Part shown: positions 1 through 64,000 of the stretch, piece by piece
Layout of the letters: every line of letters begins with the position of its first letter
How positions within the stretch are numbered: the first letter of the stretch is position 1
Assembly: GCA_903842345.1 (NCBI GenBank)
Contig: CAIMLR010000042.1
Span: 92,857-156,856 of the forward strand
From: an uncultured Myxococcales bacterium
GTDB lineage: Bacteria > Myxococcota_A > UBA9042
DNA length: 64,000 bases
Direction: 5' to 3'
The notes under the pieces: generated by a model
The model's input: only the letters and a program-made list of their open reading frames with translations
Told to the model about the DNA's origin: nothing
Databases searched by the model: none
Made by a program: the position numbers and the translations under genes

Positions 1-56
1 ACGGGCATTTCCTGCAATGGCGTCGGCATGGGTGCAAGTCTGGCGGCCTGAGCCGG

Positions 57-1865
57 CTAGGCCAAATCCTTGTACATAACTTCCGTGATGCGGAACGCCG
101 ACTTCTCCAGTTCCCGCAAGGCGCTGCCCATGCGGCCCATGTCGGCGCTTTCCGTCGCGCGCCGACCTTCTTCCAGATCCACGCGAATCTGCGCCAGTTC
201 GGACTCGGTCAGGTAGTTGGCGCTCTCCGCCAGCGACCGCTCGGTCGTGTAAATCAACCCCGCGAGCCGCCGGCGCATCTCCGCCATCTCCACGTGCAGG
301 CGATCCGATTCCTGGTACTGCTCCGCTTCCGACAGGATGCGTTCAATCGACTGTTCCGTCAGACCGGACGTCGCACGCACCCGCAGGCTCTGTTCCTTCT
401 TGGTGCCCAGATCGCGCGCGTCCACGCTCAGGATGCCATTGGCATCGATCGAGAACGTCACTTCAATCTTCGGCACACCGCGCAGCGCCGGCGGAATCCC
501 AACGAGCTCAAAGCGCGCCAGGCTGGTGTTGTCCGCCGCCAAGGGCCGCTCGCCCTGCAGCACGTGGATGTTGACCAGCGGCTGGTAGTCTTCTGACGTC
601 GTGAAGATCTCTGTGACGCTGACCGGAACCGTGACGTTGCGCGGAATCAGCTTGGTCATCACGCCGCCCGCGGTCTCAATGCCGAGCGAGAGCGGATTCA
701 CATCGAGCAGGATCACTTCGCCAATGTCGCCGGACAGGATCGCGGCCTGAATCGCCGCGCCGACGGCAACGGCTTCATCCGGATTGACGCTGCGATTGGG
801 CTGGCGCCCGAAGAAATTCGCGACCGTGCGCTGCACAAGCGGCATCTTGGTCATGCCGCCGACAAGCAGCACGTCGGTAATCTGGGCGATCGTCACGCCC
901 GCGCCGGTCAGCGCTTCTTCGCAGTGGGCGACCGTTTGCAGGACGAGGTCCTGCGTGAGATCTTCCAGTTCCTGGCGCTGCAGGAGCCGCCGCAGGTGCT
1001 TGGGACCGGAGGCGTCCGCCGTCAGGAACGGCAGGGAAATCTCGGTTTCGTCCACCGTCGACAGCTCGATCTTGGCGCGCTCGGCGGCATCCTTGAGACG
1101 CTGCAGGGCGACCGGATCCTTGCGGAGGTCGATGTTCGTTTCCGCCACGAACCCGGCGATGAGCGTGTCCATGAGGCGCGCGTCGATGTCTTCGCCGCCC
1201 AGGAAGGTGTCGCCGTGGGTCGCTTTGACCTGAAAGACGCCGCCGGAGAAGTCGAGAATCGAGATATCGAAGGTGCCGCCGCCCAAGTCGTAGACGGCGA
1301 TCGTGCCCGCGGACTCGGCGCCGATGCCGTAGGCCAGCGCGGCCGCGGTCGGTTCATTGATGATGCGCAGGACATTGAGCCCGGCGAGTCGACCGGCGTC
1401 GCGCGTCGCCTGGCGCTGCGCGTCGTCAAAGTACGCGGGCACAGCGACGACGGCGTCCTTGATCGTCGATTCCGTGTACTCCTGGGCCGATTCCTTGAGC
1501 GCCCGCAGCACAAACGCGCCGATTTCCGGCGGCGAGTAGCGCTTGCCGTGCACCGCAACCGCGGCGTCGCCATTGTCGTTCGCGGCAATCTTGAACGGCG
1601 CAGTCATCTGCATCCGCTGGACTTCCGGCGACTTGAACTTGCGACCCATCAGGCGCTTGGAGGCAAACACCGTGTTCTGCGGGTTGGCGACGGCCTGCCG
1701 CTTGGCGATGTTGCCGACGAGCCGCTGGCCATCGGGCGTGAACGCGACCATCGACGGCGTCGTGCGCGAACCTTCTGCATTCGGAATGACGTGCGCAACG
1801 CCGCTTTCATACAAGCAAACGCATGAGTTTGTCGTGCCGAGATCGATGCCGACGACCTTATCCAT
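57..1865 (-). CDS. Hsp70-family chaperone, a DnaK paralog (602 aa). It is shorter than canonical DnaK and lacks the flexible C-terminal tail.
   Basis: N-terminal '[12 protein letters not shown]' and '[10 protein letters not shown]' ATPase motifs and '[11 protein letters not shown]' are all present. It is collinear with DnaK along its whole length. Confidence 0.9.
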
Positions 1866-2042
1866 CCGCCACCTTCCAACGCTCTGCGGTGCAGTGGCAC
1901 CGCCAAGGCCGGAGAAAACGCGAGCAAGTTCCCGCGGCAGTAGAATGGCGCGAAATGGCCATGGAGGTCAAGGCGACTTCACGAATCTGCTGAGGTCCCA
2001 CAGAAGCCGCACAAACCGCGGAACGACTGACGATTCCAGCAG

Positions 2043-4394
2043 CTACACGTCGGGGGGATCTTCGTGGCCATCCGGTCGCGGGGCAAAAGCCGCGTTGCCA
2101 CCGGAGTCCCCACGGTCAATCTGCGCGCCGCCGGGCTGGGCAAAGTGCGCCGCTTCCAGTTGGTCCTGCTCTTCTTCCGCGCCGTAGCGGTAGCGGTACT
2201 GGTAGCGCGCCTTGTACGCCCCGCCCTTGCGGTAGCCCTTGCCGTAGTAGTAGCCGTAGCCAACGCCCTGGATGCCCGTGCGCGAGAGCACGATGCCCAT
2301 GAGCGGCGCGTTGACGCTGCGCAGGTGACCCACGGCCGACGCGACCCAGTCATGCCGCGACTTGGCGGTGTGCGCGACGAGCACGACGCCGTCGACGAGC
2401 GCCGCCACGACGAGCGCGTCCGCGACAATCTCAATCGGCGGTGAGTCAAAGATCACCGTCGTGTAGTGCAGCTTCAGCTCCTCGACCATCTCCTTGAAGC
2501 GCACGGTGTGCAGGATCTCCGACGGATTGGGCGGAAGCGCGCCGCACGGCATGAAGTCGAGTCCCGGCACCTGCGTCGGCTGGACGAAATTCGTCACGGG
2601 CTCGCGGCCGAGGATGTAGCCCGTCACGCCGCCGACGTTCGGCACGCCAAAGACCTTGTGGAGGCGCGGCTTGCGCAAGTCGGTGTCGACGAGGATGCAG
2701 CGGCCTGACGCGGCCGCGAGCGTAATCGCCAGCGTCGCGGAGGTGGACGTCTTGCCCTCTCGCGGATGCGCGGACGTGACGAGCAGCGTGTGCAGCGGCT
2801 TGTCCGGGCGCATGAACAGCAGGTTGGTCCGCACCGAGCGCGCCGCTTCAGCAACCCGCGAATTGGGCCGGTAGTAGACGTAGAGGTCGTTCAGCGCTTC
2901 CGGCACGCTCTTGCCCTCGGCCACATCGCCGGGCTCAAACGTCGGGATCGCGCCCAGGTACTGCACGCCATGGATCCGCTCAACATCCGCGCGGCCCTGG
3001 ATCGTATTGTCCAACATCTCCGCGATCAGCGCAGCGATCACGCCCATGATCAGCGCGAGCAGAAACCCGATGGCCAGGCTCAACTGCATGTTCGGCCGCA
3101 CGGGCACGCGCGGCGTCACCGCGGCGTCCAGCACGGAGACGTTGTTGACGCCGACGTCCTTGGTCAGATCGGTCTCCGCGTACCGCTTCGCGACCTTCTC
3201 GTAGAACATCTTGTCTTCATCCGCCTTGGCCAGCAGCTTGTCGTGCTCCAGCTTGGTCTGGCGAATCTCCTCGTCCTCCAGCTTGGTCTGCTTCAGCTGC
3301 TCCTGGATGTCCTCCTCTTCAGCCTTCGCCGCCGCCAGCCCCTGCATCGCGGAGTCCAGCATCGCCGCGGCATGCCGCATCGCGAGCGTCTCCAGCTGCG
3401 CCATCTGTTGGTCAATCGCCTCGATGCGCGGGTGCTTCTCCAGGTACGTCGTGGCCAGCTCGCGGCGCTTGGTGCCCAGATCCAGCCAACGCCGTTTCAG
3501 TTCGCTGACGAGGCCATCGCGCATCAGCGTCGGCGCCGACACCGAGAAGATGTCTTTCACGCCCTTGGCTTTCTTGAGCTGCCCGACGTCAAGCTCCGCT
3601 TTGAGCCGGATATTGTGCACTTGGCGAATCGCCCGGTTCAGCTCGAGGTTGCGCTCGTTGACGGCAAGCCGCCGGTTGTCGCTGAAATCGTGCTGCCGCT
3701 CAAAGTCGTACAGCGCCTGCTGCGACGTCGTCTTGGTCTCTTCCAGCTTCTTGCGCATGGCGCGCAGATCCGCGTACGCGTCCTGAACCACGCGGCGCTT
3801 GTTGTTGATATTGCGGTCTTTGTAGGCCGCCATCACGGAATTGACCATGTCGCGGGCGAACTCTGGATCCGGATCTTCCACGGAGATGCGCGAAATCAGC
3901 GTGTCTTCCGTCATTTCCACGAGCACCCGGCTCGCCATCATGCCCACCGCATCGGCGTTGGCCATGACCGACTCTTTTTGCACCTTGGTCAGCGGCTTGT
4001 CCGCATACGGAAAGCCGAAGAACCGCTCATCGCGGCTCAGACCCAAGCGACTGACGACCATCGCCGCCAGATCGCGGGACTGGAGGATCGCCTGCTGCGC
4101 GCGGTAGTACTGGCGCACGCCGCTGCCCGCCTGTGTGCCAAGGCTGTAAACCTCATTGGTGTCGCCGAGCACCTTGGGGGGCGTGTTGTCGATCTGCAGC
4201 GTACCGGTGGCGCGGAAGATCGCGCGCTGATGCCGCACAAAGACGATGGCGCCGGCAAAGACCAGCGCGGTCGTGACGAGGAACCACCAACGACGGCGGC
4301 CAAGGACGTCGCGAAGCCGTCCCCACATCGCCTCGACGGGCTGCTCACCCGCGGCAGGCTGCCCCGACGCTTGTACTGGATCGCGTGCGGTCAC
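2043..4394 (-). CDS. Polysaccharide co-polymerase / tyrosine autokinase (Wzc/BY-kinase family) with a Wzz-like periplasmic coiled-coil domain
   Basis: There are two TM segments flanking a long coiled-coil. The C-terminal P-loop kinase has Walker A 'GKTSTSATLAI' and Walker B 'VIFDSPP'. The tail is tyrosine-rich: 'YGYYYGKGYRKGGAYKARYQYRYRYG'. Confidence 0.9.
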   Translation of the reverse strand: MTARDPVQASGQPAAGEQPVEAMWGRLRDVLGRRRWWFLVTTALVFAGAIVFVRHQRAIFRATGTLQIDNTPPKVLGDTNEVYSLGTQAGSGVRQYYRAQQAILQSRDLAAMVVSRLGLSRDERFFGFPYADKPLTKVQKESVMANADAVGMMASRVLVEMTEDTLISRISVEDPDPEFARDMVNSVMAAYKDRNINNKRRVVQDAYADLRAMRKKLEETKTTSQQALYDFERQHDFSDNRRLAVNERNLELNRAIRQVHNIRLKAELDVGQLKKAKGVKDIFSVSAPTLMRDGLVSELKRRWLDLGTKRRELATTYLEKHPRIEAIDQQMAQLETLAMRHAAAMLDSAMQGLAAAKAEEEDIQEQLKQTKLEDEEIRQTKLEHDKLLAKADEDKMFYEKVAKRYAETDLTKDVGVNNVSVLDAAVTPRVPVRPNMQLSLAIGFLLALIMGVIAALIAEMLDNTIQGRADVERIHGVQYLGAIPTFEPGDVAEGKSVPEALNDLYVYYRPNSRVAEAARSVRTNLLFMRPDKPLHTLLVTSAHPREGKTSTSATLAITLAAASGRCILVDTDLRKPRLHKVFGVPNVGGVTGYILGREPVTNFVQPTQVPGLDFMPCGALPPNPSEILHTVRFKEMVEELKLHYTTVIFDSPPIEIVADALVVAALVDGVVLVAHTAKSRHDWVASAVGHLRSVNAPLMGIVLSRTGIQGVGYGYYYGKGYRKGGAYKARYQYRYRYGAEEEQDQLEAAHFAQPGGAQIDRGDSGGNAAFAPRPDGHEDPPDV

Positions 4395-5032
4395 AGGATG
4401 GTCTCCGGTACGTAGATGATGTCGCCAGGCTGGACCTGAAAATTCACGGCCAAACCCTGCATGATCTTGTCGACGGGCACGGGGATCCGGCGCTCGCCGG
4501 TCGCGTCCATGCGGGTGACGATGGCGTAGTTGCGCTCGGCCATGGTGGCAAAGCCGCCCGCCAGCGTGACCGCCTCGACGATCGTCATGTTGTCCGTGTA
4601 GGGGAAGCGGCCGGGCGACTTGACCTCGCCGAGAACGAAGATCTTCTTGGAACTCAAGGTCTTGACCTGCACGGTGACGTACGGGTGCTTCATGTAGCCT
4701 TGGGCCAGTTTCTGCCGCAACAGCGCCGCCACTTGCGAAGCGACGAGGCCCTCAACGGTGACGGTGCCGATGAGCGGGTAGTCGATCTGGCCGGTCGGCG
4801 AGACCGTGTGGGCGCCGGAGAGGGCTGGCTCTTCGTAGACGCGGACGTCGAACTCGTCGCCCGGACCCAAGCTGGCGGCCTGGATGGCCGAGCGGACGTC
4901 CAAGTGCACGTCGCTGTAGCCCGTGCTGGCGGTCGCTGAGCAGCCGCCGCTCGCCAGTGCCACGACGAGCAGAGCGCCGAGCGAGAGCGCCGCGGAGGCT
5001 TTGGTGAGGTAGCGAAGGGCGGCGACGGGCAT
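4391..5032 (-). CDS. Short Wza-like outer-membrane polysaccharide export lipoprotein (Poly_export + SLBB domains), 213 aa
   Basis: It has a lipobox 'ALASGGC' and the motif 'KIFVLGEVKSPGRFPYTDNMTIVEAVTLAGGF'. Its start overlaps the upstream kinase gene by 4 nt. It is too short to carry the C-terminal membrane-spanning helix domain of E. coli Wza. Confidence 0.85.
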   Translation of the reverse strand: MPVAALRYLTKASAALSLGALLVVALASGGCSATASTGYSDVHLDVRSAIQAASLGPGDEFDVRVYEEPALSGAHTVSPTGQIDYPLIGTVTVEGLVASQVAALLRQKLAQGYMKHPYVTVQVKTLSSKKIFVLGEVKSPGRFPYTDNMTIVEAVTLAGGFATMAERNYAIVTRMDATGERRIPVPVDKIMQGLAVNFQVQPGDIIYVPETIL

Positions 5033-5236
5033 CAGGCGGAGGGCTCCAGGGAATCAAGCCCGAGAATTGGGCAGCGGTCAGGAGGCGGGCGGTACGCGCT
5101 CAGGCGCACAAGACAACCGCCAACGTTGGTTGCCGCGGAGGCTGTGAAAGTTCAATTTGGGGTGGCAGGCTCAAGGTGCCCCTGAGGAGTCAGACGGCGG
5201 TGACGAGGCGTTGCACGCCGCGCCGAAGTCTGGCGC

Positions 5237-6637
5237 TTAGTAGCGCGCGGTCACCGACGCGAAGATCTCGTGCGCGGTGTATTCGCCGGCATCCAGCAAG
5301 GACGACGTGCTGGACGTCAACTTGAACGGCGTGATGACCGACCGAAGGTTGTAACCGAGGGCCAGCGCAACGTAGCGGGAGACTTCAAAGGACGCGGTCA
5401 CGTTGCCGTCGAGCTGCCAGTCATGGCGCTGGAAGAAGCCCGGCATGCCGGGAACTGCGTTGGCGCCGACGACGCTCACGCCCGACAGCGCCTGAGCCGC
5501 GCCGTACTTCAGGTACGAGGCGCCGAGCGACGCGGAGATGTCGATGATCGTGCCGAAGCGCTGCTTGGCGCCAAAGCCCATGCGGTGCACGTCCGCGTAG
5601 CCGCCGAGGTAGGCGTCGCGCATGTCGTGGGTGTAGCCGAGCGTCAGGCGAGTCGTGTCGGTGGGCCGGAAGCCGAAGGCGGCGCCCGCGAGCACGGAAC
5701 TGAAGCCCGGCGTTGCGGAAGAACTGAGCAGCGACATGCCCCAACCGGCCGAGAGGTCGAAGCTGATGCGTTTGGTGATCGCGCCCGACGTACCCGCGCG
5801 GACGCGGAACGGCTTGGAGTTGTAGGCCAAAGCCCGCGACGTCAGCAGCGGATCGGTGAACGAGCGGAAGTCCCACGTCGCGTCCACGTACGCAGCGGTC
5901 TTGGGCAGGAAGCGCCAGGAGCCGTTGATGCGCGTGTGGATCGTGTTGGTGTTGAAGCCGCCGTAGTCCTCAAACCGGTCAATCAAGTACGCGCCGGAAA
6001 GCGCGATGTTGAACGGCCGACGCTCAGGCGTGTCGCCCGGGTGGAATTCAACGCGCGCGCCCGCTTCATTGGCGTTGCGGTTGAACGTCTGCAGCGTTTC
6101 CCAGTTGTTGGCGCGCAAGGAGCGATTGAAGAAGTCGAACAGCGTGAAGGCAATCGGCTTGCGCTGGCCAAACGTCACGTCCAGGTTGGCCGTGCCGCCG
6201 AAGTTGTTCAGGTTCTTGACTGCCTGGTCGCCGGACACGTAGACGCGACCGTCGCCGGCGGCGGCGAAGTTGAAAACCGTGTTGCCAGTCAGGTCGTTCT
6301 GCAGCGAAAGACGCGGCGTGATGCGAATCGAGGCCGCGCCGCGAATCGGAGTCAGCAGCGCCTCCTGCGTACTCGCGTTGAAGATGTTGGTGTCGTAATG
6401 GCCCGTCACGCCGATGGACGGCCGCAGCAGAAAGTCACCGCTGCGCAGGCCGCGATCCTTCGCGATCGACGGCAGCGTCATTTCCGCCGACTGGGCGAAA
6501 GCCGGCACGGATGCCAGCGCCAGGACGATCGCGACGACCGTGGCCGCGAGCGAGCGTCCGAGCGTTCGGCTGGTTGTCAGTTGATACTTGAGCACGTTCT
6601 GACTTCCTCGGATGCGGGTACGTGCGCTCCGGCGCAC
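5237..6637 (-). CDS. Outer-membrane beta-barrel protein. It is a candidate Wzp-like partner of the short Wza-like protein.
   Basis: It has a signal peptide ('AIVLALASVPAFAQ'), amphipathic beta-strand periodicity and a C-terminal aromatic residue ('…VTARY'). It sits in the same strand block as the kinase and export genes. Confidence 0.6.
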   Translation of the reverse strand: MRRSARTRIRGSQNVLKYQLTTSRTLGRSLAATVVAIVLALASVPAFAQSAEMTLPSIAKDRGLRSGDFLLRPSIGVTGHYDTNIFNASTQEALLTPIRGAASIRITPRLSLQNDLTGNTVFNFAAAGDGRVYVSGDQAVKNLNNFGGTANLDVTFGQRKPIAFTLFDFFNRSLRANNWETLQTFNRNANEAGARVEFHPGDTPERRPFNIALSGAYLIDRFEDYGGFNTNTIHTRINGSWRFLPKTAAYVDATWDFRSFTDPLLTSRALAYNSKPFRVRAGTSGAITKRISFDLSAGWGMSLLSSSATPGFSSVLAGAAFGFRPTDTTRLTLGYTHDMRDAYLGGYADVHRMGFGAKQRFGTIIDISASLGASYLKYGAAQALSGVSVVGANAVPGMPGFFQRHDWQLDGNVTASFEVSRYVALALGYNLRSVITPFKLTSSTSSLLDAGEYTAHEIFASVTARY

Positions 6638-6658
6638 AGGAACTGCAGCGACGCGGCG

Positions 6659-7207
6659 TTACGGCTTGAAGAAGGGGCTCACGGACGGCGGCACTTCCAA
6701 CGGAGGCGCCAAATCGGTGAGGCCGGCGGTCGGATTGATCTCCGGCATGTCCTTGTCCACGTTCTTCTCAATGTACGGTCGACCATCGATGGTCCCGTCC
6801 ACGGCCGGACCGCCGCAGCCTTTCAGCTGGCCTTGCAGTTCTTCCGCTTTGTTGAACGCGATCGACACTTTCACGTACTCGTGCTCGGCGCAGTCAGCGT
6901 CCCGGCGCGAGGCGCACTCTTGCAGCGCCGTGTAGTTGCTGTCCGCGAGGCGCTTGAGGCCGTTCATGGTCGTCAGCGCGTCGTTGACGCAGTTCACGCG
7001 GTTGATGTTCTGCGACTTGCGGGCGTCTTCCAGCTCGGCAAAGCCGTCGCTGACCATCGCGCTCATCTTGTCGATGAACGCTTTGGATTGCGTCATCTTC
7101 GAATCAATCGACGACGTGTCGACCTGCGGCGCGTCTTCGGCCGCCACGCGACCCGCAACGATCAAGCAGCACGCTCCGATCATCATGGCTAGGTACTGGC
7201 GCTTCAT
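6659..7207 (-). CDS. Periplasmic hypothetical protein (signal peptide, helical)
   Basis: It has the signal peptide 'MKRQYLAMMIGACCLIVAGRVAAE' and is the first gene of the same-strand block leading into the export genes. Confidence 0.5.
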   Translation of the reverse strand: MKRQYLAMMIGACCLIVAGRVAAEDAPQVDTSSIDSKMTQSKAFIDKMSAMVSDGFAELEDARKSQNINRVNCVNDALTTMNGLKRLADSNYTALQECASRRDADCAEHEYVKVSIAFNKAEELQGQLKGCGGPAVDGTIDGRPYIEKNVDKDMPEINPTAGLTDLAPPLEVPPSVSPFFKP

Positions 7208-7755
7208 CCTCTGGCCTCACTCCGGCGGGCAACGTGCCGCCGGCTCATCTCGCTCTCACCCACACGCGCTCGCACAGGCACACACTTTCACCGGCGCAGT
7301 CTCGCTAACCCGCAGAATCAATGGCAATTCATCGCCACAAATTACCGCACCAAATCAGTCCGTGTTGCGTTCCATGACCGACCTTATGAAGGCGACGGGC
7401 AACCCTGCGCGGGTGAACGCAACGCAAGCAACGGTACTGTATGGCTCACTCCTGCTGCCTGTCAACTCTGGGGCACGCTTTTGGCGGGTTCGCCGTGGGT
7501 GAACATTCACACTTCCACACAACTTCGCGTCCCGCTCGGGGTCGCAGCGCATGCAAGATGCGGCCCCGCGAAATCCGGACTTCGGATGGGCGGGGTGCGT
7601 TATCTGAGTTGTCAGTTGTCCAAGGAAGGATCAAAACATTTTGCCGCCACTCCACCATCGCAACATCTCGCGCTGGATACCGGAAGCTGGTACTTTGCCC
7701 CCAAGCGCAACGCGCGCGGACGGCGCTCTATCTGCGACGCTGAACAGGGATCCGG

Positions 7756-8367
7756 ATGCCAATGAACGTCAACTCTACGCCCGCGCCGACTGCGCCGCCG
7801 GTCGCGCTGCCCGTTGCCAAGGGTGACTGGACGCAGCTTGTGAAACTGTTTTGCGAAGCCAGTCCGCTGCGCATGGGCCACTGGAATCCGCTGACGGGCG
7901 AGATCTTCGTGGCGCCGCGCCGCAAGAACTCGCCGGCGATCGCCGCGGCGTTCGAGCTGCGTCTGCTGCAGGAAGAAGGCTGGATCGAAGTGCCCTTCCT
8001 GGAGAGCGACGAGGCGTTTGAACTGGCGGTGAATTGGGCGCAGTCGCTCGATCCGGGGCGCGGCAAGGCGGCGGTCACCAAGGCGCTGGCGCAGGAAAAG
8101 CCGTTCCGGCAACTGCGCGCCGTGCTGGGGCAGATGGTCGGTCTGGCGCGCCGCTATGAGAAGGCGGTGCGGGAGGAGGCGGAGGCGCGGCTCGTGGAGC
8201 TGTGCGTCGGCCTGGGGATGACGCTGGACCATCCGCGCTTTGTTGAACTTGCCCCGTATTTCCGCGATCCGGAGCCGCTGCCGGCGGAAGGCGCCCCGGT
8301 TTCCCCGCTCTCAGCCGTGCAGCGCCGCGTGGATGCGCTGTCGATCGGCAGGTCGCCATGCGCGTAG
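7756..8367 (+). CDS. Hypothetical protein
   Basis: A 203-aa ORF with balanced amino-acid composition. It overlaps the next gene by 10 nt. Confidence 0.4.
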   Translation: MPMNVNSTPAPTAPPVALPVAKGDWTQLVKLFCEASPLRMGHWNPLTGEIFVAPRRKNSPAIAAAFELRLLQEEGWIEVPFLESDEAFELAVNWAQSLDPGRGKAAVTKALAQEKPFRQLRAVLGQMVGLARRYEKAVREEAEARLVELCVGLGMTLDHPRFVELAPYFRDPEPLPAEGAPVSPLSAVQRRVDALSIGRSPCA

Positions 8368-8903
8368 CCGTGTTGTTCCTGTTGTGCGCGGCGCTCGCAT
8401 GCAGCCGTGCGACGGTTGAACCTGCGGCCGACACGCCGCCGACGATCGCGCCCTCCAGCGAGCCACCGACCGTGACCCAGGATGGCAAACCGCTTGAGGC
8501 GTTTCCCGGACGCGGTGTCCTGCAGATCGCCGATCGGCCCAACAGTCCGGCGATCGCGTTGGAACTCGCCCGCAAGGACGCTGAGCGCCAGCAAGGCCTG
8601 ATGTTCCGGCAGAAGATGGCGGATGACCACGGGATGCTGTTCTTCATGCCGTACGACAACGACTGGGTCTTCTACATGCGCAACACCTACATCCCGCTGG
8701 ACATGGTGTTCATTGACCGCGCGTGGCGCGTCGTCGGCATCGTGGAGAATGTGCCGCCGCTGACCGAGGACCACCGCTCCGTGGGCCAGGAATCGCGCTA
8801 TGTCCTCGAGTTGACCGCGCATACGGCCGGCAAGCTGGGCCTCCATGCCGGCACGCGACTGATCTTTGAGCCGCGGCCAGACGTCGCCGCGCCGGCGCAT
8901 TGA
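8358..8903 (+). CDS. DUF192 (COG1430) family secreted protein
   Basis: Signal peptide present. Conserved 'GLMFRQ…MLFFMPYDNDWVFYMRNTYIPLDMVFID' block typical of DUF192. Confidence 0.8.
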   Translation: MRVAVLFLLCAALACSRATVEPAADTPPTIAPSSEPPTVTQDGKPLEAFPGRGVLQIADRPNSPAIALELARKDAERQQGLMFRQKMADDHGMLFFMPYDNDWVFYMRNTYIPLDMVFIDRAWRVVGIVENVPPLTEDHRSVGQESRYVLELTAHTAGKLGLHAGTRLIFEPRPDVAAPAH

Positions 8904-8906
8904 GCC

Positions 8907-9395
8907 ATGGCCGCGTCCGCGCTTCACGCCATCGTGCGGCACGATGCGGAACGCCTCGCGGCGCTGATGGCGCAGATCCCGCGCGCGGATCGCCCGGACG
9001 CCCGGCAACTGGCGCTGCACGCGTGGCAGGAACTGGAGGCTGAGACGCCGTCGGAACGGCGGCTGCTGACGCTCGCGCAAGCCCTGGACAAAACGCTTGC
9101 GCCGCTGGATGCCGGACGGCCGCCGCAGACCGTCTGGCAAATGCGGACCGCGCGGCCGTTGCCGGAAGTGCTGCGGCGGACGCTTGTCGCCGATCGCGTG
9201 CTGGGTTGGCAGCAGCGGTTTGACCGGCGGTGGCAAGTGCGGATGGCGATGAGCGCCGCGCGCCTGCAGTGGCTGGAGTCGCGCGTGACGGAGCGCGCGC
9301 CGACGCAGGTGGCGATGGTGCGGCCGCCGGAAGAGGCGCAGAACCGCGAGAGTCTGGAACTGTTGCACAAGCGTGGCCGGACGCGGTTCTCCTAG
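8907..9395 (+). CDS. Hypothetical protein
   Basis: 162-aa ORF. It is Ala/Arg/Leu-rich and helical, with no recognisable motif. Confidence 0.3.
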   Translation: MAASALHAIVRHDAERLAALMAQIPRADRPDARQLALHAWQELEAETPSERRLLTLAQALDKTLAPLDAGRPPQTVWQMRTARPLPEVLRRTLVADRVLGWQQRFDRRWQVRMAMSAARLQWLESRVTERAPTQVAMVRPPEEAQNRESLELLHKRGRTRFS

Positions 9396-9480
9396 CACGC
9401 GTTGCGGATTGTGACGCGCGGATGAAACCGCTATGCTGCGCGCGGTCGCCGGGGCGGCCATGGCAATTCAAGGGGAAAAT

Positions 9481-11827
9481 CATGAAGATGAGTGGCACTT
9501 TTCAGACGCGCCTGATGATGACGGCGCTGACTGCCGGCCTGCTGATGCTCGGTGCGTGCGGCACGAGCAGCACGGCTGACACGGACACGGGCATCGGCGA
9601 GGACACGCAAATCGACGTGCCGGGCGATGTCTCCGCAACCGACGCCGCAGCCGACACCGGCGTATGCGCCAAAGCCTGCAAGACACCACAGGGCCAGGAC
9701 GACCTGAGCCTCTGCGGCGACATGGGCAAGTACGACTGCGTCGCGGGCTGCTGCGTTGCCAAGTTCGTCTGCGCCAGCAACACCGACTGCACCAGCCGCC
9801 TCGGCCAGCCGGAGTGCCCGGACAACCGCTTCACTTGCGTGTGCGACGTGCCCAATGGCCAGTGCCTGCAGGGACAATGCACCAAGGACGCCGACTGCGG
9901 GACCGGCAAGATCTGTTCGCAGGGCGGCTGCATCGCGGCGCCCGCAGCGTCGAGCCTGCACGCGCGGCTGATCCGCACGGCGTTCGTCGGTAAGCCCGGC
10001 CAGACTGTTGACCTCGCGGTGGACCTCGGCGCCCAAGCGCTGGACGACAAGGGCAACGTGGCGACCGCCGCGACCTTCACGTTCAAGGTGACCGGTACCG
10101 GCGCCCCGACGGCGACGGCCGGCAAGATCGTGCTGCCGGATACGGCGGGCGACTACACCGTGACGGCACAAGTGACCGGCGGCGACGGCAAGGACTCGAA
10201 CCCGGCGATCGTGCTCAACTTCGGCAAGTCCGGGGCGGGCGTGCTGCGCGTTATCGCGGTCGATGAAGAGACGCTGCTCCCGCTGGACGGCAACGTCGTT
10301 GTGGTTGGCGCTTCCGATGCGACGACGCCGACTGCGGCGCAGACCGTGGCGCTGGTCAAAGGCCAGGCGACGTTCGCGACGCTGACCTTCCCCGCGGACA
10401 TCCACATCCTCGCGCCGAACCACGCGCCGGTTTCCGTGCTCGGCTACAAGCCGGAGGGCGCGACGGGCGACATCACGCTGGCCTCGCCGCAGGTCGCGTA
10501 CGCGGATGTCGCGCTGAGCGACGACGGCACGCTGGTCATGGACAAAATCATCGACGACAACGGCAAGCTCGTTCACCCCGGCACCAAGCTCATCAACCAG
10601 GACGTCCTGACGGGTGGCATCACGTACAGCGGCATCGGCGAAGCATCGCTCGGCCTGACTTCGCTCGCGTTCAACAACAGCCTGCTGAGCTTCTCGATCC
10701 AGTCGATCCTCGGCCCGAACGTGACGCGCAAGTTCGACAAGGACGCGCCGACGTTCCTCAATCCCGGCAACTACAACCAGATCCCCGGCGGCGTGACGTT
10801 TGGCCTCGGCAAGCCCGTTGTCGTCAAGTACTTGCTGACCGGCACGCCGGGCGCGCACAAGATCTGGACGCTGGCTGGCCACATCGAGCTCGCGACCATC
10901 TACGCGCAGATCGGCAAGGTGTTTGACGCGATCGACGGCGGCGTGGACATCGGCAAGATCGTCGCGGTGCTGCTGCCCTACCTGTCGACGTTCTACTCAG
11001 AAGTCGTGCCGGACGTCGCCTTTGGCACGACCGTGACCAATCCGCTGCACGAGCTGGACCTGAATCCGCAGTTCCCGCTGCTGGTCAAGACGATCATCAC
11101 GCCGCCCAAGCTTCCGTCGCTGGGCGATGGCACGTATGCGGACCTGATCTTCGCCATCGGTGGCGCGGAGCTGCCGTCGGGCGAGATCGTTCCGCTGGGC
11201 CTGAGCGCGGCTGCCGACAAGAACGAAAAGACCGACCCGTCGGACGGCATCGTCGATGGCGATCCGGAGAGCCCGGGCGATCAGGCCACGCTGTCGCTGT
11301 CGATGGCGCCGCTGCATTCCGGCCTGCTTGTCGGCAACGCCAATCACGTCATCGTGTCGGCGGCGGTTGTGTTGCAGGCGACGACCAAGGATGCGAACGG
11401 CAAGATCCTGACTGACCACAAGGAAGGCGGCTCGATCCAAATCACGCAGCCGGACTACGCGCCGGCGGCGCTGACCGTCCCGAGCTTCCTGCCCCTGCCG
11501 CTCGGCTCCATGTTTGACCCGACCGCGGGCACGCTGAAGGTCGTGGAAGTGCCGGGCGCGGACTTCTACCGCGCGACGCTGGAAGGGCCGATGGGCACGA
11601 GCTGGCTTGTGCTGCTGCCGAAGTCGGCGATTGGCGCGACGATCAAGCTGCCGGATCTGACGGCGCTCGGCGGCGATCAGGACTACCGCGCGACGGCCAA
11701 GAAGTGCAACGTCGGCGCGTTCGTGCTCAAGACGCCGCAGACCGTGCCGGCGATTCTGAACAGCAACGTGATGACGGACCTGCTCCGCAACGTGAAGCAG
11801 ACGTCGTTCACCAACGCGAAGCTGTAA
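9481..11827 (+). CDS. Large secreted lipoprotein with a Cys-rich N-terminal module; function unknown
   Basis: The RBS 'aagggg' lies 6 nt upstream of ATG 9481, and there is a lipobox 'LMLGAC'. The N-terminal region carries about 20 Cys, including 'CTKDADCGTGKIC' and 'CASNTDCTSRLGQPEC'. The ORF-track start at 9230 is an upstream in-frame extension. Confidence 0.7.
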
Positions 11828-11890
11828 GAGACGACCAGGTCGCGCTGGCGGCACGTCGATTGTGGACGTGACCGCCGGCGGCGCCGGTTG

Positions 11891-12847
11891 CTACTTCGCC
11901 AACTTGGAAGTCTTCAGGTAGGTCAGCAGCTCGGCATCCGTGCCCAGCAGCACGTGCGTCCGCGTACCCGCGCGGCGACCTGCGCCGAGGATCTGCGGAT
12001 ACGCCTCAAGCGTCGCGAGGAACGCGTACAGCTCCGGATCGGCGTTGTACGCATCGGCGTAAATCTTGGTCGATTCCGCCTCGCCCTGACCGGCGATTTC
12101 GCGCGATTTGCGGTACGCCTCGGAGCGAATCTCCGCCAGCTTGCGCTCCATCGTGCCCTGGATCTCCGCCGCCGCGCCCGCGCCTTCTGACCGATACTGC
12201 TCGGCGACTTTCTGCCGCTCCGCGATCATCCGGCCAAACACGTTCTGCTGCACAGCTTCAATGTAGTTGATGCGCTTGAGGCGCACATCAATGATGTCAA
12301 TACCATACGCCGCCAGCGTCATCTTGCGGGCGCGCTGCAGGATCTCCTTGTGCAGCTCCAGACGGCCTTTGCGCACGACCAGCTCGTCATGCGTCTCCGT
12401 GTCCATGCCCGGCATGTCGACCGCGCGCGTGTCCGGACGCACGGCTTCAATCAGGTTGTTCTCGGAGATCGTCAGCCGCACCGTCGACTCAATGACGTCA
12501 TCCAGCCGCGTCTGCGCGCCTTCCAGATCGCGCACGCTGCGCAGGAATTTCAGCGAATCGACGATCTGCCACCGCGCGGTGCAATCGACCCAGATGAAGC
12601 GCTTGTCCTTGGTCGGCACCTGCGCGCGGTCGCTGTCCCAGCGCAGGAGCTGTTTGCTGAACCGGTGGACCTTGTCCCACGGCGCGATGAACATCAGCCC
12701 CGGCGTGGTGCGGGAGACGCCCATCGGCTCGCCAAATTCGGTGATGACGACCTGCTCGAATTCGTTGACGACGACCAAGCAGTTCGCCGCCAGCCAGAAG
12801 CCAACGATGATGGTGACGAGGGCGATGAGGGCTGCGCGCTGGCTCAT
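11891..12847 (-). CDS. hflC: HflC (SPFH/band-7) protease modulator
   Basis: N-terminal TM segment and an SPFH domain. It forms an adjacent pair with HflK and overlaps it by 4 nt. Confidence 0.85.
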   Translation of the reverse strand: MSQRAALIALVTIIVGFWLAANCLVVVNEFEQVVITEFGEPMGVSRTTPGLMFIAPWDKVHRFSKQLLRWDSDRAQVPTKDKRFIWVDCTARWQIVDSLKFLRSVRDLEGAQTRLDDVIESTVRLTISENNLIEAVRPDTRAVDMPGMDTETHDELVVRKGRLELHKEILQRARKMTLAAYGIDIIDVRLKRINYIEAVQQNVFGRMIAERQKVAEQYRSEGAGAAAEIQGTMERKLAEIRSEAYRKSREIAGQGEAESTKIYADAYNADPELYAFLATLEAYPQILGAGRRAGTRTHVLLGTDAELLTYLKTSKLAK

Positions 12848-13875
12848 GGGGCACCTCGCGCGGGAGCGGCAGGTGTTTCAGGCATCTTCATCGCGCCACT
12901 TCCCAGTTGCAGGACCGGCAGGATGCCGCCTTTTTGACCGCCATCGAGCACGGTAATCTCGTCGATCGCCGGCAGCACTTGCGCCATCGTTTCCAGGTAC
13001 AGCCGCTTGCGCGTCACGTCCGGGGACTTCTTGTACTCAGCCAGGATCTGGCGGAACCGCTCGGAATCGCCCTTGGCGCGGTTGATGCGTTCCCGCCGGG
13101 CGCCTTCCGCGCGCTCCACGGCCTGCAGCGCCTCGCCTTCAGCCTTGGGAATCTCGCGGTTGTAGGCCGCGCGCGCCTCGTTGATCATCTTCTCGCGGTC
13201 CTGTTCCGCGCGGTTGACGTCGTTGAAGCTCGCCTGGACCGGCTCCGGCGGCGTCACGCCGCGCAGTTGCACCGCGATGACCTTGATGCCCGCCTTGTAG
13301 TTGTTGAACGACTTCTGCAGCAGCACCTGCGCTTCCGCCTCGATCTCGTTGCGGCCGACCGTCAGCAGATCATCGACCGTCCGGCTGCCCACCACTTCGC
13401 GCAGCACGGCCTCGGACAGGTCGCGCACCGTGTTGTCCGGCTCGTTGAGGTGAAACCAGTAGTCCGTCGCGCTGGTGATGCGATACTGCACGATCCACTC
13501 GACGTCGGCGATGTTCAGATCGCCCGTTAGCGTCAGCGACTCAACCGCATACGGCGCCTTGATGAATTCCGAGCGCACGTCTGCCTTGGTCGTGCGAAAG
13601 CCGAATTCCTGCTTCAGCACGCGCTCGGTCGGAAACCGCGCGACGGTGTCGAGGCCAAATGGCAGCTTGAAGTGAAAGCCGGGCCCTTCCGTCGTCGTGT
13701 ACCGGCCGAGGCGCAGCACCACGGCATGTTCGTCCGTTCCGACGGTGTAGAACGCAGACCGCGCCGTCGCTACCGCGAGGAGCGCCAGCACAACCCACAA
13801 AACCCAGTGAATCCAGGTTCCCGGTGGACGCCATTGCGGCGGCCGAAAACCAGCATCGCGGTGGGGCATAGCCAT
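12844..13875 (-). CDS. hflK: HflK (SPFH/band-7) protease modulator
   Basis: N-terminal TM segment, an SPFH domain ('AVVLRLGRY…') and a coiled-coil C-terminus. Confidence 0.85.
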   Translation of the reverse strand: MAMPHRDAGFRPPQWRPPGTWIHWVLWVVLALLAVATARSAFYTVGTDEHAVVLRLGRYTTTEGPGFHFKLPFGLDTVARFPTERVLKQEFGFRTTKADVRSEFIKAPYAVESLTLTGDLNIADVEWIVQYRITSATDYWFHLNEPDNTVRDLSEAVLREVVGSRTVDDLLTVGRNEIEAEAQVLLQKSFNNYKAGIKVIAVQLRGVTPPEPVQASFNDVNRAEQDREKMINEARAAYNREIPKAEGEALQAVERAEGARRERINRAKGDSERFRQILAEYKKSPDVTRKRLYLETMAQVLPAIDEITVLDGGQKGGILPVLQLGSGAMKMPETPAAPARGAP

Positions 13876-13893
13876 GTTCGTTCCTTTGCGGCG

Positions 13894-14366
13894 TCAGGAC
13901 GCCAAGTCGTCATCTTTGTCGTTTTCTGGCACGCCGCCAAAAAACCGCCGCAAAACGGCGTCGCTTCCCGGCTTCTCGACCGTCGCCGTCGGTGGCGGCC
14001 CGGCCTCCTCCGCGCGCACTTTGCGGGATTCTTCCAGAATCGCCTCAAAAAGGCTCGGCAAGCGCTGCATCAGGCGGGCCTTCATCGGCTCGCGCAGCGT
14101 GATCTGCTCGATGCCCTCAAACGCTTCCAGGAATAGCACCACGTCCGGCGGCAACACCGTGCGCACCCACTGCCAGCCGACCGGCGCGACGCTGTCCACG
14201 TCCTGCCAGCGCAGCCAATTGCCGACGACGCCACTCTCCGGATCGCGCGCCCGCAGCGTTCCGTCATCGTCGATCTCGGCGACAATGTAAGCCTTGCCGA
14301 CGACGTAGTTGTGGTTGTTGACGTTGCCGATCACGAAGATCTGACTGCCCACCGGCCAAGTACGCA
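13894..14366 (-). CDS. Hypothetical protein (~157 aa) downstream of hflKC
   Basis: The ORF-track entry 13894..14904 has an Arg-rich N-terminal half typical of a non-coding GC frame. A plausible start is 'MRTWPV' at 14366. Confidence 0.35.
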
Positions 14367-14433
14367 TGGCAACTCCATTCTGGCGACGCAGGACCACCCC
14401 CGCGGCGCGTAACATAGCACATCGCTGCGGCCC

Positions 14434-16047
14434 GTGCGGCCGTTGCAACCCGCCCGGGAATCGCGGATGCTGGCGCCCATGCAGATTCACGAGCTCTCCG
14501 CGCTGGACCTGAAAAAACACCTGGAAACGCGGCAGGTGTCCTCCCGGCAGATTGTGCAGGCGCTGATTGACCGGCGCCATGCAGTCGACGCAGAAGTTCG
14601 CGCGTTTGTCGTCGAATACGATGCCGAAGCGCTGCAACGCGCCGATGCCGCCGATGCCGCGCGCGCGCGTGGCGAATCGTGGGGCTTGCTGCATGGCTTG
14701 CCGGTCACGATCAAGGAAAACATCGACATTGCGGGTACCGACTCGACGATGGGCCTCAAGAATCGGCGCAACCAGCCCGCGACGACCGACGCCGTGACGG
14801 TGAAGTTGCTCAAGGATGCGGGCGCGATCGTCATTGGCAAGACCAACGTGCCGCAGCTGCTGCTGGCGCAGGAGTCCGAGAACGCGATCTGGGGCATCAC
14901 GCACAATCCATGGAACACGGGGCGATCGCCGGGCGGATCGTCAGGCGGTGAAGCGGCGGCGCTGGCGGCGGGCATGAGCGTGCTGGGCGTGGGCACGGAC
15001 ATCGGCGGGTCGATCCGCATTCCGGCGCATTTTTGCGGCATCCACGGCCTGAAGCCGACGGTCGATCGCTGGAGCAACCGCGGTTCGGCGACGGGGATCG
15101 CCGGCCAGGAGATGGTGCGCTCGCAGATGGGGCCGATGGCGCGGCATGCCCGCGATCTGGCGCTGCTGATGCAGGCGGTGGATCTGGAGAAGGCGGCGCG
15201 TTTGGATCCGGCGGTGATGCCGTGGCCGATTCCGGACTTTGCCAACGTCGATCTGCGCGGCATGCGCGTGGGCGTGACGCTGGATGACGGCTACCTGACG
15301 CCCAACGCGGGCGTGCAGCGCGCGGTCAAACTGGCGGCGGAGGCGCTCAAGTCTGCGGGCGCGACGATCGTCGATTACCAGCCGCCGGGACCGGACCTGC
15401 TGTTCACGTGGCTGGCGGGCATTTCCTCGGACGGCGGGGCGACGCTGCGCACGATGCTCGCGGGTGAGATGCCGGCGCGGCAGCTGCAGTCGACGGTCAA
15501 GGTCGCGCTGTTGCCCAGTCCAGTGCGCAGCCTGATGGCGGCGATCTTTGACGCGCGGGGCGACAAGCGCATGGCGCGGCTGCTGCGGTCGCTGGGCCAA
15601 AAGCCCGTGTCTGAGCTGTGGGCGCTGACCAACCAGCGGACGCTGCTGCGGCGCGCGGAGCTGGATGCCTGGCAGGCGCAGCAGCTGGATTTGGTGCTTT
15701 GTCCGCCGCACACGATGCCGGCGATGCCGATCGGCACGTCAGGCGACCTGACGATGACGCTTTCCTACGCATTCCGTTACGTGATGCTGAATTTTCCCGC
15801 GGGCGTCGCGCCGGTGACGCGCGTGCTGGAAGGCGAGACCGAGCGCGCGCATCCCGCGGACACGGTGGAGAAGCGCTGCGCGGAGGCGGAGCGCCACAGC
15901 GACGGCATGCCCGTGGGCGTGCAGGTCATTGCGCCGCCGTACCGCGAAGAGCGCGTGCTGGCAGCGATGGCAGCGATTGAAGACGTCGTGTCGCAGGATG
16001 TGCTGTACCCGCGGACGCCGATTGAGCCGCTGGGCAACGGCCGCTAG
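14434..16047 (+). CDS. Amidase-signature family amidase
   Basis: Amidase signature 'GGSSGGEAAALAAGMSVLGVGTDIGGSIRIPA' with a Ser-cisSer-Lys arrangement. Confidence 0.9.
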   Translation: MRPLQPARESRMLAPMQIHELSALDLKKHLETRQVSSRQIVQALIDRRHAVDAEVRAFVVEYDAEALQRADAADAARARGESWGLLHGLPVTIKENIDIAGTDSTMGLKNRRNQPATTDAVTVKLLKDAGAIVIGKTNVPQLLLAQESENAIWGITHNPWNTGRSPGGSSGGEAAALAAGMSVLGVGTDIGGSIRIPAHFCGIHGLKPTVDRWSNRGSATGIAGQEMVRSQMGPMARHARDLALLMQAVDLEKAARLDPAVMPWPIPDFANVDLRGMRVGVTLDDGYLTPNAGVQRAVKLAAEALKSAGATIVDYQPPGPDLLFTWLAGISSDGGATLRTMLAGEMPARQLQSTVKVALLPSPVRSLMAAIFDARGDKRMARLLRSLGQKPVSELWALTNQRTLLRRAELDAWQAQQLDLVLCPPHTMPAMPIGTSGDLTMTLSYAFRYVMLNFPAGVAPVTRVLEGETERAHPADTVEKRCAEAERHSDGMPVGVQVIAPPYREERVLAAMAAIEDVVSQDVLYPRTPIEPLGNGR

Positions 16048-16067
16048 CAACCGCTAGCTTCGTTCGC

Positions 16068-16865
16068 TCAGAATTCGCAGACGCCCAAGCCCGCCGCGGC
16101 GTTGCCGCCGACGTTGACCTTGTCGCAGAGGACGCCGGGCTCGCACAGCCACTGGGCGTCCATGCCGGTGTAGTTGCAGATGACGCGGCAGGTTCCACCG
16201 ACGCACAGCTGGCCCTTCTGGCACTCGTTGTAGAACGTGCAGGCGGCGCCGACCGACTTGCCGCCCGCGGCGCTGCAGAGGTTGGCCTTGCCGTCGGGGA
16301 AGCACTGTTCGGCGGACGGGCAGCCGCCAGAGCCAAACAGCGAGCAGACCGGCGTGCAGGAACCGCAGTCGCCGGGGCAGTCCGTGCAGGTCTCGTCGCT
16401 CTGGCAGGTGCCGTCGCCGCAAATGGAGGGGCAGTCGCCGCAGTCCAGCGGGCAGACCTTGCAGTTCTCCTTGTCGGCCTTGACGCACTTGCCGTCGCCG
16501 CACGTGGTGCTGATGTCGGCGCCAGTGACGCCGTCGGGCAGCGCGGTCGCCGTGCCATCCTCGGCCATATCGGCGGCAGTCGCGTCGTCGGGCAAGGCGG
16601 CGTCGCCGGTTGCGCCATCGGCGAGGAGGACCGCATCGGCCGCGGAGACATCGTCGGCATCCGCGACGGCATCGGCGTCCAGATCGGCGGTGTCAGCGAC
16701 GTCGGGCTTCCATTGACCGAGATCGCTGCCCAAAGTGACTTCAAACTGCGCCGAGATGCCCGGGCCACCATCTGCCGGATCCGCCAACGGCGTCAGACAG
16801 CCAGCAAGCGCGAACAGGATCGCGAGCGGCAGGAGGCGAAGGGGATGCGGGATGGCAGCAATCAC
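16068..16865 (-). CDS. Cys-rich secreted lipoprotein with an acidic Asp/Ala-rich N-terminus
   Basis: Lipobox 'LAGC'. The C-terminal half has about 30 Cys ('CGDGKCVKADKENCKVCPLDCGDCPSICGDGTCQSDETCTDCPGDCGSC'). Confidence 0.65.
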   Translation of the reverse strand: MIAAIPHPLRLLPLAILFALAGCLTPLADPADGGPGISAQFEVTLGSDLGQWKPDVADTADLDADAVADADDVSAADAVLLADGATGDAALPDDATAADMAEDGTATALPDGVTGADISTTCGDGKCVKADKENCKVCPLDCGDCPSICGDGTCQSDETCTDCPGDCGSCTPVCSLFGSGGCPSAEQCFPDGKANLCSAAGGKSVGAACTFYNECQKGQLCVGGTCRVICNYTGMDAQWLCEPGVLCDKVNVGGNAAAGLGVCEF

Positions 16866-16889
16866 GAAAAGAGTGGCTCGTTGCGAAGG

Positions 16890-19358
16890 TCAGTTCTGCG
16901 GCGGCGGCGCGCCGGTCGAAGAATTGTCGAACTTGATGATGTACTGGTCGCACGTCAACTGCGCGCCCGGCTTGGTGTACACGCGGACGTAGTACCACGC
17001 GGAGTTGTCCGAGCAGATGTTCATGCCCGGGTAGCCGCTGGGACCGCAGCCGATGCCGACGTGGTCGTTGATGACGCAGCCCGGATTGACCGCGTTGGCG
17101 GGCACGCAGTTGCATTCGCCCGCGACTTCCGGGACCGGCGACTTGGTGATGGCGCCGAGCGAGTTTGAGTTGCCCTTGTTTTTGGGACCGAACGGCGCGA
17201 CGGGGCCGTAGAACGACGTCGACCAATCGTGCTGCGTTTCCGCGGAGCAGACCTGGTCGCCCGCGCCGCAGCTGCCGCGGTACACATCGAACACGAACAG
17301 GCTGCCGGGATTGAGCACGAACGAGATGCGCACGTCGTATTGGTCGCAGCTGCCGCTGGTGCTGTTGCTGATGTCCGGCGTGTCCGTCGCGTTGAACTTG
17401 TACCAGTCGCCCGATTCGCCCGGCAGGATCTGGCCGGCCTTCTGGATTGTCGCGCTGCCGTCGGGCAGGACGCCGAGGTCAATCGCGTTGCCGCAGAACA
17501 TGCCCATGTTGCCGACGTTCTGCTCCGACTTGCACTCGCAGCCGTCGCTCGGGTCGCCGTTGACGTCGTAGTAGCCTTTCGCGCACGTGCCCACGCCGCA
17601 CGCGCCGTCGATGCACTTGGAGCTGCCGCCGGCGATGGCGCCGCACGTCGCGTCGGCCGAACCGTCGTCGGTCTTGCCGTTGCAGTCGTTATCGACCGCG
17701 TCGCAGATTTCCGATGCGCCGGGGTTGATGCCGCCGTTGCCGTCGTCGCAGTCGCCGGGCTGGCCGGCGGTGTTGGACTTGGTCGCCGCGCACAGGCACA
17801 AGCCCGTCGTCGTCACGCCGTACGTGTCGTTGTCCTGATCGACGTAGTAAAGCTTGCAGCCGATGGCGCCCTGCTCGTCGGTCTTGTCGTTGCAGTTGTT
17901 GTCCACGCCGTCGCAGACTTCGTCCACGCCGGGGTGAATCTTGCCGCCGGGGCCGGGCGTGTCGTCGCAGTCAGCGGCCTGGAGAATCCATTCCGAGGTC
18001 TGCTTGGACTTGCACAAACACGCAGAATCGTTGGGATTGCCAAAGCCATCGCCGTCGAGATCGTGGTAAAAGACGGTGCAGCCCTTGGAGCCGGATTCGT
18101 CCGTCTGGCTGTTGCAGTTGTTGTCGATGTTGTCGCAGATTTCCACGCCGCCCGGGTGGATCGACGCGTTGAAATCGTTGCAGTCGCCACCGTTGTTGCT
18201 GTAGCCCGCGCCGGGGTTGTTGCACAGGCAGTTCTCCGTGCTGGGGACGCCGGTGCCGTAGCCGTCGATGTCGTTGTCCTGGTACCAGTTCGTGCAGCCG
18301 CCGGCGCCGGGCTCGTCGGTCTTGCCGTTGCAGTCGTTGTCGATGCCGTCGCCGCACACTTCCACGGACGGCGCGGGCGCGTCGCACAGGGAGAGCGCGG
18401 TCAGGTTGGTCGACGCGTTGAAGACGCACTGGCGCTTGGACACGCACTGGCCGGCGGTGCTGGTCTTGCTGCAAATCGTCGACTTGCCCTGGACCGCCCA
18501 TTGGTCCTGGCACGAACACTCGCCGCTGTCGGGCACGCACTGCTTGACCGGCTTGCCGTTGTCGGAAAGTTTGAGCTCCTGACACGTGAAGCCCGTCTTG
18601 CAGGTCTCCGTCGGGTTGCCCTTGGCGTCCTTGCCCGGCGTGCACGCCGTCATGCAGAACGAGCCGTCGATGAAGCCGTGCTGGATCGTCTTGCTCGGAT
18701 CGCTCGGATCAGGCTCGGTCGTGCTGCGGTCAAACGGGACGCAGTAGTTGCCGGTCGTGCCGTTGGTCTGGCATTCCTTGTGCTCAGCGCACGGCATGCA
18801 CAGCGTCGGGTAGGCGGGAACGCAGATGTACTGCAGGTCGGTGCCGGAGCCGCCCTGGACGCACTTCCAGTCGGTCGGGCAGTTCTCCGTGCAGACCTGC
18901 GTGCAGACTTTGCCCTGCGCGTCGTCGATGCAATAGCCGCTGTCGCAGTCGCCGTTGTTGGCGCACGGGCAGCCGAATTGGCCGGCGAGCTTGCAGATGC
19001 CGGTGTCGGTCGTCGCGTCGGCGTCGGTCGTGCCGGTGCTGTCGTCGGCGTCATTGACGATCGCGTCCGTTGCGCCGTTGTCGGATTCCGTGTCCGCGTC
19101 GCTCTTGGTCGTGTCGGTGCCCTTCACGTCGCCGTTTTTCAGGCAGTACGCGTGGATGGTCTTGTCCGTCGAACCCGAGCAATCGCTGTCGTCGCAGTCC
19201 GTGCTGCCGTCGCCGTCGTTGTCGATCTTGTCGGAGCAGAGCGCCAGCGTGTCTTCCGTCGGCGTCGGCGTCGGCGTCGAGGAACAGGCGGCTGCGAGCA
19301 GCAACACCGCGGTCAGCAGCGCGGACGCCAAGCGGGTGGTGCTAAGTGGTTGATTCAT
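16890..19358 (-). CDS. Large secreted protein with multiple MopE-like 'putative metal-binding' cysteine repeats
   Basis: Signal peptide present. At least five repeats of 'C(D/G)xxDNDC(D/N)GxTDE…Y(Y/F)xDxDxDGYG', for example 'VCDGVDNNCNDKTDEQGAIGCKLYYVDQDNDTYG'. The N-terminus is acidic (D/T/S-rich). Confidence 0.8.
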   Translation of the reverse strand: MNQPLSTTRLASALLTAVLLLAAACSSTPTPTPTEDTLALCSDKIDNDGDGSTDCDDSDCSGSTDKTIHAYCLKNGDVKGTDTTKSDADTESDNGATDAIVNDADDSTGTTDADATTDTGICKLAGQFGCPCANNGDCDSGYCIDDAQGKVCTQVCTENCPTDWKCVQGGSGTDLQYICVPAYPTLCMPCAEHKECQTNGTTGNYCVPFDRSTTEPDPSDPSKTIQHGFIDGSFCMTACTPGKDAKGNPTETCKTGFTCQELKLSDNGKPVKQCVPDSGECSCQDQWAVQGKSTICSKTSTAGQCVSKRQCVFNASTNLTALSLCDAPAPSVEVCGDGIDNDCNGKTDEPGAGGCTNWYQDNDIDGYGTGVPSTENCLCNNPGAGYSNNGGDCNDFNASIHPGGVEICDNIDNNCNSQTDESGSKGCTVFYHDLDGDGFGNPNDSACLCKSKQTSEWILQAADCDDTPGPGGKIHPGVDEVCDGVDNNCNDKTDEQGAIGCKLYYVDQDNDTYGVTTTGLCLCAATKSNTAGQPGDCDDGNGGINPGASEICDAVDNDCNGKTDDGSADATCGAIAGGSSKCIDGACGVGTCAKGYYDVNGDPSDGCECKSEQNVGNMGMFCGNAIDLGVLPDGSATIQKAGQILPGESGDWYKFNATDTPDISNSTSGSCDQYDVRISFVLNPGSLFVFDVYRGSCGAGDQVCSAETQHDWSTSFYGPVAPFGPKNKGNSNSLGAITKSPVPEVAGECNCVPANAVNPGCVINDHVGIGCGPSGYPGMNICSDNSAWYYVRVYTKPGAQLTCDQYIIKFDNSSTGAPPPQN

Positions 19359-19488
19359 CTCGTGCCGCTCCCATTCATCCGTGCGCCGCGTCTGACCGCA
19401 AAGTCCAACGCGCGACCTACCCCGTCCAAAACTACCACATCCCGCGCTGGCCGCGAATTGTTCGCCACAACCGGGGCGCAGCGCGCGA

Positions 19489-22400
19489 TCAGTTGATCTG
19501 CGCGTCGATCGCGGTGTAGCCGCCAGCCCGCACCATGTCTTTCAGCGTCAGCTGCATCTTCAGTCCGGTGCCCAAGCCCGGAATCAGGCTGCCGAGGTCA
19601 ATCGCCGGCAGCGGCACAACGATGTTGTCCAGTCCCGGAATGCCCTTGGCCAGCTGCGCGTCGATCTGCGTCTTGAGGATGTCCTCAAACGCGCCCTTCG
19701 CGTCCGCGAAGTCCTTGGTGATGTCGATAATCTCCATCATCAGGTTGAGCTTGGTGGCGTCGATCTTCACCGACAGCTCCTGCGCACCCGTCGTCGCGTT
19801 CTTGGCCATCGCGAGGTGCGCGGGCATGTCGGCATTCAGGAAGATGCCGATCGACAGCGGCTGGTCGCCGAGCTTCAGGTTCGCCTTCAGGTACACGTCG
19901 CCCGCCTGCACGCGCAGGTCCATGGGCGTCGGCTGCGCGCACGACTCGACGATCGGCGCGAGGAACAGGTCGACGTCAAACGTCGCGCCATCCAGCGAGA
20001 AGCCGCCGATCGAAGGCGCGCCCGCACCCGCCAAGCCGAGGCTCGCCGCGGTCAGCCCGTCCATCTTGAACGCGCCGCCGTACCAAATCGCCTGCAGCGC
20101 CTGGTTGATGATGTCGTCGTGCAGCGCGAGCTGCATGCGCTGCTTGTCGTCGATCACGAACTCGTCCTTGGCCTGACCCGGGCAGCCGACCTGCCGACCA
20201 ATCGAGCCGAGGTTGACGTGCGCCATCCCCTTGGGCGCCGACAGCTCCGCATCCAGCTTCACGAGGATGCCTTGCGGCGAAAACGTCAGCGTCGTCAGCC
20301 AACTGTTCAGTGTCAGCGTCACCGCGGGCATGCCCGGGATCAGCGCCGGCAGCGGCACGGCCTGGTTGATGGCGAACGTGTTGAGAATACCCAGCAGCAG
20401 CGGCGGAATCTGGTCGTTGAGCAGCTGCGTGATGGTGCCCTCCAGCGTGTTGATGTAGCTGCCGATGATCGCATTGGTGATGAAGTCGAAGAGGCCAAGC
20501 AGGCCGTTCAGGTGCAGCTTGAAGTTCTTGAGGTCGACCTTGGTGGAGATGACCTTGACCGTCGGGCCACCCGCAGGCGTCACGGCGACACCGAGCTGCG
20601 TCGCGATCTCGATCTGGCTCATCGTGATGTTGCCGGAGACCTTGATGGTGACGCTGATGGGACCGATCGACTGCTTGGCCTTGACCGCGATGTCGGCGTA
20701 GAAGTCATTGATCCAGATGTGCATTTTCATGCCGCCGTCGACCGGCTCCAGGGAAATTGTCGGCTTCTTGATCGAGAGGTTGGTGATCTTCACCTCGATC
20801 GCGCCTTGATTCAGGTTCGGCGGCAACAGCGCGTTCAGGTCCATGCCAGCCAGCGCCATCTCAATGATTGTCGCGAGATCATTGGGATTGTTGTAGTCGT
20901 GGACGCCGTCGTCGATGAAGTCCTTGCCGAGGAAGACCTGGATGCCGTCCTTGACGGGCGCGTCCTTGGGATGCGCGCCATCGGTCGGGTAGTACTGACC
21001 GGAGTAGTAGTAGCCGCGCGTCGCCTTGGACACCTGGCCGCCCAGGTCGGTCACCTCCACCTTCGCGGTATTCAGGCCGTGCTTGGCCGGCACTTGCGAC
21101 GCCCAGTTGGTCAGGCCCGTGTCCGGATCCGCGGAGCCCAGCACCGGCTTCTTCTTGGCCGCGTCGTCCCAGTTCGGCGTCAGCACCAGGTTGGCCAGAC
21201 CTGACGTGCCATCCGCCGCCGTTCCCGTCACTTGCACGGACGGCTTGCCGGTAATCGTGTCGCCCCAGTTCGGATAGTCGATCGTCAGCAGCGGCGGCGT
21301 GCCGTCCACGATGATCTGCACGTCCTTGGCGATGTCCGGCGCCTGATCGACCTGCAAATGCACGTTGTACTTGCCGTCGACGTTGAACTGCACCGTCTTG
21401 GGATCCTTGACTTTGTAGCCCTTGGCCGGATCCGTCACGGCCAGCGTCACGGTCGCGGATGGAATGATGTTGTCGTACGCATCCTTGACGACGCTGAGGA
21501 ACTGCACTTTTTCGGCATCCGCGTAGACGACCTTGGCCGGCACGGTCTGCACCTGCAGCAGCGCGGGCGGCCCCGGATCGACGAGCAGCGACGCCGGATG
21601 CAGCTGGTAGGCGTTCCAGTCGCCCGTTTCCGGCACGCAGGCGACCTTGTGGGCGCCGGCTTTCGTCGACGTGACGTAGAGGCCCGTGAGCTTGATGTCT
21701 TTGTCGCCGGAGAAGTCGATGGAGAACGGAAAATCCGGGATCGGATTGCCAAAAGCATCGTTGGCGACGCACGTCACCGAGCTCGCCGCGCCGGCTTCCA
21801 GCTCCGGCGGATCGAGAATCGCAAACAGGTGCACCGGCACGTCCGCATGGACATGCAGCGGCGCGGGCGTCTGATCGGCGAGGCCATCGACGATGCACGC
21901 GATCTGGTAGTCGCCAGCCTTCTTGAGCTGCGTCGTGAACGCCTTGGGCTGCGGCGCGTCGACGGGCGACACTTTCACGGAGAAGCCGTCAAGGACCTCA
22001 TTGCCGTACTTGTCCGCAGCCGTGCACGTCACCGCAACCGGCGTATTGGCGACGACGTCCGTGGGCGCGGGCGTCCCGGGCGCGCTGCCCGCGGGCGGCT
22101 GCAACTGCGTGTCGAGCGTCACCGCGAGGCCAGCGAGGACGTCCAAATCGGCAGGCGTCGGATCGACAAGCTTGTACGCCGGCAGTTGGCAAGCCACCTG
22201 ATACAGGCCGACCTTGGCCAGCGTCACGTGCACATCCTGCACGGCGACCGGCTGCCCGGGGCCGCCAGTAATCGTCACCGTCGCGGCTGACGGGAGCGGC
22301 ACTTCGGCGCCATAGCCCTGGTTCGCGTCGTCCGCGACAACCGGCTTGAACGTGCGGCACTTCACGGCAAAAGGGATCCCCGCGCGGGCGTCGCCGATGA

Positions 22401-22590
22401 TTTCCGTTTCCAGTTTGAGCGTCGTCGGGTCAACCGTGCCGTCGCCATTGCCGCCATTGCCGCCATTGATGCTGCCGGAACCCGCGTCGGGCGACGGATC
22501 GCTGCACGCGGACAGGCCCAAGGCGCTGACAGTGAAGAACCACGCGGCCACAGATGCCAGCGAATTCAATCGGCCAAACCGTCCGGACAT
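19489..22590 (-). CDS. 1,033-aa secreted lipoprotein. It has N-terminal Ig-like beta domains and a C-terminal tandem BPI/LBP/CETP-like (TULIP) lipid-binding fold, which is inferred.
   Basis: Lipobox 'ALGLSAC'. The N-terminal half has repeated roughly 100-aa Cys-pair segments ('…YQVACQL…', '…YQIACIV…', '…HKVACVP…'). The C-terminal roughly 430 aa are Cys-poor and their sequence pattern is collinear with both halves of mammalian BPI (details in findings). The ORF-track start at 22710 is an upstream extension; the start used is ATG 22590. Confidence 0.7.
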   Translation of the reverse strand: MSGRFGRLNSLASVAAWFFTVSALGLSACSDPSPDAGSGSINGGNGGNGDGTVDPTTLKLETEIIGDARAGIPFAVKCRTFKPVVADDANQGYGAEVPLPSAATVTITGGPGQPVAVQDVHVTLAKVGLYQVACQLPAYKLVDPTPADLDVLAGLAVTLDTQLQPPAGSAPGTPAPTDVVANTPVAVTCTAADKYGNEVLDGFSVKVSPVDAPQPKAFTTQLKKAGDYQIACIVDGLADQTPAPLHVHADVPVHLFAILDPPELEAGAASSVTCVANDAFGNPIPDFPFSIDFSGDKDIKLTGLYVTSTKAGAHKVACVPETGDWNAYQLHPASLLVDPGPPALLQVQTVPAKVVYADAEKVQFLSVVKDAYDNIIPSATVTLAVTDPAKGYKVKDPKTVQFNVDGKYNVHLQVDQAPDIAKDVQIIVDGTPPLLTIDYPNWGDTITGKPSVQVTGTAADGTSGLANLVLTPNWDDAAKKKPVLGSADPDTGLTNWASQVPAKHGLNTAKVEVTDLGGQVSKATRGYYYSGQYYPTDGAHPKDAPVKDGIQVFLGKDFIDDGVHDYNNPNDLATIIEMALAGMDLNALLPPNLNQGAIEVKITNLSIKKPTISLEPVDGGMKMHIWINDFYADIAVKAKQSIGPISVTIKVSGNITMSQIEIATQLGVAVTPAGGPTVKVISTKVDLKNFKLHLNGLLGLFDFITNAIIGSYINTLEGTITQLLNDQIPPLLLGILNTFAINQAVPLPALIPGMPAVTLTLNSWLTTLTFSPQGILVKLDAELSAPKGMAHVNLGSIGRQVGCPGQAKDEFVIDDKQRMQLALHDDIINQALQAIWYGGAFKMDGLTAASLGLAGAGAPSIGGFSLDGATFDVDLFLAPIVESCAQPTPMDLRVQAGDVYLKANLKLGDQPLSIGIFLNADMPAHLAMAKNATTGAQELSVKIDATKLNLMMEIIDITKDFADAKGAFEDILKTQIDAQLAKGIPGLDNIVVPLPAIDLGSLIPGLGTGLKMQLTLKDMVRAGGYTAIDAQIN

Positions 22591-22759
22591 TGCGGGCCTC
22601 GTGTTCGTGCAGGAAGCGTTGCCCGCGCCGGCCCGTCGTGTCGCACCCACAACACAACGCCACGCGCAGACTTCCACTTGCAGCGTAACGCCCATGGCCG
22701 CGCAACGCAACGACTAGTTTTTCAGCAACGATTTCAAAATGCTACACACAACGCGGCGG

Positions 22760-23950
22760 CTACTTGCTGTAGACCTTTGGCGTGCCGGTCAGCGCGCGCG
22801 CCTTGGCGAAGTGCTCGGTCCCATCGGCCACGTCGGTCTCAAACGTCGCGGCGCGCGCGTTGAGATCGGCCAGGTCAGACGCCAGGTCGATCGCCTTGAG
22901 CGGCACCGTCGCGCCCGTGCTGCTTTCCATGACAAACGGATGCAGGGACAGCCGGCCGTAGCGGTCCGGCTTCACCGCGGTGAAAATCAGGTACGTCGCG
23001 CCTGTCTGCTTGCCCAGCTTCCCCGCCGGAATGCGGCACTTGTCTGAGGCGAACGCGCCCGCTTTCGCGCAATCTTCCATCGCGTCGATGCCGAATTCGA
23101 CTTCCTTGCGCGGCGCCTTCTCCTTCTTCACTTCGACGAGCTTGGCCGTCACCGTCATTTCCTTGTTCTTGATCTTCACGGCCGTGGCCCACGGCTGCCA
23201 GTTGTTGCCGCGCACTTGCACGTAGTGCGTCCCCGGCGGCACCGGCGTCGACTTGCCCGGCAGCGCGCCGATCTTCACGCCGTCGACGAACACTTCCGCG
23301 CCCTCGCCCGCGCCTTCCACGGCGATGGCAAAGCGCTTGCCGTTCTCCAGCCGCTCATGGACGCTGTCAAACGCGTCGAGCAACACCTTTTCCTGCTTGC
23401 GGCGATCGATCACGAGCGTCGGTTGGATCGTCACGCCCGCTTCAAACAACCGCGTCGCTTCGGCCAGACCGCCGCCCGTGACGTACGCCGTCAGGCCAGC
23501 GCGCGCATACGCATCGGCCAACTTGGAAAAATCCACGAGTTCCGCCGACGACCGCTCATACGCGGCGATCGCGTCGCGGAACTTGGCCAGCGCTTCCTTG
23601 GGCTTGCCGTCCGCGGCCAGATCCGTGCCTTCCTGCCGCCACATGTCGGCTTCGTCGATGTGCCGCGACTGCGGCGTCGACTTGACCGGCGCGGTCTTGT
23701 CCTTGGGCAGCGCCGGCTTCTCCGCGCGATCCTTGTCCGTCAGCAGGTCCAGGCGGCTCGACGAGGCGAGCGCGTCAGACAGCGATTTCTGGATGCGTTT
23801 TTCGTAGATCGCCCGCACCTCGCCGACGTAAATCGCCGGCACGAGCATCACTTTGGGCTTGCTCGCGTCGGCGTTCTGCGGCTCAGCAGCGGCAGCCAGC
23901 GCCGGCCAAGCGAGCACACAGGCCAGCCAAAGGTTCGATCGGATTGTCAT
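22760..23950 (-). CDS. Periplasmic PEGA-domain protein
   Basis: Signal peptide 'LWLACVLAWPALAAAA'. PEGA-like segment 'GAEVFVDGVKIGALPGKSTPVPPGTHYVQV'. Confidence 0.6.
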   Translation of the reverse strand: MTIRSNLWLACVLAWPALAAAAEPQNADASKPKVMLVPAIYVGEVRAIYEKRIQKSLSDALASSSRLDLLTDKDRAEKPALPKDKTAPVKSTPQSRHIDEADMWRQEGTDLAADGKPKEALAKFRDAIAAYERSSAELVDFSKLADAYARAGLTAYVTGGGLAEATRLFEAGVTIQPTLVIDRRKQEKVLLDAFDSVHERLENGKRFAIAVEGAGEGAEVFVDGVKIGALPGKSTPVPPGTHYVQVRGNNWQPWATAVKIKNKEMTVTAKLVEVKKEKAPRKEVEFGIDAMEDCAKAGAFASDKCRIPAGKLGKQTGATYLIFTAVKPDRYGRLSLHPFVMESSTGATVPLKAIDLASDLADLNARAATFETDVADGTEHFAKARALTGTPKVYSK

Positions 23951-24065
23951 TTCTCGCCTCGTTGGGGGTTGGAGCCCGGCACGCGTCCGGCATGAAGCGC
24001 CTCGGACGTTAGCCAGAACGCGCGATGTGTGCAAACGCTTCAGGCAATCCGGCCGCCGCGACGCG

Positions 24066-24809
24066 TCACCAGCTCGCCGTCCGCCCGCCGTCGACGGTCA
24101 GGAAGCTGCCGGTCACAAATCGGCTGCACTGGCTCAAATACACCACGGTTTCAGCGATCGCCCGGCTGCCGGCCCCGGGGTCGGCGGCCATCAACTGCCC
24201 TTGCGGCACGATGTCCAGCAGGCGCTGCCACACGGATTCAGGCAGATCGTCCGGCCGCAGCACGGCGCCGGGCACAATCGCGTTCACCGTGACGTCAGGC
24301 GCCAGCTCAGCGGCCAAACCGCGCACGGCGGCATGCAGCGCGGCCTTGGCCATCGAGTGCGCCAAATAGCCGTGGAACGGAATTTGCGCCGCCAAATCGC
24401 CAAGTATGACGATGCGGCCATCCCCGGACGCCGAGAGGAACGGGTGGGCCGCCAGCGCCAGCGCGACCGGCGCCCGGGCATTTTGAGCGAACGCCAGGTC
24501 GAGTTGCGCCGTGTCCAACGCGGCGATCGGCGTCAAGTCGTAGCTGGCCGCCGCGAGCACCAGCAGCGAGAGGCCGCCCAGGTGCTCCGCCGCAGCCGCA
24601 GCCAGTCGCGGCAGGGCAGCGCTATCGGTCAATTCAGCCTGCAGGGCGATCGCCCGGCGACCCAGCGCGTGGGCGGCGGCCACGACTTCTTCGGCGGCAT
24701 GCGGGTCGCGGCGATACTGGATCGCGACGTCAAAGCCCGCCTCGGCCAGCGCCAGCGCAATCGCCCGGCCAAGCCGTTTGTGTCCCGCGGTAATCAGCGC
24801 CTTCTTCAC
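24066..24809 (-). CDS. Short-chain dehydrogenase/reductase (SDR) family oxidoreductase
   Basis: Rossmann fold 'ALITAGHKRLGRAIALALAEAGFDVAI'. The YxxxK active site is in the expected place. Confidence 0.8.
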   Translation of the reverse strand: MKKALITAGHKRLGRAIALALAEAGFDVAIQYRRDPHAAEEVVAAAHALGRRAIALQAELTDSAALPRLAAAAAEHLGGLSLLVLAAASYDLTPIAALDTAQLDLAFAQNARAPVALALAAHPFLSASGDGRIVILGDLAAQIPFHGYLAHSMAKAALHAAVRGLAAELAPDVTVNAIVPGAVLRPDDLPESVWQRLLDIVPQGQLMAADPGAGSRAIAETVVYLSQCSRFVTGSFLTVDGGRTASW

Positions 24810-25660
24810 GGGGCCTCCCTCAAGAAATCGCCCACGTCAGCGACGAATCGGCTTGGTTCTTCTTCCTGCGGACAGTGGCCGCTGGCATCGTACACAAGCA
24901 GGCGCGCTTGTGGCACGCGGCGCTCCACGTGGCGGATGATGTGGCGCGGGACAAGCCGGTCGTGGCGCCCCCAAATCAGCAGCGTGGGCGCCTGCACGCG
25001 CGGCAGCAACGGCTCCAGGGCTTGCAGGTCCTTGCGAAACGTCCTGGCGATGCGCAGCGTTGCGACGATTCCGCCCGGGGAACGCAGCGGCGCCAGGAAA
25101 TGCGCCATGTAGTGGTCGTCGATCGGCAGGTGCTTGTACGCGCCGTGCGTCAGGCCGAGCTTGAGGATCAGCGCGAAGCCCGGCAGCGCCCACAGCGGCG
25201 CCAGCGCTTCATGCTGCGTCTCCGCCAGCAACGCCGCCGGGAACATGCCGTGGGCCGCGGGACCGACGAGGATGAGCTTCTGCACGCGATCCGGGTGCGC
25301 CGCAGCCAACCAAAGCGCAAGCGCGCCGCCCATCGAACTTCCGCAGACGTGCGCGGACGGCAGCTCCAGCCGCTCGAGCAGTTCGACGAGCCGCGCCACT
25401 TGCGCCGGATAGCGGTAGTCGACGCCCGCCGGCTTGTCTGACCAGCCGATGCCCGGCAGGCACACGGCGATGACGTCAAACCGCTGACAGAGCTGCGGCA
25501 GCACAAAGCGCCAAGCCCACGACGATTGGGCAAAGCCGTGGATCAGCAGCAGCGGCGGTCCCGCGTGCGGACGCGGCCGGACAAAGTGCACGCGCGCGCC
25601 GGAGAACGACGTCAGCGCCAGCCATTGGCCAGCCGGATGCCAGGAGTGCGTGGTGTCCAT
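24806..25660 (-). CDS. Alpha/beta-fold hydrolase
   Basis: 'LLLIHGF' oxyanion motif and 'GSSMGG' nucleophile elbow. The likely start 'MDTTHSW' is at 25660. Confidence 0.8.
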   Translation of the reverse strand: MDTTHSWHPAGQWLALTSFSGARVHFVRPRPHAGPPLLLIHGFAQSSWAWRFVLPQLCQRFDVIAVCLPGIGWSDKPAGVDYRYPAQVARLVELLERLELPSAHVCGSSMGGALALWLAAAHPDRVQKLILVGPAAHGMFPAALLAETQHEALAPLWALPGFALILKLGLTHGAYKHLPIDDHYMAHFLAPLRSPGGIVATLRIARTFRKDLQALEPLLPRVQAPTLLIWGRHDRLVPRHIIRHVERRVPQARLLVYDASGHCPQEEEPSRFVADVGDFLREAP

Positions 25661-26349
25661 CACGGCGCCAGATCGCTGTTGAGCGCCGGCAGCGTGACGC
25701 CAAACGTGCCCTCGACGTCGACCGTGTTCAGCGCGGACTTGCACGCGGCTGCGACGGCGGTGGCGTCCTTGCAATCGTCATTGGCGCCGAGGAATTGCTG
25801 CAAGTGGCCGGCGAAACGGCCCGTGACGAGCCCGCCCGGCGTCGCGCTCCACTGCTTGACGTTGATGTCGCCGGCCAAGCCGGGACACGTCGAACGGTAG
25901 CGGATGTTGCCGTAGGAGAAGTCGAGGTAGGGCGGCGTGCAGCTGAACGGATAGTCGGCGGCTTTGGGTACGAACGGCGGGAAGCCCGGCGCGTTGACGA
26001 GGTTGCCGAGCACGAAGTTGAGGTCGAGCGGGTCCTTGAACGCGCCCAGCTGCCACGTGTCGTGGATCGCCAGCGAAACGGCCGGCGGCTGCATGTGCGT
26101 GTCGCCAAAAACGACCGTGCTCGAGGTGCCGGTCAGGTCGCGCTGCACGGTGAACGTGCGACCGTCGAACTTCTGGCCGTGGAACGTGAACTTGATGCAG
26201 TAGCCCTGCTTCCAGTTCTCGCCGCAGTCGACGCCCGCGCTGGTGTCGTTCGCGACGGCGGCATCCTCCACAGCCGCCGTTTCCGCCGGGGCGGCTGTGC
26301 TGCCGCAGGCCGCGACGCAGAAGCCCAGGATCAGGATGAAAGCGCGCAT
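25660..26349 (-). CDS. Secreted lipoprotein, hypothetical
   Basis: Lipobox 'VAACGS' after ATG at 26349. The upstream extension in the ORF track is rejected. Confidence 0.5.
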
Positions 26350-26491
26350 TCTGGCTCTCCAACGGTGCGGCGCGAACCAGCCGCAGCGACGATCTTGGTC
26401 GCATGCCGACCCACACGCAAGCACGCCGGCTCGCTTGTGCCAATGGCCGGAAGACTGCAAACTGCTGAAGTTTGTCGCCGAGGCGCCCCAG

Positions 26492-29400
26492 ATGTCCCAC
26501 CCGTTCCGCATCCTTGTGCCCCTGCTGCTGCTGATTTCCAGCGCTTGCGGCGAAATTCAGATCGTGCCGCTGGACACCGCGCCAGAGGACGCGCTGGCGG
26601 ATACGGGCGATGCGGTGGCGCTCCCGCTGTCCGTGACAATCGAGTCGCCGCACAACGGCGCTTCGGTCAACGTCGGCGAGACGATTCATTTCTCCGCGCT
26701 GGTGACCGGCGGGACGGTGGCCTATGACCTGCTGACCGCGACGTGGACGACTGCGGACAAGAAGGTGTTGGCTACTGGGCCACTGGACGCCGCGGGGCGC
26801 TCCGCGTTTGACAAGGCGGACCTGCCCGCCGGGCCGCAGTCGCTCCATGTGGAAGTGACCGACGGCAACGGCGCGCATGCCGGCCGCGACCTTGGGCTGC
26901 TGATCAACACGCCGCCGACCGCGCCGTCGGTGAGCATCAAGCCGGAGAAGCCGACGACGCTGGACGACCTCGTGCCGGTGCTGATCAAGCCGCCGACGGA
27001 CATCGACCGCGCGCCGGACAAGCTGCACGTGCGTTTTGACTGGCACAAGGCGGGCGAAACGACGGTGCATCCCGGCGGCGCGAACGGCGAACTGATGGCG
27101 GGGACGCACAAGCGCGGCGAGACGTGGATTGTGACCGCAGTCGCCAATGACGGCACGGGCGACAGTCCCGGCGCGACGGCGCAGGTGGTGATTGGCGATG
27201 CGCCGCCCAACGTGCCGGTGCTGAAGATCACGCCGGCGAATGCGGATTTGCTGAGCGACGTGACGTGCGAGCTGGTGACGCCCGCCAGCGACGTCGACGG
27301 CGATGCGGTCACGGTGGCGTGGGGCTGGCGCGTCGGCGCGTACGTGAACCCGGGCGTGACGACGCAGACCGTCAACATCGACAAGCTGGCGTCGGACGCC
27401 AAGGGCACGTCGCTGCTGGCGGGCGCGCAGGTCTACTGCACCGCGCTCGCGTCCGACGACCAGGTGAGCGCGCCGCTGGCGACGAGTCCCACGCTGACGG
27501 TGCAGGCTTTTGACGTCTGCAAGTCCAAGCTCGACCCGTGCGACAAGAAGGCCACGTGCGTCAACTCCAGCACGCTCGAGCCGACGTGCACGTGCAACAG
27601 CGGCTTCACCGGCGACGGCTATTTCTGCCTGGACATCGACGAATGCGCGTCCGGCTACTGCAGCGTCAACGCCACCTGCAACAACACGATCGGCGGCTTT
27701 CAGTGCACCTGCAAGGACGGCTACACCGGCAACGGCGTGACCTGTACCGACGTCGACGAGTGCCAAGCCACGCCCGCACCGTGCGGCGTCAACGGCGCAT
27801 GCACAAACAAGGACGGCAGCTACCTCTGCACCTGCCAACCCGGCTATTCCGGCGACGGGGTGACGTGCAAGGACGTCGACGAGTGCCAAATCGTCCCGGA
27901 AGTGTGCGACGCCAACGCGGCGTGCAAGAACAGCATCGGCAGCCACACCTGCACGTGCGACAAGGGCTTCCTCGGCGACGGCAGCTTCTGCGTGGACATC
28001 GACGAATGCCTGGACGGCACCACCGGGTGCTCGCCGGACTCAAACTGCACCAACAAGCCGGGCGGCTTCTACTGCCAGTGCAAACCCGGCTACAAGGGCG
28101 ACGGCAAGATCTGCGTGCAACAGGACGAATGCCAGAACGGCGACGCGATCTGCTCCCCCGACGCGCTGTGCACCGACACGCCGGGCAGCTACACGTGCAC
28201 GTGCAAGACCGGCTTCACCGGCGACGGCAAGGACTGCACGGACATCGACGAGTGCGCCACGGGCGCGTTGACCTGCGGTGCGCATGCGGCGTGCAAGAAC
28301 ACGGTCCCGGGTGCGCAGTGCGTGTGCCAGACGGGCTATTTCATGGACGCGACCGGCGCGTGCGTGAACATCAACGAGTGCGCTGCCGCCGTGTACCCGT
28401 GCGACGTCAACGCGTCGTGCGCCGACACGGACGGCAGTTACACCTGCACGTGCAATGGCCCGATCTACTCGGGCTCGGGCAAGTACTGCAGCCAGAACGA
28501 CCTGTGCAAAACGACGACGTGCGCCAACAACGCCACGTGCGCGATGGTCGGCGCCGACCCCATCTGCACGTGCGATTCCGGCTACAGCGGCTTTGGCAAC
28601 ATCGGCTGCACGGAGGTCGACGAGTGCGCGCTGGGGATCGCGACCTGCTCAGGCAGCGCGACGTGCACCAACACGCCGGGCAGCTACACCTGCGCGTGCA
28701 ACCCAGGATTCACGGGGGACGGATTCACGTGCGTGGACGTCAACGAGTGCGCCACGACGGCGAGCCCGTGCGCAGTCGACGCCACCTGCAAGAACACGCC
28801 GGGCAGCTTCACGTGCAACTGCAAGCCGGGCTATTCGGGCTATGGCACCGCGTGCACGGACATCGACGAATGCGCCGCCACCGTCCCGCCATGCAGCGCC
28901 AGCGCGACGTGCAGCAACACACTGGGCAGCTTCCAGTGCACCTGCGACGCCGGCTTCGCGGGCGACGGCGTGACGTGCACGGACATCAACGAGTGCGTCC
29001 TGGGCACCGCGGGATGCGCCCCCGACGCGACGTGCAGCAACACGCCGGGCGGCTTCCAGTGCGCCTGCAACGCCGGGTTCACCGGCGACGGCAAGACCTG
29101 CGCGGACATCAACGAATGCACAAACGGCGTCGCCAACTGCAGCCCCAACGCCGCGTGCAACAACACGCCCGGCAGCTTCAACTGCGCCTGCAAATCCGGC
29201 TTCAGCGGCGACGGCAAGACGTGCACGGACATTGACGAGTGCCCGGCCATCGACTGGTCGTGGGACTTCAACAGCATTGGCGTCAGCGGCTGGACGCTGG
29301 ACCCGCCGAACCTGTACGCGCCGAGCAATCCGCAGTCATCGGGCGTGCCGCCCAGCGTCGCCTGGCAGCTGTGGAACGGCGTGCTCTACTACGGCAATCC

Positions 29401-30466
29401 GGCGGTGGGCAATTACGCAACGGCGGTCGGCGGCGACACGTGGGCCAACAAGGGCAACGCGACGGGACCGAGCGTGACACTGTCCTCGCACCCGTGGCAT
29501 CACCTCGGCTTTGACGTGCTCATCAACACCGACGTCGGGACGTACTACGACAAGTTCCTCGTGCAGTTGGTCATCGGCTCGGGCACGAGCGAGCAGGTCG
29601 TGACGGTGTGGGACAAAGCCTCGCAGACCGCGGCGATGGGCGTCAACAAGCACTACACGGTGTACTTGAACGGCTACGGCGGCAAATCCGTGCGCGTCCG
29701 CTTCGCCTTTGACACGGTGGACGGCGGCAACAACGCGACGCAGGGCGTGGAGGTCAGCAATCTCTCGATTCGCGGCGCCGGCACACCGTGCAACCCCTAC
29801 GCGGAATGCGCCAACACGCCCGGGAGCTTCACGTGCACGTGCAACGCGCCGTACGCGGGCGATGGCGTGCAGGCGTGCAACGTCCTGGGCTCGCAGAGCC
29901 AGCCCGCGGCCAACTGCAAGGCGATCTTCGACCTGGACGGCACGCTCGCCGACGGGTTCTACTGGCTGAAATGGACCGCCGCGCCCGCCACCCAGATGTG
30001 GTGCGACAGCGCCGGCTGGACGCGCGTCGTGCAGAACGACTTCAACGCGAGCGCGGGCACCTGGTCGCCCAAGACGCTGACGACGTGCGGCAGCAGCGGC
30101 CTCCTGGGCGGCGTCGGCGTGGCCGGCAAGAACTACGCGATGAGCGACTCGATCGGCAGCCTGCCCAGCCACAGCCAGATGCGTGTCCAGGGCACCGTGC
30201 AGTGCATCGACGCGTGGCTCGGCGAGGCCGTGATGCTGCAGGTCGACGGCCTGCAGGTCTGGACGGACAAAGTGGTCAACCCGATGGCGACGGGCAGCAC
30301 GCCCGACTCCTGCGGCAACACGACGCTCGCCGACTTGAAGCGCTACCCCAAGGCAACGTTTGACCATGCGTCGGCCAACGCCCTCATCCAGTTCAGTTCG
30401 ACCCTGAACAGCGACGCCGCGACCGCGTCGTACGGCATCGACGACATCAACGTCTGGGTCAAATGA
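26492..30466 (+). CDS. Giant secreted multidomain protein (1,325 aa) with four parts: Ig-like N-terminal region; about 15 tandem EGF domains, mostly calcium-binding type; a beta-rich region; and a fibrinogen-related-domain-like C-terminus.
   Basis: Signal peptide '[14 protein letters not shown]'. There are 13 or more repeats of 'D(I/V)(D/N)EC…C.N..G(S/G)(F/Y).C.C..G(F/Y).GDG..C', for example '[38 protein letters not shown]'. The C-terminal '[21 protein letters not shown]…[14 protein letters not shown]' matches the fibrinogen C-domain A-subdomain pattern. Confidence 0.85.
27508..29245 (+). repeat. Intragenic tandem array of about 15 EGF-module coding repeats (roughly 115-125 bp each)
   Basis: The protein-level repeat 'D(I/V)DEC…C.N..G.F.C.C..G…GDG..C' recurs with a period of about 40 aa. 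Confidence 0.85.
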
Positions 30467-32025
30467 CGGAGAGCGCGTTGGCCAAGCAGCGCCACCCGCG
30501 CGGCATCGGCTTCATCATCGGCAACGAAGGCTGCGAGCGTTTCTCGTTCTACGGAATGCGCGCCATCCTGACCGAGCACATGATCAGCCTGTACGCGCAG
30601 ACGGCGCACCTCAGCGCCGCGGATGCCAAGACCGCTGCCACCGCCGATTATCACCTGTTCACCGCCGCCGCCTACGCGCTGCCGATGGTCGGCGCGATCC
30701 TCGCTGACCGCCTGCTGGGCAAATACCGGACCATCTTTTGGCTGTCGCTTGTCTACTGCCTTGGCCACGCGGTGCTGGCGATCGGCGAAGAGTCAATTGG
30801 CGGCATGCACCTCGGCCTCGCGCTCATCGCCGTGGGTTCGGGCGGCATCAAGCCGTGCGTGTCCGCGTTCGTCGGCGACCAGTACCGCGCGGGGCAGGAG
30901 AAGCTGGTCGAGAAAATCTTTCAGGCCTTCTACTTCATCATCAATTTCGGCTCGTTCTTCGCGACGCTGCTGGTGCCGTGGCTGAAGGTGCGGTTTGGCC
31001 CGGCGGTGGCGTTTGGCATCCCGGGCGTGCTCATGGGCCTGGCGACGTTCATCCTGTGGCTCGGTCGCAAGCGGTACAACCATGCGCCGCCGATGCCGGG
31101 CGGGCGGTTGGGGATCCTGGACGCGGCGAGCTCGACGCTGCTGTTCCTGTCGCTGGGCTCGCTGTGGTTTACGGGCGGGCTGCCGTGGTACGGGAAGCTC
31201 GGGGTGTCGCTGGTGTGCATCGCCGCGGGGCTGACGCTGTTTGCCTGGCGGGCGCGGATTCAGCCGGATCGCGGCGTGCTGTCCGTGCTGTGGCAAGGGC
31301 TGCGCCATCGCAAGCGCGATGAAACGCTGTGGCAAACCGCGGAGCGGCGTCTGGACGCGGCGGCGGTGGATGGGACGCGCGCGGTGCTGCGGCTGCTGTC
31401 CGTATTCGCGCTGGTGAGCGTGTTCTGGGCGCTGTTTGACCAACGCGGGTCGTCGTGGGTGGTGCAGGCCAAAGACATGCTGCGGACGTTTGACACGCCG
31501 CTCGGGCCGCTGACCGTACAGGCCAGCCAGATCAACGCGCTCAACCCGCTGTTCGTGATGTTGCTGATTCCGCTGATGGCGGGCGTGCTACTGCCGGCGT
31601 GGCGGCGGCTCGGCGGGCGCGTCACGCCGCTGGGCAAGATGACCGCGGGGATGGCCATTTCCGCGCTGTCGTTTGTGGCCATCGCGCTGATCCAACGGCA
31701 GATCGACGCGTCGGCGCGCGAGTCGGTGAGCGTGCTGTGGCAGGTGCTGCCGTTCGTGCTCATCACGCTGGGCGAAGTGCTGGTGTCGGTGACGGGGCTG
31801 GAATTCGCTTACACGCAGGCGCCGCGGGCGATGAAGTCGACGGTCGTGGGCCTGTGGTCGCTCTCGGTTTCCGTGGGCAACCTGCTCGTCGCGGCGCTTG
31901 CCGGGCTGAAGTCGCTGCCGCCGGAGCGGTTCTTCTGGGTGTTTGCGGCGCTGATGGCGCTGTCCGCGGCGCTGTTTGCCTGGCGCGCACGGTCGTTCCG
32001 CGGGCAGGTCGTGCTACAGGGCTGA
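30463..32025 (+). CDS. POT/PTR2 family proton-dependent oligopeptide transporter (MFS)
   Basis: PTR2 signature '[21 protein letters not shown]' and about 12 TM segments. Its start overlaps the stop of the EGF-protein gene (ATGA). Confidence 0.9.
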
Positions 32026-32452
32026 GTCCTCCAGCGCGAGGCGCAGCCGCACCGTCTGGGCGAATCCGGCCGAGGCGGCCGGACCGGGCCCTACTCGCTG
32101 CGCTCCCGGAGACGCGCAAGCGGCGCGCCTACGCCCCGACGGGTGACGGTCCCTTTCGCGCCTCCGGCCAACATCGCCACGCAGAACACAAACGGCGGCG
32201 CGGTCCAACAACGGAACGGCTCGGGCAACGGCGGCGGGTGCGACGGCCGCTGCGCCTCAGCCACGAGAATCTCCCGCGCCGCGGCCACGAGCGCGTCGAG
32301 CCGGCGCGCGTGCGGCGTCTCCGCAACCGCGGGCGCCGCGATGAGCGACAACAGCACAAACCAACGGCGCACAGTCCAAAAACGCATGGTCCCACCTCAC
32401 GGCGCACAGGCCGTGAGATGGGACGCATGAGCTTGTCGATGGATCTGAAAGA

Positions 32453-34900
32453 CTACTTGCAGGTCGCCGGCGCGCAGACCTTCTTGCCAGTGGCCTTGCC
32501 GTTCGTGCCCAGCGCGGCGACGCACTTGGTGCCGCCGTCCTTGCCGGCGCAATCGGCGTCACTGGCGCAACCCGGGGCGCAGCGGCCGTCGGCGGCGGAA
32601 CCGCTGGCGGCGATGTTGCTGCAGGCGTAGTTGCCGGCGCAGTCGGTGTCGAGGCCGCACGGCAGGCAGGACTTGGCCTTCTTGCAGATCGGCACGATGG
32701 CGGCCTTGCTGATGTCCGTGCGCGGCAGCCACTGGTTCTGCAGGTCGCAGGTCATGCCGTCGTTGCCGCTGCCGCAGTCGGCGTCCTTGCTGCACAGGCC
32801 GGTGCAGTAGCCCTTGCCGGCCGCGTCGGGCAGGCAGCCGAGACCGGCTTTGCACTCCGGATCGGCGCCGGCGGCGGGATTCGCATTGCACGCTTCGCCA
32901 ATCGCCTTGGTCGCAGTCGCGCCGACGGTCGCGCAGAGGAACTCGACCTTGGCGATGCTGTCCGGGCCCGCGGCGATCGTCATCGGCAGGCACTGTTCGC
33001 CAGCCGCGGCGCACTTCTTGGTGGCGCTGCAGTCTTCCAGCGAGTTGGTCGCGGCGATCGGGTAGCAGACCGGCAGCCAGAGGTCGTCGCGGATGTCATC
33101 CAGCGTGTTGTTGTAGCCAAGACGCAGCGAGCGGCAGAACGTCTTGTAGCTGGTGCCGCCGAGCGAGATGGACGCCGGGCAGTCGCTCTTGCTGGAGCAG
33201 TAGTCCGCGCAGAAGCCGGGCTGGACGGTGCCGGTCGACGACTGCGTGTTGAGGCAGTAGCCGCTGTCGCAGAACGCGTCATTGGCCGCGGGGCCACAGA
33301 CTTCGCCGCCCTTGGCGCCCTTGGCGTCCGGCGCGACGCAGACGCCGTTGATTGTGTCATGGCCGATCGGGGTCGCATCCGTGGGCAGGTCCAGCTTGTG
33401 GACGAACGCCTTGCAGTAGGACGACGCGCCCGCGCAGTCCTTGGACGCCGCGCACTTGCCGGCGGCCTTGGGCAGGTAGGCGCAGATGTTGAGCGACAGC
33501 TCAAAGTCGTAGATGCCGTCGGTCGCGCCGGTGCCCTGCGGGTTGTCAACGTCCAGCGGAATCTCTTCCACGCCGCACTGCTGATCGGCCGCGCAGTCGC
33601 TGTTGGACTTGCACAGGCTGCCGCAGCTGCCATCGACGCACGCGTACGGGTTCTGGCAGGCCGCGCCGGGCTTGGTCGCGCCCGTGCTGTTGACGTACGG
33701 ATCGCACGTCTCGCCGGGCTTGACGGTCTTGGCGGCGATCGGCTGGCAGCCGGGCTGGAACGCCGGGTAGACGAGCTTGGTCGCATCGTTCGGATCGGGC
33801 TCGCCGGCGAGCTTCTTGACGCCATTCCAGTACGGCCGGCAGAAGAAGCCGTTGCCGCAATCGCCGTCGATCTGGCAGTCCTTGGGCAGGCAGAGGCTGG
33901 CCGAATAGGCCGGGTTGCTGGCGACCTTGATGTTCGCCTTGCAGGAGTAGCCGCCAGCGCCGCCGCCCGGCTGGGTCGCGCAATCGGCGTCGGTCTTGCA
34001 GAAGCCGAGGCAGAAGCCCGCACCGGAGCAGAAGTCATTGGCGCACAGGGAGAGGTCGCCCGCGGTTGGATCGCTGTTGCACGCCTGGCCCAGCGTGGCG
34101 CCGGCCTTGTACGTGTAGGCGCCGTCGGTGCCGACGGGGGTCTTGAGCGCCGGGGCGCACATCTGCTGGTAGGCGCCATAGATGAGCTGGAGGTCGCACG
34201 CGTCGCCCGCGTCGCAGTCGCTGTCCGCCTTGCAGGGCTTGAAGCTGCTCTCAGCGACGCAGTAGATGTAGTTCGCGGCGTTGCCATTTTGCGGAGAAAG
34301 CAACTGCACGCACGCGTACTTGGTGCCGTACGGGCCGTCGACCGCGCCGCCGCAGTCGCTTGTCGCGCCCACGTCTTCAATGCCATCCGCGCCGGTCGCG
34401 CCCGTCGTGTTGTTCTTGTCGTCCGTCGCGATGTTGCACTGCTTGGTGCACACGCCCGCGTTGCACACGCCGTCTTCGCACTGGGCGTTAATGCAGTCAA
34501 AGTAGGTCGTCATCGCCGTCTGGTCCGACGTGTCGGCGGGGATCGGGCAGTCCTTGTTCTGGCCGCACGGCTCGCCAAACTTCTTCAGCGGCTTCTTCAG
34601 GTCGGCGATGCACTTGTGGGTCGCGTCGCACTTCTGGCCGGTGCTGCACGCGCCGCAGGATTTTGGGCATTCCTTGATGAAGCCGCACTCGGCGCCGTGG
34701 TCAGCGCAGCAGGTGGCGGCGGAGCCGTCCGAACCCACGGTGTCGCCCGTGCCGTCAGCGACGGAGATGGCGTCAGAGCCGCTCGTGTCGCCGGTGATCG
34801 CGGTGTCGGCCGCCGTCGAGCTTGTCGTGGAGCTGCCACAGCCGCTCAGGCCCATGGCCAGGCTACAGGAGATTGCGAGGAGGACGTTGCTGAGCTTCAT
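32453..34900 (-). CDS. Large Cys-rich secreted lipoprotein with repeated 'C-x-[STK]-[DN]-x-D-C' knots
   Basis: Lipobox 'GLSGC'. There are 80 or more Cys, in repeats such as 'CKTDADCATQPGG', 'CKSNSDCAADQQCG', 'CSKDADCGSGNDGMTC' and 'CASDADCAGKDGGTKC'. The start used is 'MKLSNVLLAIS' at 34900. Confidence 0.7.
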   Translation of the reverse strand: MKLSNVLLAISCSLAMGLSGCGSSTTSSTAADTAITGDTSGSDAISVADGTGDTVGSDGSAATCCADHGAECGFIKECPKSCGACSTGQKCDATHKCIADLKKPLKKFGEPCGQNKDCPIPADTSDQTAMTTYFDCINAQCEDGVCNAGVCTKQCNIATDDKNNTTGATGADGIEDVGATSDCGGAVDGPYGTKYACVQLLSPQNGNAANYIYCVAESSFKPCKADSDCDAGDACDLQLIYGAYQQMCAPALKTPVGTDGAYTYKAGATLGQACNSDPTAGDLSLCANDFCSGAGFCLGFCKTDADCATQPGGGAGGYSCKANIKVASNPAYSASLCLPKDCQIDGDCGNGFFCRPYWNGVKKLAGEPDPNDATKLVYPAFQPGCQPIAAKTVKPGETCDPYVNSTGATKPGAACQNPYACVDGSCGSLCKSNSDCAADQQCGVEEIPLDVDNPQGTGATDGIYDFELSLNICAYLPKAAGKCAASKDCAGASSYCKAFVHKLDLPTDATPIGHDTINGVCVAPDAKGAKGGEVCGPAANDAFCDSGYCLNTQSSTGTVQPGFCADYCSSKSDCPASISLGGTSYKTFCRSLRLGYNNTLDDIRDDLWLPVCYPIAATNSLEDCSATKKCAAAGEQCLPMTIAAGPDSIAKVEFLCATVGATATKAIGEACNANPAAGADPECKAGLGCLPDAAGKGYCTGLCSKDADCGSGNDGMTCDLQNQWLPRTDISKAAIVPICKKAKSCLPCGLDTDCAGNYACSNIAASGSAADGRCAPGCASDADCAGKDGGTKCVAALGTNGKATGKKVCAPATCK

Positions 34901-35009
34901 GAAAACACTCCAAAATACGCTGAGACGAGGCGAAAAACGCGGATCGACTGGAGCTGGAAGCTTAGTGATCAAGCGTTTTGCGGTCAAGAACTTAGGGCCG
35001 CGATCCTAC

Positions 35010-35174
35010 CTAGAACAACGTGTAGATGAACGGCGCCGCGCCCTGGCCCGCCACGGCGATGAGCGCCGCCAGCGCCAGCACGACGACCAGCGGCACGATC
35101 CAATAGACCTTGTTGGCCTTGGCAAAGTCCAAGATTTCACGAAATAACTTGGCGGAGTACTTGAGCTTTCCCAT
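35010..35174 (-). CDS. Small single-TM membrane protein (DUF5989-like), 54 aa
   Basis: 'MGKLKYSAKLFREILDFAKANKVYWIVPLVVVLALAALIAVAGQGAAPFIYTLF' has a charged N-terminus, one TM helix and a C-terminal 'PFIYTLF' motif typical of that family. Confidence 0.55.
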   Translation of the reverse strand: MGKLKYSAKLFREILDFAKANKVYWIVPLVVVLALAALIAVAGQGAAPFIYTLF

Positions 35175-35185
35175 GGTCGCCGAGG

Positions 35186-36049
35186 CTAAATCAGCAGGTC
35201 CATGTTGTCCAGCAGCCGCGCGCGGCCAAACCACGTCGCCACGATCACGCGCGCGGTTTTTTCCAGTGTTTCAATAGGTTGCAGGGTCTGCGGATCGACA
35301 ATCTGCACGTAGTCGATCCGCCCGCCTGCCGCCGTTTGCGCCGCACTGATCTGCGCCACCAGCCGCGAGGCATCGCGTTCACCCGCGTGCACGCGCGCCT
35401 GCGCCGCCCGCAAGGACTGCACAATGGCCGGCGCGGCCTGACGTTCCGCCGCGCTCAGGTAGACGTTGCGCGAGCTCATCGCCACCCCGTCCGGCTCCCG
35501 GGCAATCGGCGCGCCCAGGATCGCTGTCGGATGGTCCAGATCCAGCGCCATGCGCTTGAGCGTCTGCAGCTGCTGGTAGTCCTTCTCGCCAAACACGGCA
35601 ACGTCCGCCAGCACGATGTTCAGCAGCTTCAGCACGACCGTCGTCACGCCGCGAAAGTGCGTCGGCCGCGCCGCGCCGCACAGGCCTTGCGTCAACTGCT
35701 CCACCTCAACGTGACTCTGGAAGCCCGGGGGATACATCGTCGCCGGCGTCGGGGCGTAGATCAGGTCGACGCCCTTGGCGGCACACAGCGCGCAGTCGTG
35801 CTCAAAGGGCCGCGGATACGCGGAGAAATCCTCTTTTGGGCCAAACTGCAGCGGATTGACGAAGATCGACACCACAACGGCATCCGCGTGCTCCCGCGCC
35901 GCATCGACGAGCGTCATGTGACCCGCGTGCAGCGCGCCCATGGTCGGCACGAGCGCCGTGCGCTTGCCCGCCGCGCGCATTTTCTCCGTCCACGCGCGCA
36001 CTTCCACGGGCGTCCGCGCCACCTGCGCACCGGCGATCGTCTCCAACAT
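35186..36049 (-). CDS. panC: Pantoate--beta-alanine ligase
   Basis: 'LVPTMGALHAGHMTLV' HIGH-type motif; full-length PanC. Confidence 0.95.
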   Translation of the reverse strand: MLETIAGAQVARTPVEVRAWTEKMRAAGKRTALVPTMGALHAGHMTLVDAAREHADAVVVSIFVNPLQFGPKEDFSAYPRPFEHDCALCAAKGVDLIYAPTPATMYPPGFQSHVEVEQLTQGLCGAARPTHFRGVTTVVLKLLNIVLADVAVFGEKDYQQLQTLKRMALDLDHPTAILGAPIAREPDGVAMSSRNVYLSAAERQAAPAIVQSLRAAQARVHAGERDASRLVAQISAAQTAAGGRIDYVQIVDPQTLQPIETLEKTARVIVATWFGRARLLDNMDLLI

Positions 36050-36052
36050 GGC

Positions 36053-36958
36053 TCAGGTCTCCGCGGCTTTGGCAGCCGGCTTCGCGGTCGGGTCGTGGTA
36101 GACGTGTTCCGTGCCCGGAAACACCGCGGCGCGCACGTCCTCGCGGTATTGCGTCAGCGCCGCCAGCGCCTGCTCACCGAGCGTCGCGAACTTCTTGACG
36201 AATTTCGGCTTGTGGCCGTGCGGGTCCAGCCCCAGCAAGTCGTAGATCACGAGGATCTGGCCATCGCAGCCCGCGCCCGCGCCAATGCCGATCGTTGGAA
36301 TTTTGAGCAGTTGCGTCACTTCCGTGGCGAGCTCCTCGGGAATCGCCTCCAGGACGATCGCGTAGCAACCCGCCGCCTCCAGCGCCGTCGCGTCCGCCAA
36401 CAGCCGCTTGCGCGCCGTCTGCCCGCGACCCTGGACGCGGTGGCCGCCCATGGCGTGCACGGATTGCGGCGTCAGGCCGATGTGGCCCATGACGGGAATG
36501 CCGCCCTGCACGAGTTGCCGCACAGTTTCAGCCACTTCCACGCCACCTTCCAGCTTGACGGCATGCGCGTTGCCTTCAGCCAGCAGCCGACCGGCGTTTT
36601 GCAGCGCCACGTCCGGGTTGCGGTAGCTCATGAACGGCATGTCCGCGACCAGATGCCCGCGGTGGAGGCCGCGCGCCACGGCGGCGGTGTGGTAGACGAT
36701 GTGGTCGACGGTTACGGGCAGCGTCGTTTCCTGGCCCTGAATCACGTTGCCCAGCGAATCGCCGACGAGCACGACCTCGATTCCTGCCGCGTCGACCAAC
36801 CGCGCAAACGTCGCGTCGTAGCACGTGACCGCGCTGAAGCGCTGGCCTTTGTCTTTCATGTCGCGGAGATGGTGGATGCGGATGCGGCCGGTCGGCGTGT
36901 CGGAAGCGTAGCCAGACGGACGCGGAACCGGCGTCAAAGCCGGCGAAGAACTGCTCAT
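36053..36958 (-). CDS. panB: 3-methyl-2-oxobutanoate hydroxymethyltransferase
   Basis: 'TCYDATFARLVDAAGIEVVLVGDSLGNV' and 'GHIGLTPQS' are PanB hallmarks. It is adjacent to panC. Confidence 0.95.
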   Translation of the reverse strand: MSSSSPALTPVPRPSGYASDTPTGRIRIHHLRDMKDKGQRFSAVTCYDATFARLVDAAGIEVVLVGDSLGNVIQGQETTLPVTVDHIVYHTAAVARGLHRGHLVADMPFMSYRNPDVALQNAGRLLAEGNAHAVKLEGGVEVAETVRQLVQGGIPVMGHIGLTPQSVHAMGGHRVQGRGQTARKRLLADATALEAAGCYAIVLEAIPEELATEVTQLLKIPTIGIGAGAGCDGQILVIYDLLGLDPHGHKPKFVKKFATLGEQALAALTQYREDVRAAVFPGTEHVYHDPTAKPAAKAAET

Positions 36959-37156
36959 GGGTGGCCTCCAAACCGGCGTAATGCCGCAAAGACGGTAGAC
37001 CCCGCTGCGGCAAAGCTAGGGGATCCGGCGGCAACTGGCAAGGACGACTTCACGACAGGACTTGAAATTGAAAGTCACTTTCATTAACATGAGCCGCAGC
37101 CGGCCCGGGAGGGCCACCAAGCGCGCAGCAAGCTTGCGCAATACCAAAGGAACGCC

Positions 37157-37969
37157 ATGAATCGCCAGACTCTCCGCCTCGTCCTCGCGCTGACCGGCCT
37201 GCTGCTCGCGGCACCCGCGCTGGCCAACGAGCGGCACTTCACGCTGTCCTACGAAACCGCGACGCTGCCGGCGGGCGCGGTCGAGATTGAGCCGCAGACG
37301 ACGTTTCGCATGGGCCGCGACCAGTACTACCTCGGAATGGACCACCGGCTGGAGTTCGAATTCGGCATCACGGACCGGCTCATGGCGGCGATCTACCTGA
37401 ATTTTGGCAGTGAAACGGCGCGCGTGGGTCCCGGGCTCATCAGCGGCGCAATGCCCGGCGGCGTGTCGGCCGAGTTCAAGTACAACCTGACCAACGCGAC
37501 GGCGGACGCGATCGGCTCGGCGCTCTACCTGGAGCTCACGGCGACGCCGATGGAGTATGAGATCGAGGGCAAGCTGCTACTGGACAAGCGCATCGGCAGT
37601 TGGCACGTCGTCACCAACCTCATCTACGAGCGCGAATGGGGCTTTGAAGGCTTCTGGAACAACGAGCACAAAGTCGCCCTTTCGCTGGGCGCGACGCACT
37701 TCCTGACCGAGCACCTGACGCTGGGCGCGGAAGTCTACGGCCAGGGCACGTTTGAGCAGAGCGCGGCGGACTCGAACACGTCGCTGGAGCACGGCGCGCT
37801 GTTCGCCGGGCCGGTCGTCGGTTACGCTTCCCAAGGTTGGTGGCTCGCGACGTCCGTGACGCCGCAGCTTGTCGGTTTTGGCGACGCGGTTGCCGCCGCT
37901 GGCACCTCGCGCGACCTGACTGATTTCCACGCCGTCCAAGCCCGCGTGATTCTGGGCATTCACCTGTAG
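37157..37969 (+). CDS. Outer-membrane beta-barrel protein, hypothetical
   Basis: Signal peptide 'LLLAAPALANE'. Alternating hydrophobic beta-strand pattern throughout. Confidence 0.55.
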   Translation: MNRQTLRLVLALTGLLLAAPALANERHFTLSYETATLPAGAVEIEPQTTFRMGRDQYYLGMDHRLEFEFGITDRLMAAIYLNFGSETARVGPGLISGAMPGGVSAEFKYNLTNATADAIGSALYLELTATPMEYEIEGKLLLDKRIGSWHVVTNLIYEREWGFEGFWNNEHKVALSLGATHFLTEHLTLGAEVYGQGTFEQSAADSNTSLEHGALFAGPVVGYASQGWWLATSVTPQLVGFGDAVAAAGTSRDLTDFHAVQARVILGIHL

Positions 37970-37975
37970 GTCGCC

Positions 37976-38293
37976 ATGCGTTTGTTGCTGCCCTTGCTGT
38001 TCCTGCTGCCCGCGTGCGCGCCGATGCTGCCCGCCGTGACCGACTCTGACCGCGCATGGGCGCGCCAGGCGTTTCCGGAGACGCAGGACGATCTGGACAC
38101 GAGCCGCGGGCTGTACGCGGTGAAGTGCAGCGGCTGCCACATGCTCGTGCTGCCGCCCAAAGTGCCGCAGGCGGAATGGCCGCGCGTCGTCGACAAGATG
38201 ACGCCCAAGGCCAAGCTGAACGACGACGAGAAAGCGCGGATTCTGCGCTACGTGTTGACGGCGAGTCGCCCAGGAATCGCGGTGACGCCGTAG
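37976..38293 (+). CDS. Small c-type cytochrome-like lipoprotein with a single CxxCH motif
   Basis: Lipobox 'LLPACAP' and the heme-binding motif 'YAVKCSGCHML'. It starts 7 nt after the preceding outer-membrane-protein gene. Confidence 0.55.
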   Translation: MRLLLPLLFLLPACAPMLPAVTDSDRAWARQAFPETQDDLDTSRGLYAVKCSGCHMLVLPPKVPQAEWPRVVDKMTPKAKLNDDEKARILRYVLTASRPGIAVTP

Positions 38294-38296
38294 CGG

Positions 38297-39454
38297 CTAG
38301 GGCGCGAACGCCAGGTCCACCCAAGCCAGCCAAATCTCAGACGGCGTGAACATGCCGCTCGCCCAGATCTCGTCGGTCGGCACGTCGCTGGAATACCAGG
38401 ACACCAGGAACTGCGAGCCACCCATCGGCAGGACGCCCACGTAGGCGGTATCGCCCGCGCTCTTGAACTCGGCGAGTTCCTGCAGCGTCACCGCCGCCTT
38501 GGGATCGCTCAGGACGCCGTGCAGTTCGTAGAGCGCCGTGCGCTTGCGGCCATCGTCCAGGTGCTTGCGCGCCATCACGAACTGGCGATTCTCCCACGCG
38601 AACCACTTTGGCCCGTCCAACCGCTTGTCCAGCATGCGGCCGCAATCCCACGTCGCGTACGGCGGCAGTGCGACGCACACGGCGGTGTGGCCTTCGTCCA
38701 GCAAGGACGTGCCGTTGTCCATGCGCACGAGGCTCACGGCCGTGTCGCCAAAGAACTGCAACTCCGCTTCGCTCGGCACGTCGGGCTTGGAGTCGACAAT
38801 CAGCGACACTTTCTGCCACGCCTTGCCATCGGCGGACGACAGCAGCGCGACCTGCGTGTCGCCGTCGTTGTACGCCGTCGCGTACGTCAGGCCGCCGTGA
38901 TCGGCATACCGCCAGAAGCCCCACTTTTCGTCGTAGATCTGGACCGGCGCCGTCCAGTGGATGCCGTCAGTGCTTTCCGTGCGCACGGTCCAGGCAAAAC
39001 CGTCGGCGTCGCGCAAGTGGCCGCCGGGGACCCGGGAGATGGCGTAGAGGACCAACTTGCCGTCCTGAATCAGGAACTTCGGGTCGCGGATGTCGCGGCC
39101 CGGCATGAAGATCTCTGCGGTCATCGTGACACTGTCGCCCAAGTCAACGGACTGGAAGACTTTAAGCCGGGCGATCGGCGAGCCGACCTGGGAAGTCTCG
39201 CCGCCGCGGAAGACGAGCCACGTCTTGCCCTGCCACGCGATGAGGTCGGTGTTCTCGTTGTGCAGGCCGTCCTTGTAGACGATGCGCTGGTTCGTCACGA
39301 GGCCGGTCGTGGCCTTGGGGCCGTGCGCGACATCGGCGCTGGCGTCAGCGGAGGTCGTGTCGGCGCCATCGCTTGTCGCGGCGGCCGTGCCACAACCCGC
39401 GACGAACAGGCAAACAAAGGCGCCGGCGAGCCGACGGGCAATGGGCGAAGTCAT
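38297..39454 (-). CDS. Secreted lipoprotein with BNR/Asp-box repeats (sialidase-like beta-propeller fold)
   Basis: Lipobox 'FVAGC'. Asp-box-like motifs 'STDGIHWT' and 'SSADGKAWQ'. Confidence 0.55.
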   Translation of the reverse strand: MTSPIARRLAGAFVCLFVAGCGTAAATSDGADTTSADASADVAHGPKATTGLVTNQRIVYKDGLHNENTDLIAWQGKTWLVFRGGETSQVGSPIARLKVFQSVDLGDSVTMTAEIFMPGRDIRDPKFLIQDGKLVLYAISRVPGGHLRDADGFAWTVRTESTDGIHWTAPVQIYDEKWGFWRYADHGGLTYATAYNDGDTQVALLSSADGKAWQKVSLIVDSKPDVPSEAELQFFGDTAVSLVRMDNGTSLLDEGHTAVCVALPPYATWDCGRMLDKRLDGPKWFAWENRQFVMARKHLDDGRKRTALYELHGVLSDPKAAVTLQELAEFKSAGDTAYVGVLPMGGSQFLVSWYSSDVPTDEIWASGMFTPSEIWLAWVDLAFAP

Positions 39455-39529
39455 GCTGTGCCTTGGCGAGCCGCAATGGCCGCGCCGGCATTCTCCGGCT
39501 GCGCCTCGCCGGGGTCAACGGCCTCCGCG

Positions 39530-41641
39530 CTACAGGCTGAGGACGATGCCGTCCAGGAGCACGACGGTGTCATACGAACTGTCGCCGACGTCATTGACCT
39601 CCCAGACCAGCGTCGCGCTCTCCGCGTTGGCCGGCAGCACGACGGTCGTGGACTGCCACGTCGTGCCCCAAACGTCGCCGTGGTCGAATTTCAGGTCGGT
39701 CTTGGTGATGCCGGGCGACTTGGCGCCGCACTTCGTGCAGGAGTTGGCGCCCGCCGGGCAGATGTCGTCGATCGTCCAGCGCGCCAGTTCCTGCTTGGTG
39801 CCGTCGGCCTGGAGGATGGAGACGACAAAGTAGTCCTGATACGTCGACCCGCAGTACTCCTCAAATTCCTCGCTGAACATGCGCCATTGGAACGTCAGGT
39901 TCTTGACGCCCTTGGTCGCGCACAGCGCTTTTTGCGCCCACGACGGCGCAGCGTAGGCCAGACCCGTCGACAGCCGCAGCATCTTCTTGCCCTCGGCGGG
40001 CATCGCCGGGCCCATCTGGTCGACGACGGTCACGTCGCCTTTCATGTCCCAGCCCTTGTCGCCGTCCTCAAAGCCAAACGTGTTGCAGTCCTTGCCGCCC
40101 GGGCAGAACGTGCATGCGCCAACGCACTTCAGGCCGTCGCAGGAGAGGCCCGCTTGGCACGTGCCGCAGCTGCCGTTGCAGCCGTCCGAGCCGCAGGTCT
40201 GGCCACTGCAATCCGGCGTGCAGATCTCGCAAAGCTGCGTGCTGCCGTTGCATGCCTGACCGCTCGGGCATGCCATGCACGGTTTGCCGCAGCCGTCGTC
40301 TGAACACTGGTTGGGCTGGCACACCGGCGTACACGGCTTGTCCTCCGGCACGTCAGCGCTGGTACTGTCCCCGCTGATGGCGTCGGCGTCGCCGCCGGTG
40401 CAGACGCCGTTGGCGCAAGTGCCGCCAGTGCCGCAATGCGCGTCTTTGAAGCACTGGATCGGGATGTCGACGATCTCGCAGGCCGACGTGTCGCACTTTG
40501 CGCCCAGGGCCGACGGCGTCAGGGTGAACGAGCCGGTCAGGACTTCCAGCGCGCCGGTGTTCAGCGCCGCCTTCCAGTTGATGGTCAGCGTCGTGCCGCC
40601 GGGAAAGCTGTCGTTGCAGAGCAAGCCGCCGCCGTCCGTGCCGCCGGCGATTGTGTAGCTGTTGCTCGGACCCCACGCTGACTTGATTTCAACGCCCGCG
40701 ACCGGGTTGCCGTTGTTCAATCGCGCGCGGAAGGTCACGCACGCCTTCTTGTCGGCGGGCACTTTGTAGAAGCCGTCGACATTCCACCACGACATGTGCG
40801 GCAACTCCGCGACCCATTGGCCACTGACCTTGGCAGCCGCGCCTTCCAGTTCCCACAGGCCCGAAACCGGGTTGCCAAAGAAGAGCCCCGCGCTCTCCGG
40901 GTCCGCATCCAGCGCCGGCAGCTTGAGCTGCAGCGTCTTGCCCGTCGCGACCTGCAGCTTCTCGCCCTGCGCCGTTGCGGTAATCTCGACCATGCCGTAG
41001 GTGATGAGCGGCGTCAGGTCTGTCCCATCCAGCGCCTGCAGCAGGAACGGCGCGTTGTCGATCGCCTGCGCGGGCGGCAGCCACGTCGTCACAACGTCGA
41101 CCGTGCCCTGAACCTGCTGGCCACTGAGCGTGATCAGCGCGCCCGCCGGGAAATTGAGCGTGACGCCCGTGGCGATCTGCACGGTGCCACCCGCTGTCGC
41201 ATCCACGGTGCCGGTCGCGGTGACCGGCGTCATGACCGCGCTGACGGTCACGAGGTGGCCGCCCTTTGTTGCGACTTGCCGATAGGCCGGCGCGTACCCG
41301 GTCTTTTCCAGCACGACGACCGCAGTCGTCGCAGTGCCGATGTCCAATGTGAACTTGCCGCCAGCGTCGCTCGTCGTCGCCGCCGTCCCCACGTGCACGC
41401 TCACGCCCGCGAGCGGAACCGCGCCCGGCGCGTAGACGACGCCCCACACGTGCGCGCCAGTCGGCTGCACCGGCGCATCGGAGAGCGTATCGACGAGGCC
41501 TTCACCCACGCTGTCCGTCACGCCCCCGCCGCCGCCGCCGGACGAATTCCCGCACGCGCCAAGCGTCAACGTCAGTCCAACTGCCACAAGCCACAAGGAC
41601 GACTGAGCACCGCGCGCGGACAACGGGAATTGCGTGATCAT
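39530..41641 (-). CDS. Secreted lipoprotein with carboxypeptidase-regulatory-like beta-sandwich domains and a central Cys knot
   Basis: Lipobox 'LTLGAC'. 'GVVYAPGAVPLAGVSVHVGTAATTSDAGGKFTL' is CarbopepD_reg-like. Central 'CTPVCQPNQCSDDGCGKPCMACPSGQAC…' cluster. The start used is ATG 41641. Confidence 0.55.
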   Translation of the reverse strand: MITQFPLSARGAQSSLWLVAVGLTLTLGACGNSSGGGGGGVTDSVGEGLVDTLSDAPVQPTGAHVWGVVYAPGAVPLAGVSVHVGTAATTSDAGGKFTLDIGTATTAVVVLEKTGYAPAYRQVATKGGHLVTVSAVMTPVTATGTVDATAGGTVQIATGVTLNFPAGALITLSGQQVQGTVDVVTTWLPPAQAIDNAPFLLQALDGTDLTPLITYGMVEITATAQGEKLQVATGKTLQLKLPALDADPESAGLFFGNPVSGLWELEGAAAKVSGQWVAELPHMSWWNVDGFYKVPADKKACVTFRARLNNGNPVAGVEIKSAWGPSNSYTIAGGTDGGGLLCNDSFPGGTTLTINWKAALNTGALEVLTGSFTLTPSALGAKCDTSACEIVDIPIQCFKDAHCGTGGTCANGVCTGGDADAISGDSTSADVPEDKPCTPVCQPNQCSDDGCGKPCMACPSGQACNGSTQLCEICTPDCSGQTCGSDGCNGSCGTCQAGLSCDGLKCVGACTFCPGGKDCNTFGFEDGDKGWDMKGDVTVVDQMGPAMPAEGKKMLRLSTGLAYAAPSWAQKALCATKGVKNLTFQWRMFSEEFEEYCGSTYQDYFVVSILQADGTKQELARWTIDDICPAGANSCTKCGAKSPGITKTDLKFDHGDVWGTTWQSTTVVLPANAESATLVWEVNDVGDSSYDTVVLLDGIVLSL

Positions 41642-41777
41642 GACAGGCTCCTGTTGGCGGTCGCAAAAACGAACCGTCTGAACGGGAACATAGGCGTGAG
41701 TCCACGGCGAATGTCGGAAAATTGTCACAGCTTCCGGACCGCTGCGGTCCGCTACTTGGGCTGCAAGAACACCGCGG

Positions 41778-42674
41778 TCAGGCCGCCAACGCCGCGGTCA
41801 GCGCGGCGGTGAGCTCCGGATACAGCCAGACAAAACCGCCGCGCTGCGCCGCTTCAGGCACGACGCGCTGACCCGCGAGCAGGACTTCATCGGCCATCTG
41901 ACCAAACGCCAGCCGCAGGGCAAAGGCCGGCGCGGGCAGGAACGCCGGACGGTGGAGGATCGCGCCGAGCGCGCGGGCAAAATCGCCCTGGCGGACGGGC
42001 TCGGGGGAAACGGCGTTGATCGGACCGGCGAGCCGGTCATCGGTCAAGGCGAATGCAATCAGCCGCAGGAGATCGTCCCGGTGCACCCAGGACAGCCACT
42101 GCATGCCATCGCCCACCGGACCGCCCACGCCCGCGCGGAACACCGGCAGCAGCTTGCCGAGCATGCCACCTTCAGCGGAGAGCACGACGCCGATGCGCAG
42201 CAGCGCCACGCGCATGCCCGCAGCCTGTGCCGTCAGCGCCGCCGCCTCCCAATCGCGACACACGTCGGCGAGAAAGCCGCGTCCCAAGGGGCTGGCTTCC
42301 GTCAGCACCGTCTCGCGCCCATCGCCGTAGCAGCCGATCGCGGATGCCGACACCAGCACCTTGGGCGGCTCCGGCATCGTCGCCAGTGCAGCCACCAACT
42401 GCCGCGTCAACGCGCCGCGTGTCTGTTCAATCTGCGCCTTCTGTTGCGCCGTCCAGCGCTTGTCCGCAACTGGCGCGCCGGCCAAATGGACAACGGCATC
42501 CCAGCGCAACGCCGGATCAAAGCGAAACTGCGGGTCCGCCGATAGCCAGAGCACGTCGTGATCATCGGCGGGTGGCGTGCGCTGCAACCGCCAGACTTCA
42601 TGGCCGGCCGTGCGCAGGAACGGCACGAGCGCGCGACCGACGAGCCCTGAGGCCCCTGTGACTGCAATCCGCAT
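41778..42674 (-). CDS. TIGR01777/YfcH-type NAD-dependent epimerase/dehydratase-family protein
   Basis: N-terminal 'IAVTGASGLVGRALV' Rossmann motif and a C-terminal DUF1731-like region. Confidence 0.8.
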   Translation of the reverse strand: MRIAVTGASGLVGRALVPFLRTAGHEVWRLQRTPPADDHDVLWLSADPQFRFDPALRWDAVVHLAGAPVADKRWTAQQKAQIEQTRGALTRQLVAALATMPEPPKVLVSASAIGCYGDGRETVLTEASPLGRGFLADVCRDWEAAALTAQAAGMRVALLRIGVVLSAEGGMLGKLLPVFRAGVGGPVGDGMQWLSWVHRDDLLRLIAFALTDDRLAGPINAVSPEPVRQGDFARALGAILHRPAFLPAPAFALRLAFGQMADEVLLAGQRVVPEAAQRGGFVWLYPELTAALTAALAA

Positions 42675-42779
42675 CGTCGACTCCTGCTTGGGCGGTTCAG
42701 TCCCCTACGCTGACCGAATTCTGCGATCAAGCGACCGGAAGATGAGATGCGACCGGGTCCTCAACGATGCGCGGCGGCG

Positions 42780-43286
42780 TCAAACCCCGTGCTCGCTCCG
42801 GTCCGCCGCGTGCAAATCCAGCGTCGTCACGCTCGCCATCAGCGTGCGCTCCATCGCTTCCATCGCCTCCGCCTCTGCGATTTCCTGATGGTCGTGCCCG
42901 CACAGGTGCAGCAGCCCGTGGGTCGCGAGGAACAGCACTTCCTCGTCCAGACGATACTGCGCCATCTCCGGCCGGCCCGCGTTGGCGCCATGGACGATTG
43001 CGACCTGCCGCTCCGCCGTGTCCAGCGAAATGACAATGTCGCCGAGGATTTCCACGCCCACGTCCGGGCTATCCGTCTCGTCAAAGGCGAACGACAGCAC
43101 GTCGGTCACCGTGTCCACGCCGCGCCACTGCTTGTTCAGCGCGCGGATCTCGGCGTCGTCGACGAGGCTCACCGACACCTCCGCGTGCGCACGGCCCAGC
43201 TTCTTCAAGGCCGTCCGCAGGTGCTGGTTGAGGCGCTTGCGGTCCACGCGCAAGTTCGGGTGACGGTTGTCGGTCGCAACGGGCAT
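42780..43286 (-). CDS. ybeY: Endoribonuclease YbeY (rRNA maturation factor)
   Basis: The zinc-binding 'HGLLHLCGHDH' motif is present. Confidence 0.9.
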   Translation of the reverse strand: MPVATDNRHPNLRVDRKRLNQHLRTALKKLGRAHAEVSVSLVDDAEIRALNKQWRGVDTVTDVLSFAFDETDSPDVGVEILGDIVISLDTAERQVAIVHGANAGRPEMAQYRLDEEVLFLATHGLLHLCGHDHQEIAEAEAMEAMERTLMASVTTLDLHAADRSEHGV

Positions 43287-43289
43287 GGC

Positions 43290-46010
43290 TCAGGTCCTCG
43301 GCGGCTGGTGGCGCGCCTGACGCGGCGCGGGCGATTTCTGCGCGACGAGCGCCGTCGGTGCCTCGGGCTCGCCAAGGTCCATTCCCGCGGCCGTTTCCAG
43401 CGTCGCCACCTGACCCAGACTGTTCAGCGTCGGGCGGTCGTGCTGGCTTGTCATGCTCAACGGATTGTCGATCGTCGGATTGCGCCGCGTGATCGGCCGC
43501 ACGCCCACGCCGCCATCGCTCATGGCCGCGACGCGCCGCAGATCGTGGTCGGTCGCCATCGGCAAGTGGCTCTCGGTCCGGCTGTGGGACAGCGCCAACG
43601 CCTGCTGCACCGGCGGCAAGTACGTCGGCCGCGTGTGGTGCATGCCCAGCAGCGTCTTGACGAAGGCCTGCTCCACCAGCGCCAGTTCGCGCAGCGTGAG
43701 GTCGCATTCGTCCAGTTGGCCGTCCTCCAGCTTCCCGGCAATGATGCGCTTGACGAGCGCCTGCACGCGCACCGGATTCGGATCGGGCAGCGCCTTGGTC
43801 GCGGCCTCCACGGAATCCGCGATCATCAGCATCGCCGTCTCGCGCCGCTGCGGCTTGGGACCGGGGTAGCGGAAATCGCTTTCCTGCACTTCTTCCCCGG
43901 TTTCCAGCGCCTCGCGCTGGGCGCGGTGGTAGAAATGGACGATCAGGCTCGTGCCGTGATGTTGGGGCACAAAATCGATGATCTCGTCGGGCAGCCGGAA
44001 GTCCTTGAGCAACTTGATGCCGTCCTTGACGTGGGACTTGATGATGAGCGCGGACAAGTGCGGCTTCAGGCGATCATGCGGATTTTCGCCGCCCTGGTTC
44101 TCGGCAAAGTAGCGCGCTGCCTTGGTCTTGCCGAGGTCGTGGTAATACGCGCCAACGCGCGCCAGCAGGCCATTGGCGCCCACCGCGTCGCAGCCCGCCT
44201 GCGCCAGATTGCCGACCATCACCGAGTGGGTAAACGTGCCCGGAGCCTCCGTCGCCAGCAACCGCAGCGCCGGGTGGTTCATGCTCGCGAGCTCCAAGAG
44301 CTTGATGTCCGTGAGCCGATTGAAGGTCAGTTCCAGCACAGGCGTCAGCGCCGTCAGCATCAGGTACGTCGTCAGGCCGGTGCCCGCGCCCATGGCCAGG
44401 ACCAGCGCGTTCTGCTCGTCCAGCAGGCCGGCCGTCGGCGTCGTGAAGAGCACCACCGCGGCGGCGCACAGCACACCCGAGCCGGCGATCATCATGGCGC
44501 CGCGCAGCAAATCGACGCGCGTGCGAAAGCGCCGGGACGCCTGCACGCCCGCGAGGCCGACGACCAACGCCAACACCGCCTGCACGCCATCCAGCCCCGG
44601 GGACGCGCGCACGAACGACGAGTTGTGCGCCATCATCGCGGCAATGCCGGCGCACACGAGCGCAAACGGCGCGGCGGTGAACGGCTTCAAGAAGAGCGCC
44701 GCGAGCGACGGACCGAGGGCCATCGGCATCGCCACCAGCCACATTTCTGCGGTCAGCGTGCCGCCGGGCTCAACCAGCGCTTCACCCAAAATCAGCCACC
44801 CGCGCAAGGTCGCCGCGTGGAGCACGAGCACGGCCGCGAGCAGGCCAATGTCGCGCGGCCGATGGCGGAAATGGTGCAGGTGGCGGTTGGCGAACAGCGT
44901 GAAAAGTCCCAGCACCACGGCCAGCAGCAGCGCGGTCGCGGCATACGGACGCGCCAGCGCATCGCCACGCCAGCCGCGTTGGGCCGCCGCCACGCGTTCC
45001 TGCACCAGCGCTGTGACCATGTCCCCGCGTTTCACAAGCGACTGGCCGCGCGTGTACCGCACCATCCGCGTCTTGGGCACATTGGCCAGCGCCACCGTCT
45101 CCGCCGCCCGCGTCGCGTCCAAATCGCGCTGGAACGTCGGCTCCACGAGGCCGCGCGCCAGTTGCCGAACCGCGGCCTGCAGCACCGGCTCATCCAAGCG
45201 CGACGGCTTCTTCTGGCGGATGAACTCCGAGGCGAAGTCCTCGGTCTGCCGCAGCGCCTGCTCCACGTCGACGACTTTTTGCGGCATGGACCGGCGATCG
45301 TACCGGGCGCCATTGCCGGTCTCCAGGACGCCGCGGCCGAGGTCGTCCTCAAAGCGGTCAATTTCCCGGACAATCCGCTGACTCAGCAGCACCTGGGCGA
45401 CGTCCGTGAGCAGCAGCTCCACTTCTTCAGCAAAGCCAGCCTTGCGCAGCGTCGCAAAGACTTCCGGCCCCAGCTCGCTGTGGCGAGGCGCGACGGCGGC
45501 TTCAAACTCCGGCCGCAGGCGGAGCAGCTCTTCTTCATACGCCAGATCCAGTTCCTGGATCGGATCGCCGCCGTCCAGTCGGTGCGGATGGCCGATGGTC
45601 CGCGACGTTTCAACCAGCCGTTCGCGATCCGCAACGTACAGCCGGTACCGCGGCCGCACGAGCCGAAAAGCCGCGTGAATGGCGTCGATCCGCCGGACGG
45701 CCGCGTCTTTGTCAAAGGCGTAGCGCAGCGGCACCGCGGCAACCGCGGCATCCTGACGTTGCGCCAAATCGGCGACCGGCTCGTCCGCGTCAAAATCGCG
45801 CAGTGCCACGAGATCGCGGCTGGCCGGCCCCAGCGGCGGCAGTTCCATCGACACGCGCGCCGGACCGACGAGGAAAATCAGCAGGAGCCACAGGCCAATG
45901 GCCAGCGCGGCCAGACCCAGCCGGTAACGCCGCTCCTGACGGCGCAGGCGACCCTGCTCCTTGTCGCCGGGCAAGCCTGCGGGCGCTGCGGTGCGCTTTC
46001 CTGGCTTCAC
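43290..46010 (-). CDS. 7TM-receptor HD-domain phosphohydrolase (7TMR-HDED family)
   Basis: N-terminal extracytoplasmic domain, then 7 TM helices, then the C-terminal HD domain 'YYHDLGK'. It lies between phoH and ybeY, as in Firmicutes yqfF. Confidence 0.85.
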   Translation of the reverse strand: MKPGKRTAAPAGLPGDKEQGRLRRQERRYRLGLAALAIGLWLLLIFLVGPARVSMELPPLGPASRDLVALRDFDADEPVADLAQRQDAAVAAVPLRYAFDKDAAVRRIDAIHAAFRLVRPRYRLYVADRERLVETSRTIGHPHRLDGGDPIQELDLAYEEELLRLRPEFEAAVAPRHSELGPEVFATLRKAGFAEEVELLLTDVAQVLLSQRIVREIDRFEDDLGRGVLETGNGARYDRRSMPQKVVDVEQALRQTEDFASEFIRQKKPSRLDEPVLQAAVRQLARGLVEPTFQRDLDATRAAETVALANVPKTRMVRYTRGQSLVKRGDMVTALVQERVAAAQRGWRGDALARPYAATALLLAVVLGLFTLFANRHLHHFRHRPRDIGLLAAVLVLHAATLRGWLILGEALVEPGGTLTAEMWLVAMPMALGPSLAALFLKPFTAAPFALVCAGIAAMMAHNSSFVRASPGLDGVQAVLALVVGLAGVQASRRFRTRVDLLRGAMMIAGSGVLCAAAVVLFTTPTAGLLDEQNALVLAMGAGTGLTTYLMLTALTPVLELTFNRLTDIKLLELASMNHPALRLLATEAPGTFTHSVMVGNLAQAGCDAVGANGLLARVGAYYHDLGKTKAARYFAENQGGENPHDRLKPHLSALIIKSHVKDGIKLLKDFRLPDEIIDFVPQHHGTSLIVHFYHRAQREALETGEEVQESDFRYPGPKPQRRETAMLMIADSVEAATKALPDPNPVRVQALVKRIIAGKLEDGQLDECDLTLRELALVEQAFVKTLLGMHHTRPTYLPPVQQALALSHSRTESHLPMATDHDLRRVAAMSDGGVGVRPITRRNPTIDNPLSMTSQHDRPTLNSLGQVATLETAAGMDLGEPEAPTALVAQKSPAPRQARHQPPRT

Positions 46011-46034
46011 GGGCGTCTCTCCGGTGCGGTCAAA

Positions 46035-47180
46035 TCAGCGACGGCGGGGCGGCGGGCCACTGGGCTCCGGGTCGCCATGTACCTGCCATGCGGCGATGAT
46101 ACGCCCAACCAACGGATGACGCACCACGTCGTTGAGGCCAAGCTGCGCAATCGCAATCCCATCCACACCGGACAAGGTCCGCAGCGCGTGGGTCAAGCCG
46201 GACGGCGTGCCGCGCGGCAGATCGGATTGCGACGGATCGCCGGTCACGACGATGCGCGTGTGCTCGCCCATGCGGGTCAGCAGCATCAGCATCTGCTCCA
46301 CCGTGCAATTCTGCGCTTCGTCGAGGATCACAAACGCATTCGACAGCGTCCGCCCGCGCATGAACGCCAGCGGCGCCACTTCAATCTGTCCGCGGGCGTT
46401 CAGACGCTCAAAGCGGTCCTCGTCCACGAGATCGCGCAGCGCGTCGTAGAGAGGCCGCAAGTACGGCGTGACTTTTTCATTGAGATCACCGGGCAAAAAG
46501 CCCAAATGCTCGCCGGCTTCCACCGCCGGCCGGGTCAACACGATGCGCTTGACGTCGCGGCGATGCATCGCACCCAGCGCGGCAGCCATCGCGAGGTAGG
46601 TCTTGCCAGAGCCAGCGGGCCCCGAGGCGATCACAAGTTCATTGCGGCGCATCGCTTCCACGTAGCGCTTCTGCCCTTCCGTGAGCGCGGTGACCGGGCG
46701 GATGCCGTCGCCCAAATCGCCCTCAGCGGCGAGAATCGATTGCATGACGCGGCCCGGATGCGTGGCGTGACGCGCCGCGGCCAGGGAGCGCACCGCCGCG
46801 CCGGTCGTGGACGTGCCGCCACCCGCCGCCGGGACAAAATCCAGGCTCTGGGCGCTGAACAGGCGCTCCAGCTCGTTTTCCGTCACGTCGCCGCCTGCGC
46901 GCGCGCGGACGAACGCGGAGCGCAGCAATTCGGCGCTGGCCTTGACCGCGTCGGGGTCGCCAATCAGGTGGACGTCATGGCCGCGGGCGATCGATTGGAC
47001 GCCGAGGCGCGATTCCAGCCAGCGCAGGTTGCGATCGCGTTCCCCGCACAAGATCCGCAGCGCTTCAGTGTCGTCAAAGCGAAGGGTGTAGCGGCGATCG
47101 TCCGTGACGTCTTCATGAGCAAGGGATGCAGAAATGGGCACTTTGGGGTCCGCCTTGGCGTTTGGGCTGCGATCGGCCAT
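46035..47180 (-). CDS. phoH: PhoH-like ATPase (YbeZ)
   Basis: Walker A '[13 protein letters not shown]' and conserved 'VILDEAQN' / 'VVTGDPSQ' motifs. Confidence 0.9.
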
Positions 47181-47361
47181 GCACTCCCACTGTGGCAGCC
47201 ATCAATGGCGCCGTCCCCATGCAACAGGGTAGCGGATTCCCGGGGCATTCGCCACTGGCACGGCGTGATTGCCCCGGCGCGCAGGCGCAGTCCCGCTCGG
47301 GGCGCCGTAGACGCGCCGCTGGCGCTTGCGTAGTATTGCAGCCCCAATCGCGGAGATCACC

Positions 47362-47844
47362 ATGGCCAACGTCAACAAAGTCACTCTTATCGGTCGCTTG
47401 GGCAACACGCCTGAGCTGAAGTACACGACCTCCAACCACGCGGTCACGGAACTGCGCATCGCCGTGAACCGCGTCTACACGGACAAGGCCGGACAACGCC
47501 AGGAAAAGACCGACTGGTTTGGCGTGGAAGTCTGGGACAAGCAAGCGGAAAACGCCGAACGCTACCTGCAGAAGGGCCGCGAAGTCTACGTGGAAGGCCG
47601 CCTCGCGACCGACGAGTGGGTGGACAAGGACAGCGGCCAGAAGCGCACCAAGATCAAGATTGTCGCCGACACCTGGCAGTTTATTGGCAGCCGCGGTGAC
47701 GGCGAAGGCCGCCCGGAAGGCGGTGGCGGTGGCGGCGGTGACCGTCCGCGTCCGCAGGGTGGCCCGCGCCAGACCGGCCCCGCGCCGGGCATGGACGATC
47801 CGACGCCGGACGACATGGGTCCAGAAGACGACATTCCGTTCTAG
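47362..47844 (+). CDS. ssb: Single-stranded DNA-binding protein
   Basis: OB-fold 'NKVTLIGRLG', a Gly-rich linker and an acidic C-terminal 'DDIPF' tip. The true start is 'MANVNK' at 47362. Confidence 0.9.
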   Translation: MANVNKVTLIGRLGNTPELKYTTSNHAVTELRIAVNRVYTDKAGQRQEKTDWFGVEVWDKQAENAERYLQKGREVYVEGRLATDEWVDKDSGQKRTKIKIVADTWQFIGSRGDGEGRPEGGGGGGGDRPRPQGGPRQTGPAPGMDDPTPDDMGPEDDIPF

Positions 47845-47853
47845 GCGCCCGCC

Positions 47854-48180
47854 ATGCCACGCCCCAACGGCTGCATCGTGCAGCACCGCTACCGGGTTGA
47901 CCCGCTGGATCGCGCCGCCCTCGTCGCGCTCCTGGCCGACGTCTGCGACCATTCCGTCGACCTGGGCGCCGCGCATTTTGAAGCCTGGCAGGACGAGGAC
48001 GATCCGTGGCAATGGACCGAAGTGCACCGCTTCGATTCCTGGAGCCACTACCAGCGCTTGGCGCAGAAGCCTCTCGATCAAGCGATGGTGGACACGTACG
48101 AAGCGCTGGCCAAGTTGCAGATCGGCGGGGCCGCAGCCGTGGAAACCCGTACGTGGACGCCGGTCCTCGCTTCTGAGTAA
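47854..48180 (+). CDS. Hypothetical protein (108 aa)
   Basis: Compact ORF right after ssb with balanced composition. Confidence 0.4.
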   Translation: MPRPNGCIVQHRYRVDPLDRAALVALLADVCDHSVDLGAAHFEAWQDEDDPWQWTEVHRFDSWSHYQRLAQKPLDQAMVDTYEALAKLQIGGAAAVETRTWTPVLASE

Positions 48181-48239
48181 CGACGCGCGGTGAATTCGGC
48201 TAAGCTGACGGCAACGGCGCCTGCCGCAGCGGATGGTTT

Positions 48240-51200
48240 ATGCACTGCCCTAAGTCCAGCTTGGCCACGCCTGCGCGGTTTCGCCGCCGTCGGCTGTTTG
48301 GATACCTGCTCGGCGCGCTTGGCCTGCTGGGCAGTTGCGACGACACGCCGATTGGCACCGATGGCATCGCCACCGACGCGATCTCGGACGTGCCAGCCAA
48401 CATCGGCGACGTTGCGTTCCTCGACAGCGGCCCCGTGGACACCGGCCCGGACGCGTGGGGCTGCACGCCGGGCAGTTGCGCGACCGGCTACAGCTGCGTC
48501 GCGCCGGGCGGCGACGTCACGCCAACCTGCCTCCCCGATGGCGCATTTGCCTGCGCGAGCTGCACCAGCGACGCCGTTTGCCTCGGCGGCAGCTGCACCG
48601 CGGTCGGCGCCGAGGGCAATTTCTGCCTCATTCCGTGCGTCGCCACCGGCAACGGCTCCAGCTGTCCCGCCGGGATGAACTGCGCCCCGCGCGGGGAAGG
48701 CCGCGTCTGCGTTCCTGCCAACGGCTCGTGCACCTGCCGCCCCGGCAACGACGGCGCGATCGCCTTGTGCAGCGACCTGACCGCCACCACGGGCGCGAGC
48801 TGCGTCGGCCAACGCACCTGCCACAGCGCCAGCGGCTGGACCGCCTGCGACGCCGTCGCGCCTGCGCCTGAGACCTGCAACGGCTTTGACGACAACTGCA
48901 ACGGCGCCACGGACGAGAACCTGAGCGGCGCCCCGTGCGGCGTTGGCCACTGCAAGGGCCAGATCCAGTGCAAGGGCGGCCAATCGGCGTGCGACGGCGC
49001 GGGCGCGATCACAGAGACCTGCAACGGTCAGGACGACGACTGCGACGGCGTGACGGACAACGGCTTTGTCCAAAACGGCCTGTACGTCAGCGACGGCAAC
49101 TGCGGGGCGTGCGGCAACAGCTGCGCGGGGGACATCGCCAACGGCACCGTGAGCTGCCAGGTCATCGGCGGCAAGGCGATCTGCGCGGCCGCGACGTGCG
49201 ACCCGGGCTTCTGGCGCGCCTCGCCCAAGAACTGCGCGCCGACGGCCGTGTTCTCGTGTGGCACATGCCTGACATCAGACGATTGCGGCGGCGACCCGTG
49301 CGCCGGCGGCTTCTGCCATCCGATCTGCACGCCGAGCGCGCCGTGCTTGCCCGGCTACGACTGCGTCGCGGGCGTCAACGGCGACGCGAGCACGTGCTCG
49401 CCCAAGAGCGGCAGTTGCTCATGCACACCCGCCAACGGCGGCGGCGTCCAGTCGTGCGGCCACAGCAACAGCTTTGGCACGTGCCTGGGCCAGCAAATGT
49501 GCAACCCGGCAAGCGGCTGGAGCCCATGCTCCGCGCCGACGCCGATGGCGGAAAAGTGCAACGGCGAGGACGACGACTGCGACGGCGCGACCGACGAGGA
49601 GGTCGGCGCAGGGGACGCGTGCGACGTCACCAACAAGAACGGCACGTGCCCGGGCCTCTGGGCATGCAACGGCGCGGCGGGCTTGTTCTGCGCCGGAAGC
49701 GCGCCCAAACCGGACAGCTGCAACGGCCTGGACGACGACTGCAACGGCTTGACCGACGACGCGTGGCTCAACCCAGCGACGCTGCAATACGACAAGATGG
49801 ACGCTTGCGGCGCGTGCGGCGTGATCTGCCCACCCGCGCCGTTGAGCGCGGAAGTGACGTGCGCGGGCAGCCCGGCGCCAGCGTGCCAGACGAGCTGCAC
49901 CCCGGGCTGGGTCGACATGGACGGCACCTTGGACGATGGCTGCGAGTGCTACTTCCAGTCCAAGACCGACTTGCCGGACGGGGTCGACCAGAACTGCGAC
50001 GGCGTCGACGGCGACGCGCTGGACGCGATCTTTGTCGCCAAGATTGGCTCGGACGCCAACCCCGGCACGCGGCTCTTTCCGGTCGCGAGCATTCCCCACG
50101 CGCTCGCGCTGGCGGCAGCTGGCAACAAACGGGACGTCTACGTGGCGGGCGGCGTGTACGACGGCTCCGTGGACATGGTCGCCGGCATTTCCATCTACGG
50201 CGGCTACAAGCCAGACTTCGCCGCGCGCGATCCGGTCAGCTACCAGAGCGCGATCGTCGGCAGTGTCCCGGCGAGCGGCCCCACCGCGGCGGTGCGCTGC
50301 GACGCCATCCAAGGCATCGACCAGATGCCATCGCGGCTCGACGGATTCACGCTCATCGGCGCGGACGCCAAGGCGCTCGGCAGCAGTTCCTACGGCGTCT
50401 GGTCCAACGCCTGCGACGGCCGTTTTCAAGTGACCTACTGCCAGATCCAGGCCGGCGACGGCGCGGCGGGGATTCCCGGCGGCGCCGGCCAAAACGGCGT
50501 ACCGGGGGTCAGCGGCCTGGGCGGCGCAACCGCGCATGACGTCGGCCATGAAGGCTGCGGCGTCAACGACTTCGCCCCGGGCGGCAGCGGCGGCAAAGCA
50601 GCGCCGTGCGACGGCGTCGACGTCAGCGGCGGCGCGGGCGGGACGGCAGTGTGCCCGGCGTACGACGAGGACAACCCCGCGCCGCAGTGCCCCATTGCGC
50701 CGTATGTGCAGACCAAGCTGCCGCAGGAGCCGGGCGTGGCGGGCCTCGGGAAAGCGGGCGGCGCGGGTGGCGCATCGGGGGCGGATAGCTACATCGACTC
50801 CAACAAGGGCGTCGCGACAACCTGCAGCAATGGCAAAGCGGGCTGCAACCTCTGCTACGTGCCGGTCCTGCCGCGCGACGGCGTGGACGGCCAGGACGGC
50901 CAAATGGGCACCAGCGGCCCAGCCGGCGTGGGCGGCGGGATGGCCGCGGGCAGCGTCGCCAACGGCGCGTGGCAGCCCAGTGCGGGCGGCACCGGCGGTG
51001 GCGGACAACCGGGCAGCGGCGGCGGCGGCGGCGGCGCAGCGGGCGGCGTGGAAGTTCACGATTGCGGCGGGACCTCCGCGCAATACACGGACGTCGGCGG
51101 CAGCGGCGGCGGCGGCGGCTCCGGCGGCTGTGGCGGCTCCGGCGGCTTGGGCGGCGGCGGCGGCGGCGGCTCGTTCGCGGTCTTCGTCGTCGCGACGGCG

Positions 51201-51602
51201 GCCGGCGACATTCCGCTGATCCTCGGCAACCAACTGTACTCCGGCGGCGGCGGCGCAGGGGCATCAGGCGGACCGGCTGGCTCAGGCGGCCCCGGCGGCC
51301 AAGGCGGAAAGGGCGGGGCCAGCGGCGAAGGCGCCCAGGCGACGTTCTGCACTTCCCAAGGCGGCAACGGGGGCGCGGGCGGCAACGCTGGCCACGGCGG
51401 TGGCGGCGGCGGCGGCAGTGGCGGACCGTCCGCGCTCCTGGCGCTGAGCAACGTGCCCGGCAAGTTGGCAACGACGCTGCAGCAGCAAAACCAGTTGAAG
51501 GCAGTCGGCGGCGGCGGACCCGGCGGACCCGGTGGGCCGTCGATTGGCGCGATGGGCCAGAGCGGCGCCCCCGGTCTCGCCGCCAAAGTCCTGCTCTGGT
51601 GA
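48240..51602 (+). CDS. Giant secreted lipoprotein. It has MopE-like Cys repeats, a right-handed beta-helix-like region and a C-terminal poly-Gly tail.
   Basis: Lipobox 'LGLLGSC'. Repeats include 'TCNGFDDNCNGATDE', 'TCNGQDDDCDGVTDNGF', 'KCNGEDDDCDGATDEE' and 'SCNGLDDDCNGLTDDAW'. A beta-helix-like stretch sits at roughly aa 590-800. The tail is glycine-rich ('GSGGGGGGAAGG…GGSGGGGGSGGCGGSGGLGGGGGGGS…'). Confidence 0.8.
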   Translation: MHCPKSSLATPARFRRRRLFGYLLGALGLLGSCDDTPIGTDGIATDAISDVPANIGDVAFLDSGPVDTGPDAWGCTPGSCATGYSCVAPGGDVTPTCLPDGAFACASCTSDAVCLGGSCTAVGAEGNFCLIPCVATGNGSSCPAGMNCAPRGEGRVCVPANGSCTCRPGNDGAIALCSDLTATTGASCVGQRTCHSASGWTACDAVAPAPETCNGFDDNCNGATDENLSGAPCGVGHCKGQIQCKGGQSACDGAGAITETCNGQDDDCDGVTDNGFVQNGLYVSDGNCGACGNSCAGDIANGTVSCQVIGGKAICAAATCDPGFWRASPKNCAPTAVFSCGTCLTSDDCGGDPCAGGFCHPICTPSAPCLPGYDCVAGVNGDASTCSPKSGSCSCTPANGGGVQSCGHSNSFGTCLGQQMCNPASGWSPCSAPTPMAEKCNGEDDDCDGATDEEVGAGDACDVTNKNGTCPGLWACNGAAGLFCAGSAPKPDSCNGLDDDCNGLTDDAWLNPATLQYDKMDACGACGVICPPAPLSAEVTCAGSPAPACQTSCTPGWVDMDGTLDDGCECYFQSKTDLPDGVDQNCDGVDGDALDAIFVAKIGSDANPGTRLFPVASIPHALALAAAGNKRDVYVAGGVYDGSVDMVAGISIYGGYKPDFAARDPVSYQSAIVGSVPASGPTAAVRCDAIQGIDQMPSRLDGFTLIGADAKALGSSSYGVWSNACDGRFQVTYCQIQAGDGAAGIPGGAGQNGVPGVSGLGGATAHDVGHEGCGVNDFAPGGSGGKAAPCDGVDVSGGAGGTAVCPAYDEDNPAPQCPIAPYVQTKLPQEPGVAGLGKAGGAGGASGADSYIDSNKGVATTCSNGKAGCNLCYVPVLPRDGVDGQDGQMGTSGPAGVGGGMAAGSVANGAWQPSAGGTGGGGQPGSGGGGGGAAGGVEVHDCGGTSAQYTDVGGSGGGGGSGGCGGSGGLGGGGGGGSFAVFVVATAAGDIPLILGNQLYSGGGGAGASGGPAGSGGPGGQGGKGGASGEGAQATFCTSQGGNGGAGGNAGHGGGGGGGSGGPSALLALSNVPGKLATTLQQQNQLKAVGGGGPGGPGGPSIGAMGQSGAPGLAAKVLLW
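50990..51140 (+). repeat. GGC-rich microsatellite-like tract encoding poly-Gly
   Basis: Runs of 'ggcggcggcggcggc' on the coding strand of the 48240..51602 gene. Confidence 0.8.
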
Positions 51603-51665
51603 CACGAATCGCTGGCGCCCCACCGCTCCTCCCGCTATCCTCCGCCGCCCACGAGGCCGCCCATC

Positions 51666-52211
51666 ATGCACGTCAGCCAAGCGATCCTGTCCCGCCGTTC
51701 GCACAAAATGTTCCACGGCGCCGCGGTTCCCGATGAGGACCTGAAGCACCTGCTGGAGCTGGCGATTTGGGCGCCGAATCACAAGTTCACCGAGCCGTGG
51801 CGCTTCACGGTGCTGCCCAAACGGTCGTTCGGCGCGCTTTTGTATGCGCTCGAGGTGTCCGCCGACACGGAGAAGGCGCGCGGCAAACTGCACAAACTCC
51901 GGGACATCCTCGACGGCGCGGGCGGCGCGATCGCCGTGCGGCAGGTGCGCTCGCCCGACAACCCCGAGCGCGATCAGGAGGACTACGCGGCCTGCGCCAT
52001 CGCCTGCCAGCACATCCAACTGGGCGCCTGGGAACGCGGCTGGGCGTCGTATTGGACAACGAGCGCCGGCTTCATCGGCGGCGGCCTCGCCGAGTTCTGG
52101 CACACAGCGCCGGACGAACGGCTTGTCGGCGTGATCTTTCTGGGCAAAGCCGCGCTGGAGATGCCCGCGGTGCGCCGGCACTCGGCCGAGAGCTTGGCGG
52201 TGTGGCTGTGA
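51666..52211 (+). CDS. Nitroreductase-family protein
   Basis: 'RRSHKMF…LLELAIWAPNHKFTEPWRFTVL' is the nitroreductase fold signature. Confidence 0.8.
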   Translation: MHVSQAILSRRSHKMFHGAAVPDEDLKHLLELAIWAPNHKFTEPWRFTVLPKRSFGALLYALEVSADTEKARGKLHKLRDILDGAGGAIAVRQVRSPDNPERDQEDYAACAIACQHIQLGAWERGWASYWTTSAGFIGGGLAEFWHTAPDERLVGVIFLGKAALEMPAVRRHSAESLAVWL

Positions 52212-53335
52212 GCTACACCTTTCACCTCGATCACGTGTGCGCTGAGTCGGGCGCCCGCGCGGCGACGATCACGACGACGCACGGCACGATCCAGACGCCC
52301 ATCTTCATGCCGGTCGGCACGCAGGGCACGGTCAAGGGCGTGCTGCCGCGCGATCTGCGCGAGATGGGCGCCCAGATCATCCTCGCCAACACGTACCACC
52401 TGATGCTGCGGCCGGGCGCGGAGCGCATTCAGGCGGCGGGCGGACTGCACAAGTTCGTCGCGTGGGATCGGCCCATGCTGACCGACTCCGGCGGCTTTCA
52501 GGTCTACTCGCTGGCCAAGATGCGCAAAATCACCGACGACGGCGCCGTCTTCCAGAGCCACATCGACGGCTCCCGCCATACGCTCAACGCCGAGCATGCG
52601 ATGTACCTGCAGGAGGCTTTTGGCTCCGACATCATGATGGCGTTTGACGAGTGCCCGCCGGCCAAGGCGGAGGCGCGCACCATCCAGACCGCGATGCGCC
52701 GCACAACGGCTTGGCTGGACCGCTGCATCGCCGCGCGCAAACGCCAGGACGACTGCGCGCTTTACGGCATCGTGCAAGGCGGCGTCGATCTGGAACTGCG
52801 CAGCCAGCACGTCGCGCAGATTTGCCAGCGCGACTGCGAAGGCTTCGCCATCGGCGGGCTCTCCGTGGGTGAGCCGCTGCCGGAGACGTACGCCGCTTGC
52901 GAACACACCGCTGCGCAGATGCCCCGCGACAAGGCGCGCTACCTCATGGGCGTCGGCACGCCGGAGGATCTGATCCGCTGCATTGGCTATGGCGTCGACC
53001 AATTTGACTGCGTGCTGCCGAGTCGCAACGCCCGCCACGGCGTGGTCTATACGTGGGACGGCAAGTTGGCCATCAAGAACAAGCGGTTCTTTGACGACGA
53101 CGGCCCGTTGGATCCGCACTGCACCTGCAGCATCTGCGCGCAATTCAGCCGCAGCTACATCCGCCATTTGTTCATTGCCGGTGAACTGTTGGCGTCGACG
53201 CTCTTGACCACGCACAATCTGGCGTTTTACTTGCAGCTCGTGAATGCCGCGCGGTCTGCCATTTTGGCCGATCAGTACGGCACGTGGTCCAAGGCCATGC
53301 TCGCCCGCCTGGACAGCAAAAAGTGGGCAGCGTAA
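52208..53335 (+). CDS. tgt: Queuine tRNA-ribosyltransferase
   Basis: 'IQTPIFMPVGTQGTVKG', 'AQIILANTYHL' and the zinc motif 'CTCSICAQFSRSYIRHL' are present. The likely GTG start at 52208 overlaps the nitroreductase stop; the ORF-track N-extension is rejected. Confidence 0.9.
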   Translation: MSYTFHLDHVCAESGARAATITTTHGTIQTPIFMPVGTQGTVKGVLPRDLREMGAQIILANTYHLMLRPGAERIQAAGGLHKFVAWDRPMLTDSGGFQVYSLAKMRKITDDGAVFQSHIDGSRHTLNAEHAMYLQEAFGSDIMMAFDECPPAKAEARTIQTAMRRTTAWLDRCIAARKRQDDCALYGIVQGGVDLELRSQHVAQICQRDCEGFAIGGLSVGEPLPETYAACEHTAAQMPRDKARYLMGVGTPEDLIRCIGYGVDQFDCVLPSRNARHGVVYTWDGKLAIKNKRFFDDDGPLDPHCTCSICAQFSRSYIRHLFIAGELLASTLLTTHNLAFYLQLVNAARSAILADQYGTWSKAMLARLDSKKWAA

Positions 53336-53346
53336 AGGACAATCCG

Positions 53347-53814
53347 ATGGCATGGCCCAAAGCTGGCGACACCGCCCATGATTTCACGCTGCCCGATCAG
53401 GACGGCAACCCGGTGACGCTCTCTGCGCTGTGGGCCAAAGGTCCGCTGGTGCTGTATTTCTATCCAAAAGACGAGACTGCCGGCTGCACCGCCGAAGCCT
53501 GCAGTTTCCGCGACAGTTTTGAAGTCTTCCGCGACGCTGGCGCGTCCGTCGTGGGCGTGAGCCGCGACAGCGTGGCCAGCCACAAGAGCTTCGCCGCGCA
53601 CCATCGCCTGCCGTTCACGCTGCTCGCCGACGTCGCGGGCACCGCCCATGAAGCGTGGGGGATCCAGAAGCGGTTTGGCTTCCTGACGGACCGCGTGACG
53701 TTCGTGATCGACCCCAAGGGCATCGTGCGCCACACGTTCGATTCGCAGCTGCGGATGGGCAAGCACATCGACGAGTCGCTCGCGGTCGTCAAGAAGCTCG
53801 CAGTGGGGGCGTAG
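53347..53814 (+). CDS. bcp: Peroxiredoxin Bcp (AhpC/TSA family)
   Basis: 'VLYFYPKDETAGCTAEACSFRD' carries the peroxidatic Cys motif. The start used is 'MAWPKAG' at 53347. Confidence 0.9.
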   Translation: MAWPKAGDTAHDFTLPDQDGNPVTLSALWAKGPLVLYFYPKDETAGCTAEACSFRDSFEVFRDAGASVVGVSRDSVASHKSFAAHHRLPFTLLADVAGTAHEAWGIQKRFGFLTDRVTFVIDPKGIVRHTFDSQLRMGKHIDESLAVVKKLAVGA

Positions 53815-54531
53815 ATGCAGATCAAGACGGAGGACTTCACGTACCAGCACGGCGGCCGCACGTTTGCCGGCTACCTGGCGTGGAATGCCGATCTGCACGA
53901 GCAGCGTCCGGGCATCGCCATCGTCCACGAGTGGTTTGGCCCGGGCGACAACGTCAAGCGGCGCGCGCGGATGTTGGCGGAGCTGGGGTACGTGGGTTTT
54001 GCGGTCGACATGTACGGCGTCGACGTGCGGCCGACCAATCCGGGTGAAGCGGCGGCGGCGATGAACGACGTGCAGGCGGACCGCGAGGAACTGCGGGCGC
54101 GCCTCAAGACGGCGATCCACGTGCTGCAGAACGACGATCGCGTGGATGCCCTTCAGGTCGCGGCGATCGGCTACTGTTTTGGCGGCGGCTGCGTACTGGA
54201 ACTCGCGCGATCGGGCGCAGAACTCGCCGGCGTGGTCAGCTTTCACGGCGCGCTGCAGACCTCACTGCCGGCGCAGGCCAAGCCCAACGCGAAAATCCTC
54301 GTGTTGCACGGCGCCGACGATCCGTTCGTCGATCCGCCGAAGATCGCGACCTTCATGGCGGAGATGCGCGCGGTCCACGCGGACTGGCAGATGGTTTACT
54401 ACGGCGGCGCGGTGCACAGTTTCACCAATCCGCAGGCGCACGATCTGCAGGCCGGCTTCTGTTTTGACGCCAAGGCGGACGCGCGCAGCTGGATGCACAT
54501 GCGCACATTCTTCATTGAACTTTTCGCCTAG
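53815..54531 (+). CDS. Dienelactone hydrolase-family protein
   Basis: DLH fold; 'AIGYCFGGG' nucleophile region. Confidence 0.8.
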   Translation: MQIKTEDFTYQHGGRTFAGYLAWNADLHEQRPGIAIVHEWFGPGDNVKRRARMLAELGYVGFAVDMYGVDVRPTNPGEAAAAMNDVQADREELRARLKTAIHVLQNDDRVDALQVAAIGYCFGGGCVLELARSGAELAGVVSFHGALQTSLPAQAKPNAKILVLHGADDPFVDPPKIATFMAEMRAVHADWQMVYYGGAVHSFTNPQAHDLQAGFCFDAKADARSWMHMRTFFIELFA

Positions 54532-54534
54532 CGG

Positions 54535-56127
54535 CTACTTGCGCGGCAACCGCTGGCGCTCCTGGCCTTTTTGCACGGCCAGCAGCGCCGGCGCGTGATC
54601 CTGCAGGTACGCGAGGTAATCCTCCGCCGTCAGCAACGGCGCGACGCGCTCCGCCTCCACTTCCGCCTCCAGCCAGCGCTGAACTTCACCAAGCCATGGC
54701 CCAGGATGCAGGCCCGTCGCCTGCATGATCACGTGCCCCAAGCCCTTGGGCAGCGGCGGCACCTTGGCGTCCTCCGCGGCGATCAGGCGGATCCGCTTGA
54801 GCAACTCCTCCGCCAGGCTGCGCACTTCCGCGATGCGCCACTGCCGCTTGGTCGTGAAGTCGCTGCTGGAAAACGCGAGCACGTCCTCCAGATGTGGCCC
54901 CATGTCGCGGATCAGCCGCCGCACCGCGGAGTCGGTCCAGTCCGCCGCGTATACGTTGGCCCGGGCGTGGTTGCCGATCACGTAGACAACGCGATCGCGC
55001 AGCGCCTGATCGAGGTGGAAACGCCCGGCGACGCCTTCCATCAGGCTCGCGCCCAGCTCTTCATGGCGAAAGAAGTGCACCTTGCCCTGCTTGTTGACGG
55101 AACGCGTCCAGACCTTGCCGGAATCGTGCATCAGCGCCGCCCAGCGCACCGCCAGCGATTGCGGGCATTTCTCCACAACCTGCAGCGTGTGGTCCCAGAT
55201 GTCCTTGTGGTGGACGTTGCAGGACTTGTGGAAGTCGACCATGAGGCAAACTTCCGGCACCATGCGCTGCAATGCTTCGCAATCAAACAGGAATTGCAGG
55301 CCTTCGCCGGCGTGTTCGCCCAGCAGCACTTCCCCGAACCGCTCCGCCCAGACCGCGCGCTCGACGGAAAGCACGTTGCCAGCGTCGCGACGCGCCAACC
55401 GCAGCAGTTCGTTGTCCGGCAGCAGACCCGACCGCGCCGTCAGCACTGCCAGATCCAGCACGCGTTCAGGACCTTGCGCCAACCAGGCGCGCGGATCGCC
55501 GGGAATGCGCAGGCGACGATCGCGGGCATCCCCCGCATTGTTCCACGGATCGATCGTGCGGCCGCGGGCATCAAGCGCCACCGCCCACGCGCGAATCGGC
55601 TCGGCCGCCAGCAGCGCCGCAACGGCTTCCTCGCTCTCGTTTGGCAACGGCTGCACCGCGATCGGCAGATCGCCCGGCAATTCGGCGATCGCGGCGATCG
55701 GCCCCGCCACGGCAAACCGCCAGGGGGTGAAACGCGGCAGCGGCCGATCGCCCAGAAGCGCACATGCGGCGGGACCGAGGAGCCACGCTTGACTGCCCGC
55801 CGCGGTGAGCGTCTGAAAAACGCGCTGCAACTGCGCGAGTTGCTTTGGCTCCTGATTTCCGATGACGGCTTCTTGCGGCACGATGTCCTGACTTTGCCGC
55901 AACATCCAGCGTCGGCGCAACGCGGTGTAGCGAGCGCGTGCCTCAGGGTCAAGCGATACCGCAAAGTAGCCTGCGTTGTTGACAATGACGGACCCGAATG
56001 TTAGTAATTGAATGGGGATCCGTGATCCACATGCAATGCCCCCCTTGCGCGTGGACAAGTTGGAGACCGTGGGTAGCTGTCCGGGCCAATGGCGCGGTAA
56101 CAGACGCCCGGTGCTGGCAGGCTGCAA
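54535..56127 (-). CDS. CCA-adding-enzyme-like protein. The HD phosphohydrolase domain is intact but the nucleotidyltransferase head has degenerate catalytic motifs.
   Basis: The head-domain motif 'TIDPWNNAGDARDRRLRIP' matches E. coli Cca 'IIDPFNGIGDLENRLLRHV'. The HD domain is intact ('HHKD…HDSGK…HFFRHEELG'). The 'GGAVRD…DxD' region reads 'GPAACALLGDRPLPRFTPW' instead. The true start is uncertain. Confidence 0.75.
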   Translation of the reverse strand: MQPASTGRLLPRHWPGQLPTVSNLSTRKGGIACGSRIPIQLLTFGSVIVNNAGYFAVSLDPEARARYTALRRRWMLRQSQDIVPQEAVIGNQEPKQLAQLQRVFQTLTAAGSQAWLLGPAACALLGDRPLPRFTPWRFAVAGPIAAIAELPGDLPIAVQPLPNESEEAVAALLAAEPIRAWAVALDARGRTIDPWNNAGDARDRRLRIPGDPRAWLAQGPERVLDLAVLTARSGLLPDNELLRLARRDAGNVLSVERAVWAERFGEVLLGEHAGEGLQFLFDCEALQRMVPEVCLMVDFHKSCNVHHKDIWDHTLQVVEKCPQSLAVRWAALMHDSGKVWTRSVNKQGKVHFFRHEELGASLMEGVAGRFHLDQALRDRVVYVIGNHARANVYAADWTDSAVRRLIRDMGPHLEDVLAFSSSDFTTKRQWRIAEVRSLAEELLKRIRLIAAEDAKVPPLPKGLGHVIMQATGLHPGPWLGEVQRWLEAEVEAERVAPLLTAEDYLAYLQDHAPALLAVQKGQERQRLPRK

Positions 56128-56217
56128 AGTCCGCTGGGAACCGCCGGACGCTGGATTAGGCTTGCATCGCGGTCGTGACTTGGAGAAACTGCCCTGCAGG
56201 GGTCATGCCCGGGTCCA

Positions 56218-56238
56218 CAGGATCCGGACAGGATCCTG
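56218..56238 (+). other. Perfect 8-bp stem hairpin (caggatcc-ggaca-ggatcctg) in the 360-bp leader upstream of the HGS-repeat gene
   Basis: The inverted repeat was read directly from the sequence. Confidence 0.4.
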
Positions 56239-56486
56239 ACGACGGCCTCCGGGTCGTCAATGTGGGGGTCAGCAACGATCCCAGCCAAGGGTCTGAGCAT
56301 GTCCGACGAGCGTCGGAACCTCAGACCGCCCGAGTCCTCGGCGAAAGCTGGCGATGGAGGCAGATAACGCTGAGTGTTGACGTCGGTAACCCTACTGACG
56401 ACAGCCCGCCAGCGAGGTATCAATCGGGCACCGGCGCTTGCACGCGCAACTGACGAATGCGCAAAGGCGTAATGAGAGGGGAGACG

Positions 56487-56795
56487 ATGAAGAAGACGCT
56501 TCCGAAATTGAAAAAGAATGCTGCGGATTTCCTGTCCTCGGAAGAGGGCGCGATCAGCGAGAAGCAGGAGGAGCGCGTCTCGACCTTCCTGACCCTGTCG
56601 GGCGGCGATAGCATGCTCCCGGGCGACGTGAACCTGTCGGCTGAACACTGTTCGCACGGCTCGCACGGCAGCCACGGCTCGCACGGCTCGCACGGCAGCC
56701 ACGGCTCGCACGGTTCGCACGGCAGCCATGGTTCGCACGGCTCGCACGGCAGCCACGGCTCGCACGGCTCGCACGGTTCGCACGGCTCCTGGTAA
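56487..56795 (+). CDS. Small His-Gly-Ser tandem-repeat peptide (102 aa): a leader-like N-terminal segment followed by (SHG)x~15
   Basis: The RBS 'gagggga' sits 5 nt upstream of the ATG. Sequence 'MKKTLPKLKKNAADFLSSEEGAISEKQEERVSTFLTLSGGDSMLPGDVNLSAEHC' is followed by 'SHGSHG…SHGSW' and a stop. There is no signal peptide. Confidence 0.6.
   Translation: MKKTLPKLKKNAADFLSSEEGAISEKQEERVSTFLTLSGGDSMLPGDVNLSAEHCSHGSHGSHGSHGSHGSHGSHGSHGSHGSHGSHGSHGSHGSHGSHGSW
56650..56792 (+). repeat. Tandem 9-bp repeat (about 16 units of cac-ggc-wsn) encoding the His-Gly-Ser repeat
   Basis: The units 'cacggctcg', 'cacggcagc' and 'cacggttcg' alternate. All variation is synonymous. Confidence 0.9.
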
Positions 56796-57026
56796 GTTGG
56801 CAGTCCAGCGCGTCAGGTCGATCAGCGGCCCGTCGCGCGGACTCTCTCCCAGACCAAGCCGACCGCGCCACGCCCGTTCGGGAACATTGACCGTCAGCGG
56901 TTTTTGACCGCGGGCGTCGACAATCTGCGACAATCAAGCGCCGCTTTCGCGCTTTGTGCCGCGATCCGTCAAAACTGCGCATCGATTCGTCAGCCGCGTG
57001 CGCGGGCCATGCCCTCCCAACTTCAG

Positions 57027-57605
57027 CTACTGCTGGCCCTCGCCGACCAGCCCTGCCGCAACGCGCAGGCGATGCAGCAGCCTTTGGTGCGCGCGCTGCA
57101 ACTGGTCCACCGACCAACGCCCCTGCTCCGCCACCTCGCGCAGCGCCCGGTCCTGGCCGTAGACCGCCTGCAGGACGATCTTCTCACAGCTTGGCAAGTC
57201 ACTCGCCACGCGTTCGACGGTGCGCCACGCGTCCAGCCGCTCGGAAACCGACGGCCCCATCGGGTCCTCCGGCTGCTCGGTCGCCCGCTCACGCGCCCGC
57301 AGGTAGCGCGCCTCCGCCCGCACCGCATCCAGCGCCCGACCGCGCATGCGCGCGTACGCGAAGGTCGTCAGGCGCGTGCCGCGTTGGGCGTCAAACCGCC
57401 GCTGGCTCTCCAGCAGGCCGAGCGTCGCCTCGCTCGCGAGGTCCAGGCGCTGCGCTGCGTGGCGGTTCTGCCGCACGCCAACCGCTGCGGCAACGCGCCA
57501 GCCAGCGGGTTCAGTCTGCGGAATCTGTGGGCGGACGACGGCGAACTGCATGGCAACCTCCGGAGGCAAAGACGCCGCGGCGTGCGGCACCAGAAGACCA
57601 AGCAA
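57027..57605 (-). CDS. Sigma-70-family sigma factor (ECF/FliA-like size, regions 2 and 4)
   Basis: Region 2.2-like 'LGLLESQRRFDAQRGTRLTTFAYARMRGRALD' and region 4.2-like helix-turn-helix 'ALREVAEQGRWSVDQLQRAHQRLLHRLR'. Confidence 0.7.
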   Translation of the reverse strand: MLGLLVPHAAASLPPEVAMQFAVVRPQIPQTEPAGWRVAAAVGVRQNRHAAQRLDLASEATLGLLESQRRFDAQRGTRLTTFAYARMRGRALDAVRAEARYLRARERATEQPEDPMGPSVSERLDAWRTVERVASDLPSCEKIVLQAVYGQDRALREVAEQGRWSVDQLQRAHQRLLHRLRVAAGLVGEGQQ

Positions 57606-57796
57606 GGATTGGACCAGATCTGCTGATTGCGGCTTTTCACTTTTCGGAAAGCGCAGTTGGATCGCACATCATCGCGTACTGCGCCACAGTTCGCCGGTGC
57701 ATGCAGGCCCCACTGCGGCCAACCAAGAGAAACGTTGACGCGCGGCTGGAGAAGATTATTGTCGCCTCTGTGCGTCCTGCGCACCCAAGGAATGTC

Positions 57797-59764
57797 ATGC
57801 GTCACCTGTTTCGCCCCGCGTTTGTGCTGCTGATCGCGGGTGCAACTGCCTGCGGAAGTCGTGAAGAAGCGCCAAAGCGCAAGGGCGCCGCTGTGGCCGA
57901 GTCCGCGGCGGCAGTTGAAGCGGCGCCGGCAGCAGAAGCCGCCAAGCCGGTGGCGACGCTGTCCTTGACGCAGATCGCCGCACAGGTCGCGGCTGAGGCC
58001 AAGAAGCTCCACGACGAAGAACCGGCGCTCGCGGCCAAGCTGCAGAAGGCGGCGGGGCCGGACGCCAAGGTGCTCAAGTCGCTGTATGGCGACCCGACGC
58101 CGCGGTTCTACGGCCGCGATGGCCAACTGAGCGAGGATGGTCAGGCGCTGCTGGAACTGCTCGCGCAGCTGGATCGCCACGGGCTGGACAAGTCCGGGTA
58201 CCGGCTGAGCCAGATCGATGCGGCGACCAAGAAGGTCGTGGAGACGCTGGCGGCGGAGCATGAGACGCAGGTGGCGCTGGAGAAGACGCCGCATGCGGCG
58301 CTGACCGCGGCGGCGGTCTCGACGTGGCTGCACACGAGCCAAGGCAGCGAAGCGGAGTTGGCGCACGCGGGCGGCGATCAGTTGGGGCAGCCCGGGCTCC
58401 TGGCGCTCTCAGGCGCGCTGCCGCAGTTGCTGATCCAAGGGCGCGCGACGCGCGAGGCGATTGAACTCGCCGACAACGAGCTGGCGCGCGCGGTGATTCG
58501 CTACGTGGTCGATTTCACGCTGGCCAAGCCCGCGCACCCGCTGCTCTACACACCGCCGGCGGCCGTGCGCAAACTGGCCGAAACGCAGGCGGACAAGATC
58601 GTCGCGACGCTGGGTGCGGCCAAGGGGCATACCGCAGAAGTGCTGAAGAAGCTGTGGCCGACCCATCCGCAGTACCTGCTGCTGCAAGGCGCTTACGACA
58701 CGTACAAGAAGCTCGCGGACGCGGGCGGCTGGCAGCCGTTGCCCAAGCTGACAACCAAGAAGGTGCAAAAGGGCGAGACCAACCCGTTTGTCGGCGCGAT
58801 GCGCGAGCGGCTGCGGCTGGAAGGCTATGAGGTGGGGCCGGCGGGCGATCGCTATGACGACACGCTGCTCGAGGCGGTCAAGACGTTCCAGGCGCGCCAC
58901 CAGCTGGAGTCGTCGGACGGGGTGGTCGGCAAGCCGACGATCGTCGAGCTGGACGTGCCGGCGGAGCAACGCGTGAAGCAGATTCAGTTGGCGCTGGAAC
59001 GTTACCGCGAGTCAGAAGGCCGCGATCCGGGCGAATTCTACATCTGGGTCAACATCGCGTTCCAGCAGCTGTGGGTCTACGACGACGGCCAGATCATCGA
59101 GACGCACAAGGTCATCTGCGGCAACAACGACACGGACACGGACCAGCAGACGCTCGTGAAGGGCAAGATCAACCGCACGCGGATGTTCAGCCAGAAGATG
59201 ACGCGCGTGATCCTCGCGCCGCGCTGGTATCCGACGCAGCGGGTGATCGAGCTGGAAATCGGCCCCAAGATGGCCAAGGACCCGCTGTTCAAAGAGAAAG
59301 AAGGCTACGTGATGGAAGTGCAGCCGGACGGCAAGGAAGTTGTCTACCAGAAGGGCGGCAAGACCAACCTGCTGGGCGACGTGAAGTTCCAGGGCCCCAA
59401 CAAGTACAACATCTACCTGCACGACACGCCGTTTCGCGCGCTGTTCAGCAAGGTGCGCCGCACGTTCAGCCATGGCTGCATCCGCGTGCAGAACCCCGTG
59501 GAATTGGCGGAGCTGATCCTGGGGCGCGACAAAGGCATGGGGCGGCAGGCGATCAAGGACGCGATCGCTGAAAAAGAGGAAGTGGAAGTGAAACTGCAGG
59601 CGCCGATTCCCGTGCACATCGACTACGCGAGCGTGGCGGTCGACGACGAAGGCCGTGTGCAGTTTGGCGCGGACGTGTACGGCTATGACGAAGCGTACTT
59701 TGCCGGCGCTCTTCCCGTTGAGGAAGCAAAAGAGTACAAAGCCGCCTCTGCGCGCGGACTGTGA
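57797..59764 (+). CDS. YcbB/LdtD-like L,D-transpeptidase lipoprotein with a peptidoglycan-binding domain
   Basis: Lipobox 'LIAGATACGS'. PG-binding-like 'LLEAVKTFQARHQLESSDGVVG'. YkuD catalytic 'SHGCIRVQNP'. The ORF-track start at 56954 is rejected. Confidence 0.85.
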   Translation: MRHLFRPAFVLLIAGATACGSREEAPKRKGAAVAESAAAVEAAPAAEAAKPVATLSLTQIAAQVAAEAKKLHDEEPALAAKLQKAAGPDAKVLKSLYGDPTPRFYGRDGQLSEDGQALLELLAQLDRHGLDKSGYRLSQIDAATKKVVETLAAEHETQVALEKTPHAALTAAAVSTWLHTSQGSEAELAHAGGDQLGQPGLLALSGALPQLLIQGRATREAIELADNELARAVIRYVVDFTLAKPAHPLLYTPPAAVRKLAETQADKIVATLGAAKGHTAEVLKKLWPTHPQYLLLQGAYDTYKKLADAGGWQPLPKLTTKKVQKGETNPFVGAMRERLRLEGYEVGPAGDRYDDTLLEAVKTFQARHQLESSDGVVGKPTIVELDVPAEQRVKQIQLALERYRESEGRDPGEFYIWVNIAFQQLWVYDDGQIIETHKVICGNNDTDTDQQTLVKGKINRTRMFSQKMTRVILAPRWYPTQRVIELEIGPKMAKDPLFKEKEGYVMEVQPDGKEVVYQKGGKTNLLGDVKFQGPNKYNIYLHDTPFRALFSKVRRTFSHGCIRVQNPVELAELILGRDKGMGRQAIKDAIAEKEEVEVKLQAPIPVHIDYASVAVDDEGRVQFGADVYGYDEAYFAGALPVEEAKEYKAASARGL

Positions 59765-59791
59765 CTGCACCCGCGAGCCGAGACGGGAGCC

Positions 59792-60001
59792 ATGCGCCAA
59801 GCGCCACCGAGGCTTGAAATCGCGATCTCCGTACTGGCCGACGGTCGTGTGGTATTTTGCGATTTGCCGCCAGATTTGGCAGAAGTACGCGATGTGCTCG
59901 CTGGCGAATCCACGTCGGCAGAAACCGCATCCAACAGCGGTGCGTCTGAACCTGTGTCCGCTGCCACGGCGGTGACTGCAACTGGAGAATCCCCGGCGTG
60001 A
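59792..60001 (+). CDS. Small hypothetical protein (69 aa) translationally coupled to the downstream kinase
   Basis: Its stop TGA overlaps the kinase ATG (gTGATG). The C-terminus is Ser/Thr/Ala-rich. Confidence 0.35.
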   Translation: MRQAPPRLEIAISVLADGRVVFCDLPPDLAEVRDVLAGESTSAETASNSGASEPVSAATAVTATGESPA

Positions 60002-61749
60002 TGCGGCTTTGTCCCAAGTGCGGAAAAAAGAGCGCGGAGGCGCGTTGCCCAGAAGATGGCACCGCGACGCTCGTGCTTGCGGCCAATCCGGACAGCCGGC
60101 TCGCCGAGGGCACGGAGGTCAACGGCCGTTACCGCATCCGCAACATGATCGGCCAGGGCGGCTTTGGCGCCGTGTACCGTGCGACAAATATCGCCACGGA
60201 TCAGGACATGGCGATCAAGCTGCTCGCCGTCTCGCTCGATTCAGACGACAGCGACGTGATCCAGCGCTTTTTTGCCGAAGCGCAGGTGACAGCGTCGCTC
60301 AAGCACCCCAATACGATCCGCGTGTTTGACTTTGGCCAAACGGAAGGCGGCGCGCTGTACATCGCGATGGAACTGCTGTCCGGACGGCCGTTGAACGACG
60401 TGCTGAAGCGGCGCGCGGCGGACGGCAAGGTCCTGACGGAAGAAGAGACCATCACCATCGGCGTGCAGATCCTGCGCAGCCTCGCGGAAGCGCACTCGGC
60501 CAATCTGGTGCACCGCGATTTGAAGCCGCACAACGTGTTCCTGCATGAAGTGGAAGGCGACGACCCGGTGGTGAAGGTGCTGGACTTTGGCATCGCCAAG
60601 CGGCTTGGCTCCAACCTGACCGGCACGGGCAAAGCGTTTGGCACGCCGACCTACATGAGCCCGGAGCAGGCGCAAAACCAGCAACTGGACAACCGCAGCG
60701 ACTTGTATTCGCTCGGCTGCGTGCTGTTTCAGTGCGTGGTGGGGAAGCCGCCGTTTGAGGGCGACGATCCGCTCGCGGTGCTGCTGGCGCACGTGACGAA
60801 GCCGCCGCCGGACCTGCGGCAGGTCGCGGCGACGCCGGTGAGCGAAGCGTTTGTCAGCGTGATTGAGAAGTCGATGGCCAAGGAGCCGACGGACCGGTTC
60901 AGCTCGGCGATTGAGTTCCGCCAGGCGCTGGAATCCTGTCGCGGCCGCAATCGCACGGAATTGGCGCGGGCAGCGTCGTCAGCGGCCATCGCGGAGCTGA
61001 TGCAAGGCGCGCCAGTCCGTGGCCCGGACGAGCACACGGTCGCTTATGGCGCGCCGGGTGAAGAGCGGACGACGGCGTTTCCCGGACTGACGCCGCGCCA
61101 TGTGACGCCGGCGGCGGGCTCCAAGTCGCGACAGTCGGTCATTGCGCCGCCGCGCAGCGCCACGTCCACGCGCAATCGCGTGGTTTCAGCCGAGACGGGT
61201 GAGACCGACGACGAGCCGTTGCCGCGCAGCAACAAGAAGGTGCTGTGGATCGGCGGCGGCGTCGCGGTGGTGGCCTTTGTTACCGTCTTCGCGCTCGGCG
61301 GCCGCACGACGACGCCGGTTGAGCCCGCCGCGCCCGTTGCCGCAGCGCCCGTTGCGCCGACCCCGCCACCGCCGGAGCCGCCCGCAGCGCCCGCGTCCGA
61401 GGCGAAAGCGCCAGAAGCCAAGCCCGTTGCGCCACCGGCCCAAGCAGAGGCGGTGCAGGTGCAGCTGGATTCCGATCCGTCGGGCGCGACCGTCGTCGTG
61501 GCCGGCGAGTCGTTGGGCAAGACGCCGCTGGCCGTTTCCGTGCCACCGGGTGGTCACGTGAGTGCGCGCCTGCGGCTACCCGGTCACCGCGATCTGGAGA
61601 TTGAAGTGGTGCCGACGGACGCGCCAGCCAAGACTGCGCGGCTGACGCCCGTGCCGAGCGCAAAGTCCCCGCCGACGGTGCGGAAGCCGGGCGGCGGTGG
61701 CAGCAAGCCGGGCAAGGACGGTTCGAGTTCCCTGGACGAGCGCATCTGA
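60001..61749 (+). CDS. Ser/Thr protein kinase with an N-terminal zinc ribbon, a Pro/Ala-rich linker and a C-terminal PEGA domain
   Basis: 'CPKCGKK…ARCPEDG' zinc ribbon. Kinase motifs 'IGQGGFGAVY', 'AIK', 'HRDLKPHNVFL', 'DFGIAK' and 'SPE'. There is a predicted TM segment ('VLWIGGGVAVVAFVTVFAL'). The C-terminal 'VQLDSDPSGATVVVAGESLGKTPLAVSVPPGGHV' is PEGA-like. Confidence 0.9.
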   Translation: MRLCPKCGKKSAEARCPEDGTATLVLAANPDSRLAEGTEVNGRYRIRNMIGQGGFGAVYRATNIATDQDMAIKLLAVSLDSDDSDVIQRFFAEAQVTASLKHPNTIRVFDFGQTEGGALYIAMELLSGRPLNDVLKRRAADGKVLTEEETITIGVQILRSLAEAHSANLVHRDLKPHNVFLHEVEGDDPVVKVLDFGIAKRLGSNLTGTGKAFGTPTYMSPEQAQNQQLDNRSDLYSLGCVLFQCVVGKPPFEGDDPLAVLLAHVTKPPPDLRQVAATPVSEAFVSVIEKSMAKEPTDRFSSAIEFRQALESCRGRNRTELARAASSAAIAELMQGAPVRGPDEHTVAYGAPGEERTTAFPGLTPRHVTPAAGSKSRQSVIAPPRSATSTRNRVVSAETGETDDEPLPRSNKKVLWIGGGVAVVAFVTVFALGGRTTTPVEPAAPVAAAPVAPTPPPPEPPAAPASEAKAPEAKPVAPPAQAEAVQVQLDSDPSGATVVVAGESLGKTPLAVSVPPGGHVSARLRLPGHRDLEIEVVPTDAPAKTARLTPVPSAKSPPTVRKPGGGGSKPGKDGSSSLDERI

Positions 61750-61775
61750 TGGCGCCGATGGTCCGCTGCTAGCCG

Positions 61776-63332
61776 CTACTTGCTGCGAATCCGCACGAGA
61801 CACGTCTTGCCATCGGCGCTGCAGGCTTCCTGCCGGCCGATGTGCGCCCACATGTCCTCCACGATCGCGTTGGGCGTGTTGGCGACCAGCACAAAGTCCA
61901 TCGAGAACGCCGCGCCAAAGTTGACGCCCTGCAGCGGCGGATGCAGCTGGCGCAGCGCCGTAGCCAGCGCGTTGCCGCCGAGATGGCCCGGGAGGATCGC
62001 GGTCGCCGTTGGCTTCCGATAGAGCAGGCCCAGGTCCGCCGGGCGCAGGACCGCGGGCTGCGCGCCGATGGCGGAAGTCATGACTCCGGGCATGTGCGCC
62101 AACAGGTTGCGGCGATCCGGCGCGGCCAGTCGGTCATCGGCAAGAATCGCCAGCAGCGTCGCCACCGCCAGCACGACGCCGCCGGTGCGCGAACCCGTTG
62201 TGCCGCGCGCCCAGAGCTCCCGCCCCACATCAACCGCCACGATCGCCGCGAGCAGCACCAGACCGGGCGCCAACAGCGTCACACCGTCGATCCAGCCCGG
62301 CGTCGGCAAACCCAACCACACCAGGACCAGACCCGTGCCAAAGAACAGGCCGACGGGCAGCGCGATCGGGTCGCTTGGCCGCCGCACCGCGCCCACGCCC
62401 GCCGCGCAGGCGAGAACCAGGAGCGGCAAGGACAGTTGCCCGGCGAACGCCACAAGCGCGCCGACCACGGGCCAATTGGCCATTCCACCGAGCCACGGCG
62501 TCACCACCGGCGCGCGCCACTCGGCGATCTGGCGCGCCCACGCGAGCTTCAAGCCGCCGGACCCGTGCGCGGAGGCGATGAGGCCCGCGGCGAGCGCGAG
62601 GCCCGTCAAGTTGGGGACCGTCACGGCGTGCGGCCAGAGCCCCTCGTGCGGCTCGATTCCCGGGAGCGGCTCGATGCCGCGGCGGAGCGGCAGGATGAGG
62701 ACCGCGAGCACCGCCACGATGGCCAACGGCAGGCCGAGCGGATGCACCAGCACGAGGAACGCCAGCGCGCCACCGAGCAGCAGCGCGGACACCAGCGGAC
62801 GCGGCCACGCCAGCAGGCCGGCGAGCGCGGTGAGCAGCAGCGCTGCGGCCAGCGGCGTCTCAGCGCCGACGGTTGCGATCAGGCCACGGGACGCCGGCCA
62901 GAGCAGGAACAGCGCGAGCGCGACGATCGCGGCGGTCAGGCCGCGCAGCCGCCAAGCGACGAGACCCAGCGCCGCCAGGAGCCCGCCCGCAACGACGAAT
63001 TGCCACAGCGAGACGACCTGGCCGAGCGTCAGGCCAAGCGCGGTCCCCTTGCGCCACAGGACCGCAATCGCCCCGACTTCAGCCGCGCCGCCCGTCCGCG
63101 GCACCCCTTCCAGCCAGGAAGTCGCCGACGCGGTCCAGTCCAGCCCGCGAAGTTGCAGGATCGCGGCCAGGGCGAGGCACAAGCCGATGGCGAGAAAACG
63201 CACCGCGGGTCCCAGCCAACGCGGCGGCAGCGAAGGCGGTAGCGGCGGGGGCGGCGACGCTTCCGGCAGCGGCGCATCGGGCGGCCGGGCGGCGGTCGCA
63301 AGGTCAATCGTGGCAATCGAATCACTGTTCAT
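61776..63332 (-). CDS. Polytopic integral membrane protein (10 or more TM helices) with a C-terminal soluble domain; possibly a GT-C-like glycosyltransferase
   Basis: Many hydrophobic helices. The N-terminus is Pro/Ala-rich. The probable start is 'MNSDSIATIDL' at 63332. Confidence 0.45.
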   Translation of the reverse strand: MNSDSIATIDLATAARPPDAPLPEASPPPPLPPSLPPRWLGPAVRFLAIGLCLALAAILQLRGLDWTASATSWLEGVPRTGGAAEVGAIAVLWRKGTALGLTLGQVVSLWQFVVAGGLLAALGLVAWRLRGLTAAIVALALFLLWPASRGLIATVGAETPLAAALLLTALAGLLAWPRPLVSALLLGGALAFLVLVHPLGLPLAIVAVLAVLILPLRRGIEPLPGIEPHEGLWPHAVTVPNLTGLALAAGLIASAHGSGGLKLAWARQIAEWRAPVVTPWLGGMANWPVVGALVAFAGQLSLPLLVLACAAGVGAVRRPSDPIALPVGLFFGTGLVLVWLGLPTPGWIDGVTLLAPGLVLLAAIVAVDVGRELWARGTTGSRTGGVVLAVATLLAILADDRLAAPDRRNLLAHMPGVMTSAIGAQPAVLRPADLGLLYRKPTATAILPGHLGGNALATALRQLHPPLQGVNFGAAFSMDFVLVANTPNAIVEDMWAHIGRQEACSADGKTCLVRIRSK

Positions 63333-63967
63333 TGCGTCGGCCTGCCGAATTGGTCGTGACGCGTAGGCGGCGCGTACTGGAGCGTCTTGTCGATCGGCGC
63401 TTGCTCGCCCATCGCGCGGCGCTTGCCGGTCATCAGCACTTCGGCGCACGCGAGCCGCCAATCATTGTCGCCCGCGGCAATCTCCAACCGCAGTTCACCG
63501 CGCATCCGACCGTTGGGCAGGTCGACGTCCAAATCGGGGCGATCGCGCCCATCGCTCGCCGAGAGCGTACCCACCGACTGCCCGGCGGCAAAGATCTGCA
63601 GGCGGGTCGGCTGACCGCTGGCCACATCGTCCAGGAGGCGCAAGCGCGCTTCCAGGTGATCGCCCAGGTTCAAATCCGGCCAGCGCACCACGGTCGTCGC
63701 GCCGCCTGCGTGCGGGTGGAGCCACAAACAGCGCATCGGCTTGCCCGCCGCCAGCCCGGCATAGGGCCCGACAAAGGCAAAATCCTGGGCGCCGCAATGC
63801 CACCGACCGTCGCTCGCTTGCCAGGTGCACGGCACATCCGCGGCGCCAGGCTTGCGCACCGCCACCGTCGCGGTGCTCAAATGCTCTTCAGCGCGAAACG
63901 TCGCGTCCGGCGCTTTGTGGAAATCGGCGTTGGCGCGCATGGCCAGCCAAAACGCCGCACAGGCCAC
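63329..63967 (-). CDS. Hypothetical protein with an N-terminal TM anchor. The 5' end may extend beyond the window edge.
   Basis: The ORF runs to within 33 nt of the window end with a hydrophobic N-terminus. The soluble part is beta-rich ('GELRLEIAAGDNDWRLAC'). Confidence 0.4.
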   Translation of the reverse strand: MACAAFWLAMRANADFHKAPDATFRAEEHLSTATVAVRKPGAADVPCTWQASDGRWHCGAQDFAFVGPYAGLAAGKPMRCLWLHPHAGGATTVVRWPDLNLGDHLEARLRLLDDVASGQPTRLQIFAAGQSVGTLSASDGRDRPDLDVDLPNGRMRGELRLEIAAGDNDWRLACAEVLMTGKRRAMGEQAPIDKTLQYAPPTRHDQFGRPTQ

Positions 63968-64000
63968 AACCAGCGCCAGAATCGTCCACAGGCCAATCGG

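Follow-up and report, generated by a model that had tools for sequence, protein, structure and literature searches.

The gene described here lies in a 64,000-nt window of DNA from an uncultured freshwater Myxococcales bacterium and encodes a lipoprotein that carries a BPI-type double TULIP at the end of a stalk. The lipid anchor at the N terminus is followed by a Gly-rich linker and about four Ig domains of the intimin type; a conserved β-sandwich then leads into the double TULIP (Table 1). The assignment of residues ~535–1033 as a BPI-type double TULIP is supported by profile searches and a predicted structure, and the protein belongs to a sizeable, unstudied family of stalked bacterial lipoproteins rather than being a one-off.

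A complete lipoprotein gene

The open reading frame is a genuine gene, running on the minus strand from an ATG at 22590 to a stop codon at 19489–19491, with a GAGG motif 7–10 nt upstream of the start. The longest possible reading frame would begin at a TTG at 22710; we prefer the ATG, from which the protein begins with a proper lipoprotein signal, MSGRFGRLNSLASVAAWFFTVSALGLSAC (Cys29). Residues 26–29 follow a hydrophobic stretch and match the lipobox pattern [LVI][ASTVI][GAS]C, pointing to lipidation at Cys29. This position is Cys in 45 of 48 aligned family members, and the Met1 and Cys29 columns of the 48-member alignment are both nearly invariant (≥90%). The earlier note's description of a secreted lipoprotein is supported. 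At +2, 26 of these sequences have Gly and 12 have Ser. An export signal, here a lipoprotein signal with the lipobox LSAC, is a feature that the protein shares with the BPI/LBP/CETP family.

Table 1. Coordinates of the TULIP lipoprotein gene, its domains and the neighboring genes in the window.
Feature	Position	Strand	Details
TULIP lipoprotein gene, complete	19489..22590	(-)	1033 aa; ORF and translation; GAGG at 22597-22600
Signal peptide and lipobox	22504..22590	(-)	residues 1-29; L-S-A-C, predicted lipidated Cys29, +2 = Ser
Acidic Gly/Ser/Asn-rich flexible linker	22405..22503	(-)	residues 30-62; sequence and composition, pI 4.05
Ig-like stalk, ~4 domains	21310..22404	(-)	residues 63-427
Conserved β-sandwich, Glucodextran_B / Fn3-like	20989..21309	(-)	residues 428-534, directly before TULIP module
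N-terminal TULIP barrel and its part of the central sheet	20236..20988	(-)	residues 535-785; PF01273, hhalign, model secondary structure
Inter-domain linker with conserved Cys803	20137..20235	(-)	residues 786-818; coil in model
C-terminal TULIP barrel	19492..20136	(-)	residues 819-1033; helix A' 825-837, helix B' 959-981, conserved Cys884
MopE-motif Cys-rich lipoprotein	16890..19358	(-)	822 aa; four MopE-type metal-binding motifs, PF11617 E=1.3e-26; lipobox LLAAAC
Third core gene, Cys-rich lipoprotein	16068..16865	(-)	265 aa; CGDGxC repeats; lipobox LALAGC; aligns with orthologues; in 14 loci
Upstream secreted PEGA-domain protein	22760..23950	(-)	396 aa from likely Met start; PEGA E=3e-8; signal peptide

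The stalk bears out the N-terminal Ig-like domains that had been read from the sequence. Three of its domains contain Cys pairs (78/134, 189/232, and 274/318), and the fourth matches Pfam Big_1 (residues 357–419, E=1.9e-4). When the family profile was compared with PDB sequences, it matched the Ig array of an intimin/FdeC-type protein (4e9l, E=3.6e-9), and Big_1 and Big_7 are each matched by 14/48 family members.

Sequence and fold-prediction evidence for the double TULIP

By sequence comparison, the N-terminal barrel is homologous to eukaryotic BPI and LBP. The Pfam model of the LBP_BPI_CETP N-terminal domain, PF01273, matches residues 588–737 at 35.0 bits, above its gathering score of 28.8 (E=1.5e-8), and is matched by 25/48 family members (E≤0.01); some of the 48 also match the Pfam models JHBP (two members) or Grp7_allergen. 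Against PDB sequences, the best matches of the family profile are LBP (4m4d, E=3e-10) and BPI (1bp1, E=6e-6), and a smaller family profile likewise ranked LBP and BPI at the top. An hhalign comparison with 17 vertebrate BPIs gave a probability of 97.1% (E=5e-11) over 268 columns, starting at strand −1 and reaching helix A' in the C-domain, and human BPI alone gave 92.7%. The Pfam and hhalign E values place the resemblance to BPI well outside what chance would give. The earlier note had aligned IAVKAKQSIGPISVTIKVSGN... and LHDDIINQALQAIWYGGAFKMDGLT with BPI by hand; HMMER and hhalign both returned the same register for the two segments. The barrel comprises strand −1, the motif DDGxHD...PNDLAT, helix A (572–581), and the long helix B (702–737).

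The C-terminal barrel, however, has no match to PF02886, the C-terminal domain model, at E≤10 in this protein or at E≤0.01 in the 48 members, so that of the two Pfam models proposed as a check only the N-terminal one scored. Against BPI, only helix A' aligns co-linearly, with a score below significance in both the profile search and hhalign. Because PF02886 gives no match, the assignment of this barrel rests on the fold together with the co-linear first helix. The BPI-like region proposed at the C terminus is thus present, although it extends over ~500 residues (535–1033) rather than the ~430 given earlier. It is also Cys-poor, as had been claimed: C803 and C884 are the only Cys residues in the module, and each is kept in ≥90% of family members.

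Template-free AF2 modeling of residues 420–1033 from 62 sequences (pLDDT 88.5, pTM 0.85) confidently predicts a full two-barrel BPI-like fold. In the model, the barrels share a central sheet, and each is built from a wrapped sheet with helix A and a long helix B. Foldseek with this model retrieved BPI, LBP, and CETP at E values of about 1e-17 to 1e-18, with TM scores up to 0.62. The structure prediction that had been suggested as a check on this region therefore came out in its favor, and the proposed tandem BPI/LBP/CETP TULIP fold stands on agreement among Pfam, the PDB profile search, and hhalign, with the C-terminal barrel predicted from the model. We also considered whether the likeness to BPI might be an artefact of modeling or low complexity in what is otherwise a plain Ig-repeat adhesin. 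The missing PF02886 match would fit such a reading, as would a first model built from 7 sequences, which reached only moderate confidence (pLDDT 71.9). Since independent sequence-only tests agree with the template-free model (pLDDT 88.5) on BPI, LBP, and CETP, we regard an artefact as very hard to credit.

Size and distribution of the family

An exhaustive search recovered at least 331 cluster representatives of the TULIP lipoprotein family at E≤1e-10, and the earlier statement that such proteins are rare in bacteria was therefore overstated. The family is visible through exhaustive search; a word-indexed profile search with a 7-sequence alignment returned fewer relatives than a single-sequence query. 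Members are mostly ~1000 aa, with a C-terminal module and a lipobox, and the stalk is typically ~400 residues but ranges from 35 to 856.

Genomic loci were scanned with a 14-sequence alignment, the 62-sequence alignment being too diverse. Of the 80 loci kept, almost all are from Myxococcota MAGs, in which a genome has as many as 3 paralogues, and one Oligoflexales MAG is also represented; none is from a cultured strain. The window itself is 99% identical to the Myxococcales MAG MJ-time_bin-8340. No publication on a TULIP family of Myxococcota turned up in literature searches.

Gene neighborhood

The genes for the PEGA-domain protein, the TULIP lipoprotein, the MopE-like protein, and the Cys-rich lipoprotein all lie on the minus strand, in agreement with the same-strand array of secreted proteins noted earlier. 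The fourth gene of this array is present at 16068–16865; the longer overlapping ORF at 15926–16771 that had been taken for it is in the wrong frame and does not align with orthologues. Intergenic gaps are 130–170 bp. A scan of 15800–24300 for promoters and terminators found no promoter-like site, and terminator-like sites only on the wrong strand.

The linkage between the TULIP and MopE-like genes is tight and resists rearrangement. In ~25 loci, a MopE-like gene lies directly downstream on the same strand, down to ~33% TULIP identity, and the outer flanks differ among loci that keep the pair. One locus (L043) has tandem TULIP genes flanked by two MopE-like copies. We note that inside the orthologous clade the linkage is partly inherited synteny. 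For the MopE-like partner, Pfam at E≤1 added nothing, and its profile had only a marginal match among PDB sequences, to MopE itself. The PEGA gene is found upstream of the TULIP gene in 14–15 loci, and EGF-repeat proteins also occur among its matrix- or surface-type neighbors.

One paralogue clade adjoins a divergently transcribed gene for a FadL/TodX-type hydrophobic-compound channel. Other neighbors kept in paralogue clades include helicases and a chaperonin-like gene, the latter recognized by sequence inspection only; as these are housekeeping genes, we read their conservation as plain synteny, with the FadL/TodX-type gene as the exception. Several orthologous loci have SDR and α/β-hydrolase genes upstream. 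We set these aside as lipid-processing partners, since the hydrolase lacks a signal peptide and the pair occurs in only some of the orthologous loci.

Comparison with known TULIP systems

Like the TULIP lipoprotein, eukaryotic BPI, LBP, CETP, and PLTP (PF01273 + PF02886; 1BP1/1EWF, 4M4D, 2OBD) are secreted and have two barrels joined by a central sheet, and the N-terminal barrels are detectably homologous (Pfam above threshold, hhalign 97%). The protein described here differs in being bacterial, in its predicted N-terminal lipidation, and in being mounted on an Ig stalk and β-sandwich, and its C-terminal barrel escapes PF02886. The BPI/LBP subfamily is characterized by an N-domain disulfide (Cys135–Cys175 in BPI) and by an N-terminal tip whose positive charge serves LPS binding. 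Neither feature is found here: residues 535–785 contain no Cys, the N-terminal domain has a pI of 4.9 and is acidic rather than cationic, and in place of the disulfide there is a family-specific Cys803/Cys884 pair and the motif DDGxHD...PDDLAT.

Among bacterial proteins, Bdellovibrio TipA and DUF4403 are the nearest precedents. TipA (Bd2538), from Bdellovibrio bacteriovorus, is secreted; this BPI-like double TULIP has been shown to hold lipids and bind bilayers, and it works with a β-sandwich partner, the adaptor TipB; its homologues in the AlphaFold database include fusions to β-rich domains (bioRxiv 10.1101/2025.09.09.675085). In both systems a double TULIP goes with a β-sandwich, and the association may be functional here too. 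In TipA, however, the sandwich is encoded by a separate downstream gene, whereas here it is part of the same protein, N-terminal to the TULIP module, and next downstream comes the gene for an 822-aa MopE-motif lipoprotein instead of a small TipB-like adaptor. TipA is not described as a lipoprotein and has no stalk, and it dimerizes through a hairpin/helix insert. The TULIP lipoprotein has no Pfam match to DUF2785, the annotation of TipA, and the matches listed by the PDB sequence and fold searches did not include TipA.

Levine 2019 (PMC6791001) predicted that DUF4403 (PF14356) comprises pseudo-dimeric TULIP lipoproteins, likewise full-length BPI-like double TULIPs of diderms and mostly outer-membrane lipoproteins. 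Their linker of 20–25 residues keeps them close to the membrane, in contrast to the family stalk of ~400 residues, and their link to BPI needed HHsearch, whereas the present family matches the eukaryotic Pfam model directly. The TULIP lipoprotein has no Pfam match to DUF4403 even at E≤10. The clostridial TULIPs OrfX1, OrfX2, OrfX3, and P47 were retrieved by Foldseek (E=1e-7 to 1e-11, TM 0.24–0.34); the bacterial TULIP fold is common to both, but global superposition is poor, and these proteins come from monoderms, are associated with toxins, and lack both a lipid anchor and an Ig stalk. Extended synaptotagmins and ERMES (SMP-type) follow the same design of a membrane-anchored TULIP lipid-transfer module with accessory β-sandwich domains.

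Proposed function

We lean, by a little, toward a lipid-anchored envelope protein whose stalked double TULIP serves tethered transfer of lipid or other hydrophobic cargo. The lipoprotein signal would anchor the protein in the cell envelope, with the +2 Ser or Gly suggesting sorting to the outer membrane. The stalk (~400 residues of linker and ~4 Ig domains, followed by the sandwich) would give the module a reach of ~20–30 nm from the anchor, and by analogy with other TULIP proteins the two barrels would enclose hydrophobic pockets for the cargo. Pick-up or delivery would take place at another surface, which would be a prey cell, sibling cell, vesicle, or particle if the protein is surface-exposed, or the inner membrane if it is periplasmic. 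The co-conserved MopE-like and Cys-rich lipoproteins are its probable partners.

The charge of the module bears on the cargo. The module has a pI of 4.8 and its N-terminal barrel one of 4.9, values that describe bulk composition and are not a surface map, and pI is below 5.7 in 57/61 family modules. An acidic module makes BPI-style cationic LPS binding unlikely, which weakens the earlier suggestion of LPS binding, and it makes phospholipid, neutral lipid, or another hydrophobic cargo, as in CETP, PLTP, and Takeout, likelier than electrostatic LPS. The same property counts against a BPI-like antibacterial weapon that would bind the LPS or lipid A of Gram-negative prey and permeabilize its outer membrane, since LPS binding and killing by BPI depend on its strongly cationic N-terminal domain. 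BPI and LBP are nonetheless the closest structural and sequence relatives, Myxococcota and the phylum of the one Oligoflexales MAG both include predators, and TipA destabilizes bilayers (bioRxiv 10.1101/2025.09.09.675085). With a protein that is lipid-anchored instead of released and that lacks the BPI disulfide, we consider a weapon improbable.

The protein could instead be a periplasmic shuttle that, from an anchor in the outer membrane's inner leaflet, reaches across to the inner membrane and ferries phospholipids or lipoprotein-like cargo for envelope upkeep. Such a role would suit the +2 Ser or Gly and a ~400-residue stalk, which roughly fits the ~20 nm periplasm used by Levine 2019 (PMC6791001). 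For two other TULIP lipoproteins, DUF4403 and YceB, the same work predicts an orientation toward the periplasm. We nevertheless judge this role rather unlikely: the genes around it encode Cys-rich, PEGA, and EGF-repeat proteins of matrix or surface type, the family is patchy and drawn from uncultured Myxococcota MAGs only, with no cultured strain among the loci kept, and copy numbers of 1–3 with stalks of 35 to 856 residues are unlike a core envelope-biogenesis factor. The cargo could also be a non-membrane hydrophobic small molecule, such as a carotenoid, a sterol or hopanoid, a signal lipid, or a secondary metabolite, that the protein carries or senses. Single-TULIP proteins such as Takeout, JHBP, and the β-carotene-binding protein are comparable, the two JHBP matches in the family point the same way, and the upstream SDR and α/β-hydrolase genes could be taken likewise. 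The double-barrel BPI/CETP design is, however, typical of phospholipid, neutral-lipid, and LPS carriers, and the hydrolase has no signal peptide and is absent from most loci; small-molecule carriage or sensing therefore seems to us distinctly doubtful.

Bacterial lipid movement outside the Lpt, Mla, and AsmA-like systems is poorly understood, and bacterial TULIPs are acknowledged to be under-studied. Because the family scores above threshold on a Pfam model built from eukaryotes, it may be nearer in sequence to BPI/LBP/CETP than any other prokaryotic family, and with the MopE-like and Cys-rich lipoproteins it may form an undescribed surface apparatus for lipid exchange; we offer this pair of ideas as a speculation that is unlikely to hold. 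If true, it would imply that a gene passed long ago between Myxococcota-like bacteria and eukaryotes, whichever was the donor, and that an apparatus takes lipids from other cells, prey or kin, or exchanges lipids with them, over tens of nanometres. The bacterial sequences of the family are near enough to BPI and LBP of eukaryotes for the origin of that innate-immunity and lipid-transport family to be tested, and its stalked, lipid-anchored module is a natural "tethered BPI" to compare with the soluble TipA/TipB of Bdellovibrio. For the myxobacterial envelope, it is a candidate for the capture or exchange of lipids and other hydrophobic cargo.

Gene start and N-terminal architecture

The longest form of the TULIP open reading frame starts at a TTG at position 22710 (-). 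We consider the ATG at 22590 the better start, because GAGG lies 7-10 nt upstream of it and a textbook lipoprotein signal (MSGRFGRLNSLASVAAWFFTVSALGLSAC) begins there. ORF translation bears out the product length of 1033 aa claimed in the earlier note. Aligning 48 full-length relatives shows Met1 and Cys29 to be almost invariant; the lipobox Cys is present in 45 of the 48, and the residue after it is mainly Gly (26) or Ser (12).

The fusion to N-terminal Ig-like domains, also claimed there, was recovered as a stalk of approximately four domains. Three carry Cys pairs (78/134, 189/232, and 274/318), the fourth gives a weak Pfam match to Big_1, and a search with the family profile also picks out the Ig array of the intimin/FdeC-type protein 4e9l (E=3.6e-9). 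The beta-sandwich that follows persists down to the smallest full-length relatives, proteins P0005-8 of 674 aa.

Features of the TULIP lipoprotein and its gene neighborhood, with the FadL-family neighbor of one paralogue locus (L057)
Feature	Position	Strand	Basis or placement
Stop codon of TULIP gene	19489-19491	-	ORF
Acidic Gly/Asn/Ser linker	residues 30-62		After lipidated Cys; sequence
About four Ig-like domains	residues 63-427		Cys pairs, Big_1 and 4e9l profile match
Beta-sandwich	residues 428-534		Glucodextran_B match in 34/48 relatives
Cys-rich lipoprotein, 265 aa, lipobox LALAGC, CGDGxC repeats, GTG start	16068-16865	-	Translation, orthologue comparison
MopE-motif Cys-rich lipoprotein, 822 aa	16890-19358	-	Downstream of TULIP gene
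PEGA protein	22760-23950	-	Upstream of TULIP gene
SDR	24066-24809	-	Upstream of PEGA gene
Alpha/beta-hydrolase, apparently cytoplasmic	24806-25774	-	Upstream of PEGA gene
Small lipoprotein	25660-26349	-	Upstream of PEGA gene
FadL/TodX/OMPP1-family gene in L057	5665-7017	-	Directly upstream of TULIP match

Resemblance of the C-terminal module to BPI

The earlier note had named two Pfam models for comparison. PF01273, the LBP/BPI/CETP N-terminal domain, matches residues 588-737 with 35.0 bits, above the gathering score of 28.8 (E=1.5e-8), and PF02886, the C-terminal model, gave no match to the TULIP protein even at E≤10. When a profile of 7 relatives was compared with all PDB sequences, the top matches were LBP (4m4d, E=0.0026) and BPI (1bp1, E=0.0054); a 62-sequence profile gave E=3e-10 for LBP and E=6e-6 for BPI. 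With hhalign, the family alignment matched a single human BPI sequence (the mature form, 100% identical to the database entry) at 92.7% probability and 17 vertebrate BPIs at 97.1% probability (E=5e-11, 268 columns). In the latter case the aligned region begins at the first strand (KDGIQVFLGKDF with NPGVVVRISQKGL), spans the entire N-terminal barrel and the linker, and reaches into the C-terminal barrel's first helix. Both hand alignments to BPI in the earlier note reappear in identical register in the profile searches and hhalign. Taken together, these Pfam, PDB profile, and hhalign matches and the shared register lead us to judge the resemblance real and far beyond chance.

Structure prediction points the same way. 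Built from 7 sequences, an initial AlphaFold model of residues 523-1033 had moderate confidence (pLDDT 71.9, pTM 0.69); it nonetheless retrieved full-length BPI, LBP, and CETP with Foldseek (E=1e-17 to 1e-18, TM up to 0.62). A second model, of residues 420-1033, used 62 sequences, the extra relatives coming from the exhaustive search described below; it reached pLDDT 88.5 and pTM 0.85, and Foldseek agreed with the first result. Its high pTM suggests that the beta-sandwich is fixed relative to the barrel. The second model runs through strand -1, helix A (572-581), a long wrapped sheet, helix B (702-737), and central-sheet strands, then a 33-residue linker, helix A' (825-837), a sheet, helix B' (959-981), and closing strands, a predicted order that is that of BPI. 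The proposed tandem BPI/LBP/CETP fold is thus upheld for the N-terminal half by sequence and fold and for the C-terminal half by fold, and we regard the fold call as solid. By Pfam score, the N-terminal barrel classes as a BPI/LBP/CETP family member; the C-terminal barrel does so by predicted fold only.

Two features set the module apart from BPI. The motif DDGVHDYNNPNDLATI (window 20866-20913, residues 560-575) forms an insertion that separates strand -1 from helix A; its family form, DDGxHD...P(N/D)DLAT, is the best conserved stretch of the whole family in our alignments and has no counterpart in BPI by hhalign. One possible role is the binding of a metal or a partner. The sole cysteines of the module, Cys803 in the inter-domain linker (20182-20184) and Cys884 in the C-terminal barrel (19939-19941), are each kept in at least 90% of relatives and probably form a disulfide stapling linker to barrel; BPI has its disulfide at a different place, and the module lacks that one.

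Size and distribution of the family

With a word-indexed search, which returned 8 relatives only, the protein looked nearly unique. An exhaustive HMMER search of cluster representatives returned 500 at E≤0.001, 331 at E≤1e-10, and 83 at E≤1e-30. The majority are ~1000 aa long with a C-terminal module, and hardly any of the complete ones lacks a lipobox. The earlier description of such proteins as rare in bacteria was therefore too strong, as is also evident from the prediction of DUF4403 as a full-length BPI homologue in bacteria (Levine 2019, PMC6791001) and from the many double TULIPs with fused domains reported in the AlphaFold database (bioRxiv 10.1101/2025.09.09.675085). The TULIP protein has no DUF4403 match in Pfam, so it is not itself a DUF4403 protein.

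A genome scan, limited to a single genome for each species, yielded 80 loci. Nearly all belong to MAGs of lakes, groundwater, sludge, and sea that carry the label Myxococcota, Myxococcales, or 'Deltaproteobacteria'; an Oligoflexales MAG accounts for one, and no locus among the 80 kept derives from a cultured strain. Locus L002, in Myxococcales MAG MJ-time_bin-8340, and the window share 99% identity. Several genomes carry two or three TULIP paralogues. Five loci with a Myxococcota-type PEGA, TULIP, and MopE-like cluster (L007, L011, L012, L021, and L024) come from records titled Klebsiella pneumoniae or 'uncultured Enterobacteriaceae', bins that are probably taxonomically mislabelled. P0009, a predicted protein of 203 aa on a 2274-bp ENA contig, has a family-2 glycosyltransferase-like start and shares 98% identity with one quarter of the TULIP module, which probably marks it as a metagenomic ORF that is chimeric or was mis-called.

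Gene neighborhood

The same-strand array of PEGA, TULIP, MopE-like, and Cys-rich genes described earlier was correct in order and strand and needed a new coordinate for its fourth member, 16068-16865. An overlapping longer ORF (15926-16771 (-), 281 aa) is a wrong-frame artefact of high G+C. The alpha/beta-hydrolase and SDR genes overlap by 4 bp; some of the orthologous loci retain these two and the small lipoprotein gene that precedes them. A few kb away from the TULIP gene, a gene on the other strand encodes a 1407-aa protein made almost entirely of eukaryote-type EGF modules (26243-30466 (+); 14 EGF_3, 13 EGF_CA, and 11 cEGF stretches), conserved in the closest MAGs. A second large protein with MopE-type metal-binding motifs (1120 aa) is encoded at 48240-51602 (+).

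Neighbor conservation across the 80 loci was assessed by tblastn and ORF clustering. The MopE-like gene lies directly 3' of the TULIP gene on the same strand in ~25 loci, with TULIP-module identity down to ~33%; the small Cys-rich lipoprotein gene comes next in 14, and a PEGA gene lies upstream in 14-15. Outside this core, genes vary by sub-group, with an amidase, a GrpE-/chaperonin-like pair (by inspection only), or others on one side and hydrolase/SDR or unrelated genes on the other, so the TULIP/MopE-like pair has stayed together while its surroundings were rearranged. L043 (about 2724-17500), from a distant 'Proteobacteria' MAG, has two TULIP lipoprotein genes in tandem (1177 and 955 aa) with a MopE-like gene on either side, two in all. 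Remoter paralogue clades have other neighbors, mostly housekeeping genes, and the context of P0005 is unrelated. In one five-locus clade (L050, L057, L058, L060, and L062), a FadL/TodX/OMPP1-family gene lies directly upstream and divergent.

Discussion

The anchor, stalk, sandwich, BPI-type module, family, and linkage are shown by the analyses above; the mechanism is our inference. To our knowledge, the barrels hold hydrophobic ligands in every characterized TULIP protein. Among bacterial BPI-like proteins, only TipA of Bdellovibrio has been studied; it holds lipids and associates with bilayers (bioRxiv 10.1101/2025.09.09.675085). Given both precedents, the module most likely binds lipid or similar hydrophobic cargo. 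The divergent neighbor in the five-locus clade, an outer-membrane channel of the FadL/TodX/OMPP1 family that takes hydrophobic compounds, would be a second, independent pointer to such cargo. As about 360-480 residues usually separate anchor from sandwich in family members, the stalk would let the module act some 20-30 nm from its anchoring membrane. In E. coli, Ser at +2 is not an inner-membrane retention signal; the +2 Ser would argue against such retention here, as far as this rule transfers to the host organism, which is uncertain. The adjoining Cys-rich, PEGA, and EGF-repeat proteins lean weakly toward the cell surface rather than the periplasm.

Resemblance to BPI raises the alternative of a weapon directed at LPS. 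BPI needs its cationic N-terminal domain to capture LPS and to kill, whereas the module here is acidic (pI 4.8; N-barrel 4.9), as is that of most relatives (pI below 5.7 in 57 of 61). We therefore consider an LPS weapon improbable and rank a CETP/PLTP/Takeout-like carrier role above it.

Compared by description only, TipA differs in that no gene resembling its small adaptor gene tipB follows the TULIP gene in the window. Our literature search found no paper on the combination of anchor, Ig stalk, fixed sandwich, acidic module, and MopE-like partner. That TULIP proteins are widespread in bacteria is not new, one bacterial BPI-like double TULIP was recently characterized, and the function proposed here is one that we infer for an uncultured organism. 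The TULIP lipoproteins themselves form a large, unstudied family.

Follow-up and report, generated by a model that had tools for sequence, protein, structure and literature searches.

The locus raises the question of whether a gene for a protein of modules familiar above all from the extracellular matrix of animals is genuinely bacterial and, if so, what its product does and whether it is tied in function to the peptide transporter gene that overlaps its stop codon. Within the window, the whole 64,000-nucleotide stretch of DNA that was analysed, this gene (the EGF gene) occupies 26492..30466 on the + strand, inside an open reading frame of 26243..30466 (+) whose true start was placed at the ATG at 26492; this start and a lipobox are common to three orthologues. 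On balance, we favour reading the 1324-aa lipoprotein product as a lipid-anchored, rod-shaped, putative cell-envelope protein of an uncultured freshwater Myxococcota bacterium, adhesin-like, with a stalk and distal binding domains. The features are as follows.

26492..26548, + strand: signal peptide and lipobox (residues 1–19, followed by GE), read from the sequence
26552..27511, + strand: N-terminal spacer with about three predicted Ig-like beta-sandwich repeats (residues 21–340, about 320 aa)
27512..29227, + strand: unbroken array of 14 EGF modules (residues 341–912; Pfam EGF_CA, EGF_3 and cEGF)
29228..29248, + strand: N-terminal piece of split calcium-binding EGF (cbEGF) module 15 (residues 913–919, DIDECPA; calcium-binding motif and Cys1)
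29249..29782, + strand: InhA-type MAM/CBM-like beta-sandwich (residues 920–1097), nested between Cys1 and Cys2 of cbEGF 15
29783..29881, + strand: C-terminal piece of split cbEGF 15 (residues 1098–1130; Cys2–Cys6)
29906..30040, + strand: degenerate "YCDxxxxGGGW" fibrinogen/COLFI-type head (residues 1139–1183, about 45 aa)
30041..30463, + strand: C-terminal jelly-roll domain (residues 1184–1324)
30463..30466, + strand: ATGA stop/start overlap of the EGF and POT genes (GTC AAA TGA, with the ATG at 30463)
30463..32025, + strand: POT/PTR2-family proton:oligopeptide symporter, 520 aa (PF00854, TIGR00924)

The EGF gene is a real, selected bacterial gene. Its GC content (0.67) is that of the flanks, and its GC3 (0.91) is similar to that of neighbouring genes (0.80–0.90). 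Sixteen contigs with an identical POT protein were read, and in all six of the loci shown (ENA and Logan assemblies) the EGF gene lies immediately upstream of POT. At least four species-level MAGs of Myxococcota, and two more distant ones, contain orthologues; these are 60–96% identical per region and free of frame disruption, and all 98 Cys are kept in four orthologues. The EGF array (60–72% identity) and the terminal jelly roll (64–67%) have diverged faster than POT (91%), the pattern expected of an exposed surface protein. Homologues of the EGF protein are all unnamed metagenomic proteins. In principle, contamination or a chimeric assembly could have brought in a eukaryotic fragment, or an animal gene could have been transferred very recently without being functional. 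Either origin would fit a domain repertoire typical of animals (cbEGF, MAM and FReD/COLFI-like) and single modules that share 59–74% identity with modules of fibrillin and LTBP over some 30 aa. Both are effectively refuted by the matching base composition, the recurrent EGF–POT pair, the orthologues and their conserved cysteines, as well as by the bacterial lipoprotein signal, the 4-bp overlap with the gene of a bacterial transporter and the absence of introns.

At the N-terminus, residues 1–19 read as a type-II (lipoprotein) signal peptide with Cys19 as the predicted lipidation site, an anchor that the initial annotation had missed. The lipobox was found in all orthologues, as LLALVAAGC and LLCLVVAGC at the position matching that of the window protein, and as LGLAAC and VATAAC in the distant orthologues P0038 and P0047. 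The Ig-like domains that had been proposed ahead of the array are weakly favoured by the profile matches: the spacer, in whose third repeat a Cys pair is conserved, matched Big_3_5 in Pfam (E=0.029), and the orthologue profile (A6) matched 9kvu, a bacterial Ig domain of solved structure (E=5.8e-4), as well as the PKD domains in KIAA0319L (E=0.028). P0038 gave a Big_7 match (E=2.8e-4), and its N-terminus matched the C-terminal region of a myxosortase-dependent M36 peptidase model (E=3.4e-8).

The cbEGF array is confirmed by profile models, with Pfam EGF_CA matching in 13 stretches (316.6 bits, E=1.8e-96) and EGF_3 in 14 (412 bits). Direct reading gave 15 EGF modules with exactly six Cys each, 13 of which start with the D/N/E/Q-x-D/N-E-C calcium-binding motif, so that the earlier count of about 15 EGF and about 13 cbEGF modules proved exact; the exact C-x-[DN]-x-x-G-x-[FYW]-x-C-x-C site is present in 11. 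Within the unbroken array, modules 2–8 and 10–14 (12/14) are of the cbEGF type, for which Ca2+ binding is predicted from the motifs, and modules 1 and 9 are non-calcium-binding. Successive cbEGF modules are joined by one-residue linkers, the mean pairwise identity of the modules is 47%, and the DNA has a periodicity of 123 nt with 69–76% matches. The description of the modules as consecutive holds for modules 1–14 and fails for module 15, which opens with DIDEC at residue 913 and continues only at residue 1098, after an insertion of about 180 aa. When the N-terminal piece was joined in silico to residues 1096–1130, the product gave a complete EGF_CA match (profile 1–43 of 43; 37.1 bits against a cutoff of 27, E=3.8e-9), and the AF2 model of the region shows both EGF beta-hairpins.

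The insert in module 15, which had also escaped the initial annotation, is confidently modelled as an InhA/MAM-type sandwich. The insert family matches PF20773 (InhA-like MAM), PF00629 (MAM), NF038128 (choice-of-anchor J) and the InhA crystal structure, with agreement in fold; the copy in the window has diverged too far to match any of the three models directly. Related proteins carry the cbEGF-with-nested-MAM unit as well: it was counted 31 times in the top 150 representatives.

A head and a jelly roll make up the C-terminus, a mobile unit whose two-part nature the initial annotation had likewise missed. The string that had suggested a fibrinogen-like C-terminus (residues 1141–1184, containing NCKAIF) falls largely in the head, where Cys1142 and Cys1171 are conserved and where the proposed kinship with the fibrinogen/intelectin A-subdomain motif stands. 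NCBIfam NF040941 ("fibrinogen-like YCDxxxxGGGW") scored 20.4 bits on the window head (E=4e-4), below its cutoff of 30, and 45 and 41 bits, above it, on the homologous C-terminal units L087 and L088. The L087 head scored 25.9 bits with Pfam COLFI (cutoff 26.2), and the family profile (A7) matched fibrinogen beta (1ei3_B, E=1.3e-3) and intelectins (E=0.004–0.06). The kinship does not extend to the whole domain: Pfam Fibrinogen_C (PF00147) gave no match on the EGF protein even at E<=10. COLFI (PF01410) gave none for the window protein either. The jelly roll, in which Cys1199 and Cys1274 are invariant, matched no Pfam or NCBIfam model. The AF2 model of the C-terminal unit, built on a six-sequence alignment, is an all-beta jelly roll with pLDDT 89 (63–77 for the other four AF2 models); its best Foldseek matches are procollagen III/I C-propeptides (E=6.6e-6, TM 0.44–0.56), it also resembles CBM-type jelly rolls, and FReDs are absent from the top 50–60 of both fold-match lists. 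Assignment of the unit as a fibrinogen-related domain was thus rejected. The unit is also C-terminal in a fibre-like protein and in a MopE-repeat lipoprotein, and a choanoflagellate protein carries two jelly-roll copies after a coiled coil.

With Ca2+ bound, the EGF array would, by analogy with known fibrillin-type cbEGF arrays, form a stiff, protease-resistant rod of about 40 nm (15 modules at about 2.7–3 nm each). Since the lipid anchor is N-terminal, both beta-sandwich domains would sit at the far end, where the MAM-type and CBM/procollagen-propeptide-like domains may bind a glycan or protein ligand presented by other cells, by matrix or by particles, making the protein a putative long-reach adhesin or spacer. 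The role of a tip module on a stalk is suggested by the terminal unit capping other elongated proteins, namely the fibre-like, MopE-repeat and choanoflagellate coiled-coil proteins. CBM-like folds are also put to structural uses that involve no binding, and no ligand is known for the L4/LF domains of laminin (PMC5338690). By analogy with the collagen C-propeptide, to which its TM is only about 0.5, the terminal unit may also drive oligomerisation.

That last possibility leads to a different reading, in which the protein is released or loosely attached and self-assembles through its terminal domain as a fibrillin-like matrix or biofilm component, with no need to bind a foreign ligand. Fibrillin microfibrils are built from cbEGF rods, and in whole-domain structure the terminal unit comes closest to the procollagen C-propeptide, in which cysteines and a Ca site are responsible for trimerisation; other large Cys-rich secreted lipoproteins, which are abundant in the window, would also suit a matrix. 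We nevertheless consider this unlikely, as the conserved lipobox argues for membrane attachment, the resemblance to the propeptide is modest, and TB/8-Cys domains, a collagen G-X-Y repeat and a multimerising coiled coil are all absent from the EGF protein.

Less likely still is the proposal of the initial annotation that the EGF protein and POT form a functional unit, in which capture or degradation of protein material at the surface is coupled to di-/tripeptide import. The downstream protein is a PTR2-family transporter as had been stated (PF00854, 278.5 bits, E=1e-82; TIGR00924, 180 bits against a cutoff of 130), with a readable ExxERF motif, and the ATGA overlap is real. The overlap is kept in the close relatives L007, L009 and L010, and in L086 POT follows directly after the EGF gene, with POT identities of 91–98% across the four; no terminator-like site was found between the two genes. 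Given the 4-bp overlap, which leaves no room for a terminator, POT is almost certainly co-transcribed with the EGF gene in the window lineage, and predatory or saprophytic Myxococcota live on peptides. A functional link is a further claim, and the evidence speaks against it. Orthologues of matching architecture are followed by Band_7 genes in P0038 and by a convergent amidase in P0047, with no POT alongside, and upstream of POT homologues at 50–54% identity lie unrelated genes (hybrid histidine kinase, TIG-domain proteins, tRNA methyltransferase), with no EGF gene within 10 kb. Domain searches found no protease domain in the EGF protein, and stop/start overlaps of 4 bp and 1 bp likewise link the genes for an SDR, an alpha/beta-hydrolase and an unnamed lipoprotein just upstream in the window, which have no obvious shared function. 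EGF–POT adjacency is limited to one narrow clade, and the pairing is probably a recent accident of gene order, a conserved functional module being unlikely. The lipid-anchored stalk with putative distal binding domains stays our preferred reading.

The modules of this protein are known and their arrangement is undescribed. Its array resembles those of fibrillin and LTBP (PF07645) in the six-Cys modules, the N-terminal D-x-D/N-E-C calcium motif, the C-x-N-x4-F/Y-x-C-x-C site, the one-residue linkers and the long unbroken run, Ca2+ binding and hydroxylation of the window modules being putative; it differs in having no TB/8-Cys or hybrid domains, a bacterial lipoprotein anchor, and non-animal N- and C-terminal domains. 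In laminin, L4 is a CBM/MAM-like sandwich inserted in an LE module that leaves the rod unbroken (PMC5338690), and the split cbEGF is analogous, with a beta-sandwich inside an EGF-type module, so that the rod can run on past a lateral globule. Here, however, the insert lies between Cys1 and Cys2 of a six-Cys cbEGF rather than Cys3 and Cys4 of an eight-Cys LE module, and its sequence places it in the InhA-type MAM family and not with L4; sequence homology to laminin is not implied. It shares model matches at the family level and fold with the InhA-like MAM, MAM and choice-of-anchor J domains, whereas the window protein lacks an M6 metalloprotease domain and its own copy is too divergent for the models. 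The head of about 45 aa resembles NF040941 domains, FReDs and intelectins in its helix, Cys...Cys spacing and GWT motif, with L087 and L088 passing the NF040941 cutoff and the family profile weakly matching fibrinogen beta and intelectins; the window head is degenerate and sub-threshold, and it is followed by a jelly roll in place of the FReD B and P subdomains. Like the procollagen C-propeptide (COLFI; PDB 4ae2, 5k31, 6fzv), to which the L087 head comes close in score, the unit forms the C-terminus of an elongated protein, but the window protein has neither a COLFI match nor an upstream collagen triple helix. As a member of the POT/PTR2 family (DtpA-D, YjdL), with scores above the cutoffs of both models, the downstream gene is ordinary; all that is unusual is that it directly follows the EGF gene in this clade.

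Two adjoining open reading frames were read from the window:

26243..30466, + strand: long open reading frame encoding the EGF protein
30463..32025, + strand: 520-codon open reading frame encoding a POT/PTR2 transporter

The EGF gene was assigned to start at the ATG at 26492, giving a short basic-hydrophobic signal peptide with a lipobox cysteine at its end (LLLISSAC followed by G). The same start was found in three orthologous loci, with LLALVAAGC or LLCLVVAGC followed by GE, and a lipobox is also present in the two distant orthologues; the lipoboxes of orthologues read LVAAGC, VVAGC, LAAC and TAAC. Gene callers produced an identical 1324-residue product in independent assemblies. Judged by eye from its N-terminal sequence, the product is thus a predicted bacterial lipoprotein.

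Eukaryotic contamination or mis-assembly can be excluded as the source of the gene. ENA and Logan assemblies contain 16 contigs with an identical POT protein, and the EGF gene lies directly upstream in all six of the loci shown. The closest genomes are uncultured Myxococcales or Myxococcota MAGs from lake metagenomes, with POT identities of 98, 91 and 91%. The GC content of the EGF gene (0.67) equals that of its flanks, and its GC3 is 0.91 as compared with 0.80–0.90 in neighboring genes. Four orthologues could be aligned without frame disruption, with 98 of 98 cysteines conserved. The gene is clearly native to a Myxococcota lineage, and dozens of bacterial proteins are related to its product. 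Divergence from the close-relative loci L009 and L010 was distributed unevenly along the protein:

Identity to L009 / L010, by region
Ig-like region: 78–80%
EGF array: 60–72%
MAM insert: 80–81%
Head: 73–89%
Terminal jelly roll: 64–67%
POT, for comparison: 91%

Compared with POT, divergence is faster in the EGF array and in the jelly roll at the end, which fits the expectation for an exposed protein.

Searches with Pfam models detected EGF_CA (PF07645), the check proposed in the initial annotation, in 13 stretches (316.6 bits, cutoff 27) and EGF_3 in 14 (412 bits), with cEGF, EGF and hEGF also matching. Direct reading revealed 15 modules with exactly six cysteines each; the N-terminal motif D/N/E/Q-x-D/N-E-C is present in 13 of them and an exact C-x-[DN]-x-x-G-x-[FYW]-x-C-x-C site in 11. 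The earlier counts of about 15 EGF modules, about 13 of them of the calcium-binding type (cbEGF), were therefore correct, and their description as consecutive holds for 14; the 15th is split by an insert of about 180 residues. Consecutive cbEGF modules are joined by one-residue linkers. The DNA of the array has a 123-nt period with 69–76% identity, indicating that the repeats are old and diverged.

In the 15th module, the EGF pattern breaks after DIDEC at residue 913 and restarts at residue 1098 with exactly Cys2–Cys6, and excision of the insert in silico restored a full EGF_CA match (profile positions 1–43 of 43, 37.1 bits, E=3.8e-9). The insert itself gave no direct Pfam match, and none to MAM-family models at E<=10. 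An exhaustive HMMER search returned 320 homologues at E<=1e-3, and among 30 aligned family members, PF20773 (InhA-like MAM) was matched in 22 and PF00629 (MAM) in 5. The family profile matched the MAM domain in the structure of the Bacillus InhA metalloprotease (4yu5, E=6.7e-6), and the insert copy of one orthologue matched a choice-of-anchor J model. AF2 modeling of residues 872–1135 with a 32-sequence alignment gave a beta-sandwich between EGF-type hairpins, with pLDDT of 85–87 in all five models. Its own sequence family and predicted fold thus identify the insert as a MAM-type (InhA-like) domain, nested in the 15th EGF module and overlooked in the initial annotation. The arrangement is recurrent and no one-off: a motif scan of the 150 best representatives revealed 31 cbEGF-with-nested-MAM units, up to four per protein, with at least three cbEGF motifs in 29 of those proteins and also a lipobox-like N-terminus in 19 of the 29.

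The region following the array had been described as fibrinogen-like, beginning with a string matching the A subdomain of fibrinogen-related domains (FReDs). Fibrinogen_C (PF00147) gave no match to the whole protein at E<=0.01 or to the isolated C-terminus at E<=10. The sole model matching the string was NCBIfam NF040941 ("fibrinogen-like YCDxxxxGGGW"), which aligned to the head (residues 1139–1183) over positions 1–35 of 46 and scored 20.4 bits (E=4e-4), short of the 30-bit cutoff. A metagenome scan using a bacterial-only alignment located the terminal unit, comprising the head and the following jelly roll, at the C-terminus of two other proteins:

L087 1935–3695, + strand: fibre-like protein, 586 aa, terminal unit at the end
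L088 3994–6603, + strand: lipoprotein, 869 aa, nine MopE-type repeats, terminal unit at the end

The heads of these proteins are of the canonical GGGWT type (YVCDMKNGGWTRV and CDMSTDGGGWTLV, respectively) and exceed the NF040941 cutoff with 45 and 41 bits; the L087 head also scored 25.9 bits with the Pfam model for the fibrillar collagen C-propeptide (COLFI), just below the cutoff of 26.2. A nine-member profile of the terminal unit gave marginal matches to fibrinogen beta (E=1.3e-3) and to XEEL and intelectins (E=0.004–0.06), with FIBCD1 and tachylectin-5A matching more weakly; a six-member profile of the C-terminal unit returned no matches in the PDB. The NF040941 score, the intermediates and the profile matches suggest that residues 1139–1183 are a degenerate FReD/intelectin/COLFI-type head. 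The 29-residue spacing between Cys1142 and Cys1171 equals that of the first disulfide in fibrinogen gammaC. The A-subdomain string is thus a real motif and probably a degenerate head, with relatives above the model cutoff and the window copy below it. Separately, L087 gave a very weak match, far below cutoff, to a model of the N-terminus of the Bdellovibrio "mosaic adhesive trimer" fibre (E=0.0048), which we note as a lead only.

Two further proteins carry this head. P0066 (1385 aa) resembles the window protein in its N-terminal region, EGF array and nested MAM-type domain and, unlike the window protein, also contains a Lamin-tail domain; the relationship of P0022 (351 aa) is limited to a single cbEGF module and to the head, where the match is weak. 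In both, the GGGWT head is well conserved (NF040941 58–65 bits) and precedes a Cys-rich C-terminal region of another type, indicating that domains of more than one kind can follow the head. The terminal unit of head plus jelly roll is itself mobile.

No family model matched the jelly roll (residues 1184–1324). An AF2 model of residues 1130–1324, built on six sequences, had a pLDDT of 89 and a pTM of 0.84; it comprises 13 strands and a single helix, which lies in the head. This is not a FReD fold, the outcome which the initial annotation had itself named as speaking against a fibrinogen-like C-terminus; the B and P subdomain fold was not found after the head, and a canonical FReD was rejected on both HMM and fold. 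The accompanying remark that the rest of the C-terminus diverges proved accurate. The clearest relatives of the jelly roll are the orthologues, the loci L087–L090 and a secreted coiled-coil protein of the choanoflagellate Salpingoeca kvevrii, which has two tandem C-terminal copies (BLASTP E=2e-11 and 6e-11):

P0003 (Salpingoeca kvevrii, EukProt), residues 313–447 and 460–594: jelly-roll copies without the head

P0003 was the sole eukaryotic relative found in an under-sampled distribution, and L090 may be another non-bacterial one. Word-indexed searches for jelly-roll homologues with the isolated C-terminus or the orthologue alignment were empty and missed even the protein's own cluster, which leaves the taxonomic range of this domain under-sampled. 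With residues 913–1324, such a search was dominated by EGF proteins, which made up all 8000 candidates, and was informative only for P0003 and P0022. The terminal unit might be an undescribed domain family of Myxococcota and, for the jelly roll alone, a choanoflagellate, bridging FReD and COLFI evolutionarily, a proposal that we consider speculative and rather unlikely. Its tie to FReD may run through the head, and that to COLFI through head and beta-sandwich. If it were true, then, taken together with the cbEGF modules and the nested MAM, a laminin/fibrillin-style design of "rod, lateral globule, terminal knob" would have been assembled independently, or earlier, in bacteria. The relationship between FReD and COLFI may also be illuminated by a terminal domain in which a fibrinogen/COLFI-type head precedes a jelly roll.

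At the other end of the protein, the Ig-like domains described before the EGF array are plausible from several weak signals. Residues 21–340 matched Big_3_5 weakly (E=0.029). An orthologue profile of this region matched the experimental structure of a bacterial Ig domain at E=5.8e-4 and the KIAA0319L PKD domains at E=0.028. The N-terminal region of the distant orthologue P0038 matched Big_7 and the C-terminal part of a myxosortase-dependent M36 peptidase model (E=3.4e-8).

The stop codon of the EGF gene overlaps the start codon of the POT gene in AAATGACG, that is, ATGA at 30463..30466, as had been reported. The POT product is a PTR2-family protein (PF00854, 278.5 bits, cutoff 27; TIGR00924, 180 bits, cutoff 130) with a visible ExxERF motif in TM1. 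The overlap is kept in the close relatives L007, L009 and L010, POT also lies directly behind the EGF gene in L086, and no terminator-like site was found between the two genes. The overlap and the lack of an intervening terminator make co-transcription very likely, as judged from sequence. The initial annotation went further, proposing a peptide-scavenging module in which adhesion or degradation by the EGF protein would be coupled to peptide uptake. Against this, the adjacency is confined to these four relatives. P0038 and P0047, which are 43–49% identical to the window protein in the MAM domain and have the full architecture, lack a downstream POT gene; the P0038 locus is partly syntenic, and two Band_7 genes come after its EGF gene, whereas in P0047 a convergent amidase follows. 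In other Myxococcota, no EGF gene lies within 10 kb of the POT homologues at 50–54% identity; the genes upstream of these encode a hybrid histidine kinase, TIG-domain surface proteins or a tRNA methyltransferase, or are unknowns. Overlaps are also routine among neighboring genes, for which three chained genes without obvious shared function served as an internal control:

24066–26349, - strand: three overlap-chained genes, namely an SDR gene (24066..24809) and an alpha/beta-hydrolase gene (24806..25660) with a 4-bp overlap, and a 229-aa lipoprotein gene without family match (25660..26349) overlapping the hydrolase gene by 1 bp

The ATGA overlap is therefore no sign of shared function. HMM searches found no catalytic domain in the EGF protein, and a protease or degradative role was rejected. 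EGF and POT thus do not appear to form an operon conserved across divergent lineages, the proposed functional link is not borne out by conservation, a peptide-scavenging module is very improbable, and coupling to POT adds nothing to the interest of the EGF protein. As a separate observation, TIG-domain secreted proteins precede the POT homologue in two more distant Myxococcota, L016 (8073–9836, +) and L017 (7914–9935, +). They end in a hydrophobic stretch and an Arg-rich tail resembling a sorting tag at the C-terminus; other surface proteins here take the place that the EGF gene has in the window.

Several genes in the surrounding region encode further lipoproteins or surface-type domains:

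16890–19360, - strand: Cys-rich lipoprotein with about 70 Cys and CDGxDNDCNGxxDE repeats (by eye)
19489–22590, - strand: LBP/BPI/CETP N-terminal domain protein, 1033 aa (PF01273, 35 bits, E=1.5e-8; weak Big_1)
32453–34900, - strand: Cys-rich lipoprotein, 815 aa, convergent with the POT gene, no Pfam or NCBIfam match
32424–32389, - strand: 15-bp GC-rich hairpin plus T-run after the 815-aa lipoprotein gene, the sole strong terminator-like site in the region
39530–41797, - strand: lipoprotein with a Cys-rich middle part and a C-terminal domain FGFEDGDKGWDM...VVLLDGIVLSL

By eye, the repeat at 16890–19360 appears to be the "putative metal-binding motif" that Pfam names Cu-binding_MopE in L088, and the C-terminal domain of the 39530–41797 lipoprotein looks like another MAM/choice-of-anchor-type sandwich. 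The LBP/BPI/CETP lipid-binding fold, known mostly from eukaryotes, shares the neighborhood of the EGF protein.

We slightly favor, from sequence and analogy, a cell-envelope role for the EGF protein, as a long-reach adhesin or spacer. The N-terminal lipid anchor would hold it at the envelope, and the cbEGF tandem with one-residue linkers would be stiffened by Ca2+ into a rod about 40 nm long, as inferred from known cbEGF tandems. With the anchor N-terminal, the two beta-sandwiches (MAM-type and jelly roll) would be distal and might constitute a ligand-binding tip, a role suggested by their fold families and by the presence of the terminal unit at the end of further elongated proteins, namely the fibre-like protein, the MopE-repeat rod and the eukaryotic coiled coil. 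A matrix-forming, self-assembling role would draw on a procollagen-propeptide-like terminal domain; the COLFI model (PF01410) did not match the window terminal domain, and the unit is preceded by EGF modules instead of a collagen G-X-Y triple helix. We regard such a role as doubtful. Should the EGF protein prove to be such an adhesin in a myxobacterium that is predatory or particle-attached, it would bear on contact with prey or substrate.

The module types are already catalogued, bacteria included (EGF_CA, InhA-like MAM, choice-of-anchor J and NF040941). The EGF-protein family has no informative names, its few named members being "hypothetical protein", and P0022, the weak EGF-plus-head match, is named "calcium-binding protein" by NCBI. 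The searchable literature, which is incomplete, yielded nothing on cbEGF arrays in Myxococcota or bacteria, or on a FReD–COLFI relationship. The architecture as a whole appears to be undescribed, as do the recurrent unit of a cbEGF with a nested MAM and the terminal unit of head plus jelly roll. Calcium binding and fibrillin-like stiffening of bacterial cbEGF arrays are now testable, and prokaryotic, intron-free cbEGF rods offer a convenient source for biophysics.

The cbEGF, MAM, FReD and collagen C-propeptide domains are usually regarded as hallmarks of the animal extracellular matrix, and here one bacterial lipoprotein combines cbEGF, MAM and FReD/COLFI-type modules or close structural relatives. 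It shares with fibrillin-type tandems the single-residue linkers between consecutive cbEGF modules; membership in the fibrillin/LTBP group was rejected because no TB (8-Cys) family was among its Pfam matches. Notch membership was likewise rejected, as LNR, NOD/HD, a transmembrane segment and ankyrin repeats are absent from these matches, and the protein ends, unlike Notch, in a jelly roll. The closest known design to the cbEGF-with-nested-MAM unit is that of laminin, in which an LE module is interrupted between its Cys3 and Cys4 by an L4 domain (PMC5338690); drawn as an analogy, with no homology claimed, the recurrent bacterial unit provides a counterpart to this unexplained LE/L4 arrangement.

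What the first reader, a model, noticed from the sequence alone, without database searches (positions are those of the whole stretch)
56487..57605. Leader plus (Ser-His-Gly)x~15 repeat peptide gene, convergent with a sigma-70/ECF-type sigma factor: a candidate RiPP-like or metal-binding peptide locus
The 102-aa product has a hydrophilic, leader-like 55-aa N-terminus ending in '…LSAEHC'. This is followed by about 15 uninterrupted His-Gly-Ser triplets and then a terminal Trp. The gene has a good RBS and no signal peptide. This is the His-Xaa-Ser repeat architecture known from HxsA precursors, which are matured by paired radical-SAM enzymes HxsB/HxsC. No radical-SAM gene lies within 5 kb here. 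The product may therefore be an orphan precursor matured by enzymes encoded elsewhere, or an unmodified His-rich metal (Ni/Zn/Cu) buffering peptide like Hpn. The convergent sigma factor 230 bp downstream could be its regulator.
Basis: partly seen in the sequence, partly recalled or inferred. Interest (0 to 1): 0.7.

Follow-up and report, generated by a model that had tools for sequence, protein, structure and literature searches.

The report
Orphan His-Gly-Ser repeat peptide gene (HxsA4)
This is a real, strongly conserved 102-residue gene of the already catalogued HxsA4 family of His-Xaa-Ser repeat peptides. What is unusual is that this freshwater Myxococcales lineage encodes it without the radical-SAM maturation enzymes that normally sit next to it.

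Summary
Window 56487-56795 (+) encodes a 102-aa peptide: a 55-aa leader, exactly 15 Ser-His-Gly triplets, then Ser-Trp.

It scores 92.1 bits (cutoff 55) against NCBIfam NF038313, 'His-Xaa-Ser repeat protein HxsA4'. It does not match HxsA proper (TIGR03979).

Nine orthologues from uncultured Myxococcales contigs (eight of them species-representative MAGs) keep AEHC-(SHG)15-SW with no amino-acid change. Yet 64 of 156 core nucleotide columns vary. The + frame is therefore the coding frame, and the antisense 'RASRGC' frame is not.

Elsewhere (Omnitrophota, Saccharibacteria and other high-GC contigs), HxsA4 peptides sit beside HxsB, HxsD, an HxsD-like protein and further radical-SAM genes. The closest leader relative does too (58% identity over 38 leader residues).

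Here no such gene lies in the 64-kb window, nor within about 5-10 kb (as far as each contig reaches) in the orthologous loci. This clade has also lost the family's hydrophobic segment.

Most likely this is a precursor matured in trans by an Hxs system encoded elsewhere. An unmodified His-rich, metal-binding peptide is the main rival. I could not scan the whole genomes, so this stays open. Synteny with the sigma factor is conserved, but nothing shows regulation.

Verdict: a variant of a known, experimentally uncharacterised family; moderate interest.

The parts
56487..56795 (+). HxsA4-family peptide gene, 102 aa plus stop: MKKTLPKLKKNAADFLSSEEGAISEKQEERVSTFLTLSGGDSMLPGDVNLSAEHC(SHG)15SW
   Evidence: NF038313 HxsA4 at 92.1 bits against a cutoff of 55, model positions 2-93 of 93. 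The identical protein is called on 14 public contigs. Nine orthologous loci exist.
56474..56483 (+). Purine-rich Shine-Dalgarno-like sequence GAGAGGGGAG
   Evidence: Read directly. It is invariant in all seven clade-A upstream regions aligned.
56499..56570 (+). Leader recognition-type motif, residues 5-28: LPKLKKNAADFLSSEEGAISEKQE
   Evidence: It aligns to the family consensus LPxIKKxIxxFLxSEEGKIxxK. It is 58% identical over 38 aa to the leader of an HxsB-adjacent peptide, L054. Between the two Myxococcales clades, 8-10 synonymous codon changes accompany only 5-7 amino-acid changes over residues 1-29.
56574..56639 (+). Linker, residues 30-51: RVSTFLTLSGGDSMLPGDVNLS. This looks like a degenerate remnant of the family's hydrophobic segment.
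   Evidence: Hydropathy maximum is 0.71, against 1.4-2.8 in 117 of 120 homologues. STFLTLSG aligns with STFLLMAG of L054. The linker has diverged strongly between clades A and B.
56640..56792 (+). Core peptide AEHC-(SHG)15-SW. The repeat array itself is 56652-56786.
   Evidence: TRF array at 56652-56788. There are 15 repeats. No amino-acid change occurs in 10 orthologues despite 64 variable nucleotide columns, including TCG<->AGC serine codon switches.
56412..56486 (+). About 75-nt upstream block, nearly invariant in six of the seven clade-A sequences (L017 keeps only its 3' half). It probably holds the promoter and 5'UTR.
   Evidence: Alignment of the upstream regions. No Rfam family and no sigma-70 consensus was found there. 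The function is inferred, not shown.
57027..57551 (-). Convergent ECF-type sigma-70 family sigma factor, 174 aa from the ATG. An alternative TTG start at 57605 gives 192 aa. It is a positional neighbour; functional linkage is unproven.
   Evidence: TIGR02937 at 50.4 bits against 42.9, and PF04542. Public gene call of 174 aa. It keeps its position in clade A (70-92% identity) and clade B (38-41% identity).
54535..55905 (-). Divergently transcribed HD-domain, CCA-adding-enzyme-like protein (456 aa). A conserved positional neighbour only.
   Evidence: PF01966 HD; TIGR02692 at 139 bits, below its cutoff of 438. Synteny is kept in clades A and B.

Best explanation
The gene encodes a genuine member of the HxsA4 family of His-Xaa-Ser repeat precursor peptides.

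Shown:
- It is a conserved protein-coding gene on the + strand.
- It has the family's three-part build: an N-terminal leader motif (LPxLxKxxxDFLSSEEGxIS), a variable linker, and a core C-(S-H-G)15-S-W.
- In other organisms, peptides with the same leader motif and the same kind of core lie immediately next to HxsB (radical SAM/SPASM), HxsD, an HxsD-like protein and further radical-SAM enzymes.
- In this Myxococcales lineage the gene sits alone in a housekeeping neighbourhood.

Inferred mechanism:
- The leader motif is still under purifying selection because it is the docking element for an HxsB/HxsD-type maturase encoded elsewhere in the roughly 10-Mb-class genome.
- That system modifies the His/Ser repeats by radical-SAM chemistry and removes the leader, giving a His-rich modified peptide.
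- The hydrophobic segment has been lost, so the precursor and its product are probably soluble rather than membrane-anchored.
- The fixed length of 15 repeats points to a structural or stoichiometric constraint on the product, for example a defined number of cross-links or ligand sites.
For: - Family membership: NF038313 at 92.1 bits against 55, full length. A search found 319 homologues, and NCBI names several of them HxsA4. The leader motif is aligned.
- Real gene: exact-sequence gene calls on 14 contigs. No amino-acid change in the core across 10 orthologues while 64 of 156 nucleotide columns vary. GC3 is 0.83.
- Canonical context elsewhere: HxsD, HxsD-like, HxsB, then the peptide and several radical-SAM genes in L009, L010, L014, L015, L026 and L027, with radical-SAM genes also flanking L028 and L029. 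HxsB scores 498-531 bits against TIGR03978 (cutoff 370), HxsD matches TIGR03976, and the HxsD-like protein matches NF038315.
- High-GC Hxs clusters carry xHC-(SHG)n-QW cores in or next to the cluster, directly after HxsB in L030 and L039.
- The nearest leader relative is L054: 58% identity over 38 repeat-free residues, E=6e-15, core GHC-(SHG)16-SW. It lies between HxsB and another radical-SAM gene.
- HxsB of this subtype is common in Myxococcota: named hits come from Sandaracinaceae, Polyangiaceae and Myxococcota bacterium.
- Conservation is bipartite, with leader and core conserved and the linker free. That pattern is typical of leader-guided precursors (general RiPP knowledge).
Against: - No HxsB, HxsC, HxsD or any radical-SAM gene lies in the 64-kb window. 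None lies within about 5-10 kb in the nine orthologous loci.
- I could not show that any genome of this clade encodes HxsB at all. Three HxsB look-ups returned contigs from other assemblies.
- Other high-GC loci (L065, L072 and L087 with 10 kb on each side; L066, L074 and L079 with upstream flank only) also carry orphans in a different housekeeping context. All three that are complete at the 3' end have 15 repeats. This may mean orphans have a life of their own.
- Cluster-associated cores vary in repeat number: 8 against 16 for the same HxsB protein in L032 and L031. The orphans are fixed at 15, so the selective regime may differ.
- No modification of any HxsA4 peptide has been demonstrated experimentally. 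No paper in the searchable library mentions HxsA4.
Confidence: 0.5

Rival explanations
1. A stand-alone, unmodified His-rich peptide. An HxsA4 precursor was domesticated, and the soluble 102-aa protein acts without radical-SAM maturation. The 15 His, the flanking Cys and the Trp would bind or buffer Ni, Zn, Cu or Co, much as Hpn or the His-rich tails of metallochaperones do. Alternatively it acts as a pH- or metal-responsive disordered protein.
For: - It is a consistent orphan in ten loci of two Myxococcales clades and in another, non-syntenic group of high-GC loci, always in housekeeping synteny.
- This clade has lost the hydrophobic segment.
- Repeat number is fixed at 15 in the orphans but variable in cluster-linked peptides.
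- His content is 16 of 102 residues, about one third of the core.
Against: - The leader motif inherited from the maturase-linked family is still under purifying selection. A pure metal buffer would not need it.
- No metal transporter, metallochaperone or metal-sensing riboswitch lies next to it.
- A weak CobW/ZigA-like hit in a neighbour of the L065 lineage is below threshold. That protein resembles cyclic 2,3-diphosphoglycerate synthetase instead.
Confidence: 0.3
2. The peptide and the convergent ECF-type sigma factor form a functional pair, with the sigma factor controlling the peptide or the peptide modulating the sigma factor.
For: The arrangement HD protein, peptide, sigma factor, L,D-transpeptidase, Ser/Thr kinase is kept in both clades, even where the sigma factor is only 38-41% identical.
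Against: - The genes are convergent, so they share no promoter.
- The genomes compared are relatives, so synteny alone is weak evidence.
- Orphans in other lineages (L065, L072, L087) have no sigma factor neighbour.
- No shared promoter motif was recognised.
Confidence: 0.1
3. (Gly-Ser-His)15 is a short collagen-like Gly-X-Y segment that forms a triple helix.
For: Pfam Collagen PF01391 at 34.6 bits against 27.2. Collagen chains and a collagen-like fibril chain appear among the PDB sequence hits.
Against: - The hits come from Gly periodicity only. The per-domain i-E-value is 0.1 for the top PDB hit, which aligns GAPGSQ to GSHGSH.
- Across the family the middle residue of H-x-S is often A, S, N or T, so Gly at every third position is not conserved.
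- There is no Pro and no trimerisation domain, and only 15 triplets.
Confidence: 0.03
4. It is not a gene. It is a chance ORF over a DNA tandem repeat, or the antisense ORF is the real one.
For: Long antisense ORFs overlap it (56001-56933 and 56554-57117 on the minus strand). The DNA is a 9/27-bp tandem repeat.
Against: - The sense frame shows 0 amino-acid changes. The other five frames show up to 28 per pair, and 8 or more in all but one frame of the closest pair, with 64 variable nucleotide columns.
- Long antisense ORFs are expected by chance at 66.6% GC.
- It scores above cutoff against a curated family model, including the non-repetitive leader.
Confidence: 0.02

Closest known systems
HxsA4, His-Xaa-Ser repeat protein (NCBIfam NF038313), with its usual partners HxsB (TIGR03978), HxsD (TIGR03976), HxsD-like (NF038315) and HxsC4 (NF038332)
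   Same: - Above-cutoff, full-length HMM match.
- Same leader motif (KKxIxxFLSSEEGxIS).
- Tandem H-x-S repeats.
- Cys just before the repeats and an aromatic C-terminus (GSW, GQW or GGWC).
   Different: - No HxsB, HxsC4 or HxsD within 64 kb here, nor within about 5-10 kb in nine orthologous loci.
- The hydrophobic segment present in 117 of 120 listed homologues is lost.
- The repeat is perfectly regular, with x always Gly, and fixed at 15 copies.
HXS antiphage system of Enterobacteria and Pseudomonadota: HxsA (TIGR03979) with HxsB, HxsC and HxsD. Li et al., Nat Commun 2026, PMC13128918.
   Same: His-Xaa-Ser repeats. In the wider HxsA4 family the same maturase families, HxsB and HxsD, sit beside the peptide. 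Maturation of HxsA by HxsB/HxsC includes N-terminal processing and a +8 Da modification (PMC13128918 abstract).
   Different: [quoted passage not shown]
- HxsA lies in a fixed HxsD-B-C-A operon, and 99.7% of systems are in Pseudomonadota.
- The window peptide does not match TIGR03979 at E<=1, has no such domain and no operon.
- A defence role for HxsA4 peptides is untested. PADLOC has no matching model.
Cluster-linked high-GC (Myxococcota-type) HxsA4 peptides, for example L054/L058 (GHC-(SHG)16-SW), L030 (QHC-(SHG)8-QW) and L031 (THC-(SHG)16-QW)
   Same: The same C-(SHG)n-[SQ]W core. L054 has 58% leader identity over 38 residues.
   Different: - Those peptides lie directly beside HxsB or within the same Hxs cluster.
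- L054 keeps a hydrophobic segment.
- Repeat number varies there, 8 against 16 for the same HxsB protein.
His-rich metal-binding proteins such as Helicobacter Hpn (comparison from general knowledge, not tested here)
   Same: Small, cytoplasmic and very His-rich, with no dedicated modifying enzymes nearby.
   Different: There is no sequence relationship. Hpn has His runs and Cys pairs rather than a strict three-residue repeat, and it has no RiPP-type leader motif.

Membership tests
HxsA4 (NF038313) | Score at or above the curated cutoff against the family HMM over its full length | tested here: met
   92.1 bits against a cutoff of 55; residues 5-102 align to model positions 2-93 of 93.
HxsA4 (NF038313) | Non-repetitive N-terminal leader motif (LP.IKK.I..FL.SEEG.I) | tested here: met
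   Alignments A2 and A3: F15 and E20 are invariant, and K10, L16, E19 and G21 are nearly so. A leader-only BLASTP against L054 gives 58% identity, E=6e-15.
HxsA4 (NF038313) | Tandem His-Xaa-Ser repeats ending in a short aromatic C-terminus | tested here: met
   15 x SHG followed by SW. Family C-termini are GQW, GSW, GGWC or SSY.
HxsA4 (NF038313) | Hydrophobic (membrane or signal-like) segment between leader and core, typical of the family | tested here: not met
   Maximum 15-residue hydropathy is 0.71, against 1.4-2.8 in 117 of 120 homologues. Only P0015, P0043 and the non-family collagen-like P0099 are similarly low.
HxsA4 system (with HxsB, HxsC4, HxsD and HxsD-like) | Gene lies next to HxsB, HxsD and further radical-SAM genes | tested here: not met
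   No tblastn hit in the window or in L017-L025. No PF04055 among the window ORFs scanned or annotated. The partners are present in L009, L010, L014, L015, L026, L027, L030 and L054.
HxsA4 system | HxsB, HxsC or HxsD present somewhere in the same genome (trans) | not testable with these tools
   Only about 5-10 kb of flank per locus could be read.
HxsA4 system | Peptide is post-translationally modified by the radical-SAM enzymes | not testable with these tools
   This needs mass spectrometry. No published data on HxsA4 exist in the searchable library.
HxsA of the HXS antiphage system (TIGR03979) | Match to TIGR03979, a peptidoglycan-binding domain, about five HxS repeats, and the HxsD-B-C-A operon | tested here: not met
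   TIGR03979 is absent from the hits at E<=1. Pfam finds only the compositional Collagen hit. There is no operon. The defining features are taken from PMC13128918.
Collagen triple-helix repeat (PF01391) | Gly-X-Y repeat that forms a triple helix, normally longer, Pro-rich or charge-stabilised, and with a trimerisation domain | tested here: inconclusive
   The score is 34.6 bits against 27.2. However, the alignment to collagen-like chains rests on Gly periodicity only. Gly is not conserved at that position across the family. There is no flanking domain.
ECF-type sigma-70 family (the neighbour at 57027-57551) | Regions 2 and 4 of sigma-70 | tested here: met
   TIGR02937 at 50.4 bits against 42.9, covering model positions 16-164 of 165. 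Pfam detects region 2 only.

The most novel reading that the evidence does not exclude
Several high-GC lineages have detached an HxS radical-SAM precursor from its maturases: this Myxococcales clade and another, non-syntenic group of high-GC loci. They keep it as a stand-alone protein whose core is held at exactly 15 Ser-His-Gly repeats. This would be a domesticated RiPP precursor acting unmodified, for example as a defined-stoichiometry metal- or proton-binding module. The old leader would have been re-used for a new partner.
Probability: 0.25. Interest if true: 0.6.

Novelty: new variant of a known kind. Interest (0 to 1): 0.4.

Why it matters
His-Xaa-Ser repeat proteins were bioinformatic curiosities until 2026. 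That year the HxsABCD system of enterobacteria was shown to block phage DNA entry (PMC13128918).

The much more widespread small-peptide branch, HxsA4, has no experimental data at all.

This locus shows a lineage in which the peptide is under unusually strict selection. The sequence is identical and the repeat number is 15 across genomes whose neighbouring genes are only 40-60% identical. Yet the peptide is physically separated from any maturase.

Two outcomes are possible, and both are useful:
- The maturases act in trans. The clade is then a clean test case for leader-guided recognition at a distance.
- The maturases are absent. The clade is then an example of a RiPP precursor re-used as an ordinary protein.

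Either way, the perfectly regular C-(SHG)15-SW core is a simple substrate for working out what HxsB/HxsC chemistry does to His-Xaa-Ser repeats.

Tried and rejected
1. Antisense or chance ORF. Rejected by frame-specific conservation.
2. HxsA proper (TIGR03979). No hit.
3. Radical-SAM or Hxs partner genes in the window. tblastn with 29-36 partner proteins and Pfam on 30 further large ORFs found none.
4. Riboswitch, known RNA, sigma-70 promoter or intrinsic terminator around the gene. Nothing was found. A sigma-54-like GGCAC..TTGCA string in the conserved upstream block has the wrong and variable spacing (read), so it was dropped.
5. Finding a trans-encoded HxsB in the same MAGs. An HxsB search and three contig look-ups returned Myxococcota-like Hxs clusters. 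All came from other assemblies and none from the MAG accession prefixes of this clade. This is inconclusive, not negative.
6. A leader-only protein search found one relative, P0121. It is a 53-aa leader-only remnant in a different context.
7. A conserved alternative maturase near the orphans of other lineages. The shared upstream genes are housekeeping: a TrxR-like protein, an HhH-GPD glycosylase, a P-loop protein weakly like cyclic-2,3-diphosphoglycerate synthetase, and a 190-aa unknown. None has a homologue in the window.
8. Collagen-like reading. The hits are compositional.
9. PADLOC defence models. No match for the peptide.
10. Literature search for the SHG repeat string and for HxsA4. Nothing was found.
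11. The first genome scan with the broad alignment A2 failed for lack of a conserved stretch. It was repeated with A3.
Full report
**1. Observation**

Window 56487-56795 (+) is an ATG-initiated ORF of 102 codons plus a stop. A purine-rich GAGAGGGGAG precedes it at 56474-56483. The product is MKKTLPKLKKNAADFLSSEEGAISEKQEERVSTFLTLSGGDSMLPGDVNLSAEHC, then exactly 15 Ser-His-Gly triplets, then Ser-Trp.

At the DNA level the array (56652-56788) has period 9 with a higher-order period of 27. There is no hydrophobic stretch: the maximum 15-residue hydropathy is 0.71.

An ECF-type sigma factor is encoded convergently, with its stop 231 bp downstream. It scores 50.4 bits against TIGR02937 (cutoff 42.9) and matches Pfam Sigma70_r2.

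**2. Is it a gene, and on which strand?**

The exact protein is called on 14 public contigs. A scan of one genome per species, plus one look-up, found nine orthologous loci. Their records are titled uncultured Myxococcales or Myxococcota MAGs, with one exception labelled Enterobacteriaceae that is syntenic with the rest. They form two clades:
- Clade A (L017-L022): neighbouring proteins are 70-99% identical to the window's.
- Clade B (L023-L025): the HD protein is 63% identical, the L,D-transpeptidase 60% and the sigma factor 38-41%.

All ten sequences, window included, encode AEHC-(SHG)15-SW without a single amino-acid change. Yet 64 of the 156 core nucleotide columns vary, including many TCG<->AGC serine switches. 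The other five reading frames show up to 28 amino-acid differences per pair. GC3 of the frame is 0.83, like real genes of this 66.6% GC genome.

The long antisense ORFs are therefore the usual high-GC artefacts.

**3. What family?**

The peptide matches NCBIfam NF038313, 'His-Xaa-Ser repeat protein HxsA4', at 92.1 bits (cutoff 55) across the whole model. It matches HxsA3 and HxsA2 only below their cutoffs, and TIGR03979 (HxsA) not at all.

A database search gave 319 homologues, and NCBI labels some of them HxsA4. The homology is not just low complexity:
- The family shares an N-terminal motif, roughly LPxIKKxIxxFLxSEEGKIxxK.
- A repeat-free comparison with one relative (L054) gives 58% identity over 38 residues, E=6e-15.

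Typical members then have a hydrophobic segment, often a Cys, the H-x-S repeats and a C-terminus such as GQW, GSW or GGWC.

**4. The normal context of the family**

In Omnitrophota and other low-GC contigs the order is HxsD, a 69-78-aa HxsD-like protein, a roughly 485-500-aa radical SAM/SPASM enzyme, often a Cys-rich secreted protein of about 250 aa, the peptide, and up to seven more radical-SAM genes.

The large enzyme is HxsB (TIGR03978, 498-531 bits against a cutoff of 370). The small proteins are HxsD (TIGR03976) and HxsD-like (NF038315). One further radical-SAM enzyme is weakly HxsC/HxsC4-like.

The same holds in high-GC contigs:
- L015 (GC 0.69) and L030 (GC 0.72) place TM-less peptides directly after HxsB, and L039 and L040 (GC 0.68-0.69) do the same. 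In L031 and L032 (GC 0.66) the peptide lies about 5.6 kb downstream of HxsB, just before another radical-SAM gene.
- Apart from L015, whose core mixes HAS and HGS units and ends in SW, their cores read xHC-(SHG)n-QW with n of 8 to 16.
- L054, L058 and L043 place the window's closest leader relative, with core GHC-(SHG)16-SW, next to HxsB; L054 also has HxsD and a downstream radical-SAM gene.

HxsB of this subtype is frequent in Myxococcota (source names).

**5. What differs here**

None of 29-36 Hxs partner proteins finds anything in the 64-kb window or in the flanks of the nine orthologous loci, which reach about 5-10 kb on each side. Pfam on 30 further large ORFs of the window shows housekeeping and envelope genes and no radical SAM. 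These include DnaK, polysaccharide export, SPFH, an amidase, PanB and PanC, and MopE- and EGF-repeat proteins. Together with the Pfam record for the genes around the peptide (TGT, peroxiredoxin and others), this covers most of the window.

The gene always sits between a divergent HD-domain, CCA-enzyme-like gene and the convergent sigma factor. An L,D-transpeptidase and a Ser/Thr kinase follow.

The segment that is hydrophobic in relatives (QISTFLLMAGTAAG in L054) has decayed to RVSTFLTLSGGDS here.

Orphans are not unique to this clade. L065, L072 and L087 (10 kb on each side) and L066, L074 and L079 (upstream flank only), all with GC 0.60-0.73, also lack Hxs genes. They lie in a different, mutually syntenic housekeeping context. 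All three that are complete at the 3' end have 15 repeats. One Bacteroidota-like locus (L012) has only the Cys-rich partner.

**6. Mechanism**

Conservation is bipartite. Residues 12-28 of the leader and the whole core are essentially fixed between clades A and B. The 22-residue linker between them is largely replaced. This is the signature of a leader-guided precursor.

The same leader motif and the same core type are found next to HxsB elsewhere. I therefore think the most likely reading is that the peptide is still a substrate of an Hxs maturase encoded elsewhere in the genome (confidence about 0.5).

The chemistry itself is not known for HxsA4. For E. coli HxsA, maturation that depends on HxsB and HxsC includes N-terminal processing and a +8 Da modification (PMC13128918).

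The main rival (about 0.3) is that the orphans act unmodified as His-rich, probably metal-binding, peptides. Three observations support it: the repeated, stable orphan arrangement; the fixed 15 repeats, against a variable number in cluster-linked genes (L031 against L032); and the loss of the hydrophobic segment.

I could not decide between the two. The tools gave access to only about 5-10 kb around each locus, and my three attempts to find an HxsB on a contig of the same MAGs hit other assemblies.

**7. The sigma factor**

Its position is conserved even at about 40% identity. However, the genes are convergent, and orphans in other lineages have no sigma neighbour. No shared promoter element, riboswitch or terminator was recognisable. 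There is no evidence for or against regulation.

**8. Comparison and novelty**

The peptide meets the sequence criteria of HxsA4. It fails the contextual criterion of co-location with HxsB, HxsC4 and HxsD, and it lacks the usual hydrophobic segment. It is not a member of HxsA or the four-gene HXS antiphage system.

The collagen hits are a Gly-periodicity artefact. No paper in the searchable library mentions HxsA4 or the SHG repeat.

I rate it a new variant of a known but experimentally uncharacterised kind. Interest is moderate (0.4). The family assignment is routine, since PGAP would name it. The deeply conserved, length-locked, maturase-less form is a useful and testable lead.

Noticed in passing
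L016:378-539 (protein P0121): A 53-aa ORF in a GC 0.69 contig keeps the leader (78% identical; MKKSLPKLNRTAADFLSSEEGAISEKQEARVSTFLTLSGGD...). It ends without any His repeat and sits between unrelated genes. It looks like a truncated remnant or relocated copy of the orphan gene.
   Followed up: partly
window 56159-56191 and 56382-56399: Two conserved non-coding blocks lie in the divergent intergenic region, conserved in most of clade A. One is AGGCTTGCATCGCGGTCGTGACTTGGAGAAACT. The other is a near-palindrome, GTCGGTAACCCTACTGAC. Their function is unknown: a promoter or operator for the peptide or for the HD gene. There is no Rfam match.
   Followed up: partly
L031:11261-11650 versus L032:10425-10742: Two assemblies with the identical HxsB protein carry the same precursor with 16 and 8 SHG repeats respectively. 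This is either real repeat-length polymorphism or assembly collapse. It contrasts with the fixed 15 repeats in the orphans.
   Followed up: no
L065:7813-9871, L072:7954-9894 and the equivalent regions of L074, L079 and L087: In the other orphan lineages the peptide follows, on the same strand, a conserved protein of about 450 aa and a 190-aa protein with no family. The 450-aa protein is weakly like cyclic 2,3-diphosphoglycerate synthetase and has sub-threshold CobW/ZigA hits. The window has no homologue of either.
   Followed up: partly
L009:7231-7971, L010:7213-7998, L012:7208-8026: A Cys-rich protein of 246-272 aa with an N-terminal hydrophobic, signal-like start and no Pfam or NCBIfam family lies immediately upstream of HxsA4 in several low-GC lineages. 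In L012 it is present even where no radical-SAM gene is nearby. It may be an unrecognised component of the system.
   Followed up: partly
window 26204-30466 (+): An open reading frame of about 1,420 aa with 13 EGF_3 and 11 calcium-binding EGF domains. This is an unusually eukaryote-like repeat protein for a bacterium.
   Followed up: no
window 16890-19541 (-) and 48240-51602 (+): Two large Cys-rich proteins with MopE-type putative metal-binding motifs. The second ends in a long Gly-rich tail. Similar MopE proteins flank Hxs clusters in L030 and the syntenic L017.
   Followed up: no
window 56001-56933 (-) and 56554-57117 (-): Long antisense ORFs (310 and 187 aa) run across the peptide gene. Their translations change freely between species, so they are high-GC artefacts.
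   Followed up: yes
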